Positions 1 through 52,670 of a stretch of DNA of 52,670 bases are shown here, one piece after another. How positions within the stretch are numbered: the first letter of the stretch is position 1; every line of letters starts with the position of its first letter. The notes under the pieces are model-generated. The model had not been told where the DNA came from. It ran no database searches and saw only the letters and a list, made by a program, of their open reading frames with translations. Source of the stretch: Nemertoderma westbladi (taxonomy: Eukaryota > Animalia > Xenacoelomorpha); the NCBI GenBank assembly GCA_032718475.1, contig JAUCBJ010007915.1, forward strand, positions 1-52,670. The letters are read 5' to 3'. The position numbers and the translations under genes were made by a program.

Positions 1-1125
1 CCGCCTTTCTTTCTGCTTCTGCAGCTACCACTGCTGCTTTCTTTCTGTCTTCTATACGTTTTTTCTTTACTTGTTCTTCTTGAACTCGTGTGATGCGGAG
101 TTGTTCATCGAATTTAGCCTGATTCGCAGCCCTCATTTCCACATCGATGGCATCCAACACAAGCTTGGTTCCTTCACTATTAGGGCTAAGTCCCTCTAAC
201 CTTCTCCTCAACTCGTCATCACCTAAAAAACGTTGATAGTCTGACAGATAGATGTCAATGGCATCCCTCTTATGCGGTTTCTCTGCCGTCGCTTCACTTT
301 CCACTTGGGAAAAAGTAGCGTCTGTTGATTCTCCATGGGTTGAGCGCTCCTCTAGCTGAGCTTTCCACTGAGCTGTTCCTTGAACCTGGAGACTCACCCG
401 TTGAAACCAAGTCTTTACGGCAACTTGCAACGACGTGTCTTGCCTTCGTTTAGAAGCCTCCTCAAAGGCCGATAATATTAGCCTGATTCGTAGAATTCTT
501 TCTCTAACTTGATAAAGCAGCAATCCCTGCTCTTGAGGTCCTTGAGGTTGTTGAAACAGTTGTTCTTTTAATCGCTCTATAGAGCTGAAGAATCCCTGTG
601 CGTATCCGGCTGCGGACCTCTTCCACACAGCTGGATCGATGGTTTCCTTGGCTACTCCCATCCGGTGTATGTCTTCCCAGGCAGCTTCTGATAAATCAAA
701 CGGGAGTCCGGGTCCGGGGAAGTTCCATTGCGACTCGACAATAGACTTCAGTTCTTCACTCATGTATCCCGCATAACTATCTCTAGTTGACCGTTGACTT
801 CTCGCCCAATCGATCTGGTGTTCTTCCACCGCGATCAATAACCTAGTGAGTACGGCTGCAGGAAGGATGAGAAGGGGATCCGTATAAACCGCATCCGTCA
901 TCTCTGCTCCGCGCTCGGGTGTCAGCTCTACAGTATCCTCACTACTGGAGCTGCTGGGCCGCGGAGGAATAAGTTCTTGACTAGCGGGTTGTTGCTGTTC
1001 CGCTGCTTCTTGGTCCCGCTTGACCTGAGCTCGGGTGCCTATGATAGACCTACGATGTTGGACTAGCCTAGGTTCTTTTATTACTACTGGAGGGATGACT
1101 TTCCTCACAGTGGGAGGTGAACTGA
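1..1125 (-). pseudogene. gag N-terminal region of element A, start codon region deleted
   Basis: Encodes a homolog of C gag residues ~31-390 (SSPPT..., SQWNFPGPGLP, WKRSAAGY). About 680 bp present in C (~33365-34035), including the ATG, is absent. Confidence 0.75.
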
Positions 1126-1849
1126 AATTACGACCAGCGGTGCGCTTTCAATGAAGTGTTACTTATAAGACACTAAAACAAATAATTCTAATTTACCTAA
1201 GTTACTTAATACTACAAATTACGTACAATTCGGGTGAGATTACAATCTCTAAATAAACACAAAAATTTACAAAAAACACAAAATACGAATTTTTAGGGTA
1301 ATTTTACAAGAAGTCTACAAACCAGCCTAACAAAGGGTTAGAATTCTGGTTATTACAACGGACAGGGTACTACGGTATTTGAAATAATAAGTAGTAGTAA
1401 ATACACTGCGTTGTCCAGATAGGAAAATACCACCGCCTGACGACCTATAGCCGTATCGCTATAGGTTCTACGTTATGTATCACGGAGTGTTCCTACCTAG
1501 AAGTTAATAGAGCTAATCGAACGTGCCTATCAACCACTTTACAACACAAATATAATGCCTACACTAATTACTTTCGGAAAGCACTGTACACTAAACCCTA
1601 AATTAGGTACGAGTACTTGTACAACAGATAATCAGTAGTTAAATATACTTGAACAGCTAAAAGAACCACGGCATCTGCTGGAGTAACCGGTGCACAAAAT
1701 CACCAGTCTTTACCTACGCCAAACAGCCCGTGTAGTACCGGGGTTAATTTAACTATAACGGTATGTATAACAAACACAATTATTGTAAGAACAAACTTGG
1801 GGAATGAATGTTGCGGATAATCGCATAAACTCTGAATAATAAATATTAC

Positions 1850-2420
1850 GCTACGCGTACAAACTACTCAAACAAAATACAGACCGAACACTGACAGACT
1901 ACTATCAAGCCTAAACAAACTACGGTATATGCAGACTCCGAAATGATTAGGGAGTATGCGCTCTAACCCAGTAGTGCGACTTATTCTTTAGTTGGGGGTT
2001 TACCTTACAGCGTTCGCTGCCCCTACTGCCTAACCGTACTTAATCGGACAGATGATCTACACACGCGGCAATCCGTTCAGACCTAATAACAGCCAGACAA
2101 CTATCCAGCCTACAAATTATCTAAATAAAATTATACGCTACCCGTACAGACTTACACAAACAAAGTACAGACCAAACGATGGCAGACTACTCTCAAGCCT
2201 AAATAAACTGCAGGACATGCAGACTCCGAAATGATTAGGGAGTATGCGCTCTAACCCAGTAGTGCGACTTATTCTTTAGTTGGGGGTTTACCTTACAGCG
2301 TTCGCTGCCCCTACTTCCTAACCGTACTTAATCGGACAGGTGATCTACACACACTGCAATCCGTTCAGACTTAACAGCAATCAGACAACAGCTCAGCCTA
2401 CAAATTGTCTGTACAATCTG
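1850..2420. repeat. 288-bp tandem duplication in the leader of element A
   Basis: gcagactccgaaatgattagggagtatgcg... starts at 1931 and at 2219. Confidence 0.9.
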
Positions 2421-2679
2421 ATCAGGCTTACACGCCTTCTGTTCAATACTGGCCTACAAACAAATAAAACTTGACAGAAATAAGTAAAAATCTCAATAAA
2501 AAACCAGGGCGGGCCCTCCCTGATTAATTATTAAGGCCTACCGGTATATAATTATCAAAATCGAATAATACTGCTGTACCTGTACTGCTGCAGGTACCGG
2601 TCCGGGTGGTTAGGTAGTCAGGCCTACTGGGTACCGGTTGCCGGTACTTCAGCTTTATTGCCTACTGCAATACAGAAGC

Positions 2680-2691
2680 TATATCCTTTAA
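2680..2691 (-). promoter_or_regulatory. Non-tRNA primer-binding site of element A (TTAAAGGATATA), complementary to LTR 3493-3504
   Basis: Directly abuts the LTR end and lacks TGG. Plus-strand tatatcctttaa (2680-2691) is the reverse complement of ttaaaggatata (3493-3504). Confidence 0.65.
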
Positions 2692-3944
2692 TGTTCGCGC
2701 TTTCAGACCTTTAGCAGTTTAACCCACCAAATTAAGATGTCTGCTAGATATTAAATCGGTTTTTAGTCTATGACAAGTATTTGATTCACTACACTAGTCG
2801 AAACCAATCTGTGCGCGATCATTCACCCGCTGGATATTCCCGGGAGATTGGGTTCGACGGTTTAATTTTATTGCTATGTAAGCCTAATGTATTATTCGAC
2901 TGACAGTATTATATAATCTCTGACAATATTATTCACCTTCGGGGAATATTAACAGTTCCTTTAGGACGTGGCGCTTTATCTATATAAACAGAGTTATGAC
3001 TTAAACTACTCACAACGATATGGCTTAATTATAATTCACATATATGGCGCATTCTTTAGGAATTGCTTCTTTAACAGACTCACTCATACACAATGCTGCA
3101 CAATACTGCACACTAATCTGCCAATCTTCACTGATTTTAGTCACATATAAAAGGAACACAGACTGACTCATGTAGGGTCTATCAAATAACATTAGATTCA
3201 CTTCAAACCACTTTAACATAAGTCACAATCGTTATTGGTAACCTTTCTCTCTTACCTTAGGTATATCAAGAATATTGGGTTTTCGGGGTTATTTCTCGTT
3301 ATTCCAATATAATAATTCATCAACCAATATAATGAATAACCAACAACAAATAGCAGTACACAGTATCGATTGAGCAGGTAATTTTAGCAGTTTCAGCAGT
3401 TATTAAAAGCCGTGTGTCAGCAGTCAGTGTATTCCCAGATCAGTGATTCCATGAGTTTGATCGGTACGTCAGTATGTATGATCAGTTAGCAGTTAAAGGA
3501 TATATGTCCTTATAATTAAACCTACTAGTGTAAGACTAAAAACTGAAACACGGAGGTGCCAAAAGCCGGTTCTTAGGCTCTGGGCAAAAACATAACACTG
3601 AACTACTGAGTTTCTGTATATACCTCCAACACAGAGACAACAAACGCTCTGATTGGTCAACCTGAACAACGAGAGAACAAAGAAACAAAGAAACGTCGAC
3701 GTGGCAATATCAGCTGCTAGCCGTCGTCATGGTAGCGACACTGTTTTCAAAGTATCCAGCTATTGCGTCACGAGATTGTGGATTATGTCCTCTAAAGTAC
3801 AAATACAGTACAAATACATAAGAAATGACTTTTATGTCCTCTAAAACACCAGTACAGCAAGGACACGGCCTTTTTATGCCTGGCAAACCAACTACAGAGT
3901 ACTTTAAGGGAAAATAACCGGCTAATTACGCAAAAGCTTTTACA
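2692..3944 (-). repeat. 5' LTR of element A (~1253 bp, TG...CA)
   Basis: Plus-strand termini tgttcgcgc...aagcttttaca match C's LTR termini tgtacgcgc...aagcttttaca. Internal blocks are shared (cattcacccgctggata, aacagttcctttaggacgtggcgc). Minus-strand CCAAT box at 3645-3656. Confidence 0.88.
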
Positions 3945-3950
3945 TGTAGT

Positions 3951-4097
3951 GAAAGGAGCAGGTTACAGTGGCACGTTATTTTAACCAAAACAATAAACTA
4001 AACATTTAATAGAACAGGTTACAGTTTTATTTTTGAGAGTAATCATCTGTTATTTGCGTCAAATTTCCCCTGGAGAGGGATGAATTTTTATTGCGTC
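3951..4097. repeat. Short dispersed repeat, unclassified (copies at ~4719-4790 and ~52287-52430)
   Basis: gaaaggagcaggttac...aaccaaaacaataaac...aatagaacaggtta...tgttatttgcgtc recurs with high similarity at 52287 and partially at 4719. Confidence 0.75.
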
Positions 4098-5099
4098 CGG
4101 TTTCCCCCCCTTCTCGTCTAAATACATATTTCTTTCCCAGATTACATACATTTCGCACCAAATTATTTATATTCGTCCCAAAGTATTTCTATATATATTT
4201 TTATATTCGATATTGTTAACAACATCGTTAGAAAAAGCCGTCTCTATAACATGCTCCTTTCCCTCAATTGGTAACAAATACGAAACAACAACGAAAAAAT
4301 ATCATATATCTGACTATTGTAGTTGTTGTTTGCTTTATGTGTTTTACAGTTGTGTAATAAATGTGTGTTTTGGGGCTGATGTTTTAATTTTTGGGTCGAA
4401 TTTATAACATTACTTCAGATGTATTTTTTTGGTCAACAAGTAAATTATTTTGTGCCAAAATTATGCGTTTTGTTCTTTTGTTATTTTTTTGGACAAATTT
4501 ATTTTTTTGGTCCTTTTGTATGTTATTTGTTCAATGAGTAAATTATTTGGTGCAGAAAGTATTTGCTTTGCCAATTTTTTTATGTTTTTTGAGTAAACTT
4601 TAGGTAGCCTTTAGTTACAGCTATTAAAAATAATCATTTTTCACTAAATTTTAACAGGAAAATCACTAAAATATTCAGTTTCCAATAAAATCGATTTATT
4701 TTCACTAAACAAGGAAAATGAGCAGGTTACAAACACTTTATTCTAACCAAAACAATAAACGGAATGCAATAGAACAGGTTACAGCTATATTTTTTTTATA
4801 TAAAATAGAAAAACATTTTAGTGATAATTAATATATTTTAGTAACATAATATTGTGAAAAACATTTAATTTTGGGAAAAAATTATTGTTTTAGTGACCAA
4901 TAAAATTCGTGCCTTATAAAATAGACTATTTTCAATGGCTTGTTAATGGGTTAATTTTTTAAATAAAAAAAAATTTAAAAAAATTTCACACTAAAATGTC
5001 AAATTCCGTAGCATATATTATAAGGCATTTGAAAAGGGGGTGGGGGGGGGGGATATTTTTTAATAAAAAATAAAATATTACCGGTATTTAAGACGACTC

Positions 5100-5800
5100 C
5101 GTGTCCGAGTCCGAGCAGTGAGAGATGACACGGACAACAGCGCAGCGGACCGAACCACCCGATATAACCGTGGCTCGCGTAATATGGCTCGCCTCATGCT
5201 GCTAATGCCTGGTGTGCAGTCTGTCAGCGATTATCTGCAGGAGTCTGTTCACCTGAGGCACCATGAGAGTTCAACGCAGTAGACCACGACAGGCGATAAT
5301 TCTTCCCAATATCTGGTAACTGCAGAAGCATACAGACACTTATTCACGGCTTCCAATACGGACGTGGGTTGCGATTAACGTACGACTTGGTGCGGCGTCA
5401 AAGTAGGTTGATTGAATGACGCACAACGCCTAAGTATCTGCGTTAAGCGCTCCCGTATTAAAACATCGCACCGGAACCCTTGTACCGAGCGAGCTACATT
5501 TCCTCCCTTTCAGCGCTCCCATACCACGGGAGCGTGTTGCATTATTGCGGGGCCACAACGCGGAAGTTACGAGGTTCTTTGTGGCGTCTCGCAGGTCGTT
5601 ATGACGCTGGATAACGATGACGACCTTATTGCGCTTCAACTCGTGGTTCTGTCAGAACTCGGCCCCGCATCTATCACATCAACTGGGCACCCCAATGATA
5701 TGGGTCTGCCGTACCACACCGCTGCTAGACCACCACGGAACTCCAGAGGAGATAGGTCGTAGTGGATTCCCGATAGTTGGTAGTGATTAGGCCATAGCCC
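5100..5800 (-). mobile_element. Degraded CRE-like (restriction-like endonuclease) non-LTR retrotransposon, C-terminal fragment
   Basis: Minus-strand translation across frameshifts gives HYDLSPLEFRGGL, CDRCGAEF, NHEL..KVVIVIQRHNDLRD and GFRCDVLIR. This matches the LS..EFR / CCHC / RHN.LRD / (R)xD pattern of RLE-clade retrotransposons. Confidence 0.6.
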
Positions 5801-6852
5801 ATAACACGATATCGGACCCAGTCTCCAATTATAATACTAATACAGTATACAGGCCCTTCACTGTATCAATGTCTACCATGCCACCAACTCAAGAAGTGTT
5901 ACGCTGCCACACCTGTAGTAATGGAAATCCAAGTATTGGCTAATACTTAAGCGTGGGTGTCCTAAACATTCCTGATTGGTTGTATTACTGATATCATCTC
6001 ATCACTAAAACGTAATAAAACAAAATATAGAATGACGCAATAATAATACAATATAATTTGATTCTTATTTAATTTTACATTTAGTATGGCACGTGAGCTT
6101 AGCATTATTGGGGAACCACAGTTTTAACCATTGTCTTCGGTCTAACTCGGTCTGTCTGCCTGTCGCATTAACTTTGAATGCTAATAATTCAGTCAATCTT
6201 TAATGAAATTAAACCAAACATTGTACACATGTAGTCCGTCAAAAATCTAAAAAGGAATTTGCGATTGCGTGGGGAGGGGAGGGGGGAGGGTGGGGGACTC
6301 CGCAGTTCTCCAGAATCTCGGTAGAGGGCAACAAGGCAACGATTGAAATAGCGGGACCCGTATGCTAAAGCTTGCTTACAAATACCCCGCGAACGTCTTT
6401 ATGTTAGAATATAAATCAGAAAAAATCATAATATCACCATTTTTAAAATAAACGAATTTACAAATATATATCTATAGTGAATTCCATTATAATTATTGAT
6501 TAAAAACCATTTTCAGTGGTGTGTGAAATTTTAAGGTGGATGAAAATTATATTTCGTTTATATAATAATATTAATAATAATATAAGTTATAATCATAATA
6601 TAAATACTAATTATAATAATAATGAATAAATAATACTACTACTAATAATAATAATACTAATCTAATAATAGCAGTAAATGTTTATACAAAAACTGATAAT
6701 TAAGTCAAATAAGCTACTACAATTATTAATAGGTACCGGTAGTAGGCCTACCCCTCACACAGACCAGTATATTTTAATCTAATATACATTACCGCTTTGT
6801 TGCTGACCTAATAATTAAAATATTAACTTAATATTTTGTTTCTTTGTTGGTG

Positions 6853-7488
6853 ATGCATTCGGGCCAGATATCAACATTGGGCATTCAGCGCCCAAATACC
6901 TCCACGGGCAGTTACAAATTTCGGCTGGTTTTGCTTGGAGATATGGGAGTTGGCAAATCTTGTTTGGCACTGCGGTTTGTCAGGAATCAATTCGTTACGG
7001 AGCACTTCACAACAGTCGGGGCTGCGTTCGTAACTCAGTCTGTCGTTGTGGATGACAACACAGTAAAATTTGAAATTTGGGATACGGCGGGACAAGAACG
7101 CTTCCACAGTCTGGCTCCATTGTACTACAGAGGTGCCGACGCTGCTATAGTCGTCTATGATGTAACGGAACGGGGAACATTTGATGGAGCGAAACAGTGG
7201 ATAAAAGAGCTACAATTACAGATGAACCCTAATACTTTGATAGCACTGACCGGAAATAAAGCGGATTTAGAGAGTAAAAGGATGGTTGAATTCAATGAAG
7301 GCAAAGCATTCTCAGAAGATAATAATCTTTTGTTTATGGAAACTTCAGCTAAAACCGCCATGAACGTTAATGAAATATTCCTCGCAATTGCAAGGAAACT
7401 CCCCAAAAAGCAGAATCCTACCGCGGCACGTGGGACGATAGATCTAACATCAGGGAAGAACAGTGGAAAATCTAAATGCAGTTGCTAA
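6853..7488 (+). CDS. RAB5: Rab5-like small GTPase (divergent, coding region without introns)
   Basis: G1 GDMGVGKS, switch TTVGAAF, G3 [21 protein letters not shown]4 GNKADL, G5 [22 protein letters not shown]-terminal CSC prenylation motif. First ATG at 6853; the true start could lie in an upstream exon. Confidence 0.9.
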
Positions 7489-8084
7489 TTCGGGGTTCCA
7501 TGAATTGGATGCAGTTTAATGGATTTTGAACTGAAATCTTTCTATTATTCGGAATATTTTATTATGTCGCTAGTAATAAGTTTACATTAATAACTGTTAC
7601 CTTCAGGGCGTGTAATGATGTTATACTTTACGAGCAGATGACATGACAGTGCGGAAGAAGACTTAATACTCCAACAGACATGCTGACAACGGAAAGGCAA
7701 CTTCTTCTTTCTGGATAAAGTTATATTATATATGTGTCTCTCCTCTGATATTCTGTCCCAGAACGTCGTCGTTGCGGGCAATCCGATTCAGTGTTACAGC
7801 CGAAAACTGATTATCGCTTTTTTACCAATTTTTCCTAATGGTGCTTGCTCCATTTTTTACATGAAACTGTACCGTTATACCATTAATCGTTACTCAATTA
7901 ATATTTTATATTCCACAAAATCAGGCTGGTATTTTATTTAGGCCTAGTAGCAGTGGCTATTAGACTACTTCCTGGAAGTGTAGTAGTGTGAATAAAACCA
8001 AGGCGTCCGCGGGATCCTCTACCGGTGCCTAGGATTAAGGGGAAGTGAAAAGGCTAACGAAAACATTTAGATATTTTCCCTTAC

Positions 8085-8945
8085 TGTGATCATAATGATG
8101 ATGGGGTGATGGTAACTCTACCTTCTGGCTCCAGAAGTCAAGGAAATCCTGCCAAGTACCTAACTGATCTAGACTTTTCTAATGACTTACGAGTACTCTC
8201 AGAATCACTAGAGGGAGCCCAACGGCTCCTCAGCTCATTAGAACACGCTGCTTCTAGTGTAGGTCTTTTTGTTAACCCCAAAAAGACCAAAATTCTGACA
8301 GTTAACTTTGAAAGTCCTCAGCAAATCTCTGATCGGATGAGCATAAGCTCACAGGATGGTATGCTTGAGCATCTGGACGACTTCTGTTAACTGGGATCAT
8401 GGATCCGGAAGTCAGGTGAGGACCTTCGAATACGTAAGGGAAGGGCATGGGCAGCCTTGAATAGGCTTTCCAGGATTAGGAAGTCACAGATAATTAATCG
8501 GAAATTTTAGGTCCGATTATTTAGAGCAGCATTAGTTCCAGTACTCCTCTATGGGAGTCCATGCTGGGCTCTAACTGCTGAGGAAACCAAATCTCTGGAT
8601 GGCACATTCACAAGAAGGTACGCCGGGTTCATTGTGTCAAGTACAATGCACACATCTCGAACCAGACACTATATAACATTGGAGGTCTCTCCTTGGTTCC
8701 CCCTAGCTTGACACTAGAACAAAGCCGCCTCTGCTTTGCTGGACATTGTTTTCGCCGTGAGGACCAGGCTGTGCACAATCTTGTGATTTGGCAGCCCCAT
8801 GGAGAAAATAAGCATGGTGGACAGCCCATGACTTTCGTGAGACGCATCTTAAAGGACACTGGCCTTGAAGATGCGGATAATCTCGCGAAAGTCATGGGGG
8901 GTAGGGAGTTGTGGCGGTGCAACTCTGTTGATAAGCCGGCATAGC
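8085..8945 (+). mobile_element. Degraded RTE-like LINE, RT C-terminal half
   Basis: LTDLDFSND (decayed FADD motif), SLEGAQRLLSSLEHAASSVGLFVNPKKTK, F.(Y)LGSW, VLLYGS, RLCFAGHCFR; contains stops and frameshifts. Confidence 0.85.
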
Positions 8946-9349
8946 ATTCTTAATGCACGCTTCATTGGGCTTGCCAATTATGGATTGTGTGGTAGTGACA
9001 AAATGTTTTTGTTAAGCTGGCAAAGCATCTCAATGTTCAGTTTCAATGCAGAAGGCCGATTACAGTGGTAGTAGACCTCGTGACCCTATCATCATCCCCT
9101 AAACACTCGTTCAACAAATTATACATCTCATGGGTAGAGCTAGCGGGAAAAATTATTTTTTTCCCACATATATATATAGTAATATCCCAAATTATTGTAG
9201 GAAGATATATTACATGAATAGGCAAGAAACCGCCGTGGGATAAGGGATCCGGTTTAGTGTATATATATTTGTAGGCATAAAATAATAAATAAATAAAATA
9301 GTATTTTAAATAAACCTATATCAACCTCAGAAAAAATTCATATATTACT

Positions 9350-10520
9350 TTATCACTAGCTTTCGATATAATATCTTTTCCGAATGTTGAAAACCAACTA
9401 TTTATAAATTAAATAAATTAACAATTTAAAATTCTAGAAAGTTTGTATACGTCTTCCCTATTTCGTGTTTCTCAGGCGAGCCGATTTAATTATGGATTGA
9501 ATACATCTACACCGAAATCATTTACTACTGCCTCGTTGATGGTGTTCAACCCGAATGGTTTCACTGTTAGCAGAGTACATTGCCAAAAGCCCTCCCTGTT
9601 CCTTAGTTCGCTCGTTTGATCTTTTTTCTTTTTCGATTTAAATTTGACGTTCTCAATGGGTGTAATTTTGAAGTCCGCAAAATTGTGTCCAGCCTGTTCA
9701 CAAAGAAATGACGTTCAATTGAAGTCACAGGTTTATTGTCTACTATCTTGCTTTTATAATTTATAATTCTTGCTTTTAGGTCGGTTGTCGATCCTACCCC
9801 TTGTAAGTTGCATTTTTCACACCTTACCAGATCAATAACATTCCATTCTTAATGTCACAAGTAAAATTTCCTTTAATTAGATATCTCTTTTTGTTCAGTG
9901 GGGTCGCTGTTGTAAAATTCTTTAAAGGTTGAATAGATTCACAAGGGTTACATCTTCTTCGTTTACACTTCGTAGCACCAACCAAGTCACTTATATTACT
10001 GTAGTTATTGGCCCATGTTTCTGTCTCTGTATGTAGTTTTGAGGATGCAATCATTGTTTTCATAGTTGGGGCCCTTCGATGTACTACTGGGGCCCTTCGA
10101 TGTACTACTCTACTAGCTCACGTGTAATTACGTTGTCATTCAATATACTTGCGTTTTTGCTTATTATTTCTGCCAGATTTTGGAGCCAACTCAGCTACGT
10201 AGTAAATTGGTTTCTTCTTGTTATCGTTTTTGCGTGTTAGTGCTTGTTCTTGCGTCATAATTAGAGTCTTTCCAAATTGTTCACACACATCCTGAATATT
10301 CCACCCCCAAGCAACAAATGATGATCCATATTCGATTAAAGAATCAAATAAATCATTAAATTATGAACTGTTTCTTCTCAGTCTTAACCCCACTCCGTAC
10401 GGAATAAATTTTAGTTGTTTTGGTTGGTGTGCAGAGCTTGAGCAAATGTATTGGTGAACATCTGTTCACTAAAAAAATGTATGTGTAAGCATATCAGAGT
10501 GGAACTTGAGTGTTTAAAGT
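9350..10520 (-). mobile_element. Degraded Penelope-like element (RT thumb + GIY-YIG endonuclease)
   Basis: Minus strand reads QYICSSSAHQP..LKFIPYGVGLRLRR (thumb), CKRRRCNPC...YLIKGNFTC (linker/Zn) and LRNREGFWQCTLLTVKPFGLN (GIY-YIG C-terminal motif). Confidence 0.8.
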
Positions 10521-10559
10521 TATCATCCCTACTGGCAGCCATAGACATGCACAGAGTCC

Positions 10560-13500
10560 CTCCCACAAGAAACGAAAGTTGGTGCCAGTTTCCAAGAAAG
10601 TCAACCTAACAAATGAACTTACGGATCTTTTTATGGAATCTCATTGATCTCATTTCGACTGCCTCAAAGCTATACAATATAATTCTTTGGAATCTCATCA
10701 GGGGTCCTGTTGAGAGACTGTTACTTGGGAACCAAAACGGGTTCCGTATAGGTCGTGGTACCTGGAGCCCGTTCTGGCGCTTGGAAGGATAATTCAAGAG
10801 TTATCACAAAAGAAAGACAGCTATCTGTTCTGTTAAAGAAAGACAGCTATCTGGCTTTTATCTTTGTTGACTTCTTCAAGGCGTTCTATTCAGTCTCCAT
10901 ATCACATATATTCATCATAGTTCCCCAGCGTATGGGATTCCTGTGGAAATTGGGGCAATGATTTTACTATTCGATGGTTCGACTACATTTGTGTCATCTA
11001 CATTTTGTGATACAGATCCATTCAGAGTTTTAGTCCTCCAGGGTGACACAGATCCATTCAAAGTTTTAGTCCTCCAGGGTGACACAGATCCATTCAAAGT
11101 TTTAGTCCTCCAGGGAGACACAGATCCATTCAAAGTTTTAGTCTTCCAAGGTGACACAGATCCATTCAAAGTTTTAGTCCTCCAGGGAGACACAGATCCT
11201 TTCAAAGTTTTAGTCCTCCAGGGTGACACAGATCCATTCAAAGTTTTAGTCCTCCAGGGAGACGCAGATCCATTCAAAGTTTTAGTCCTCCAGGGAGACA
11301 AAGATCCATTCAAAGTTTTAGTCCTCCAGGGTGACACAGATCCATTCAAAGTTTTAGTCCTCCAGGGTGACACAGATCCATTCAAAGTTTTAGTCCTCCA
11401 GGATGACACAGATCCATTCAAAGTTTTAGTCCTCCAGGGAGATACAGATCCATTCAAAGTTTTAGTCCTCCAGGGTGACACAGATCCATTCAAAGTTTTA
11501 GTCCTCCAGGGTGACACAGATCCATTCAAAGTTTTTGTCCTCCAGGGTGACACAGATCCATTCAAAGTTTTAGTCCTCCAGGGAGACACAGATCCATACA
11601 AAGTTTTAGTCCTCCAGGGAGACAAAGATCCATTCAAAGTTTTAGTCCTCCAGGGAGACAAAGATCCATTCAAAGTTTTAGTCCTCCAGGGTGACACAGA
11701 TCCATTCAAAGTTTTAGTCCTCCAGGGTGACACAGATCCATTCAAAGTTTTAGTCCTCCAGGGTGACACAGATCCATTCAAAGTTTTAGTCCTCCAGGGT
11801 GACACAGATCCATTCAAAGTTTTTGTCCTCCAGGGTGACACAGATCCATTCAAAGTTTTTGTCCTCCAGGGTGACACAGATCCATTCAAAGTTTTAGTCC
11901 TCCAGGGTGACACAGATCCATTCAAAGTTTTAGTCCTCCAAGGTGACACAGTTCCATTCAAAGTTTTAATCCTCCAGGGAGACACAGATCCATTCAAAGT
12001 TTTAGTCCTCCAAGGTGACACAGTTCCATTCAAAGTTTTAATCCTCCAGGGAGACACAGATCCATTCAAAGTTTTAGTCCTCCAAGGTGACACAGTTCCA
12101 GTCAAAGTTATAGTCCTCCAGGGAGACAAAGATCCATTCAAAGTTTTAGTCCTCCAAGGTGACACAGATCCATTCAAAGTTTTAGTCCTCCAGGGAGACA
12201 CAGATCCATTCAAAGTTTTAGTCCTCCAGGGTGAAACAGATCCATTCAAAGTTTTAGTCCTCCAGGGAGACACAGACCCATTCAAAGTTTTAGTTCTCCA
12301 AGGTGACACAGACCCATTCAAAGTTTTAGTCCTCCAGGGAGACACAGATCCTTTCAAAGTTTTAGTCCTCCAGGGTGACACAGATCCATTCAAAGTTTTA
12401 GTCCTCCAGGGAGACGCAGATCCATTCAAAGTTTTAGTCCTCCAGGGTGACACAGATCCATTCAAAGTTTTAGCCCCCCAAGGAGACACAGATCCATTCA
12501 AAGTTTTTGTCCTCCAGGGTGACACAGATCCATTCAAAGTTTTAGTCCTCCAGGGTGACACAGATCCATTCAAAGTTTTAGTCCTCCAGGGAGACAAAGA
12601 TCCATTCAAAGTTTTAATCCTCCAGGGTGACACAGATCCATTCAAAGTTTTAGTCCTCCAAGGTGACACAGATCCATTCAAAGTTTTAGTCCTCCAGGGT
12701 GAAACAGATCCATTCAAAGTTTTAGTCCTCCAGGGAGACACAGACCCATTCAAAGTTTTAGTTCTCCAAGGTGACACAGATCCATTCAAAGTTTTAGTCC
12801 TCCAAGGTGACACAGTTCCAGTCAAAGTTATAGTCCTCCAGGGAGACAAAGATCCATTCAAAGTTTTAGTCCTCCAAGGTGACACAGATCCATTCAAAGC
12901 TTTAGTCCTCCAGGGAGACACAGATCCATTCAAAGTTTTAGTCCTCCAGGAGGAAACAGATCCATTCAAAGTTTTAGTCCTCCAGGGAGACACAGACCCA
13001 TTCAAAGTTTTAGTTCTCCAAGGTGACACAGACCCATTCAAAGTTTTAGTCCTCCAGGGAGACACAGATCCTTTCAAAGTTTTAGTCCTCCAGGGTGACA
13101 CAGATCCATTCAAAGTTTTAGTCCTCCAGGGTGACACAGATCCATTCAAAGTTTTTGTCCTCCAGGGTGACACAGATCCATTCAAAGTTTTAGTCCTCCA
13201 GGGAGACACAGATCCATTCAAAGTTTTAGTCCTCCAGGGAGACAAAGATCCATTCAAAGTTTTAGTCCTCCAGGGTGACACAGATCCATTCAAAGTTTTA
13301 GTCCTCCAGGGTGACACAGATCCATTCAAAGTTTTAGTCCTCCAGGGTGACACAGATCCATTCAAAGTTTTAGTCCTCCAGGGTGACACAGATCCATTCA
13401 AAGTTTTTGTCCTCCAGGGTGACACAGATCCATTCAAAGTTTTAGTCCTCCAGGGAGACACAGATCCATTCAAAGTTTTAGTCCTCCAAGGTGACACAGA

Positions 13501-16000
13501 TCCATTCAAAGTTTTAGTTCTCCAGGGAGACACAGATCTATTCAAAGTTTTAGTCCTCCAGGGAGACACAGATCCATTCAAAGTTTTAGTCCTCCAGGGT
13601 GACACAGATCCATTCATAGTTTTAGTCCTCCAGGGTGACACAGATCCATTCAAAGTATTAGTCCTCCAAGGTGACACAGATCCATTCAAAGTTTTAGTCC
13701 TTCAGGGTGACACAGATCCATTCAAAGTATTAGTCCTCCAAGGTGACACAGATCCATTCAAAGTTTTTATCCTCCAAGGTAACACAGATCCATTCAAAGT
13801 TTTAGTCCTCCAGGGAGACACAGATCCATTCAAAGTTTTAGTCCTCCAGGGAGACACAGATCCATTCAAAGTTTTAGTCCTCCAGGGAGACACAGATCCA
13901 TTCAAAGTTTTAGTCCTCCAGGGTGACACAGATCCATTCAAAGTATTAGTCCTCCAAGGTGACACAGATCCATTCAAAGTTTTTATCCTCCAAGGTAACA
14001 CAGATCCATTCAAAGTTTTAGTCCTCCAGGGAGACACAGATCCATTCATAGTTTTAGTCCTCCAGGGTGACACAGATCCATTCAAAGTATTAGTCCTCCA
14101 AGGTGACACAGATCCATTCAAAGTTTTAGTCCTTCAGGGTGACACAGATCCATTCAAAGTATTAGTCCTCCAAGGTGACACAGATCCATTCAAAGTTTTT
14201 ATCCTCCAAGGTAACACAGATCCATTCAAAGTTTTAGTCCTCCAGGGAGACACAGATCCATTCAAAGTTTTAGTCCTCCAGGGAGACACAGATCCATTCA
14301 AAGTTTTAGTCCTCCAGGGAGACACAGATCCATTCAAAGTTTTAGTCCTCCAGGGAGACACAGATCCATTCAAAGTGTTAGTCCTCCAGGGTGACACAGA
14401 TCCATTCAAAGTTTTTGTCCTCCAGGGTGACACAGATCCATTCAAAGTTTTAGTCCTCCAGGGAGACACAGATCCATTCAAAGTTTTAGTCCTCCAGGGA
14501 GACAAAGATCCATTCAAAGTTTTTGTCCTCCAGGGTGACACAGATCCATTCAAAGTTTTAGTCCTCCAAGGTGACGCAGATCCATTCAAAGTTTTAGTCC
14601 TCCAAGGTGACGCAGATCCATTCAAAGTTTTAGCCCCCCAAGGAGACACAGATCCATTCAAAGTTTTAGTCCTCCAGGGTGACACAGATCCATTCAAAGT
14701 TTTAGTCCTCCAGGGTGACACAGATCCATTCAAAGTTTTAGTCATCCAGGGTGACACAGATCCATTCAAAGTTTTAGCCCCCCAAGGAGACACAGATCCA
14801 TTCAAAGTTTTAGTCCTCCAGGGTGACACAGATCCATTCAAAGTTTTAGTCCTCCAGGGTGACACAGATCCATTCAAAGTTTTAGTCCTCCAGGGTGACA
14901 CAGATCCATTCAAAGTTTTAGTCCTCCAGGGTGACACAGATCCATTCAAAGTTTTTGTCCTCCAGGGTGACACAGATCCATTCAAAGTTTTAGTCCTCCA
15001 GGGAGACACAGATCCATTCAAAGTTTTAGTCCTCCAAGGTGACACAGATCCATTCAAAGTTTTAGTTCTCCAGGGAGACACAGATCCATTCAAAGTTTTA
15101 GTCCTCCAGGGTGACACAGATCCATTCATAGTTTTAGTCCTCCAGGGTGACACAGATCCATTCAAAGTATTAGTCCTCCAAGGTGACACAGATCCATTCA
15201 AAGTTTTAGTCCTTCAGGGTGACACAGATCCATTCAAAGTATTAGTCCTCCAAGGTGACACAGATCCATTCAAAGTTTTTATCCTCCAAGGTAACACAGA
15301 TCCATTCAAAGTTTTAGTCCTCCAGGGAGACACAGATCCATTCAAAGTTTTAGTCCTCCAGGGAGACACAGATCCATTCAAAGTTTTAGTCCTCCAGGGA
15401 GACACAGATCCATTCAAAGTTTTAGTCCTCCAGGGAGACACAGATCCATTCAAAGTTTTAGTCCTCCAAGGTGACACAGATCCATTCAAAGTTTTAGTCC
15501 TTCAGGGTGACACAGATCCATTCAAAGTATTAGTCCTCCAAGGTGACACAGATCCATTCAAAGTTTTAGTCCTCCAGGGTGACACAGATCCATTCAAAGT
15601 TTTAGTCCTCCAGGGAGACAGATCCATTCAAAGTTTTAGTCCCCCAAGGAGACACAGATCCATTCAAAGTTTTAGTCCTCCAGGGAGACACAGATCAATT
15701 CAAAGTTTTAGTCCTCCAGGGAGACAGATCCATTCAAAGTTTTAGCCCCCCAAGGAGACACAGATCTATTCAAAGTTTTAGTCCTCCAGGGTGACAAAAC
15801 TTGCACCCCATATATTCATATTCATAATCGTGGTCGATTATAATCTACGCATGCCCTTAGATCACCATGATCATAATTGGGTGATGGTGACACCCCCTAC
15901 TGGCACAAGAAGTTGAGGAAATCCAGCAAAGTACCTTACTGATGTAGACTTTGATGAAGACTTAGGAGTACTCTCGGATTCACAAGGGGGAGCAATTTTA
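10560..16000 (+). mobile_element. Degraded RTE-like LINE RT gene (same family as 8085-8945) interrupted by an internal minisatellite
   Basis: Before the array: LVPVSKK, GISL, KLYNIIL, NQNGFR.GR, FVDFFKAFYSV, YGIP. After the array: LAPHIFI...GNPAKYLTDVDFDED, which overlaps the start of the 8085 fragment. Confidence 0.85.
11007..15796 (+). repeat. 36-bp minisatellite, ~133 units (GGWGACACAGATCCATTCAAAGTTTTAGTCCTCCAG)
   Basis: Direct head-to-tail repeats with no unique spacers; the unit reads GDTDPFKVLVLQ in the RT frame. Confidence 0.98.
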
Positions 16001-17593
16001 CCACTTAATAAAGGCAAAATACCTAGCCGTGTTTCAGCTAATACAGATGTTCCAGAAATCCCGGCACCAGCTGGCTCCAACTCAAGTTTTACAATAACAA
16101 TGTTCTATTATTTATGGTTATTGATCATGTCAAAAAATCAGGCGCTATGTTTTTCCGTACGTGGTAGTACAGGTAAACAGATGTGTAATGTGATGAACGC
16201 ATATGAGGAGTGACTGAGGAACCCAGAACCCAGTGCACAGTGTTTATAGATTCAATCTTTATAGATTGCGCAATAGTGATTTCTTATTGACTTTATTCCA
16301 TCCAGTTCATTTTTTGCGCCTTTTGCCGGATACCATAAATTAGCGGCAGAACATTTGACTGATGACGAGGGCAATGACATATTGGTAATCTCTTTCGGTT
16401 ATAAAAATAAAATCTATTGCCTTTTGTGCCTATACCTATTGGGCAAATGACTGCACCCCTTGACCTACTGTACCGGTACCTTACTATATCCTGGGACCAT
16501 GGTAGGATTGCTTTCAGTTTAGTTTGTTTTGCTGACACCTGCTTGAGGGGTACCGGTACAACAGCACACATTGAAATCGGCGTCATAAATCTGAGGAGGA
16601 TAATAATCTGGGTTTGTTTCAGATAATAATAATAATTAGTGGCTTTTAATCCCGGAAATATGTTCATTATTCTACTGAGGTATTGCTTTACTGTACAGTA
16701 CAGTGTACCGGTAAACACCCACATACCCAGTTAGAATCGCAAACATATTGGAGTAGTTGTTAATGGGGTACAAATATTGTGACAAAATTTATTGAACTTA
16801 GCACTTAGCTATTAATTATACATGAACTTATGAATAGATAGTGGTGTGTTGCTCGTGCAATACATTTAGCTGATATAATCAGCGGATTTACAACAAATTT
16901 TGTTCGAGTATAAAGTATAAACTGCTACACAGCTGTCAACCTACAATAAGTAAACCAAATAAATAATAATATTTGGATGTAATTCGCCTATAAACAACCA
17001 AATCTATTTTTTATGATTTATTTTATTCCAGTCAATTACTATACAACAGATAAACCCTAGCAGAACACTTGTTATTTGAATAAATGCTGGTACACTGCTA
17101 GATCTTAGCACTATAGCACCTTGCACACATATTACTCTCCATCAGGTAAGTAAGCGTCACAAATTATACAGACAGTGGGCACAAAGGCTAGATACTATTA
17201 GTCACATTTACATGCTATGACATGGACAATGGACATGCCTTACAAGCCTGTCTTTTATTGTATTAATAATGACGGCATCATCGTTAAACATTAAACCTCA
17301 CTCGCTGCCAATGATAAGTACATTCGTAACATGACTTAGAAAGGTGCTACTCTTCCCCCAGTGATTGAAATAGTTGAAACTTCATTATATTTAATTGCTA
17401 TAAAGTTCTTTGTTTATATACATTATACACCTTCAACAGTAGTAGATATGTAATTATGTTTTCCTATTTCAAATTACCGGTAAGAATTACAACGCGCCGG
17501 TGTGGGTATGTCTGGATATTTTGATCTTCATATATTCATAAGCGTGGTGGTTTTGTTTAATAATAAAATAAAGTTAATTTCATTTAGTTTAGA

Positions 17594-18685
17594 ATGGCAA
17601 CCAACGTTGAAGATAATCTCCATCTTGAGGTATACGGAGAAACCGAGGTCAAAGATGAAGCGTTAGATTATGACGAGGTTAAAGGAGTTTGTAATGAAGC
17701 TAAAAAGGAAAGACCAAATCCTCTACTGTTACTGCTTAGAAGATGGTGGATTGCGATTGTTGTTATAGTGGCTGTGGCCTTGTTATTTGGGCTAGCAGTA
17801 CATTTGGGAACTTCATATACTTTCCTCCGTAAAGTATCAGACAAGATGAACGACTTAGATAATAAACTATCTGACATGATGACGAATATGAATACCAAAT
17901 TATCTGATAAAATTAGTGACTTGGATTATAAAATGCTGAAAAAGCTAGAAGGATATGACGATAAACTTACCTATAAGATTTCAGAATTGGACAAAAAACT
18001 ATCAGATACAAATACCGACTTAGTAGAAATGTTGCAGCGTTTCCATCCCATTTTAGTTTGCTTGGATACCAATGTAAACACCACTGAGGTCGTAGACCAC
18101 CCGTATGGCCTGAATAATATGATCCGTTGCGACAACTCGATACCTGGTGGTCCTTGGTTAGTAATTCAAAGACGTATCGACGGAACGACGGTATTCTATA
18201 GAGGTTGGGACGAATATGTGTCCGGTTTCGGCGATCTACGCACAAATTTCTGGTTAGGTTTGGAGAATATCTACGAATTAAGCAAAGGCGGTGTTGTACT
18301 GAGAGTGGATCTATGGTACAACGGCACATACGAATATGCAGAATACAGAAACTTTCGGCTGGGCGACGCGTCTACTAACTACACACTGCAGATTTCCGGG
18401 TACAATGGAACAGCTGGGGATTCCATATTGACTGGGAACTCAAGTAATCATTATAACCTCAACGGTTTTGCTTTCTCTACTTATGACAAGGATAACGACG
18501 ACTATGACTATAACTGCGCCGAGTACCACCAGGGGGCGTGGTGGTATAGGTTCTGCAGCAACTCCAACCTAAATGGTCTGTACGACTACGGGGAGGAGTT
18601 CTTTAAGGGACCTTATTGGCGGACATTCTCTGACACTGGCCACTCAATCGCCATGGATCGAGTCGAAATGAAGATTAGAGCTTAG
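17594..18685 (+). CDS. Type II transmembrane fibrinogen-related domain (FReD) protein, FIBCD1/ficolin-like architecture
   Basis: Acidic N-terminal tail, one hydrophobic helix (WWIAIVVIVAVALLFGLAV), heptad coiled coil, then fibrinogen C motifs GPWLVIQRRIDG, FYRGWDEYVSGFG, FWLGLENI, FSTYDKDND, CAEYHQGAWWY, SNLNG. Confidence 0.93.
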   Translation: MATNVEDNLHLEVYGETEVKDEALDYDEVKGVCNEAKKERPNPLLLLLRRWWIAIVVIVAVALLFGLAVHLGTSYTFLRKVSDKMNDLDNKLSDMMTNMNTKLSDKISDLDYKMLKKLEGYDDKLTYKISELDKKLSDTNTDLVEMLQRFHPILVCLDTNVNTTEVVDHPYGLNNMIRCDNSIPGGPWLVIQRRIDGTTVFYRGWDEYVSGFGDLRTNFWLGLENIYELSKGGVVLRVDLWYNGTYEYAEYRNFRLGDASTNYTLQISGYNGTAGDSILTGNSSNHYNLNGFAFSTYDKDNDDYDYNCAEYHQGAWWYRFCSNSNLNGLYDYGEEFFKGPYWRTFSDTGHSIAMDRVEMKIRA

Positions 18686-18920
18686 TGACGCATCGTTTAA
18701 GATTGAGATTCTCTAATTATATATAAATTTTATGCAGATTTACTAAGTATTTTATTCAATTAAAAATTCCTTTTGGAAGGAAACACTTTTTGTCCCTAAT
18801 GTTAATTAACCGAAATTCAACTATTCTGCCTGATTGTGTCGAGTTTTGGACGAGATGTACGAAGATTGTATGAATTACAATCAATTGAAACTAGTAATGA
18901 GGAGTTACATAGCACTGTAG

Positions 18921-19477
18921 TGTTAGCGTATTCAATTCCGCTAACACCCCACAAAGTAAGCCGTTAAGCAATATTGGGGGCCACGAGGTTGGGTAATCAA
19001 CCACTCGTGCCACCCCAACAAAGTGGGAAGGAGAAACACACAATAGGGGTCAGGGGCCACACCCCTGACCGAGAGAGAGCAGCAGGAGTGAAGGGAAACA
19101 CTCCAAAGGGCGCCAACAGGGATATTAGCCAATGGGGGGCAGGCACCGGCTAGGTACCGCAATAACGGCCAAACCGTGCAATGTATATTATTAGGTATCA
19201 GTGATTCTTAGTTCAGTTATCTCATTGTGTTAGTCAGTTAGCTAGGGTAGAGCGGAGACTTCTATTACCGTCCTCACCTACCACCATTATCTGTACATAC
19301 CGTAGTACTTCAATTGTTATCTATCCATTTTATACTATACCTATCTCAACGTTTATATTATACCTTCATACATATTACCGAACATCAGAACTCTTAACGA
19401 ACCTTTTCATATACACGGCGGGGACGCTTAGGTAGAAAACTCAAACGGATAAATTGGGATCCGTAGATCCCGTCACA
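18921..19477 (+). repeat. 5' LTR of element B (557 bp)
   Basis: tgttagcg...cccgtcaca; nearly identical to 49597-50153 (roughly a dozen differences by eye). Confidence 0.95.
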
Positions 19478-19514
19478 GTAATAGAATACCAGCTGCTACC
19501 CACAGTAATAGAAG
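19478..19514 (+). promoter_or_regulatory. Non-tRNA PBS of element B (GTAATAGAA, duplicated), complementary to LTR 19259-19268
   Basis: No TGG after the LTR. gtaatagaa (19478-19486) and gtaatagaag (19505-19514) are reverse complements of (c)ttctattac in the LTR. Confidence 0.55.
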
Positions 19515-19543
19515 CTATCGATCTAAAGATAAACTGCAAAGAG

Positions 19544-20937
19544 ATGAGTGACGTTACGCCAACGCGGACCCCGGACGAAGAACTAACGATCCGCGAGGCC
19601 GCGACCAGACGGTATAGGCCTACGACGCCGGACCCATCGGTAACGGGTCATCCGGCAGTTCAAGGTGAGGGGGGCCGTCTGGAGCCGGAAATCGAGTTGA
19701 GAGAAGGAGAGAGCGAGGTGGAAGGAGAAAGAGACGAGTCGACACACGTCGGTCGACGTACCGATGTCACCGGCCAGCCACAGGCCGAGGGCGACGGACA
19801 GCCCACCGGAACGGCGACGGTGGGGCCGCCGGTACAACGTCGGACCCGGAGAGATGGAGGAGAGGTCGGCGACGAGGACATCGGGGTTTCTGATCGACTT
19901 CGACGGGCCTACAATGCGACCCAGAAGCTACTTAAGGAGGCCAAGGAGGGGGCGAGGATAGATGAGGTAAAGTTGACAACAGGACTAGGTGAGTCGGATA
20001 GACATTTTAGTTATCTAATGCGCTTCGGGCAGAGAGAACTGGCCAAGGAGAGAGCAAGAGGGGTTGCCGAGGAACTGTGTGACTTATGGCGGTGTAGGGG
20101 TATGCAACCTAACGTAGTGTACATAGGGCCATACTTAGTCGATGCCCGGGGTATAAAATCAGTGGGTTGGAGGAGACCTGAGGAGGGCGAATCCGAGGTT
20201 GACCCCGAGGATTCGGTCTCGTCAGTCGGGAGGAATTCCAGTTCCGGGAGGCGGGGGAGAGTTAGTAGATCGGGAAGGCGGAGGGAATCCGTCACAACCG
20301 ATAAGTCTGCTACATCCTCCGTAAAAGAAAGACGGGTGAGAGAGATAAACGCCACGTACCATCTCGACCTGATAGCGCAAGGTCAGAGAGAAGTAAATAG
20401 ACGGTTAGAGGAGGGGAGAATGCTACTAGATAAGTAAATGGAACTGATTAGAGAAACCGGAGAGAGGGCCGAAAGGGCCGCGAAAAGCCTTAGGGAGTGT
20501 GAGGAAATAGGGAGGAAGGAACAAGAGGAGCGTGAGGCGAGAGAGGAAAGCGAATGCAAGGAGCGTGAGGCGGAATGCAAGGAACGTGAGGCGAGAGAGA
20601 AAAGTGAACGCGAGGAGCGTGAGGTGAGAGAGAAAAGTGAACGCAAGGAGCGTGAGGCGAGAGAGGAAAATGAACGCAAAGAGCGTGAGGCGGAACGCAA
20701 GGAGCGTGAGGCGAGGCGAAGGGAGGCAGCTAGGAGAGAGGCGGAATTGGCCGACCAGAATGCACGGGAGGGTCGGGAGAGAATAGCAAGAGAGATGCTT
20801 GAGCGAAAAGAATTGGAAAAACGCCAAAGCGAGCTTATAGAATACAAAACTAGACGCATGCGCGAGCTGGAACTGGCGTGGATAGGGGCGTCTGAGAGTG
20901 GGACTGGCTCGAATATTTTCAAGGAGCCAAGGGCCGT
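19544..20937 (+). pseudogene. Element B gag, N-terminal part (E/R-rich coiled coil), in-frame stop at 20435, interrupted by element C
   Basis: ORFs 19454-20437 and 20438-20962 are in the same frame; the sequence resumes at 36949. Confidence 0.8.
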
Positions 20938-22196
20938 TGTACGCGCTTTTGAAGACCTTTAGCAGTTTAACCTGCCAAAATTTATATGTCTTTTGGTTTA
21001 TAAATAGACTTTAGAAGATGACAAATATTTAATACCAATAAACACAACATTAGCAGAAGCCAGCCTAGTGCGCGTCCATTCACCCGCTGGATATACCCGG
21101 GAGACTGGATTCTGAGGGCTTAGATTATTATTGCAGTGTAAGCTTACTGTACTGTATTATTCGATTGATCGTTAATAAATAATTTCTGACTAATATTATT
21201 CACTTTCGGGAAATATTAACAGTTCCTTTAGGACGTGGCGCTCTATCTAGGTAAACAGAGATATGACTTATACTAATCACAACGGCAAGTCGGTAAGGCT
21301 TATGATTCACGTATGAGGCGCATTCTTTAGGAAATGCTTAGTTATCAATCATAATCATGCACACTACCGGTAACACACAATACTGCCCACTAATTTGCCG
21401 ACCGTCAATGATTTTTATCATATATAAAGAGAACAGCAACGGACCAATGTAGTGCTTATCAAATAGCATTAAATTCACTACATACACAATAATATAAGTC
21501 GCAATCGCTATATATAACCCGTCTCTCTAACCTGTAGTGTATCAAGAAAATTGGGAAATTTGGGTTCTTTATAAATATTCTCCAAATAATATTCAACCAA
21601 ACAATAGCAAATAGCAGTATAATAATGTATATTGAACCGATAATGTAAGACTGAATTGCGATCAGTTGATATGATTAGATAAGATATGATAACAGTTATA
21701 CGCTCTATAATTTAAGCCTACTAATGTTTCTTCTAAAGTATGAAAACGAATTGACTCTAGAGCCGGTGTTCCTGGCCTAGATAGCAACAACACAACAGTA
21801 TCAAAAAACAGTAAGACTGAACACTCCTAGTATGATCGACCGAATATCTACACGTCGACAGAAAAAATCGCTCTGATTGGCTCAAGCCAAACAAAGAACC
21901 ATGCGTCCAATGGCTGTTTCCATGCCAGCAACCAGCTGCTAGATGTCGCAATCTGAATCATCACGGCTAAGCTGTGAAAGGTATTTGGTGCATTGCAGGT
22001 TTTTTGCCTTACCATGTCCGCCAAAACACGTATATAGCAGAATGACTTTTATGTCCGTTAAAACACCTATAACGGTACCTTGCGGGCGAGGAGAATATAT
22101 ATATAGTTATAGAGCCTTTTAGAGTATTCCAGCGCCTAGGGGGGAAACTGGATTGCGAAGCAAAAGGGCCAGTTATATCCCACAGAAGCTTTTACA
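20938..22196 (-). repeat. 3' LTR of element C
   Basis: tgtacgcgc...aagcttttaca, direct repeat of 35685-36943; short purine tract GGGAGCGG precedes it on the minus strand. Confidence 0.96.
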
Positions 22197-22274
22197 CCGC
22201 TCCCAGAAAATGGGATTTGAGTCTATAAAATATACAAAATCACAGTTTCTAATATACGTAAATACTCTAAACAG

Positions 22275-23724
22275 TTAGTCTTTCTTGCGCGGACGGCGTT
22301 TACGCAGTTTTTTAAAGCTAGCCAGAGTCTTTTTCTCTTTGGGGCGAGCCACTTTACAAGGAGGGCTATAACTCCTGGGTGAAGGGTGCAATATGATTGC
22401 ATCAGAGGGTGTAGGATTATGGTCGGTGTATCCGCCAGTCGAAGTACCGGGTTGATTGACATCAACGTCAGGGGAGAGGGGTCTAACGGCTTTGAGAGCT
22501 CGTTTCAAGAAAGCCGCTCTTACGGGTCCTTTACGAGTGGTCTGAACGAGGGCCGTGGGTGGACCATAGGCAGTTAGAAACCTCCGGGGTTTAATGGTCC
22601 TTTCCAACTCGCGTTCGCGGGCTCGGTATTCGTAAGGCCGTCGATATACTTCCTGTAACTCGGGGTGTGAGTTAACAAACAAGTCTCCATAGTCCGGATC
22701 CTGACGGATATAATTGATTAAGTTATAGGAATGAAGGTCGCTAGGATTAACACTCCTGAGAAATTTGCGTACGAATTTGGTTGAAATACATTCTCCAACG
22801 CGCTTCAGTAGCTCGTAACTTGATATGCGTGATTTCTGTTCAACCGAAGCGAATAGATAAGGATGGAACGCATAAACTCCTTCGTAAGCGCGTCCGGGAT
22901 AATAGCGATGGCGCGAATCACAATGTAAATCAGCGTTCGCTTCCCAAGCTCTGATGTAACGTAGTGTGATCATTTCATCTACGCTTTCCAAATCGTGATT
23001 AAAAGGGCAGTCGAAACTGGCATGTCCCTTTAGTTGACAATGGTGACATTGAGTCATAAATTGAGGGCAAACCGCAAAGATATGCAAGTTATTGAGTCTG
23101 CAATATGCGCAATAAATTTCCCTAGTCGGTTGTTCTTGGAAATAGGAACAGCGGACGTTGGTGTCCATGGGCGTATCGTGGTCTCTCGATGCGCATAACC
23201 GACAACGTTGCCTAGAAACATAGTTGGCATGTCGATAATCGTACGCAGTGAGACACTGTGGACCTTGATACCATTCTATGATGTAATCGTTGTCGCTGTT
23301 CCGGGGCGCGATAGGCTGAATCTCTTCAGATTCTAGACATATTGGTTCGTCTTCCCAGTCTGTTACGAATAGAATTTTCGTGATCTATTTTCGGTTTATC
23401 GTTACGACTCCGCTGGGTATGATATTTAAATAGAACCATTTCCCTTTCGGTGTCTACATCGTCCGTATCATGTAAATCGATAGGATGGCCGGTAGTTAGG
23501 AAGTTCATATATGTACCATTACGATGCGTATAGCGAGCGGTGAATTTTCGATAGTCCAATTCATGCGTAAGTTGCTCTTGGGACATCGGCGGTTCGATAT
23601 AACAACCATCGTCCTCCGTAATGGTTGGATCGGCTTCACCGCGTATCAAGCTATCCACAAATGCTTGTAAAGGTAGAGTATATCGCTCCCTGATACCAAG
23701 ATCATCTTCTATCAACTCCGTCAT
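22275..23724 (-). CDS. Element C accessory 3' ORF, triple CCHC zinc-knuckle protein with a basic NLS-like tail; split by one frameshift near 23330-23385
   Basis: The frame of ORF 22275-23168 stays open back to ~23383 and overlaps ORF 23326-23724. Motifs CRLCASRDH..C, CAYCRLNNLH..C, CHHCQLKGHASFDC; tail KKLRKRRPRKKD. Confidence 0.7.
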
Positions 23725-24540
23725 ATCTGCTATCTGAGTTTATTAATATTGTAATGAGTTTATGTTTAGGCGAGCGGGCGTCGCTGCCTACCTCTCTTCG
23801 CCCCGGACAGTGGGATTCTCAGCGCCGATGTACCGTCGTCGCGGTGTTTACGCCAACATGTAGCAACATCACGACAACGATAACCGGCACAAGTCACTCC
23901 ACTGTCCGTCCCAAAGGCTTGAATCCACTTTAGGTTCTTTCTATAGGAGAGTTGGGCTACTTTCACAATTGCGACTAGCTACTGTAAACACACCTTAGCA
24001 GTAATATTCACCTACAAACGCACAAATTCCACACAACTGTCACCAATTGTACACATACAGGCCATTTGTCCGTTAGTCAGTGCCTTCCAGAATGTCACGT
24101 TATTACTGTGTATCCTTGGATACTAACAGTGTGCTATGTATTCTCTATGCTATGCAACGTGACAAGCTTTCTATTGTTCTCTTAACTTGCTTCTAATTCT
24201 AGCATGGGTGTTGCTATGGTGACATTATGGAATGCTAGCGGTAGAATTAGGGTAATTCTCATGCATACAGATCTGGGATGCTATTTAATAATAATTCTTT
24301 AATTGTCAATATACTCTTTATGCATGATTTTATTAATTTTATCGGCTATTGACTATATGTTGGAGATTCTCGCACTCTAATACACTCAATAGGATGAATC
24401 TCCGCTCCCATGATCTATTAATTAATGGAATTTTGGGAATGTTATAAATTGCACAAAACGACAATTTATGAAATTCATTTAAAGTATGAATTTAAATTTA
24501 TTCCCGTGAATTTTATTATTTGATGTTAAAATTGACACAA

Positions 24541-24830
24541 TTTGATTCCAGAGCAGGTCTGGGGACATAGGATCCTTAATTCTATGAAAATTGTCTTTTA
24601 AGAGTATCGGTAAGTGCTGCGATATCTTAATTGACTAGAAATTTAAGGGATCTGAATTTTACAGATTTTAATAAATATTAAATTAATATTTAAGATGGGC
24701 ACCGATTTATTCCAGAACTTGTCTGGGGACGTTAACCACTGATTCTAGAATTTGTCTTTCAAGTATATCGGTGGGTGCCGCGATATCTTAATCGACTAGA
24801 ATTACAGATGGTCAAAAGGTTTAACAGATT
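24541..24830. repeat. Diverged ~165-bp direct repeat pair in the non-coding region between pol and the accessory ORF of C
   Basis: attccaga..gtctggggac...ttgtcttt.aag..tatcggt..gtgc.gcgatatcttaat.gactagaa occurs twice. Confidence 0.75.
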
Positions 24831-25348
24831 TATTTGCGTTTTACGCTACTGTTAGGGGGACATCACGCTACTATATGTATTATTTAATATAAGGTAGAAG
24901 AGCAATATCGCACGAAGCAATGTCAGTGTGAAGAGGCAAGTCGTTTCCAAGGTCTACCCAGAGCTTGGTTTAGCCGAGACACGAGGATCTGAACTTTGCA
25001 TTCCTAATACTCTGCCTACCAATAATACTTGAATATAGTAGTGGCTTTATTGTACTTTAAGAAGTACGGACATTTCATCTTACTGTAGTCACGTATTTAT
25101 AATATGATACGGACAGTAAGGAAAGAGAAAAAATTATTTCTCGCCGTCGCACTAAATATATATTATAAGTAATTACGTACGTAATAAACACTAATATATT
25201 GCACTAATCTACTAAACAATCACTAAAATAACATTCTACTAAATAAAATTGAATAAAAACGATTATAATAAAGTACATAATAAAGTTCGCATATAAAAAT
25301 ATAATAAAATAGATAAAATAATATAGTCATACACCCACTCCAGACGTA

Positions 25349-28300
25349 TCACGTGGGGGAGTCCCTAGATGTTTGAGGAATTAGGGAGGTGGTCGTGGGA
25401 AGAGTGTCTTGCCTTCCATAGTTTCCAGAGAGTTCTCTGTCTCTTTCCAGTAAACATAAACGACCAACTGGGCGATTGAGTTGTTGCGTCTCAAAGATTA
25501 TGCCTGGCTTCTTGAAGTTACGCCGCATGACGACAAGTTCTACTGAGCGCACTAAACCATCATCCGAGATGTGAGTTTCGATGATACGACCTGTCTGCCA
25601 CCGTTTACGTGGGAGGTCTGGATCTACAATAAGCACCATATCTCCGGCGCTGACGTTTTCTTGCTGCGCAAACCACTTAGTTCGAAGTTGTAGCGTGGGC
25701 AGATAATGTTTCTCGAAATGGTCAGCGAAACGACGGGATAGCAACTGCATAAGTTGCCAAGTTCGACGGCAGTATTCGTCTCCGTCGGCAATCTCCGATC
25801 GTGGGAGCATGGCTACAGGTTTCTTCAGTAGGAAGTGCGCGGGTGTTAGCGCTTCTAAGGAATCGGGACTCGATGAGACTGGCATAAGCGGTCTCTCGTT
25901 GAGATAGGCAGCTATTTCCTCCATTAACGTCCGCAAAAGTTCGTCGGTGAGATACGCGCGGCATGGCACTATAAAGTGAAATGCGGTTTTGACACTTCGA
26001 ATTAATCTCTCCCAACTTCCTCCCCACCAAGGGGCGTCGGCGGCGTTGAAGGTCCAGCTAGACGCTGTTATCCTTAGCTGGTCGTCCACCTGTCTTTGGT
26101 TCCAGTCCTTCACGTAAGCCTGTATTTCGTTGTTGGCACCAATGAAGTTCGTTCCCTTATCCGATCTCATGGTATTACTCGTCCCGAAGCGAGCGATCTG
26201 TCGTCGTAAACTTAAGACGAAGCTGTTGGTAGATAGATCGTTCACCATATCGAGATGGATGGCTCTACAAGTCATGCACACGAAGATGACACACCATCTC
26301 TTGACTATAGTCCTAGCACGATATACTTCAATAGGGCCAAATAAATCTACACCAGTATTAGTAAAAGGTGGTTCATAGAAGCTTACTCGTTCCCTAGGTA
26401 ATTCTGCCTCTCGCTGTGTTAAAGGCCTACTGAATGCTTTCCTACAGGGTATGCAGTTCCTAAGAACTTGGTTCAGAGCTCTACGGGGTTTATCAAAATA
26501 ATAGCGAGTTCGAATTTCGCTAAGAATTCGTTCTCTACCAGCTTTACTTTACTGTGAACATCTACAATCATCTTGATTTGTACTTCAAGATTTCTAATAA
26601 GTATGGGGAATTTGGTGTCAAAGGATAAGGGCGCATTGGTGAGTCTTCCTCCAACACGTATTAGCCCATCTATCATTGTGCTCGAGAATCGATCCCTTAA
26701 GCGCATCTGCGGATTTCTCAACAACAGGAAATACTTTTCGGAATCCTCATAGCATTGCAGGAGTCTCAATATCTGCTTATTGGTTTCTTCATGCTCCTGG
26801 TGACTAATTTTCTCCTTTAGAAAACGGTCAGATGTCTTATATTTGGGTAAATTTGTAATAACATGAACTTGTGCAGATGTCAATGGAGCGTTATCACTAG
26901 TGGTCTTCGTCCTGGAGTAGTGATGATGAAAACATCGTCTTAAATATGTGACGGCTTTACAAAGCCGATTCCAGGAACTGTAATGATGCATTGCTCTCTG
27001 CAGCATGGGTGAGATTCCTTGCGAGACGTCTGGTATTCCAGATTTCCAATCTCTATCTCTAATTTCCACAACAGACTTATTTGTGTTGAGGGATTGTGGA
27101 TCCGAAGCATCATTCCCGGAAGTATGTAATACAGATAGATCGATAGTCGGTTTAAATAACTTCGATTTACTCGCCCGGGTTTTAGGTTTGACTGTCTCCG
27201 CTCCCTTGGCTTGTCTAATCTCTGCCGTAGTAAGGTGAGGAGGCCATTCATCCTCTTCCTTGCTCAGGAAGTCGGGTCCACCCAACCAATCTGGAGTATC
27301 TATCAGTTCCTGTGGAGTTGCTCCCCTGGAGGCGATATCGGCTGGATTAATCGTACCAGGGCAATGTCTCCATTGATCTATCTTTGTGCGACTAAGAATA
27401 ATAGCTACTCTGTTAGTAACAAAAACGCTGAACTGACAGACTTCATTGGTTAGATACTCCAACACGAGTAAAGCGTCGGTCCAATAAACCGTTTTCTCCA
27501 GTGGATAGTCGATTTGTTCCGTTACGTTCCGGCCGATGGCTGTAGCGTATAAAGCCGCCTTTAACTCCGCTCGAGGAACCTTTAACTTGTTGTTAATCAA
27601 TGCCTTAGAGGTAACCAAGGCGACTTTGATTCCATCCGGAGTTTCGACTCGCAGATATGCTACTATACCTATTCCCATGTCGCTGGCGTCTCCAAACACA
27701 TGGAGTTGATAAGAATACGTAGGAAGAACATGGCCAAAATATGCACGGGAAATTATAAAGTTCTCGATGGCAGGTAGAGAATCTTCCCATTTCATCCATT
27801 TCTTTAACAATTCTCCCTTAAGCGGATCGTCCCATGAGTGGTTTTCAAGCCACATTTGTTGCACTAAACTCCGAGCAATCAATATAACTGGGCTAATAAA
27901 TCCCAATGGGTCGAAATAAGTGCTCAGGATACTTAAACAAATCCGTTTGGTCCGAACTGGATTATCTCGCTGTTTTAACTGAAAAAACAGGATGTCTCTT
28001 TCAGTGTCCCACTTCAAGCCTAGTGTCTTGGTTTCAGGAAGATCGTCCTTTATTAAGTCTAGGTCCTTCGTTCCTCGGTCTTCTACCGGTATGGCTTCCA
28101 GAAACTCACGGGAGTTGCTAGTGAATTTCGTCAGTCGAAATCCACCTCTTTTCAAACACTCTACCGTTCCTTTCGCGACAGCTATGGCTTCTTCTACTGA
28201 TGGAAGGGACCTTAAATTGTCGTCCATGTATATATTACGTTTTATGTTGTCTATCACTTCCTTTGAGAAGGAGTCTCGGTTGTCATTCGCAGTGGTTCGC

Positions 28301-31300
28301 ACCACGTAGCAGGCGTTGGAAGGGCTTGATATGATTCCAAAAGCCTGGATGGTCATCCAGTACTCTACCGGTTTCTGATTGAGGTCTCCTTCAGGCCACC
28401 ACAGAAATCTCAGGCTGTCTCTATCTCTATCCAGCGCCTTGACTTGTAAGAACATTCCTTCTATATCGGAGGCGAACGCGATGGAATATTGTCTTAATCT
28501 CAAAAGTATTCCCAACAAAGATTGGAGTAAGTTGGGTCCTGGTAACAACTCGGAATTGAGGGATTGGCCCATATATAGGGCGGAGCCATCGAATACGACT
28601 CGTACTTCGTGGGGTTTACCGGGTTTGGGAACGTAATGATGTGTTAAGTAATACGTTCTCTCAGTCACTGGTGTTCCTTCCGGTACTCGCTCCGCGTATC
28701 CCTTTGTTATAAATTTCTTCAGCTGAGTTTGGTACATTTCTTTCGCTGAAGCATTAGCTGTAAGGCGTCGATGTAATTGAGCGATTCTTTTCTCTGCCAA
28801 GGGTCTGTTATTTATAAATCTAGGTTCTCGTTTTCGAAATGGTAGGCCGATTTCATATCTACCTTGATCCTTTAAAAAACGTGTAGTTGTTTCCTGGATT
28901 TGCTTGGCTCTTTCTTCTTCTATCGATAGAGCCTTATCATATGAATTGGGCTCTACCAGTTCCTGAGTAAAGAATCGTACGGCTAGTTCGTCCCGAGTTC
29001 TAGCGTTGTAGCGCTCTATCTCATCGTTTAGTTCGTCATTGTAAGCGATGGGTTCCGATGGGCGAATCAGTTGACATAGGTTCACCTGATTTTTCCAAGT
29101 TTGGTTTTCTGTAAGTAGGTCGATTGTGTTCTCTTCATCGAAGAGTTGGTAGATGTCATCATTATCTGAGGAGTATGGTGTTCCCTCAGTTAGTTCGTCC
29201 ACCTCACTGCTCTCCACTTCCCAATCGTTTACTTGGTATATTTGTTCTTGTGGCATTCTCTCTTCGAGAGTCCTGCGGGAAGGGCCAGTAAAGTACCAAC
29301 CTACTCTAGTTCTTACCGCATAGGTTTGCAGTGGCTGCGGTTGAGCAGGTCGTTTCTCTAATGTTTCGAGCGCCTCGTGCGCGTTTTGGCCGATGAGTAT
29401 TTGCACTCCAGGATAATCTGTCTGGAATCGAGGTATCTTAAGATGTTGGATGCTCTCATCCTCGTCCCAATTATAAAGGTCTGCTTGAGTAGTAGCGAAG
29501 TTCTTTATAGCCACCATTTTTACCGACCTTATACCTTGTGCTCCTAACTTATCCTGGGGGGTGGACAACACACCTACATAGTAGTCTGCCGTTAGGGTAG
29601 ATTTCCAAACCTGCATAATTCCTGACATATTCAATTTAGTCCGGAATTTGGGTTGTCCAGCAAAGATATCTTCGGCTAATTCTTGATCGATGAATGTTCC
29701 TGTGCTGCCGGAGTCAAGGAGTGCGTTCACTATGTAACTGTGGTTAGGACCGTGAACTCTTACCGGCACTACAGGAAATTCTCTGATTCCTACGTTGGAA
29801 GTTGGAACTTTCCAAGATGGTTGTTTGGCAAAAGTAGTTGGGGGAAACTCATTGTTGGTGTCCTTTTCATAAGTAAGTGCTCGATACACTGCGGTATTGA
29901 TTAGATAACAGGATTCGTTGGCGTCGGAGAATTCGTCAGTATAGAATCCTTCCATCTCAGATTCTTGATCAGTGTCGTTTACATCACTGAATTGGACATG
30001 TAGTTCGGGCTCACTTACCTGACTCTGTTTGTCTCGTTCGAACTCACTGTGTAACAAGATGTGATGTTTCGCGCCACACTTTGCACACTTTATGTCGGAG
30101 TAACAGGTTCGCCGTTGGTGTCCTGGTCTGAGGCAATTATAGCATAACCGCTTATCCCATACGACTGCACGTCTGTCTACAAGGGATTTCTTTAGAAATT
30201 CAGCACACGCACTCAAACGGTGGGTACCGTCGCACAGCGCACAGTTAGGTTTTATGTTACTCACTTTACCTTGGGTAAACTGATGCACTCTCGTTCTTTC
30301 TTCGGGTTTTCTTCGGTGCATTCTGTTAGGAGACTGAGGAGGGGTCTTGGCAACCTGTTCTCTCCTATCGTTGTTTCGAGCCTTATATTTACTTACATCT
30401 TTTGAGGTTTTGTCAACGTAGTAAGATCTCTCAGTGTCTTTCCCGCTGTCCTCTTCCTGAGAAGCTTGGCTTTCGCCGTCGTCAGTGTAACACACCGGTG
30501 TTACTCTTCTCCTAGAAGCGGGTTTCTCACTTACCTTATTTTCCGATGTTTTCTCTCTGGACTGCTTGATGAGTTGTAGTTTTACCTCACCATCTAAGAA
30601 GGACATGAGATCAGCCATGGTAGGGCTTCGTCGTTGTTGTTCATTCATGTACAACACTTTCTTGTCCCAGCGTGTACATACTCCACCCTTTGGTAAAGTA
30701 GAGACTACTGCTCCAATAACCATGGAACTCTGATATTCATGAGACTTACCTAACCAATCCAATTGTCTACAGATCTCTTGAATCTCATCGGAAAACTCTA
30801 TAATCCCGCTACTAAGGAAGTGTCGGGGGGCTACTAATTTGGCATACAAATACTTAGCTATGTTATCCTTGTTACCATACCTGATGTTTAATGTATCCCA
30901 AACTTGTCTTAATCCTTCTGGATGTCCAATAAACTTTAACGCCATTAACTTGGGAGGTCCTTCCAAGCACTTGATGAGGAACCTAAGTTTCTCTCCGTTA
31001 GATAGTACAGAGTTCTGTATGCTATCTTTGTAATATTCATTGAAAGGTAACCATTTCATCTCATCTCCATTGAATTTAACGATCTCTCCCACTTTGACCG
31101 CTTGGCGGGCTTCTGTTCTAGCCATCTGAGGCGTAAAGCTTTCTTGGGCCATCGTGTTATTTAATATCGAATTATCGTTATATAAATTTCTCGGATCATT
31201 GTCAGGTCTATAGGGAATATCATTAATAACAGGTCTATAATCACCCTTAATAGGGTTTGCTATAGGAGTTTCTACTTCACTAGCAGTATAGATGCGTGTA

Positions 31301-33453
31301 GGCTCCACACCTTCCGCATGTAATACTTCAGACCTAACAGGTTGACACAATGTTACAGGGGGTATTGGTATGCCTTTTTGTATATTGACTAATTTGTCGC
31401 GTTCCAGTGCGATACTTTGCTGCACTTCTTGCAACTCTGCCCTACCTTCCCTTACTGTTCCCTTAAGCTGGTGGACAGTCTCCTGCATCTGTCCGAGCAG
31501 GAGATTCATCCCCCGCCGTCCCTCCTCTACCCACTCAACCGCCGAAGCGGGAGTCGCCAACATTGTAGCGGGCTGACGCGGGACGACGGGAGACAAATCT
31601 TTGATTTCTCTCTCAGCTTCCAGGACAGGGATATTCTCATGGACTGTTCTACCGGCTACAGGCAGTGTAGTACTATGTAAAGGGAATTTAGAGTTAAGCT
31701 CTGGAAGTACAGGAGTTTCTAGCACAGGGGTGACTTTGGGAATGACAGGCCTAATTATTTCAGGCTCATCAACTATAGTAGGGAGTCTTTTGACCTTAAT
31801 AATTTGGTCTGTAGGTTCTATACTACTTAAGTCCGTGCTAGCTAGTTGTCTTCTAACAGCTGGGGGCAAATCAGGCAATTTGTGACGGTGAGATGTTTTT
31901 CTACACCTGCTTAGACGAGATCTATTTCCTCCGCCTTCAGGATCGGTGGTTTCGCTTTCTTCCGATGATGTGTATCCCTGGCGTTTGGGAGTAGATTTTC
32001 TCATCATCTGCATGTGACTAGCAGTTAACTGTTTATTTATGTTGTCTTGCGTCTCTTGCAGATTTTCCAACTCCAGTTGGGTAGTCTCCTCAGACGCTCT
32101 CCGTTCTGCTTCTGCCACTGCCTTTGCTGCCTTTCTTTCCACTTCTGCTTCTGCCATTGCCGCTGCTACTGCTGCTGTCTTTCTTTCCACTTCTGCTTCT
32201 GCCATTGCCGCTGCCGCTGCTGCTGCCTTTCGGTCCACTTCTGCTTCTGCCATTACCGCTGCTACTGCTGCCGCCTTTCGTTCCTCAATCCGTCTTTTCT
32301 TTACTTGTTCTTCTTGGACTCTAGTGAGGCGGAGTTTTTCATCAAATTCAGCTTGGTTAGCAGCTAACATTTCAGCATCGATTGAGTCTAACACACGCTG
32401 GGTTCCTTCACTATTAGGGGAAAGTCCAGACAGCCGTCTCCTCAACTCTTTGTCTCCTAGGAATCGCTGATAGTCGGACAGATAAATGTCTATGGCGTCT
32501 CTCGTTCGTGGTCTCTCTGCGGTCTCTTCGCCTTCCACTCGAGAAAGGGTGGCATCGGTTGGTTCTTCATAGGTTAGTCTCTCAGACAGCTGGGATTTCC
32601 ACTGGTCCGTTTCTTGTACTTTGAGACCTACCCGCTGGAACCAAGTTTTGACAGCAACCTGCAGCGACGTGTCCTGTCTTCTTTTGGAAGTTTCCTCAAA
32701 AGCTGATAGGATTAGTCGAATGCGTAGGGTTCTTTCGCGTACTTGGTATAGCAGTTCTTCCTGCTCTTGAGGTCCTTGGGGTTGTCGAAACAGTTGTTCT
32801 TCTAATCGCTCTAAGGAGCCGAAGAATCCCTGCACATATCCTGCTGCCGACCTCTTCCAAACAGCTGGATCCATCGTATCTTTAGCCACTCCCATCCTGT
32901 GTATATCTTCCCAAGTAGCCTCGGACAGATCTAACGGGAGTCCGGGTCCGGGAAAGTTCCATTGTGACTCGACAATAGACATCAATTCTTCCCTGGCGTA
33001 TCCCGCATAATTATCTTGGGTCGCTCGCTTATTTCTCGCCCAATCGGCTTGATGTTCTTCCACCGCAATCAATATAGTAGTTAGCACTGCGGCAGGAAGG
33101 GTGAGAAGGGGGTCCGAGTAGGCTTTAGCCGCCATCTGCAATCCGCGTTCGGGGGTCAGCTCGACAGTATCCGAATTACTGGAGCTATCGGATCGCTGGG
33201 AACAAGTTTCTTGACTAGGCTGTTGCTGCTGTGGGACAGCTGCTTCCTGGTTCCGTTTGACTTGGGCCCGAGTGCCGATGATAGACCTACGGTGTTGGAT
33301 TAGCTTAGGGTCTGATACTTCTACTGGAGGGATGACCTTTCTTTCAGTAGGAGGTGAGCTGAACTCCTTTCTTAATCGCTCCACACTCCTATCTGTGTCA
33401 CAGATGGTTGTATCGATTAGACTGTCTGATAGGTTTTGCTGGGTGTCAGACAT
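25349..33453 (-). CDS. Element C Gag-Pol polyprotein (Gag, aspartic protease, RT, RNase H, integrase), single frameshift near 26545
   Basis: Triple Gag knuckle CALC..H..C / CYNC..GH..C / CAKC..HH; LLDSGS protease; RT VRVVFDGS, SDIEGMF, YMDD (28219-28230); RNase H LHVFGDAS, VPRAEL; integrase GVDLFGP, RSDKGTNF, GGSWERLIRSVK; YLPTLQLRTKW. Confidence 0.95.
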
Positions 33454-34765
33454 GTTTAGCTATACAGTTGAATGCTTACTGCTATAGTTACAGTTAAAGC
33501 AAGTCTAGTAATTCAGTATGACCGTTGGCTTAGTACCGGTAATTTATTGCAGTATATTAGAATACCGGTATGCACTTATAATTTATATAAGTATTGTAAA
33601 CTAGGTTTATCACAGAGTACCGGTATATAAATTTAGCACAAATATATAAATATATAATAGGCCTATCGTGAATACCGGTATACAGCTTACACTTATAGTA
33701 TATATAAGTATAATTATGGACTAGAATTAATTACAGAGTACCGGTATGATTTCAGCTCAAATTTATAGAAATAAATATAATAAGCTTATGGTAAATACCG
33801 GTATGTCAATTATTTTAGAATAATTGAATTTCTGAATATTTTAGGGTTACTTGGTTACTTTAACTTACTTTATTACCGTTATTTAAGCAGTAGTCCAACT
33901 GATATTGAGACCTAGTTGTTGTATGGCAGGCCTACTATTTATAAATCGTTTGAGTTGATTTATAATAGATATATACCCGTTTAAAAGGGGTTTTGTCAAT
34001 ATTTGAAATAAATGTTATTATTTCTGGGGGAGTCACTACACAGAAGCTGTGCGCTCTCAGTGAAGTGCTACCTATGGGACACTAAAACAGATAATTCTAA
34101 TTTACCTAAGTTACTTAATACTACAAATTGCTTACGATACGGGTGAGATTAAATCTCTAATTAAACACAACAAAATATTACGTACGAATTTTTAGGGTAA
34201 TTTTACAGGAAGTCTACAAACCAGTCTAACAAAGGGTTAGAATTCGGTTTATTACAACGGACAGGGTACTATGGTATTTGAAAATAATAAGTAGTAGTAA
34301 ATATATTGCACTGTCCAGATAGGAAAATACCACCGCCTGACAACCTATAGCCGTATCGCTATAGGTACTACGTTATGTATCACGGAGTGTTCCTACCTAG
34401 AAGTTAATTATCGCGGACTACCAGATCCAACGTGCCTATTAACCACTTTACAACACAAATATACTGCCTACACACTAATTACTTTCGGAAAGCACTGTAC
34501 ACTAAACCCTAAATTAGGTACAAGTACTGGTACAACAAATAATCAGTAGTTAAATATACTTGAACAGTTAAAAGAACCACGGCATCTGCTGGAGTGACCG
34601 AAGCACAAAGTCACCAGTCTTTTCCTACGCCAAGCAGCCCGTGTAGTACCGGGGTTAATTTAACTATAACGGTATGTGTAACAAACACAATTACTGTAGG
34701 AATAAACTTGGGGACATGAATGTTGCGAATAATCGCATAAACTCTGAATAATATATATTACGCTA

Positions 34766-35335
34766 CCCGTACAGAATACTCAAACAAAATACAAACCAAA
34801 CGCTGGCAGACTACCACCAAGCCTAAATAAACTACAGTATGTGCAGATTCCAAAATGGTTAGTTAGTATGCGTTCTAACACGGTAGTACGACTTATTCTT
34901 TAAGAGGGGATTGACCTTACAGCTATGGCTGCCCCAACTTACTAACTGGCACTCTATCGGACAAACTCTACACACGCAGCAATCTCTTCAGACCTAATAA
35001 TAGCTAGACAACAATCCAGCCTACAAAATATCTGAGTAATAACTATTACGGTACCTGAACAGACCACACAAACAAACACAGGCCAAAACGTTGGCAGAAT
35101 ACTGTCAAGACTAAATAAACTACAGTATGTGCAGATTCCAAAATGGTTAGTTAGTATGCGTTCTAACACGGTAGTACGACTTATTCTTTAAGAGGGGATT
35201 GACCTTACAGCTATGGCTGCCCCAACTTACTAACTGGCACTCTATCGGACAAACTCTACACATGCAGTAATCTCTCCAAACCCAACAACAATCCGACAAC
35301 AGTCCGGCCTACAATTATCTGAACAATCTGAGCAG
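34766..35335. repeat. 288-bp tandem duplication in the leader of element C
   Basis: agttagtatgcgttctaacacgg... starts at 34861 and at 35149. Confidence 0.9.
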
Positions 35336-35494
35336 ACTTACACGTCTTCAGCTCAATATTAACTTACATGTAAATAAAACTGACAGAAATAAGTAAGCTC
35401 CAAAAGAAACAAGGGGTGTACAGTCCCTAATCTCTTAAACAGCCTACCGGTATGCAATAATCAAATCGAATAATACTAATGTACTTATACTGGA

Positions 35495-35618
35495 AGTACC
35501 GGTTAGGACAGTTGGGCCTACGGACCTACAGAAGTACCGGTTCTGGCAGTTGGACCTACGGACCTACAGCAGTACCGGTTCTGGCAGTTGGGCCTACTGA
35601 CCTACAGAAGTACCGGTT
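35495..35618. repeat. 38-bp tandem repeat (~3.3 copies) with ACCGGT palindrome core near C's PBS
   Basis: agtaccggtt....cagttgg.cctac.gacctacag repeated at ~35495, 35533 and 35571. Confidence 0.8.
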
Positions 35619-35673
35619 CAGTTTTACCGGTCGACCGGTACTTTCAACTTTATTGCTTACTGCAATAAAGTCA

Positions 35674-35684
35674 ATAACTGTTAT
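35674..35684 (-). promoter_or_regulatory. Non-tRNA PBS of element C (ATAACAGTTAT), complementary to LTR 36436-36446
   Basis: Abuts the 5' LTR and lacks TGG. Plus-strand ataactgttat is the reverse complement of ataacagttat at 36436-36446 (and at 21689-21699 in the other LTR). Confidence 0.65.
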
Positions 35685-36943
35685 TGTACGCGCTTTTGAA
35701 GACCTTTAGCAGTTTAACCTGCCAAAATTTATATGTCTTTTGGTTTATAAATAGACTTTAGAAGATGACAAATATTTAATACCAATAAACACAACATTAG
35801 CAGAAGCCAGCCTAGTGCGCGTCCATTCACCCGCTGGATATACCCGGGAGACTGGATTCTGAGGGCTTAGATTATTATTGCAGTGTAAGCTTACTGTACT
35901 GTATTATTCGATTGATCGTTAATAAATAATTTCTGACTAATATTATTCACTTTCGGGAAATATTAACAGTTCCTTTAGGACGTGGCGCTCTATCTAGGTA
36001 AACAGAGATATGACTTATACTAATCACAACGGCAAGTCGGTAAGGCTTATGATTCACGTATGAGGCGCATTCTTTAGGAAATGCTTAGTTATCAATCATA
36101 ATCATGCACACTACCGGTAACACACAATACTGCCCACTAATTTGCCGACCGTCAATGATTTTTATCATATATAAAGAGAACAGCAACGGACCAATGTAGT
36201 GCTTATCAAATAGCATTAAATTCACTACATACACAATAATATAAGTCGCAATCGCTATATATAACCCGTCTCTCTAACCTGTAGTGTATCAAGAAAATTG
36301 GGAAATTTGGGTTCTTTATAAATATTCTCCAAATAATATTCAACCAAACAATAGCAAATAGCAGTATAATAATGTATATTGAACCGATAATGTAAGACTG
36401 AATTGCGATCAGTTGATATGATTAGATAAGATATGATAACAGTTATACGCTCTATAATTTAAGCCTACTAATGTTTCTTCTAAAGTATGAAAACGAATTG
36501 ACTCTAGAGCCGGTGTTCCTGGCCTAGATAGCAACAACACAACAGTATCAAAAAACAGTAAGACTGAACACTCCTAGTATGATCGACCGAATATCTACAC
36601 ATCGACAGAAAAAATCGCTCTGATTGGCTCAAGCCAAACAAAGAACCATGCGTCCAATGGCTGTTTCCATGCCAGCAACCAGCTGCTAGATGTCGCAATC
36701 TGAATCATCACGGCTAAGCTGTGAAAGGTATTTGGTGCATTGCAGGTTTTTTGCCTTACCATGTCCGCCAAAACACGTATATAGCAGAATGACTTTTATG
36801 TCCGTTAAAACACCTATAACGGTACCTTGCGGGCGAGGAGAATATATATATAGTTATAGAGCCTTTTAGAGTATTCCAGCGCCTAGGGGGGAAACTGGAT
36901 TGCGAAGCAAAAGGGCCAGTTATATCCCACAGAAGCTTTTACA
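35685..36943 (-). repeat. 5' LTR of element C (1259 bp)
   Basis: Direct repeat of 20938-22196; TG...CA termini; minus-strand CCAAT box at 36616-36627. Confidence 0.96.
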
Positions 36944-36948
36944 GCCGT

Positions 36949-39900
36949 GGATAAATTTATTAACACCCCACTTACAGGGACCGCATGACAGACACGAAAC
37001 TGGTGTGACCGTACGGGCGGGGGGGGGGGGGGGTAATAATAATGCTATAGTAGACGTCGTTAATATTAATAGTACCGTATTGGATAATCCTAACCAAACC
37101 TTTATTGCAGGAAATACCTTACCTAGTAGTAGTAATTTAAATTTAAATCCGAATGATTCTGATATTAATGTAGGAAATAATTCTAATATTAATGTAGTTA
37201 CGCAAAATAATCCGAATAATCCAAATAATCTAAATAATAATCTGAATTCGAATTTACAAAATAATTCAAGAAACGCAATTGCGCAAAATAATCCGAACAA
37301 CTTTATTTTGAACGAACAAAATAATTCCGTTTCTAACTTGGGTGTACAAAGTAATTTAACTGGGGTGGAGGATTTAATTGATTTAACCAATAACGGTGCC
37401 TGTGGTGCTATTGATGTGAACGCGACGGGCGTGTGTGGCCCGGAGGCCAGCCTGATGGACCGCGTAGTTAACGAGCCAGAGGTGGCGGGGTTGAGTCAAC
37501 CCGAGGTGGGCCTGGTAGGCCACGTAGTTAGTAGGCAGGAAGCGACGGGGTTGAGTCAACCCGAAGTGGGAATGGTAGGCCACGCAGTTAGTAGGCAGGA
37601 AGTAGAGGGCCTGGTAGGCCACACAGTAGCAGAGGGAGAGGCGGGGGTGAATAGACCCAGCCGCAATAGGGTTGATGTGTCGACTAGAGGGGGATATAGC
37701 AGCGGGGTGAGAGATAGCGAGGTTAGATGTGGCGAGTGGGGAGGGGGGCTACAGGAGCCCCACAACAGCGAGTTAGCGGCGAAAGGGGGGGGGGGGGGGC
37801 AGAGGGTGCCCCACAAGCGTCAACGGATAATGCGCGGGCCGAGATAGGTAAACCGCAACACCCGGCGATGGAGAGTGATATGGGGATTGCGAGTATCCCC
37901 AGCGGCGTGCGATCGAGCAGAGAGAGGCAGGTTGACGTCGCGAGAGGGCGGACGGAGCGTCGAGCCCGATCGGAAGAGGGAAGAAGCTAGGAGAGAGGCG
38001 GAATTGGCCGACCAGAATGCACGGGAGGGTCGGGAGAGAATAGCAAGAGAGATGCTTGAGCGAAAAGAATTGGAAAAACGCCAAAGCGAGCTTATAGAAT
38101 ACAAAACTAGACGCATGCGCGAGCTGGAACTGGCGCGGATAGGGGCGTCTGAGAGTGGGACTGGCTCGAATATTTTCAAGGAGCCAAGGGCCGTGGATAA
38201 ATTTATTAACACCCCACTTACAGGGACCGCATGACAGACACGAAACTGGTGTGACCGTACGGGCGGGGGGGGGGGGGGGGGGGGGGGTAATAATAATGCT
38301 ATAGTAGACGTCGTTAATATTAATAGTACCGTATTGGATAATCCTAACCAAACCTTTATTGCAGGAAATACCTTACCTAGTAGTAGTAATTTAAATTTAA
38401 ATCCGAATGATTCTGATATTAATGTAGGAAATAATTCTAATATTAATGTAGTTACGCAAAATAATCCGAATAATCCAAATAATCTAAATAATAATCTGAA
38501 TTCGAATTTACAAAATAATTCAAGAAACGCAATTGCGCAAAATAATCCGAACAACTTTATTTTGAACGAACAAAATAATTCCGTTTCTAACTTGGGTGTA
38601 CAAAGTAATTTAACTGGGGTGGAGGATTTAATTGATTTAACCAATAACGGTGCCTGTGGTGCTATTGATGTGAACGCGACGGGCGTGTGTGGCCCGGAGG
38701 CCAGCCTGATGGACCGCGTAGTTAACGAGCCAGAGGTGGCGGGGTTGAGTCAACCCGAGGTGGGCCTGGTAGGCCACGTAGTTAGTAGGCAGGAAGCGAC
38801 GGGGTTGAGTCAACCCGAAGTGGGAATGGTAGGCCACGCAGTTAGTAGGCAGGAAGTAGAGGGCCTGGTAGGCCACACAGTAGCAGAGGGAGAGGCGGGG
38901 GTGAATAGACCCAGCCGCAATAGGGTTGATGTGTCGACTAGAGGGGGATATAGCAGCGGGGTGAGAGATAGCGAGGTTAGATGTGGCGAGTGGGGGGGGG
39001 GGGGCTACAGGAGCCCCACAACAGCGAGTTAGCGGCGAAAGGGGGGGGGGGGGGCAGAGGGTGCCCCACAAGCGTCAACGGATAATGCGCGGGCCGAGAT
39101 AGGTAAACCGCAACACCCGGCGATGGAGAGTGATATGGGGATTGCGAGTATCCCCAGCAGCATGCGATCGAGCAGAGAGAGGCTGGTTGACGTCGCGAGA
39201 GGGCGGACGGAGCGTCGAGCCCGATCGGAAGAGGGAAGAAGAACAGTGGAGTTTAACCGGGAGGTCGACGAGAGATCTCACGAGCGGGAATACTGCACTA
39301 CGAAGAAAAGAAGGGAAGAGAATAGAAGAAGTGTCGCCGCGAACGATAGGAGAGCGAGGACGGACAGCGAGCCGTCGGTAGTCGAGATGGAAAGAGAGTG
39401 TCGGTGGGGTCGAACTTTGGGAGATTGCCGTCGTCCCGGAGAGACGCGACCTGACGAGACGCGTTACGCGTCGAGAGAGGGGTACACGATGTACCGGTAC
39501 GAAGACGAGAGCAGTAGAGGGGGTCGAAGAGAAACTTTCCGACGGGATACACCTACCGATCGAGAATACGGTAGCCGCGGGGAGGATTATTCAAGAAGGA
39601 TAAACTTCGATCCCGAGCGACACATACAGACTGTAGGACATACTGTAGGCCTTACTGCACATACCATAGGCCATGCTGACAGGAATAATGTAGGCGATAG
39701 GATAGCGCGGACGACGGAATTAAACCCGGAAGTCGCGGAGTACATACCGGCAGGTAGGCCAGAAGATGATAGGCCTATACTGGTACCGGCACAGCAGTAT
39801 GGCTACAGCATGCAGGGACATAACATATACCCAGGGGAGAGGGGAATTATTGCGGATAGGTGCATGGGCCCCAATATATTAACATCAACCCCAGTACCAA

Positions 39901-42900
39901 ACATACCGGTGGGGGGGGGGACAGGGTGACATTCCCCCATCACAATATCAACAATATACCCCAATAGGAGCAAGAACAACGAACCCCTTGAATGGAAATA
40001 GGTCATGCGACACAGAAATATGGAGGGGGCCGCTACCCCCAATGATATACCCAAGCCAGAGGAAGACAGGAAATAGGACGGACGGACCGCACCTAACAGG
40101 ATAAACTATACAACATCCATCGAACCCATTGGAAGCGCAGGCGATGGGAATGGCCACGTTAATAGATGCGCTAAAGACAAGGATCGAGCTACCACCCGTG
40201 GAACCATTTAAATTCGATGGGAGTAGGCCAGAAGAATATCTACAGTTTCGGCGCATGTATAGTAACGAAATACTAACAAAGAACTTGACGCAGGCGGAGT
40301 GCCTAAAATATCTCCAAGTATACACACGAGGCCCAGCATACGACATCGTGAGGCAATACCAGGGTATAGAGGGTGGCTTCACGACGGCATGGTGGGCATT
40401 GGACAGGGAATACGGTCACCCAGCCAAGATCATCCGGCAAACCCTGAGAGGCATAACATCGGGTGGCCTACAGGATAGTCCCGTTGGCATTAAGACATTC
40501 GCGAACAAGGTCGAGAAGGCGCTAATCGTGTTAAAGACGCTAGCCGCGCCATACGAACTCAACGCGTCCAACAACATCACCACGATAGCGTAGGCACTAC
40601 CGATGTGGCTGCGCAACAAGTGGAGGAAAATCGCTTTCTCCACTCGAGATAGGAAGGGTGCGGAACCGGGTTTAGAAGAAATGTCAAGCTTCTTAAACTA
40701 CGAAGCTGAACTAATAACCGACCCAGTCTATAGTGAGGACAGCCTGGGAAAGGGACCAAGAACCGATTACCATAGACCGAAACCAGAACACAACACGTCA
40801 AACGCATTACCAAGGTCAGGCAATCATTGCCATAAGCAGCGATGCAGGGGACTGCAAGTCCACAGGTAGCCGAAGGTAAGACCACACCATGGAACGGACA
40901 GGGGAATAATAACAACACAAATAAATATAACCCTAGTACGCCCAGTAGGCCGAACCCAAACAACAAGAATAGTAGGGACTTTGGTGCAAATGCAACTGCG
41001 ATACGCAATGCACTGCATAAGGAGGGCTACAACCCAAAGAGCAAATGCCAGCTACATACAAATGCACTTCATCAAACCATGAACTGCAGGTACTGGCAAG
41101 CGCTACCCATGGAAGATCAGGTAGAATATGCGGCGAGAAATGAGATCTGCTCGCGATGTGTGATGAGTGGACATAGAGCTAGGCAATGCAAGGAGACGCC
41201 GGTCAAGTTCGGTCAAAGGAAAGGCCAAACGATGGCAACGAGCACGGTAGGGGCGAAAAAGAGAGGAACGGTGCTACTTGGGGTAGTACCAGTGCGAGTA
41301 ATTGGAGAAGGCAATCGATCAGTAACCACACTGATGCTGGTTGATAGTGGAGCTGCCTTCACATTAATCGAGGATTGGGTGGCCGAAGAGATAGGATTGA
41401 GAACGAGGCCGAGTAGAATGGCGGTAACAACCATCTCCAGCAAAGATGAGGTCCTGGAGATGAGAACCGGACGGTGCGCCATCGCAGCAATAGCACCAGG
41501 ATGCGACTATGGGGCGAGCATCGACCCCATCCAAGTGATAGAGTCAATAAACATCAATGCCAGACGGCCAACCAACATCGAGGTCGAACAATATAAATTT
41601 GTGGATGATATCGACTTCTCAATCCCAGAGGTGGACGTTAGGAAGGTATCCATCATAGTAGGAATGGACTGCCCAATGGCCCACGAAAGAATGCAAACGG
41701 TCTTCGGCGAAGACAAGCAGTGTGACCCGGTGGCGATACTGACACCATTCGGGTGGACGCTGAGTGGCCCAATCAAGAGCAAGATACCATTTAGGATGTC
41801 GGAGACATCAGGATGCATGTTCGCGGGAACTATGCAGGAAATGGGTGATGAGAGAGCAGAGGAGCAGCTTAAGAGACTGCTCAGACAGGATTTTGAAGGA
41901 TTAAAGGAGATCGGGGTCGGGACCTCGGTGGAAGACAAACAGGCTCAACAAAGCGTAGAGGAGTCTATGAAATGCGATGAAGGGCGGTATACCATAGGGA
42001 TGGTATGGAAGCTACCAAAGCTACCATTGCCCGATAATAAAGGGATGGTGCTCACGAGGCTTCGTAAGTTGACGCAGACACTAAAACGGAGCCCCGAGAA
42101 GAATGAGTACATCCACAGAACAATTAAGAAGTACGTCGAGAAAGGATGGGCCGTGGAGTTACCGGTCGACGAACCAAACACGGATAGGACATATTACCTA
42201 CCACTTCACGTGGCTTTAGACCCGAAGAAAGGTAAACTGCGGATGGTAGTTGACGCATCGGCAAAGACCAACGGAAAATGCTTAAACGACTATCTACTAG
42301 AAGGTCCGAACATATACAACTCAGGGATAGAGGTCCTACTTAGATTTAGAAATGTGAAACACGCCTTCACGTGTGACATAGAAGGCATGTTCAACCAAGT
42401 CCGTGTAACGGAGGAAGATAGCGACAGTCAACACTTCTTATGGTACAACGGTGACGAAGAACCGTCGATAATACCGACGTACAAGATGATAGTACAGAAC
42501 ATGGGAGCCAAGTCGTCTTCAAGGGGAAGGAGGATAGATACAGCACTAGGGCCGTCGATATGATTCGACGCGGCTTCTACGTAGACGACGGAATGGAGTC
42601 TGGAAATACGGTTAAGGAGATACTGTACACCGGGCGCGAGGTTCGCGACATCCTAAAAGGATCCGGCTTTAACCTGACCAAATTCCAATCCAGTTTGGAG
42701 GAATTTATCAAGGCGATAGTGGACGAGAGACCAGAATCGACCATGGATAATCCCACAACGGCCAAAGGGCAGGACATGGCGAGCAAGAGGACAGAGTCTC
42801 AACAGAAGGCACTGGGAATCGTGTGGAACAGAGAGACAGATGAACTGAAGTACCAGCTGAGCCAGGAGGGCGCAGACATCCACACAAAGAGAGGCTATGT

Positions 42901-44758
42901 GTCATACATAGCAAGAATATACGATCCCCTAGGTCTAGCATCCCCACTATTAGTCACGGGGAAACAGATACTCAAGAGAGTATACAAACTGAAGGAAAGC
43001 AAAGCGAAGCGAAGTCAACGCCGCCAGATTCAGCATCAGTTCCCAAACTAGAATTGACAGCTGCCAGACTAGGAGTTAGGGCCACAGCCTACCTAGTGGA
43101 TACTATTCCCAACATAGTGGAGACACACTACTGGACGGATTCCATGGTAGTGCTTGGTTGGCTACATAACGAAAGGACGAGATACCCTATATTCGTCACG
43201 AATAGGGTGGACGAAATAAGGGCGACCACAGAATTGGAAAGGTGGCACTACTGCCCAAAGGACGAGAACCCAGCGGTCTTGTTATCGAGGGGCGTGGTAC
43301 GCCACACTTTCTTGAAGAAGGAAGTATTGTGGCAACACGGGCCACAGTTTCTGAGCGACAAGGAGGCCTGGCCGCCGATGAGAAAGGTGGACCCGGGCTC
43401 GGGAGAAGCAGTATCAGAGGGAGAAGAGGGAGATTCAGAGGGAGAAGAGATATACTCCCAGATGGTGAGGGAGATAAGGGACGTGCAACCTAAACTAGAA
43501 GAACTGTGCGATAACCTGATGGATAAACTCCTCAGATACAGCTCTAGTTGGTATAAGACCAGGAAATTAGTGGCGTACTGGAGAGCCTTCGGGAATTTCC
43601 TCGCGGGAGTTGGCAAAGGCAAGAAGATCAGGACAACCATAGATCTGGAAGGAGCGGCTAAAGCAGTCATCAGCTATGAACAACGGAAGAACTACGGCGA
43701 CGAGGTGGAACGCGTCGGTAAGCAACAGCATCTTCGACGGGACAGCGAGTTAATCACGCTGTCACCACAACTTAATGATGATGGGATTCTAGTAATGAAC
43801 TCTAGGGTGGGCTACAACAACAGCATCGTTGTACCGCCGAAGCCCATCATCATCCCAACAGGATCGCCAATAGTCCACCAGATTATCTGGGACTCCCACA
43901 AGTCGATATTGCACGGGGGCACCAACCGAACCCTTACGGAGATACGGAGGACCTTTTGGGTCAAGCAGTTGAGGAAGAAGGTAAAAGCGGTAGTGGGGCA
44001 GTGCCAGACCTGCCGACGAGCGAAGAAGGAGCGAGCCACACAGGAGATGGCACCACTACCGGCGAGTAGGGTAAGACAGCACGACCCGCCATTTACGCAT
44101 TGCGGTGTGGACATGTTCGGGCCGATAAAGATCAAAGTGATGCGGCACACGGAGAAACGCTACGGTATTATCTTCGTATGTAACAACATGCGGGCGGTAG
44201 GGATAGAACTCGCCCAAGATGCAACCGCATCAGCATTCATTAATGCATTAGAAAGGTTCAGAGACCGCAAAGGTGGGACGATCGCAGTAATGTACTCCGA
44301 CAGCGGAACCAACTTTGTGGGAGCAGAGAACGAGATGGCAGAGGCCTTGGACATCTTGGAAGGGGAGGAATTCAGGGCAGCCATGAGACGACGACAAGTA
44401 AAGTGGGAGAGAAGGACGCCGTATGCACCACATACACTGCCAGAGTTGGAAGGTCGCTAAAGCGATAAGCGCAGAGTATTGGAGGAGGTGGATTGAGGAA
44501 TACCTACCCACGCTTCACAAAAGAAGCAAGTGGAGGAAGTCGAATAGGGAGTTAAGAGAGGGAGATCTCGTAATCGTTACGGATGATACTATCATCAACA
44601 ACCAGTGGCGGTTGGCGAGAGTTGTAGGCACTTACTCCGATGAGGACGGAAGAGTCCGATCGGTAGAAGTGCGGATAGGTGGCAAGATAGGTTCGAAAGA
44701 CAGAAAAACCTACAGGAGAGCTGTAGGGAAATGCTGTCTATTAGAAGGGGCACCTTAG
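36949..44758 (+). pseudogene. Element B gag-pol remainder, disrupted by stops, frameshifts, deletions and a duplication
   Basis: Gag FKFDGSRPEEY, CQLH..H..C / CSRC..GH..C; protease LVDSGA; RT KLRMVVDASAK, CDIEGMF, YVDD (~42578); integrase HKSILHGG..CQTC, GVDMFGP, YSDSGTNF; YWRRWIEEYLPTL. Confidence 0.92.
37987..39241 (+). repeat. ~1.25-kb tandem duplication within B gag (second copy; first copy is 20730-20937 + 36949-37986)
   Basis: Near-identical sequence differing mainly in poly-G run length; contains the empty target site agggccgtggataa with a single GCCGT at 38190-38194. Confidence 0.93.
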
Positions 44759-44899
44759 AGTGGAGTTAGAGTGTAGTTTAGTCGTCCAAGTCTTGGACTG
44801 AGGGGGGTGGGATTGAGGGTGAGACGCCCTTCCCACACATAAAATAAAAAATAAAATAAATAAAAATTAGAGTTAGTTAGTTAGTTAGGAGTTAGAAGG

Positions 44900-45292
44900 A
44901 GTTAGAAGGTACGTAGTACCTAGAGTCAGGAAACAGTTAGTTAGTTAGGAGGTACGTAGTACCGTTAGTTAGAGAGTTAGTTAGTTAGGAGGTACGTAGT
45001 ACCGTTAGTTAGTAAAGAGAGTTAGTGGAGTTAGTAGAGTCAGAGTAGTAAGAGGGTACGTAGTACCATTAGTTAGTGGAGTTAGAGTAGTAAGAGGGTA
45101 CGTAGTACCGTTAGTTAGTGGAGTTAGAGTAGTAAGAGGGTACGTAGTACCATTAGTTAGTGGAGTTAGAGTAGTTAGAGGGTACGTAGTACCGCTAGTT
45201 AGAGGTATTGGAGTAAGAGTTAGAGGGTACATAGTACCGCTAGTTAGAGAGAGAGAGAGTAAGAGTTAGAGGGTACGTAGTACCGATTAGTA
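44900..45292 (+). repeat. ~42-bp tandem repeat (9 cores GGTACGTAGTACC) downstream of B pol
   Basis: Cores at ~44908, 44951, 44991, 45055, 45097, 45139, 45181, 45226 and 45272, separated by TTAG/GAG-rich linkers. Confidence 0.88.
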
Positions 45293-45763
45293 ATAGGGGT
45301 AGAAGGGATATGTATAATATGGATATTAGTTAGCAGTCAGTAGCGAGAGGGGGGCATATGAGTACAGTTGGATAGATCGTGTAGGCCACGCGACATATAC
45401 TGCTGTACTGCACAGGCCCATAGAATAGGTCAGAATGTGGATTATGAAATAGAATAATCCATAAACAGTAAATAGTAGAAATAGATCAAAATAAAATAGA
45501 ATAAGAATAGGGCTAAAAATTTAACAAATTATAGTAACAGTAGGAAAGAAATTCTGGAATACAATAAAAGTAACTGACAAAACTGCAAATTAGGGTACAT
45601 TTAATAGCTTCAAAATTAAGTAGTAGGGATTTAGGCTATAAGGCGAAATTAGACAAGGAATAGGCCATTATCGGACCGTACAGACCATCCTAGCTGCATC
45701 ACTCACTTATATTGCGCCTTGGAAAGGCACCACCTTATAGGTGAGCGATCGGGAGAGTTCGAA

Positions 45764-48328
45764 ATGGCGGGGAAGCTGATCAGGAAGAGAAAGGCGGAGT
45801 CAGGAGGAAAGGAGATACTGGTGGATTTCACCAAGAGGCATCCGGAAGAGAGGACGAGGGGATACTATGACCGTTTAGGAAAGGGTCACTCAGCATGAGC
45901 GCTACAGGACCACTTCAGGGAGATGCATGAACAGCGGCTGGTCGGGACCTACGGGACGCCGTCGCTGGACAACGCGATCTTCGAGCATTTCCACTACGTG
46001 ATGAAAGGGGACAAGGCGAAGTTCGGGATTCCGAAGTACGCGAGAGAGTCACCGAGGAAAGATTGGAGGAGGTTCATAGAGTCCGGCAACAGGGGAGGAT
46101 ACATGATCCTAGACGACGAAGGGACCGTGGAAGACGAGGAGGGTTCAAGGAGAGGATCGGCAGGATCGGCCAGGACCATACTCCTACATTTGGCCGCGCC
46201 AAATGGGGACATTTTCCTATTTGACCTGGGAACGTATGGGAAGAAGGATGGGCCGAAGTTGGACCGGCTGCCGAGGGCGGTGCAGGTCCTAGTAAGGGAG
46301 AAGTCGACGACGAAAGTGGGATCGGCGATTCGCGAGGACGCGGAGAGAATCATCGGTCCGGACGCCACCAACCTCCTGGATATGCAGAAGGTCTTCATGG
46401 CTATGACAGCACCAGACGGGTTAGGAGTAGTCGGGAACACAGGCCAATGCGGAGCGGTGGCAATGGGCCAGCTATTGGGGCTCGTATGCCACAAACCGAT
46501 GGACTGGGGGAAGTTCAGGGAGGAATACGGAGCAGAACTAGCGAACTCGCTAAAGTGGGGAGCGAGACCGGGAAAGCAAGAGGTGTATCAATTCCGAAGA
46601 GGAGCGATAAAGGTATATCAGAAGCGATATATCCTGCAGGAAGATTGGATAATGATAAGTTTGCTTAACTTATTCATGACCGTGGTTATCGAGAGGGAAC
46701 CAGCGGCATTTCTGTTATCGGGATCACCCCTAAGCTACAGAAGAGCCTTTAAGACGGCTTTCGACGGTCTGGTAGACCACCCGGGGCTGAAGGGCGAGTC
46801 GGTGTACTACAACAGCCGACATCTGGTAGACGGGGAGATAGATACGCCGTATCAGAGATGGGAGGAGCTAGAGACGGATAGACGAGAGGCGAAGCGACTG
46901 GAAGAAGTCGCTAGACGGGAAAGGATAGAAGCAGAGGAGAGGGAGGAGGAGGCCAGGACGCAGAGTCACGGCTTCGAGGAACAGGCAGGCTTAGATGAAC
47001 TTCGTTGGGCTTCATCAGGGAGTTCGGGGGAGTCTCTAGGGCGAGAACTGGGATGGACGGTGGGATCGCCGAAACAGTCAACGTCGGGGTTGCAAGCGAT
47101 GCCCATACCAGCGGGCGCCGAAGGCGACCAACCGCTAAGGAAGTTAGGGGAGCTAGAGGGATGGAGAGCTACGGGCGAAAGCCAAGGCGGGAAGGGACAT
47201 AGTGGATCCACCGGGATACCGGGGTTGGAGACACTGCCAGAGGAGGATGAATACGACGACGAGTTCGGAGAGATGCCGCCCATCGGGAGGATAGGCCACT
47301 CGGACACGGATTGGGTTGGCGGGAGGGTGGTGACGGCCAGTGGGGCGAGGACCTTCTGGGATAGACCCAGCAAGCGGGCCTGGGTGCACGAGGAACCGGC
47401 GATGGATTTCGCGGGGAGCACTATCAGGTTGGGCGAGCAACCAGGGACGGCACCTCGGGTAGTATTCGGGGAGACGATGCCCGAGAGGGGCGAGGAGATC
47501 GACGTAGACAGGGACACTAACGTCCAGAAGTTCGCCTACCAGCGACTCCACAGACCGCGGAGATCGCTTGGGACGGAAGACGACGTGGGGCGGGATACAT
47601 TGGTGCTCGGCTGTGACTACTTTGGGAGACAGACCCACCAGGAAAGGAGCTGTTTGTACCGATTCCAGAAAGGGACTAGTTGTCTCTACTGCCGCGAGTC
47701 GAGCCACAGGATGGGGGCGTGTCCACGGTTGCATAACCGATGTTCGAAGTGTAACTTTCGGGGACACTACGAACGCCAGTGCGACCGGATGGACGATGAA
47801 GAGAAGTTCAGAATCTTCGAGGAGTGGGCCGACGTTGGGGCCATGACGCGGCAACGCATGAAGGCCCAGGAGTTCAAGTGGGGTTTCTTCCTTATCAATC
47901 AGGAGGCTCACTTGGAAATCATAAAGCAGAGGTTACCGTTTACCTATCAAGAGGTAGCAACGGCGGCGTCGTATGCCGGGGTGATAAATACACAAAGGTA
48001 TTTGGACAGGTGGATGCCATAGAACCGAGGGGAGTTTAGGGATTTCCTGGCGATGCACGTGCCGCGGGCAATGAAGATGATCTTATGGGACACCACCAGG
48101 GGGAGACAACAGGGCCACACGGAGGGGCCACCCGCGAAGCGATATCGGGAGCTGATAACGCCGGCACCCAAGGAGCCAACGACCGGGAGCAGTAAGGAGG
48201 TGGCGGCGAGAGTCCGAAGACAGAAAGCGGATCCCAGAGGAGCGGTAGTGATCAGGAAACGACCCAGGGAGGAGGACGGCAAAGGGAAAGACTTGAGGTG
48301 GTTCCCAAAGTCAGGGGGGATAAACTGA
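45764..48328 (+). CDS. Element B accessory ORF: DEDDy-like 3'-5' exonuclease + coiled coil + triple CCHC module (~854 codons, two in-frame stops at ~45896 and 48020)
   Basis: ATG 45764, ORF 45923-48022 and ORF 48053-48328 share one frame. Motifs MILDDEG, ILLHLAAPNGDIFLFDL, LPRAVQVLV...KVGSAIRED, LLDMQ, QKRYILQED; knuckles CLYCRESSH..C and CSKCNFRGH..C. Confidence 0.78.
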
Positions 48329-48819
48329 GACTTCGATGTGGTACGCCTGGAAGGCGCCACGTGAGACGTGCGAACTATTAAGTACAAATTTAAGTAATCT
48401 AAATAATCAAATAAGTGCAATTTGTATGTACGTACGTAATAGCCAGTAATCTACGAGAATACATACGTTCGAAGTAAGTACTATAGTCATTCAACCTTTC
48501 TCAATTAGCTACTGGGACTGGGGGGCCAACTGACTATGGCACTATGGACGAGACACCAGACGATTTCACACTTCTTGAGTGCGACGGCACAGGAGGGGGG
48601 TGAGACTCGTCAGAAGGGATGGGGTAGTCAAAGAGGGGTCGAGTGAGGGTGATAGTGCGGAGTACGGAGAGAGTGCGGATGCAATTCAAGTGTGTGGGGG
48701 GGGAGGATAAGAGACTGAGTGAGGGACAGGGAAGTCCGAGAGTTAGAGCGAAAGAGAGGAGAAGTAGAGGAGAGTCAGGGTGAGAACAGAGTGGAGTTGA
48801 AGCGGCGAAAGTGTTGGGG

Positions 48820-49375
48820 TGTTAGCTTATTCAATTCCGCTAACACCCCACAAAGTAAGCCGTTAAGCAATATTGGGGGCCACGAGGTTGGGTAATCAAC
48901 CACTCGTGCCACCCCAACAAAGTGGGAAGGAGAAACACACAATAGGGGTCAGGGGCCACACCCCTGACAGAGAGAGAATAGCAGGAGTGAAGGGAAACAC
49001 TCCAAAGGGCGCCACCAACAGGGATATCAGCCAATGGGGGGCAGGCACCGGCTAGGTACTGTAACAACGGCCAAACCGTGCAATATATTATTAGGTATCA
49101 GTAATCAGTTATTCAGTTATCTCATTTGTGTTAGTCGGTTAGCTAGGGTAGAGCGGAGACTTCTAAGACCGTCCTCGCCTACCACCATTACCTGTACATA
49201 CTACACTTCAATTGCAATATATTACACCATTTATACTATATCCATTTAACGTCTACATTATACATATCAGAGAATCAATAACACCAGAACTCTCAAACTC
49301 TTTCCACACAAACGGCGGGGACGCGTACTTTGAACAACCGCGGATAAACCGGGATCCTCCTTGGATCCCGTCACA
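48820..49375 (+). mobile_element. Solo LTR of a B-related subfamily inserted in B's 3' region
   Basis: tgttagc...cccgtcaca, homologous to B LTRs but with a diverged 3' half; flanked by TSD TGGGG (48815-48819 and 49376-49380). Confidence 0.9.
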
Positions 49376-49587
49376 TGGGGAAACAAAAGTCGTGTGAGAG
49401 GAGCGCACGATCGGCCCGACATGGGACGCCAGGCGAACCGGGTAGCATTATCATACCCATAGGGAGCGGCCTGAAAAACCGGCTCCGAGAGAAAATAATA
49501 CCACCCCACGCCCGATACTAGATCGGGATCCAGCGGAATTGTAGCGCACTTTAGGTGGATGCTATCTTCTCACCGGGAAGATAGCAT

Positions 49588-49596
49588 GGGGGGGAG
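49588..49596 (+). promoter_or_regulatory. Polypurine tract of element B
   Basis: GGGGGGGAG immediately before the 3' LTR. Confidence 0.85.
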
Positions 49597-50153
49597 TGTT
49601 AGCGTATTCAATTCCGCTAACACCCCACAAAGTAAGCCGTTAAGCAATATTGGGGGCCACGAGGTTGGGTAATCAACCACTCGTGCCACCCCAACAAAGT
49701 GGGAAGGAGAAACACACAATAGGGGTCAGGGGCCACACCCCTGACCGAGAGAGAGTAGCTGGAGTGAAGGGAAACACTCCAAAGGGCGCCAACAGGGATA
49801 TTAGCCAATGGGGGGCAGGCACCGGCTAGGTACCGCAATAACGGCCAAACCGTGCAATGTATATTATTAGGTATCAGTAATCAGTTATTCAGTTATCTCA
49901 TTGTGTTAGTCGGTTAGCTAGGGTAGAGCGGAGACTTCTATTACCGTCCTCACCTACCATCATTATCTGTACATACCGTAGTACTTCAATTGTTATCTAT
50001 CCATTTTATACTATACCTATCTCAACGTTTATATTATACCTTCATACATATTACCGAACATCAGAACTCTTAACGAACCTTTTCATATACACGGCGGGGA
50101 CGCGTAGGTAGAAAACTCAAACGGATAAATCGGGATCCGTAGATCCCGTCACA
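49597..50153 (+). repeat. 3' LTR of element B (557 bp)
   Basis: Direct repeat of 18921-19477. Confidence 0.95.
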
Positions 50154-50217
50154 TGTGGTACTGTAGTACTGTAGTACTGTAGTACTGTGGTACTGTACAG
50201 TACTGTGGTACTGTAGT
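50154..50217. repeat. 8-bp simple repeat (TACTGTAG/TACTGTGG)n at B's insertion site
   Basis: tgtggtactgtagtactgtagtactgtag...; the left flank reads cactgtag. Confidence 0.85.
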
Positions 50218-52286
50218 AAACATTTTTGATCGAATAGGTACCACATATTATCCAAACATTTCTGTATTTACATTTATGGAAAAAAATGTAAATTTATATA
50301 TTTTCATTATATCAATGAAAAAACAGTCATAAAAGATCACATTTTCACATATCAATAAATTTTGTGAAAATAAATCTTTTCTTTGTTTCCATTTCAACGA
50401 ATGAACGAAAATTATACTAGTGGGAGAAAATCATAATTATATTTTTTATTTATTACAATATATATTTAACTTACATTTATTTTATTAAACAAGGAAGTTC
50501 ATTGATAGATATATAAGTTAATAAGAGTAACATGTATGTGTAATAAAAATATAATGCAAAATATGTAATAATAATTAAATTCGACGAACTATTTCTATAT
50601 CGTCTACAAAATGTCCAATAGACAGAAACGGTGCCTTGTAGGCCTACGTCCTTACAATTTTCCACTTCTGAACAAAATTATATTATATAATAATATTATA
50701 TAGTGCACGATTGTATACAGAATCAGTAAGCTTTAAATAAGATACGTTTGTGTCTTAAATTATCACTAAGGTTTCACCTATTAATGTGACTGATTAAATA
50801 GTGCGAAGTTATTACGAAAATGTATGAAATAGGAAAGAATTCTGTTTTAAAATTACATTTTTAGTTCGCATTATGTTCGCTAGGTGGGGCTTGATAACTG
50901 CGCAACAGGGCTGTTAGCTGAAAAGGAAGCTCTAACTCAAATCTCATTGGCTAGAAATGTTACTTCTTACAGCCTGTATCAATGAGATGTGTGTGTGAGG
51001 TTTAGAGGCCATCACAAACATTCTGGCCACACAATCTCTTGTACTACGACAGCTACTAGAGTTTCTTTTCCTTTTACATGGGTATGGGAGGATTGTTTAT
51101 TTCCGCATTAATTAATCCTACTTACTTCCGCTTTAACCCCTACATTTCGTTTAATTAATCTTAATCCCTTCAGATTTTTTCGTTTCCTTCTAATCCTTTG
51201 TTCTGTTTTGATATAATTATGACATTCGATGTCGATGTCATTATCAATACATTTTTGTGGTCGCCAGGCTCTGGCTCCTGTTCAGTTCCAGATACCATAA
51301 ATCATATTTGTCAGCTCCTGCTCAACTTATATAAGTGTAGCTCTGTACATAACTTACTTGCTTCTTATTAGCTTAGCTTATTTCTTTAAAAGACGCATAA
51401 CTTTTGAATTTAATTGAAATGTAAATTAATAATTATAGTAATAGTATGAGTACTTACTTACTCTACGAGTTTCTAGCCTAATAATACCTTTTACTTTTTC
51501 TTTCAACACTAGGTTAATAATTGGATTGTGTTGTTAAACATACACTTCCGTATTTAATATTAACCAAATTAAATAGGGAAGGCCATGCAATTTTTTCACT
51601 ATGAAACTGTTGTATTTATTTTTCTTTACGTCTTTGTCTTTTGTCTTATACTGTCAGATACTTATGCAGTGGGCAATGCTCACAACGACGGAATATAATA
51701 ACCGGTGCTGATATGTGATATTGACTCTCCTTTATTGATTTGGTTAAAATAGTTTGCCTCTGTAACCTGTTAATTTCCCTTAATTAATTATTAATATTGT
51801 TGATCCACCCAGTTATAATTTTCGTCAATGGTACCTCCTCCATTTGTGTAAAAATTGATAAAAAAATGGTACTGTTCACAGCTGTGTTCTAGAAATGATT
51901 TTTGATGTAACTAATTATTTTATGTAACTACAATAATTATTACAGTGACAAAACCACCTGGTGGTTCAAATTAATTAATTATATTTAGACTACCGGTATG
52001 AAAGTAGGCCTACTTTTGATATAATGTACAATGGTTTTATCAATATAACCCAAGGTGAGTGTATATATTATCTCAATCGTTGCTGATTCCAGCCTTGTCC
52101 AGTCCACCTCACTACACCTGAGCAATTATTCCATTGCCTGACTGCGGTAGGCATAGACTGCGGCTACACATTAAAAGTTACGATACCTATCTCAATTGGA
52201 TACAGCGAGACAGGGGGGTAAACTGGACGCAAATCCCATCTTGGCGAATTAATATCTCGCCTCAATGTTAAATTCTCAATTTAGGG

Positions 52287-52430
52287 AAAGGAGCAGGTTA
52301 GAGTGGCATGTTATTCTAACCAAAACAATAAACGAAATGCAATAGAACAGGTTATAATTTTATTTTTGGGAGCAATCAGCTGTTATTTGCGTCGAATTTT
52401 CTATGGTGAGGTATGAATATTTATCGCGTC
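52287..52430. repeat. Copy of the short dispersed repeat seen at 3951-4097
   Basis: Colinear similarity over ~145 bp. Confidence 0.75.
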
Positions 52431-52670
52431 GAAAGCCAGTACATAGTAGATGACATCTCCATCATCTCAGCTATCATAGATTTTAATTATTTGAAGTGAT
52501 ATGTGTTAAGAAATCAGTGTTTAATTGATCTATACGACTTTATTTATGCCCAATGAATTTATGCTTCCCACACACACATTGACTCTGACAGGGTAATTTA
52601 GTAATATATTTCAATATAATTATCCATAAATAAAACTTGGATATAAAATGTAAAATCGGGATGCAAAAGA

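Follow-up and report, generated by a model that had tools for sequence, protein, structure and literature searches.

This locus raises the question of how LTR retrotransposons start minus-strand DNA synthesis when the PBS beside their 5′ LTR is not of the TGG-initiated tRNA type. The window, by which we mean the whole stretch of 52,670 nucleotides analysed (Nemertoderma westbladi, GCA_032718475.1, contig JAUCBJ010007915.1), holds three LTR elements, A, B and C, identified by self-BLAST and ORF scans. According to the ICTV account, the PBS in the family to which we assign them is 18 nt long and fits host tRNA-Arg or tRNA-Gly, and BEL/Pao replication is poorly understood (PMC8742986). Tf1, according to the available parts of PMC7175516, primes with the first 11 bases of its RNA after RNase H cleavage; the mechanism set out there and in the available parts of PMC5341516 runs from fold-back through RNase H cleavage where the duplex ends to extension into U5. 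An excerpt of PMC6317226 names Tf1/sushi, Tcn1 and the copia TAR lineage as cases in which self-priming is described or predicted. Our analysis, which followed up a preliminary description made from the window alone, suggests that A, B and C likely prime minus-strand DNA with an LTR-derived piece of their own RNA and not with a tRNA.

The main parts of the three elements are the following.

35685..36943, minus strand: 5′ LTR of C, 1259 bp, TGT..ACA
20938..22196, minus strand: 3′ LTR of C
26473..33459, minus strand: gag-pol frame of C, 2328 codons, with DUF1759, protease, RT and the Peptidase_A17 region
25349..26548, minus strand: integrase frame of C, with Integrase_H2C2 and DUF5641, in a frame different from that of the long ORF
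2692..3944, minus strand: 5′ LTR of A, an element truncated by the window start
18921..19477, plus strand: 5′ LTR of B, 557 bp, with CCAAT at 19129, a TATA-like motif at 19184 and an Inr-like motif at 19213
49597..50153, plus strand: 3′ LTR of B, approximate ends
40105..44758, plus strand: gag-pol of B in several frames, with DUF1759, protease, Peptidase_A17, integrase and DUF5641

C is a minus-strand insertion inside B, bounded by a 5-bp target duplication (ACGGC) and by TGT..ACA LTR ends, and its two LTRs are 99.9% identical. B is flanked by TGTAG/TGTGG, a target duplication with one mismatch. A, of whose two LTRs the window holds only the 5′ one, represents a sister family of C with 78–84% DNA identity in internal parts and about 75% in the LTR. 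Since B and C both carry DUF1759, Peptidase_A17, an integrase zinc finger and DUF5641, they are, judged by their sequences, BEL/Pao (Belpaoviridae) retrotransposons; the Pao-type Gag/Pol with the order protease-RT-RNase H-integrase is found in both, and A is included through its DNA identity to C. The assignment made in the preliminary description is thus confirmed by LTRs, target duplications and Pao-type Pfam domains, and a Ty3/gypsy identity of B was rejected because its Pol domains are Pao-type. The Pfam matches of these elements include no chromodomain, and the LTRs contain no open frame of more than 90 codons. B and C are distant from each other (32–41% identity in RT-RNase H). C has 1427 homologues at E ≤ 1e-30; among the 120 matches listed all carry PF05380, and the named ones come from fish, echinoderms and cnidarians at about 40–44% identity.

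Several other features of the window were recorded. A 369-codon frame in C (22275–23384, minus strand), between integrase and 3′ LTR, is without a Pfam match. A 707-codon frame in B (45899–48022, plus strand), 3′ of integrase, has neither a Pfam nor a PDB match; it bears Cys/His-rich motifs toward its end, and the atlas look-alikes of its residues 60–330 include 3′-5′ exonuclease clusters (PF01612, score 0.92), which serve as a lead only. The gag region of B is duplicated beside the C insertion (36944–37986/38190–39241, 1 kb, 98.6%; 20720–20937/37977–38194, 218 bp, 98.6%). A satellite at 10865–15800 repeats a 36-bp unit some 130 times, with about 95% identity between copies, and its plus strand is open over 1624 codons. 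A Ras-family GTPase (6832–7488, plus strand) and a fibrinogen C-terminal domain protein (17588–18685, plus strand) are encoded by frames free of interruptions, which are host genes or retrocopies.

The argument for self-priming begins with the sequences that adjoin the 5′ LTRs and their complements within the LTRs.

35674..35684, minus strand: PBS of C, ATAACAGTTAT, abutting the LTR with no gap and no TGG
36436..36446, minus strand: LTR segment of C complementary to its PBS (predicted self-primer), 751 nt from the LTR end
2680..2691, minus strand: PBS of A, TTAAAGGATATA, no TGG
3493..3504, minus strand: LTR segment of A complementary to its PBS, homologous to that of C, 801 nt from the LTR end
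19478..19486, plus strand: PBS of B
19260..19268, plus strand: LTR segment of B complementary to its PBS, 9 bp, 209 nt from the LTR end

In all three elements the PBS directly follows the terminal CA of the LTR and is never TGG-initiated, as had been claimed, and no tRNA gene was found in the window. The pairings reported earlier for C and A also hold: positions 35684–35674 pair with 36446–36436 at 11/11 positions, and 2691–2680, a different PBS, with 3504–3493 at 12/12. Both LTR sites lie 6 nt past a common TAGTAGG..TTATA block, 152 nt (A) and 181 nt (C) downstream of a CCAAT, which agrees with the homologous position proposed for them, and their distances from the LTR end correspond to the loop of about 750–800 nt that had been estimated. 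A predicted 13-bp hairpin directly follows the C PBS.

The comparison of A with C provides the covariation check called for in the preliminary description. Four of the 11 paired positions differ in the LTR site, and the same four are changed in the PBS to the complementary letter, so that 4/4 site changes are compensated; one extra PBS difference, at position 12, is unpaired in C. Swapped partners fail to pair (−0.6 and +0.9 kcal/mol, against −11.6 and −10.6 kcal/mol for the own pairs). Random placement would yield the compensated pattern about 4 times in 100,000, a figure that only excludes chance, because under self-priming the change of site and PBS is a single event. The C PBS is an interrupted palindrome, which weakens the case from C alone, with a PBS-PBS duplex at −5.2 and the PBS-site duplex at −10.6 kcal/mol; the A PBS is not palindromic.

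The same pattern had been claimed for the distant element B, and here the claim stands in part. B does have an own-LTR complement (19478–19486 with 19260–19268, 9/9 paired) and no TGG, and it is nevertheless the weakest case, because the pairing extends over 9 bp only and the proposed start at 19258, itself doubtful, adds two mismatching positions. Among B-family contigs, a T>A change at 19265 within the LTR site occurs in 7 and 3 contigs in two runs, with no partner change in the PBS among those listed; few of these contigs reach past the LTR end, beyond which depth falls about fivefold. A motif comprising the LTR end and PBS of B (19473–19514) is repeated 28 nt downstream, with a second copy from 19505 that could pair over 10 bp, yet it is not the partner that folding predicts.

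The window also contains a further copy of this LTR.

48820..49375, plus strand: solo LTR of a B subfamily, flanked by TGGGG, approximate ends

Two letters are changed at its predicted primer site. This solo LTR sits in B's own 3′ region, with a near-identical U3 and strong divergence past the primer site. Contig depth at 80% likeness drops sharply near the predicted primer sites of B and C (19151–19384 and 21608–21724), which suggests that this part of the LTR varies most between subfamilies. No splice-type joint end was seen inside the LTRs (18800–22300) among the contig joints listed, which is no evidence either way.

Distant relatives extend the comparison well beyond the window. They were collected in a scan of metagenome contigs that covered 29 of 64 parts, from which the best 80 of 560 confirmed stretches were taken; these 80 loci, 37–44% identical to C in RT-RNase H and stemming largely from a few contig series, fall into 53 families. 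Two scans of viral contigs found no relatives. The PBS and enough of the LTR could be read in 29 of the 53 families, and every one of the 29 has an own-LTR complement of 10–15 bp (26 found by script rules and three after manual adjustment), a result that strengthens the self-priming reading. Among the 24 families that lack the PBS or enough of the LTR, four show one matching half by eye, with no complete counterexample seen; L080, with an unvalidated 12-nt match, was excluded from the count. PBS sequences vary between families, none of the readable relatives has a TGG-initiated PBS after correction of the LTR end of L068, and the duplex begins 0–5 nt past the LTR end.

What sets most relatives apart is a predicted intron. 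In 25 of the 29 families the complement forms only when the LTR is joined at a predicted GT-AG splice junction, and in four it is contiguous; in 21 of the splice-spanning families the best unspliced match is only 5–9 bp. In 11 families the LTR end is fixed by a direct repeat, independently of pairing, and no tRNA-type PBS was found. Contiguous complements here measure 6–9 bp, and joining a GT donor to an AG acceptor raises them to 11–15 bp in nine; the other two reach 11 bp, L020 with a looser acceptor filter and L068 with a later LTR end. The remaining 18 of the 29 had their LTR ends chosen jointly with the pairing (for L060 a sister contig later bore out the choice), and the splice filter was relaxed once in the light of first results. 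Fifteen of these 18 families have complements of 10–15 bp, 12 spliced and three contiguous. L037 pairs over 12 bp (spliced), L040 over 11 bp (contiguous) and L048 over 10 bp (spliced, with a donor outside the filter). Because the complement depends on a predicted splice junction, the pairing would act at the RNA level; a repeat at the DNA level cannot explain it.

The predicted LTR introns measure 66–530 nt, and spliced duplexes draw 4–9 nt from before the intron and 3–8 nt from after it. From the duplex end to the LTR end the relatives span 46–203 nt (360 with an ambiguous acceptor; one LTR is split by a contig end), and a poly(A)-like hexamer follows the duplex by 6–116 nt in 20 of 24 relatives, a count made without a control. 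In an unrooted RT-RNase H tree of 28 loci the four contiguous loci form one group (94/93) nested among lineages that bear the intron, so that loss of the intron is the simpler reading in their case; C forms a long, unplaced branch. Two structural peculiarities were seen among these loci. An intact element at L054:6817–7357 has identical LTRs terminating in TA, not CA, and in L009, L047, L058, L059, L062 and L076 an LTR lies between the integrase end and a new gag start, as in tandem elements or collapsed assemblies.

Could such matches arise by chance, or by selection among candidates in AT-rich LTRs? The short 9-bp pairing of B, the adjustment of filters once results had been inspected and the 10-bp matches in 16 of 812 cross-family PBS-LTR pairs would speak for this explanation. 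By contrast, 11 of 14 elements whose LTR ends were set independently have an own match of at least 11 bp, a length reached by 5 of 392 cross pairs; over all cross pairs the figure is 9 of 812 (5/392 and 4/420), and eight of these nine are tree neighbours with similar PBSs. Shuffled PBSs, allowing offsets of 0–5, reached the observed length in 4/2000 (A), 19/2000 (C) and 21/2000 (B) cases, and 13 host flanks gave at most 6 bp. In a blind held-out scan, matches of at least 10 bp turned up for 7 of 15 regions and for 25 of 210 cross pairs; in L038 the top match was not the true site; the eight misses comprise four 3′ LTRs with no PBS behind them, three that failed the narrow splice filter and one contiguous case. 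The own matches at independently set ends and the compensatory changes between A and C contradict chance for A, C and the relatives, and we regard it as very improbable.

Two other explanations accept the pairing and differ in what it does. It might be a structural or regulatory RNA helix, acting in packaging, dimerisation or translation control, while a host tRNA half or another host RNA primes. The quasi-palindromic C PBS resembles a dimer signal, many PBS duplexes begin with GT or AT, and half-tRNA priming is described for Ty1/copia lineages in the available part of PMC6317226. Against this, the duplex ends within 0–5 nt of the LTR end, where synthesis must start, in 32 of 32 elements, and the PBS tracks the own LTR of each element and not a common host RNA; we hold this explanation to be unlikely. 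About equally unlikely is an LTR-derived primer that acts in trans, as a separate short RNA (from a second genome copy, a solo-LTR transcript or a small RNA) annealing to the PBS. The 750–800 nt loop of A and C is long, an Inr-based start abolishes their predicted fold-back, the families have very high copy numbers and a solo LTR is present in the window; against this, family-specific matching is simplest in cis, and fold-back is predicted with high probability if the RNA starts at the site. We therefore retain priming by a piece of the element's own RNA as the preferred reading.

Where that RNA begins is a separate matter. The preliminary description took the LTR sites to be transcript 5′ ends, and for this the folding and promoter motifs point in different directions. 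With an RNA that starts at the site, the predicted fold-back probability in A and C is 0.88–0.93; the duplex is lost with more than 15 extra 5′ nucleotides in C and with 3–15 in A, so that a start within about 0–15 nt of the site is needed, in keeping with the preliminary description. This hint is weak, since RNA ends tend to pair in such folds. On the other side, Inr-like motifs lie 97–121 nt upstream of the site in A and C, and an Inr-based start reduces the probability of duplex formation to 0; a TATA-like hexamer 10 nt upstream would, if used, place the start past the site. B behaves differently, as its duplex folds only with at least 15 nt of extra 5′ sequence. Because of this folding and the spacing of TATA (19184) and Inr (19213), we favour for B a predicted start some 45 nt upstream of its LTR site over one at 19258.

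Further ideas about the long A and C loop were examined and dropped. The C U5 segment folds at z −2.7 relative to 20 shuffles, and a conserved rod structure in the U5 of A and C is unsupported, as the folds are not kept pair by pair (26 of 249 aligned pairs in common and 62 broken). A U5 intron that would shorten the loop was rejected because the matching acceptor has no AG in A and because a spliced U5 would be lost upon copying. The donor-like AG/GT site common to both U5 segments (near 36279 and 3256) may serve a subgenomic RNA.

On the model of Tf1, the transcript would fold its 5′ part back onto the PBS, the element's RNase H would cut the RNA where the duplex ends on its 3′ side, and RT would extend the cut end into U5. 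The primer would then be copied into the new PBS, which would keep both sites matched. Most relatives would have a primer only once the host has spliced out the LTR intron, whereas A, B and C carry a contiguous site. With the intron upstream of the cut, progeny would receive it through the 3′ LTR copy of the RNA, and that copy would have to stay unspliced; if it were spliced, an intron-less element would result whose site is contiguous, like those of A, B and C. We propose with moderate confidence a broad BEL/Pao branch of aquatic animals that dispenses with tRNA priming: the spliceosome would usually build the primer from an LTR intron, only the spliced 5′ end would start replication, and the unspliced 3′ LTR could not compete. 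Intron-less lines, namely the four related loci and possibly the window elements, would have come from a spliced form copied back, and A and C would close their duplex over about 800 nt.

How does this compare with known systems? Tf1/Tf2 of Schizosaccharomyces pombe, Tf1/sushi and Tcn1, all Ty3/gypsy chromoviruses, resemble A, B and C in having a PBS of about 11 nt beside the 5′ LTR that is complementary to the own LTR RNA, with no tRNA involved (PMC7175516, PMC5341516 and PMC6317226, in their available parts). Unlike these, A, B and C have a Pao-type Pol, so that they may work like Tf1 and are not members of its group. They also differ from Tf1 in that a primer made of the first 11 nt of the RNA is improbable in B, in the 750–800 nt loop of A and C, and in the intron spanned by the complement in most BEL/Pao relatives, none being mentioned for Tf1 in the parts of those accounts at hand. 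The TAR lineage of Ty1/copia (Houba, Osr-1) is a likewise sequence-based prediction of self-priming outside the Tf1 group; it consists of plant copia elements, and the excerpt of PMC6317226 mentions no splice junction. With the Belpaoviridae of the ICTV, A, B and C share LTRs, Gag, the order protease-RT-RNase H-integrase and Pao-specific Pfam families, while the 18-nt tRNA-Arg or tRNA-Gly PBS is absent in them and in the 29 readable relatives, so that membership rests on Pol (PMC8742986). We found no report of BEL/Pao self-priming in the literature outside subscription journals, Repbase/GyDB entries and supplements, and word searches in the available text of PMC554778, PMC3118150 and PMC6238403 returned no discussion of the PBS.

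As far as sequences can tell, the likely self-priming is a variant of a known mechanism, new for a family described as tRNA-primed and apparently splice-built in most readable relatives. Self-primed elements would evade silencing by PBS-directed tRNA fragments. If true, self-priming across many families would revise the tRNA-primed description of BEL/Pao and would explain elements that seem to be without a PBS. It would also inform the question whether LTR elements inherited self-priming from an ancestor or acquired it repeatedly; a self-priming ancestor has been speculated about in the part of PMC3601003 available. A splice-made primer, if true, would link reverse transcription to the RNA processing of the host and would account for the survival of an intron within a retroelement.

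Follow-up and report, generated by a model that had tools for sequence, protein, structure and literature searches.

A probable DEDDy-type exonuclease joined to zinc knuckles in the third ORF of a BEL/Pao retrotransposon of Nemertoderma westbladi

Downstream of the integrase gene of a decayed BEL/Pao retrotransposon (element B) in the xenacoelomorph Nemertoderma westbladi we found an 854-codon frame, ORF3, that we interpret as a conserved accessory gene likely encoding a 3'-5' exoribonuclease of RNase D/WRN type with CCHC zinc knuckles attached. By analogy with trypanosome RNase D, intact ORF3 would trim RNA from the 3' end, on a target that we infer; counter-silencing, a blunting of the host small-RNA defence, is the main role that we favour, as a tentative choice. 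The analysis covered positions 1 to 52,670 of contig JAUCBJ010007915.1 (assembly GCA_032718475.1; hereafter the window), a stretch of animal DNA containing nested LTR elements, the features of which are collected in Table 1.

Table 1. Features of the nested BEL/Pao elements in the window
Feature	Position	Strand	Remarks
Fragment C, candidate self-priming leader start	2680-2691	-	12 nt
Element B 5' LTR	18921..19477	+	TG...CA, 557 nt
Element B LTR site complementary to PBS	19260..19268	+	candidate self-primer 3' end
Element B gag region, 5' part	19436..20937	+	split by element A
Element B candidate self-priming PBS	19478..19486	+	first 9 nt past 5' LTR
Nested BEL/Pao element A	20938..36943	-	5-bp target duplication; inserted in element B gag
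Element A ORF3	22275..23739	-	two frames; knuckle module homologous to element B ORF3; basic C-terminus
Element A, candidate self-priming leader start	35674-35684	-	11 nt
Element B decayed gag-pol	40105..44758	+	several pieces; DUF1759, aspartic protease, RT, Peptidase_A17 (RNase H), integrase, DUF5641
Non-coding spacer	44759..45763	+	40-42 nt tandem repeats at 44880-45291
ORF3	45764..48328	+	ATG 45764, stop 48328; between integrase and 3' LTR
DEDDy-like 3'-5' exonuclease domain	46097..46696	+	includes W265
ExoI of DEDDy-like domain	D117 (46112), E119 (46118)	+
ExoII of DEDDy-like domain	D192 (46337)	+	
ExoIII of DEDDy-like domain	Y289 (46628), E293 (46640)	+
Charged, coiled-coil-like stretch	46859..46963	+	aa 366-400, 69% E/K/R/D/Q
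CCHC knuckles (one incomplete, two canonical) and conserved W-containing motif	47612..47839	+	common to element A ORF3
Additional internal LTR-like copy	48819..49375	+	~87% identity to 3' LTR
Polypurine tract	49588..49596	+	sequence ahead of 3' LTR
Element B 3' LTR	49597..50153	+	target duplication, 4/5 bases match

The assignment of the host element to BEL/Pao, made in the sequence-only reading, was borne out by Pfam searches, which found DUF1759, aspartic protease, Peptidase_A17, integrase and DUF5641 in element B (PF03564, 2e-11; PF13650, 4e-6; PF05380, 1e-7; PF17921, 8e-13; PF18701, 4e-26), Peptidase_A17 being the Pao RNase H (PMC3985635, in part); the RT was identified solely via its similarity to that of element A. 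Element B has the Pao-type order of pol domains and a DUF1759 gag, together with a polypurine tract and TG...CA LTRs within the 0.2-1.2 kb of Belpaoviridae, and its two LTRs share 544 of 556 aligned bases. The layout LTR-gag-pol-ORF3-PPT-LTR and the pol domain order resemble those of Belpaoviridae with an env-like third ORF (PMC8742986), but the ORF3 of element B is not env-like and an apparent self-priming site stands in place of the tRNA-Arg/Gly PBS. It is possible that the repeats in the spacer upstream of ORF3 are regulatory or binding sites. The LTR-like copy just upstream of the polypurine tract and 3' LTR is more diverged.

Element A, the LTRs of which (20938-22196 and 35685-36943) are 99.9% identical, is younger than element B, and the Pao markers DUF1759, Peptidase_A17 and DUF5641 are present in both. 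A third Pao fragment (C, positions 1-3990, minus strand) has 75-84% similarity to the 5' part of element A, including a 288-nt leader duplication. Beside the insertion of element A, the gag region of element B has a direct 1-kb duplication (36944-37986 versus 38190-39241, 98.6%), and 20720-20937 recurs at 37977-38194; these repeats reflect either rearrangement or an assembly artefact. Elsewhere in the window a 36-nt unit is tandemly repeated ~130 times (10865-15750), in an array that holds an open frame of 1,624 codons, and there are two uninterrupted frames, one for a fibrinogen C-domain protein (17588-18685, E-value 1e-49) and one for a Ras-family GTPase (6832-7488, 1e-59), which are possibly intronless genes or retrocopies.

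The extent of ORF3 is as first read, but its openness is not, as two in-frame stops had been left out of the earlier account (45896-45898 and 48020-48022); ORF3 is thus not open in this copy, its stop-free middle amounts to 707 aa, and the element B copy in the window is dead. Frame +1 nevertheless has just these two internal stops, versus 18-49 in the other five frames. Of the further landmarks that had been claimed, the motifs LDDEG (46109), LLHLAA (46181), IFLFDL (46211), KVGSAIRED (46313) and QKRYILQED (46619) all lie where they had been placed, basic patches occur at both ends (45782 and 48251), and a charged coiled-coil-like stretch is present, as judged from composition alone. Hydropathy over 19 residues peaks at 1.44, on the ExoIII helix, so that ORF3 is without a transmembrane-grade segment and, as the sequence-only reading had held, is not env; in keeping with this, no signal peptide was seen by eye at its basic N-terminus and no Pfam match suggested fusogen homology.

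The putative exonuclease domain has the ExoI DxE, ExoII D and ExoIII YxxxD motifs in the order and spacing of the DEDDy family, with the four acidic positions and the tyrosine all occupied (D-E-D-E-y) and with Glu293 replacing Asp in the ligand column, a position at which nearly all of 34 reference domains have Asp. The ExoIII spacing had been called atypical and is not, since QKRYILQEDWI aligns gap-free with the family pattern QxxYAAxDAWI and places Glu293 in the ligand column. Among the differences listed between the window and other copies (see below), the one at codon 293 is silent in all four sequencing runs, and Glu is therefore the family state there.

No blind search names this domain. 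There was no exonuclease match in Pfam, PHROGs, NCBIfam, the PDB sequences or either of two large protein searches, and three cuts of the domain, put through the Pfam check suggested in the sequence-only reading, brought up 0 families at E ≤ 10, so that the PF01612 cut-off was not reached; a search of the ESM Atlas gave, as a lead only, a match of 0.84 to a cluster carrying PF01612 on 34% of its members. We therefore based the DEDDy assignment on directed tests, for which we built a reference profile of 42 PF01612 domains (41 bacterial and one Egalitarian-like viral, with no animal EXD/mut-7 sequences); the Egalitarian-like viral sequence, used as a query, returned no homologues. With hmmsearch --max the ORF3 domain scored 6.3 bits versus 1.2 for the best of 300 shuffles, a P of 2.5e-4 that holds for a single comparison and is too weak for a scan of 24,736 families. 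When seven DEDDy blocks were required in order, ORF3 scored 46.8 versus 11.6 ± 5.0 for shuffles (0/300 as high; z = 7), with gap ranges chosen when the ORF3 sequence was known and a hypothesis formed after reading it. The highest score for the reversed domain or any of seven other ORFs in the window was 17.9, and among 100 E. coli frames of at least 200 aa only RNase D lay above ORF3, the DnaQ frame being next at 36.6; a held-out distant true member scored 68.3.

Profile alignments gave mixed results. Global hhalign covered 175 columns and scored 19.3 versus 7.5 for the best of 60 shuffles, at a probability of 8%; local hhalign gave no separation (21.59 versus 21.56 for shuffles), and with a WRN-like sub-profile ORF3 did not beat the shuffles. 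A count of invariant columns in a MAFFT alignment was dropped as evidence, as 3/60 shuffles reached 8/14. Identity to the reference domains is 11-23%, with insertions around ExoIII. An unguided AlphaFold model was unusable (pLDDT 37) and fold searches with it were uninformative, yet it does have three strands, a helix and then helices at the expected places. A second model, guided by 34 family members and hence circular, reached a pLDDT of 68 and a TM of at most 0.49; its match to WRN (Z 11.8, rmsd 3.3, 167 residues aligned) indicates compatibility only, and it further matched NrnC, TbRND and Nibbler, the Z for WRN being tied with others. Thus one part of the original claim, a DEDDy domain of RNase D/WRN-like type, gains support from the ordered motifs in a directed test, but blind recognition of the domain failed. 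As the remaining tests were weak, circular or negative, we go no further than to consider DEDDy ancestry of the ORF3 N-terminal domain very probable; the exonuclease is probably also catalytically active in intact copies.

Where three knuckles had been counted, two are canonical (CX2CX4HX4C, at 47681 and 47741) and the first (47612) is incomplete, being without its second Cys. The knuckle region matched a zf-CCHC cluster in the ESM Atlas (0.88), and no PF00098 match was obtained for ORF3 in Pfam. A comparison within the window identified the ORF3 of element A as a homolog to this region (28% over 104 aa, E-value 5e-7), with weaker matches to either gag (0.002-0.04). We detected no exonuclease motif series in the element A ORF3, which had an ordered-block score of 5.8. 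Since the knuckle protein is common to both elements, ORF3 is modular, with the nuclease either gained in B or lost in A; it gives the impression of having been added to a knuckle protein, one that occurs by itself in element A.

To ask how ORF3 fares in the rest of the element family, contigs from four public runs (at most three samples, from three studies) were mapped over 39000-50400. Summed contig depth, which is not equal to copy number, was 29,000-62,000 in ORF3 bins versus 45,000-90,000 in pol in X1, and 22,000-52,000 versus 28,000-66,000 in X2, and long contigs of the outer flank had depths of 12-37. As no contig spans both pol and ORF3, we infer from depth that the two are linked in other copies; parts of ORF3 are skipped in some contigs. 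The mapping tool listed 40 of 1,615 differences, a small sample of its own choosing, 16 of them in ORF3. Among those listed, all nine of the ORF3 differences that are polymorphic (<95% of depth in X1) are silent, and six of the seven shown by nearly all contigs, and so private to the window copy, alter a residue; in integrase the polymorphic differences listed are likewise silent (6/6) and the private ones replacements (4/4), the neutral expectation of the silent share being 0.30. Eight of the nine silent ORF3 sites fall in codons 254-293 and none in ExoI or ExoII. Small as the sample is, ORF3 still behaves as a selected gene, like integrase, and the window copy as a dead one. This depth resembling that of pol and the same silent-site bias as in integrase also speak against the possibility that ORF3 is a one-off captured fragment.

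Searches beyond these runs and the window found no relatives of ORF3. The 707-aa piece had no homologues in the protein search, nor did the knuckle part among shorter proteins, and searches of metagenome contigs, viral contigs and plasmids found none. The sole match among 1.84 billion representatives, to a tandem-repeat protein over 19 residues, was rejected as unrelated. An integrase query matched one 1.5-kb contig, which came without flank.

A TGG tRNA-type PBS after the 5' LTR is absent from all three Pao elements of the window; where Belpaoviridae have an 18-nt tRNA-complementary PBS, all three have a complement of 9-12 nt to their own LTR. In an exact-complement test few of 5,000 shuffles were as good (11 for element B, 6 for element A and 1 for fragment C). 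The primer-PBS RNA duplex of element B has an energy of -25.7 kcal/mol (0/100 shuffles as low); for A and C this energy was not significant (42/100 and 34/100 shuffles) and only the exact-complement test was, and whole-region folding of the element B leader did not improve on that of shuffles (z -0.2 and -0.7). Between A and C the complementary bases differ, and the match is kept at a similar offset (498 and 488). Based on this complementarity, all three look like candidates for self-priming independent of tRNA, and half-tRNA priming may be an alternative. Self-priming of the Tf1/Sushi type uses as its primer the 5' end of the element's own transcript, cut beside the duplex. The arrangement in the window resembles the self-priming known for Tf1/Sushi, Tcn1 and TAR elements (PMC6317226, in part); passages of that paper and of PMC3601003 contain no report of self-priming in BEL/Pao. 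The ICTV profile gives tRNA-Arg/Gly as the PBS of Belpaoviridae (PMC8742986), a family description with which the apparent self-priming of these three elements is at odds.

In our favoured explanation, intact copies would express ORF3 separately from gag-pol, across the 1-kb spacer, and the basic ends would direct the protein to RNA granules or the nucleus. Single-stranded RNA would be held by the knuckles, which would pass its 3' end to the two-metal D-E-D-E-y site, as in Trypanosoma brucei RNase D (TbRND), and in those compartments the enzyme would trim or degrade element-directed small RNAs or their precursors. Counter-silencing was preferred over trimming of the primer or of the element's own RNA because element A appears to be self-priming without a nuclease and because unrelated rotifer retroelements share DEDDy ORFs (PMC5408684, in part), which points to a benefit beyond any one priming mode. 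That TbRND trims small RNAs with an exonuclease and CCHC knuckles (PMC7797062, in part) supports the proposed role. The composite scenario, a self-primed BEL/Pao lineage in which element B armed a modular knuckle ORF3 with an active exonuclease that destroys host small RNAs, is unlikely to be correct in full. Mature piRNAs are 2'-O-methylated and Piwi-bound, and so are shielded from such enzymes, which counts against counter-silencing.

We consider it rather doubtful, though worth weighing, that the enzyme acts instead on the nucleic acids of its own element, either trimming the cut self-primer at the LTR boundary as far as the edge of the duplex, or tidying other RNA or cDNA 3' ends in the particle. 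Element B is without a tRNA-type PBS and the end of its complementary LTR site would coincide with the LTR boundary, its knuckles are weakly gag-knuckle-like, and 3'-end processing has been proposed for the rotifer and Dada DEDDy domains (PMC5408684 and PMC3706591, each in part). However, the younger element A looks self-priming with an ORF3 that shows no exonuclease motif series, which makes it less convincing that the nuclease is there to trim the primer, and packaging into the particle is not assured, as ORF3 is not fused to gag-pol. The primer of Tf1 is made by RNase H alone, and this also counts against primer trimming. That ORF3 proofreads reverse transcription by taking mispaired bases off cDNA 3' ends is highly improbable: although the family includes polymerase proofreading domains and WRN, and the guided model has its best (tied) Z with WRN, there is no fusion of ORF3 to RT, its knuckles suggest RNA, and element A does without the nuclease.

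The two other alternatives concern the domain itself. That it derives from a DEDDy enzyme but is catalytically weak or dead and, like EXD1, Egalitarian or Maelstrom, binds RNA or acts as a scaffold seems to us unlikely: strong divergence, insertions around ExoIII and the Asp-to-Glu change there, which other copies keep, would fit such a role, and inactive DEDD derivatives are known (PMC5408684, in part), yet the four acidic positions and the tyrosine are still filled, and rotifer ORF3s changed from DEDD to DEED were judged possibly active in the same source. Quite improbable is a domain of other than DnaQ fold, from an unrelated alpha/beta accessory protein whose motifs resemble those of the family only by chance. 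The lack of a library match, the profile tests that failed against shuffles and the post hoc hypothesis, with gap ranges set knowing the sequence, speak for chance; the ordered motifs, which place ORF3 above 99 of the 100 control frames, the succession of strands and helices in the unguided model and the Atlas lead speak against it.

Among known systems, the rotifer precedent cited in the sequence-only reading is real, as DEDDy ORF3s are described in Juno and Vesta, LTR retrotransposons of bdelloid rotifers, and in Athena/Terminon elements (Rodriguez et al. 2017, PMC5408684, in part; see also PMC6431247, in part). These resemble ORF3 in that an RNase D-like DEDDy domain forms a separate ORF3 after pol, lacks TM and env features, has one altered acidic residue and has a function that is predicted only in both systems; they differ in residing in LTR lineages and Penelope-like elements rather than BEL/Pao, in their DEED versus DEDE motif, and in having no coiled coils, a Cys-His-Cys motif in two families only and, in the passages of that paper, no described knuckle array. 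In TbRND (PDB 7C42-7C4C) a DEDDy exonuclease is likewise followed by C-terminal CCHC knuckles, which hold single-stranded RNA while the two-metal DEDD site trims its 3' end (PMC7797062, in part), but TbRND is a cellular mitochondrial enzyme with four knuckles ~30 residues past the domain, whereas ORF3 is transposon-borne, has two or three knuckles ~300 residues away and is likened to it by family membership only. Dada DNA transposons also encode a DEDDy exonuclease, which differs in lying inside a DDE transposase, in keeping all four DEDD residues and in being proposed to act on DNA ends (PMC3706591, in part). The best structural matches to the guided (circular) model were the WRN exonuclease, EXD2, Nibbler/mut-7, Egalitarian and EXD1, and the ExoII KVG-x4-D of ORF3 fits the WRN-like group; these are cellular genes, and with tied rows from a guided model no nearest subfamily can be named.

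An opinion paper counts the DEDDy domain as a well-known LTR accessory (PMC6338049, in part). We found no literature report of a DEDDy ORF3 in BEL/Pao, and the passages of PMC3118150 and PMC13524379 make no mention of an exonuclease, though Repbase, Dfam, subscription journals and supplements may contain such elements. What is new here is probably the host superfamily, BEL/Pao, for a probable DEDDy-derived accessory gene, and its fusion to knuckles. ORF3 thereby extends to BEL/Pao the design of rotifer elements in which an exonuclease occupies the place of the envelope, under selection like that of integrase. The window in addition offers a natural pair, element B with nuclease and knuckles and element A with knuckles alone, that allows a direct comparison for the roles of accessory ORF3s. 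If our favoured reading is true, ORF3 would be a transposon-encoded nuclease directed against animal small-RNA defence, and as such would give a concrete explanation of how animal LTR elements resist small-RNA silencing.
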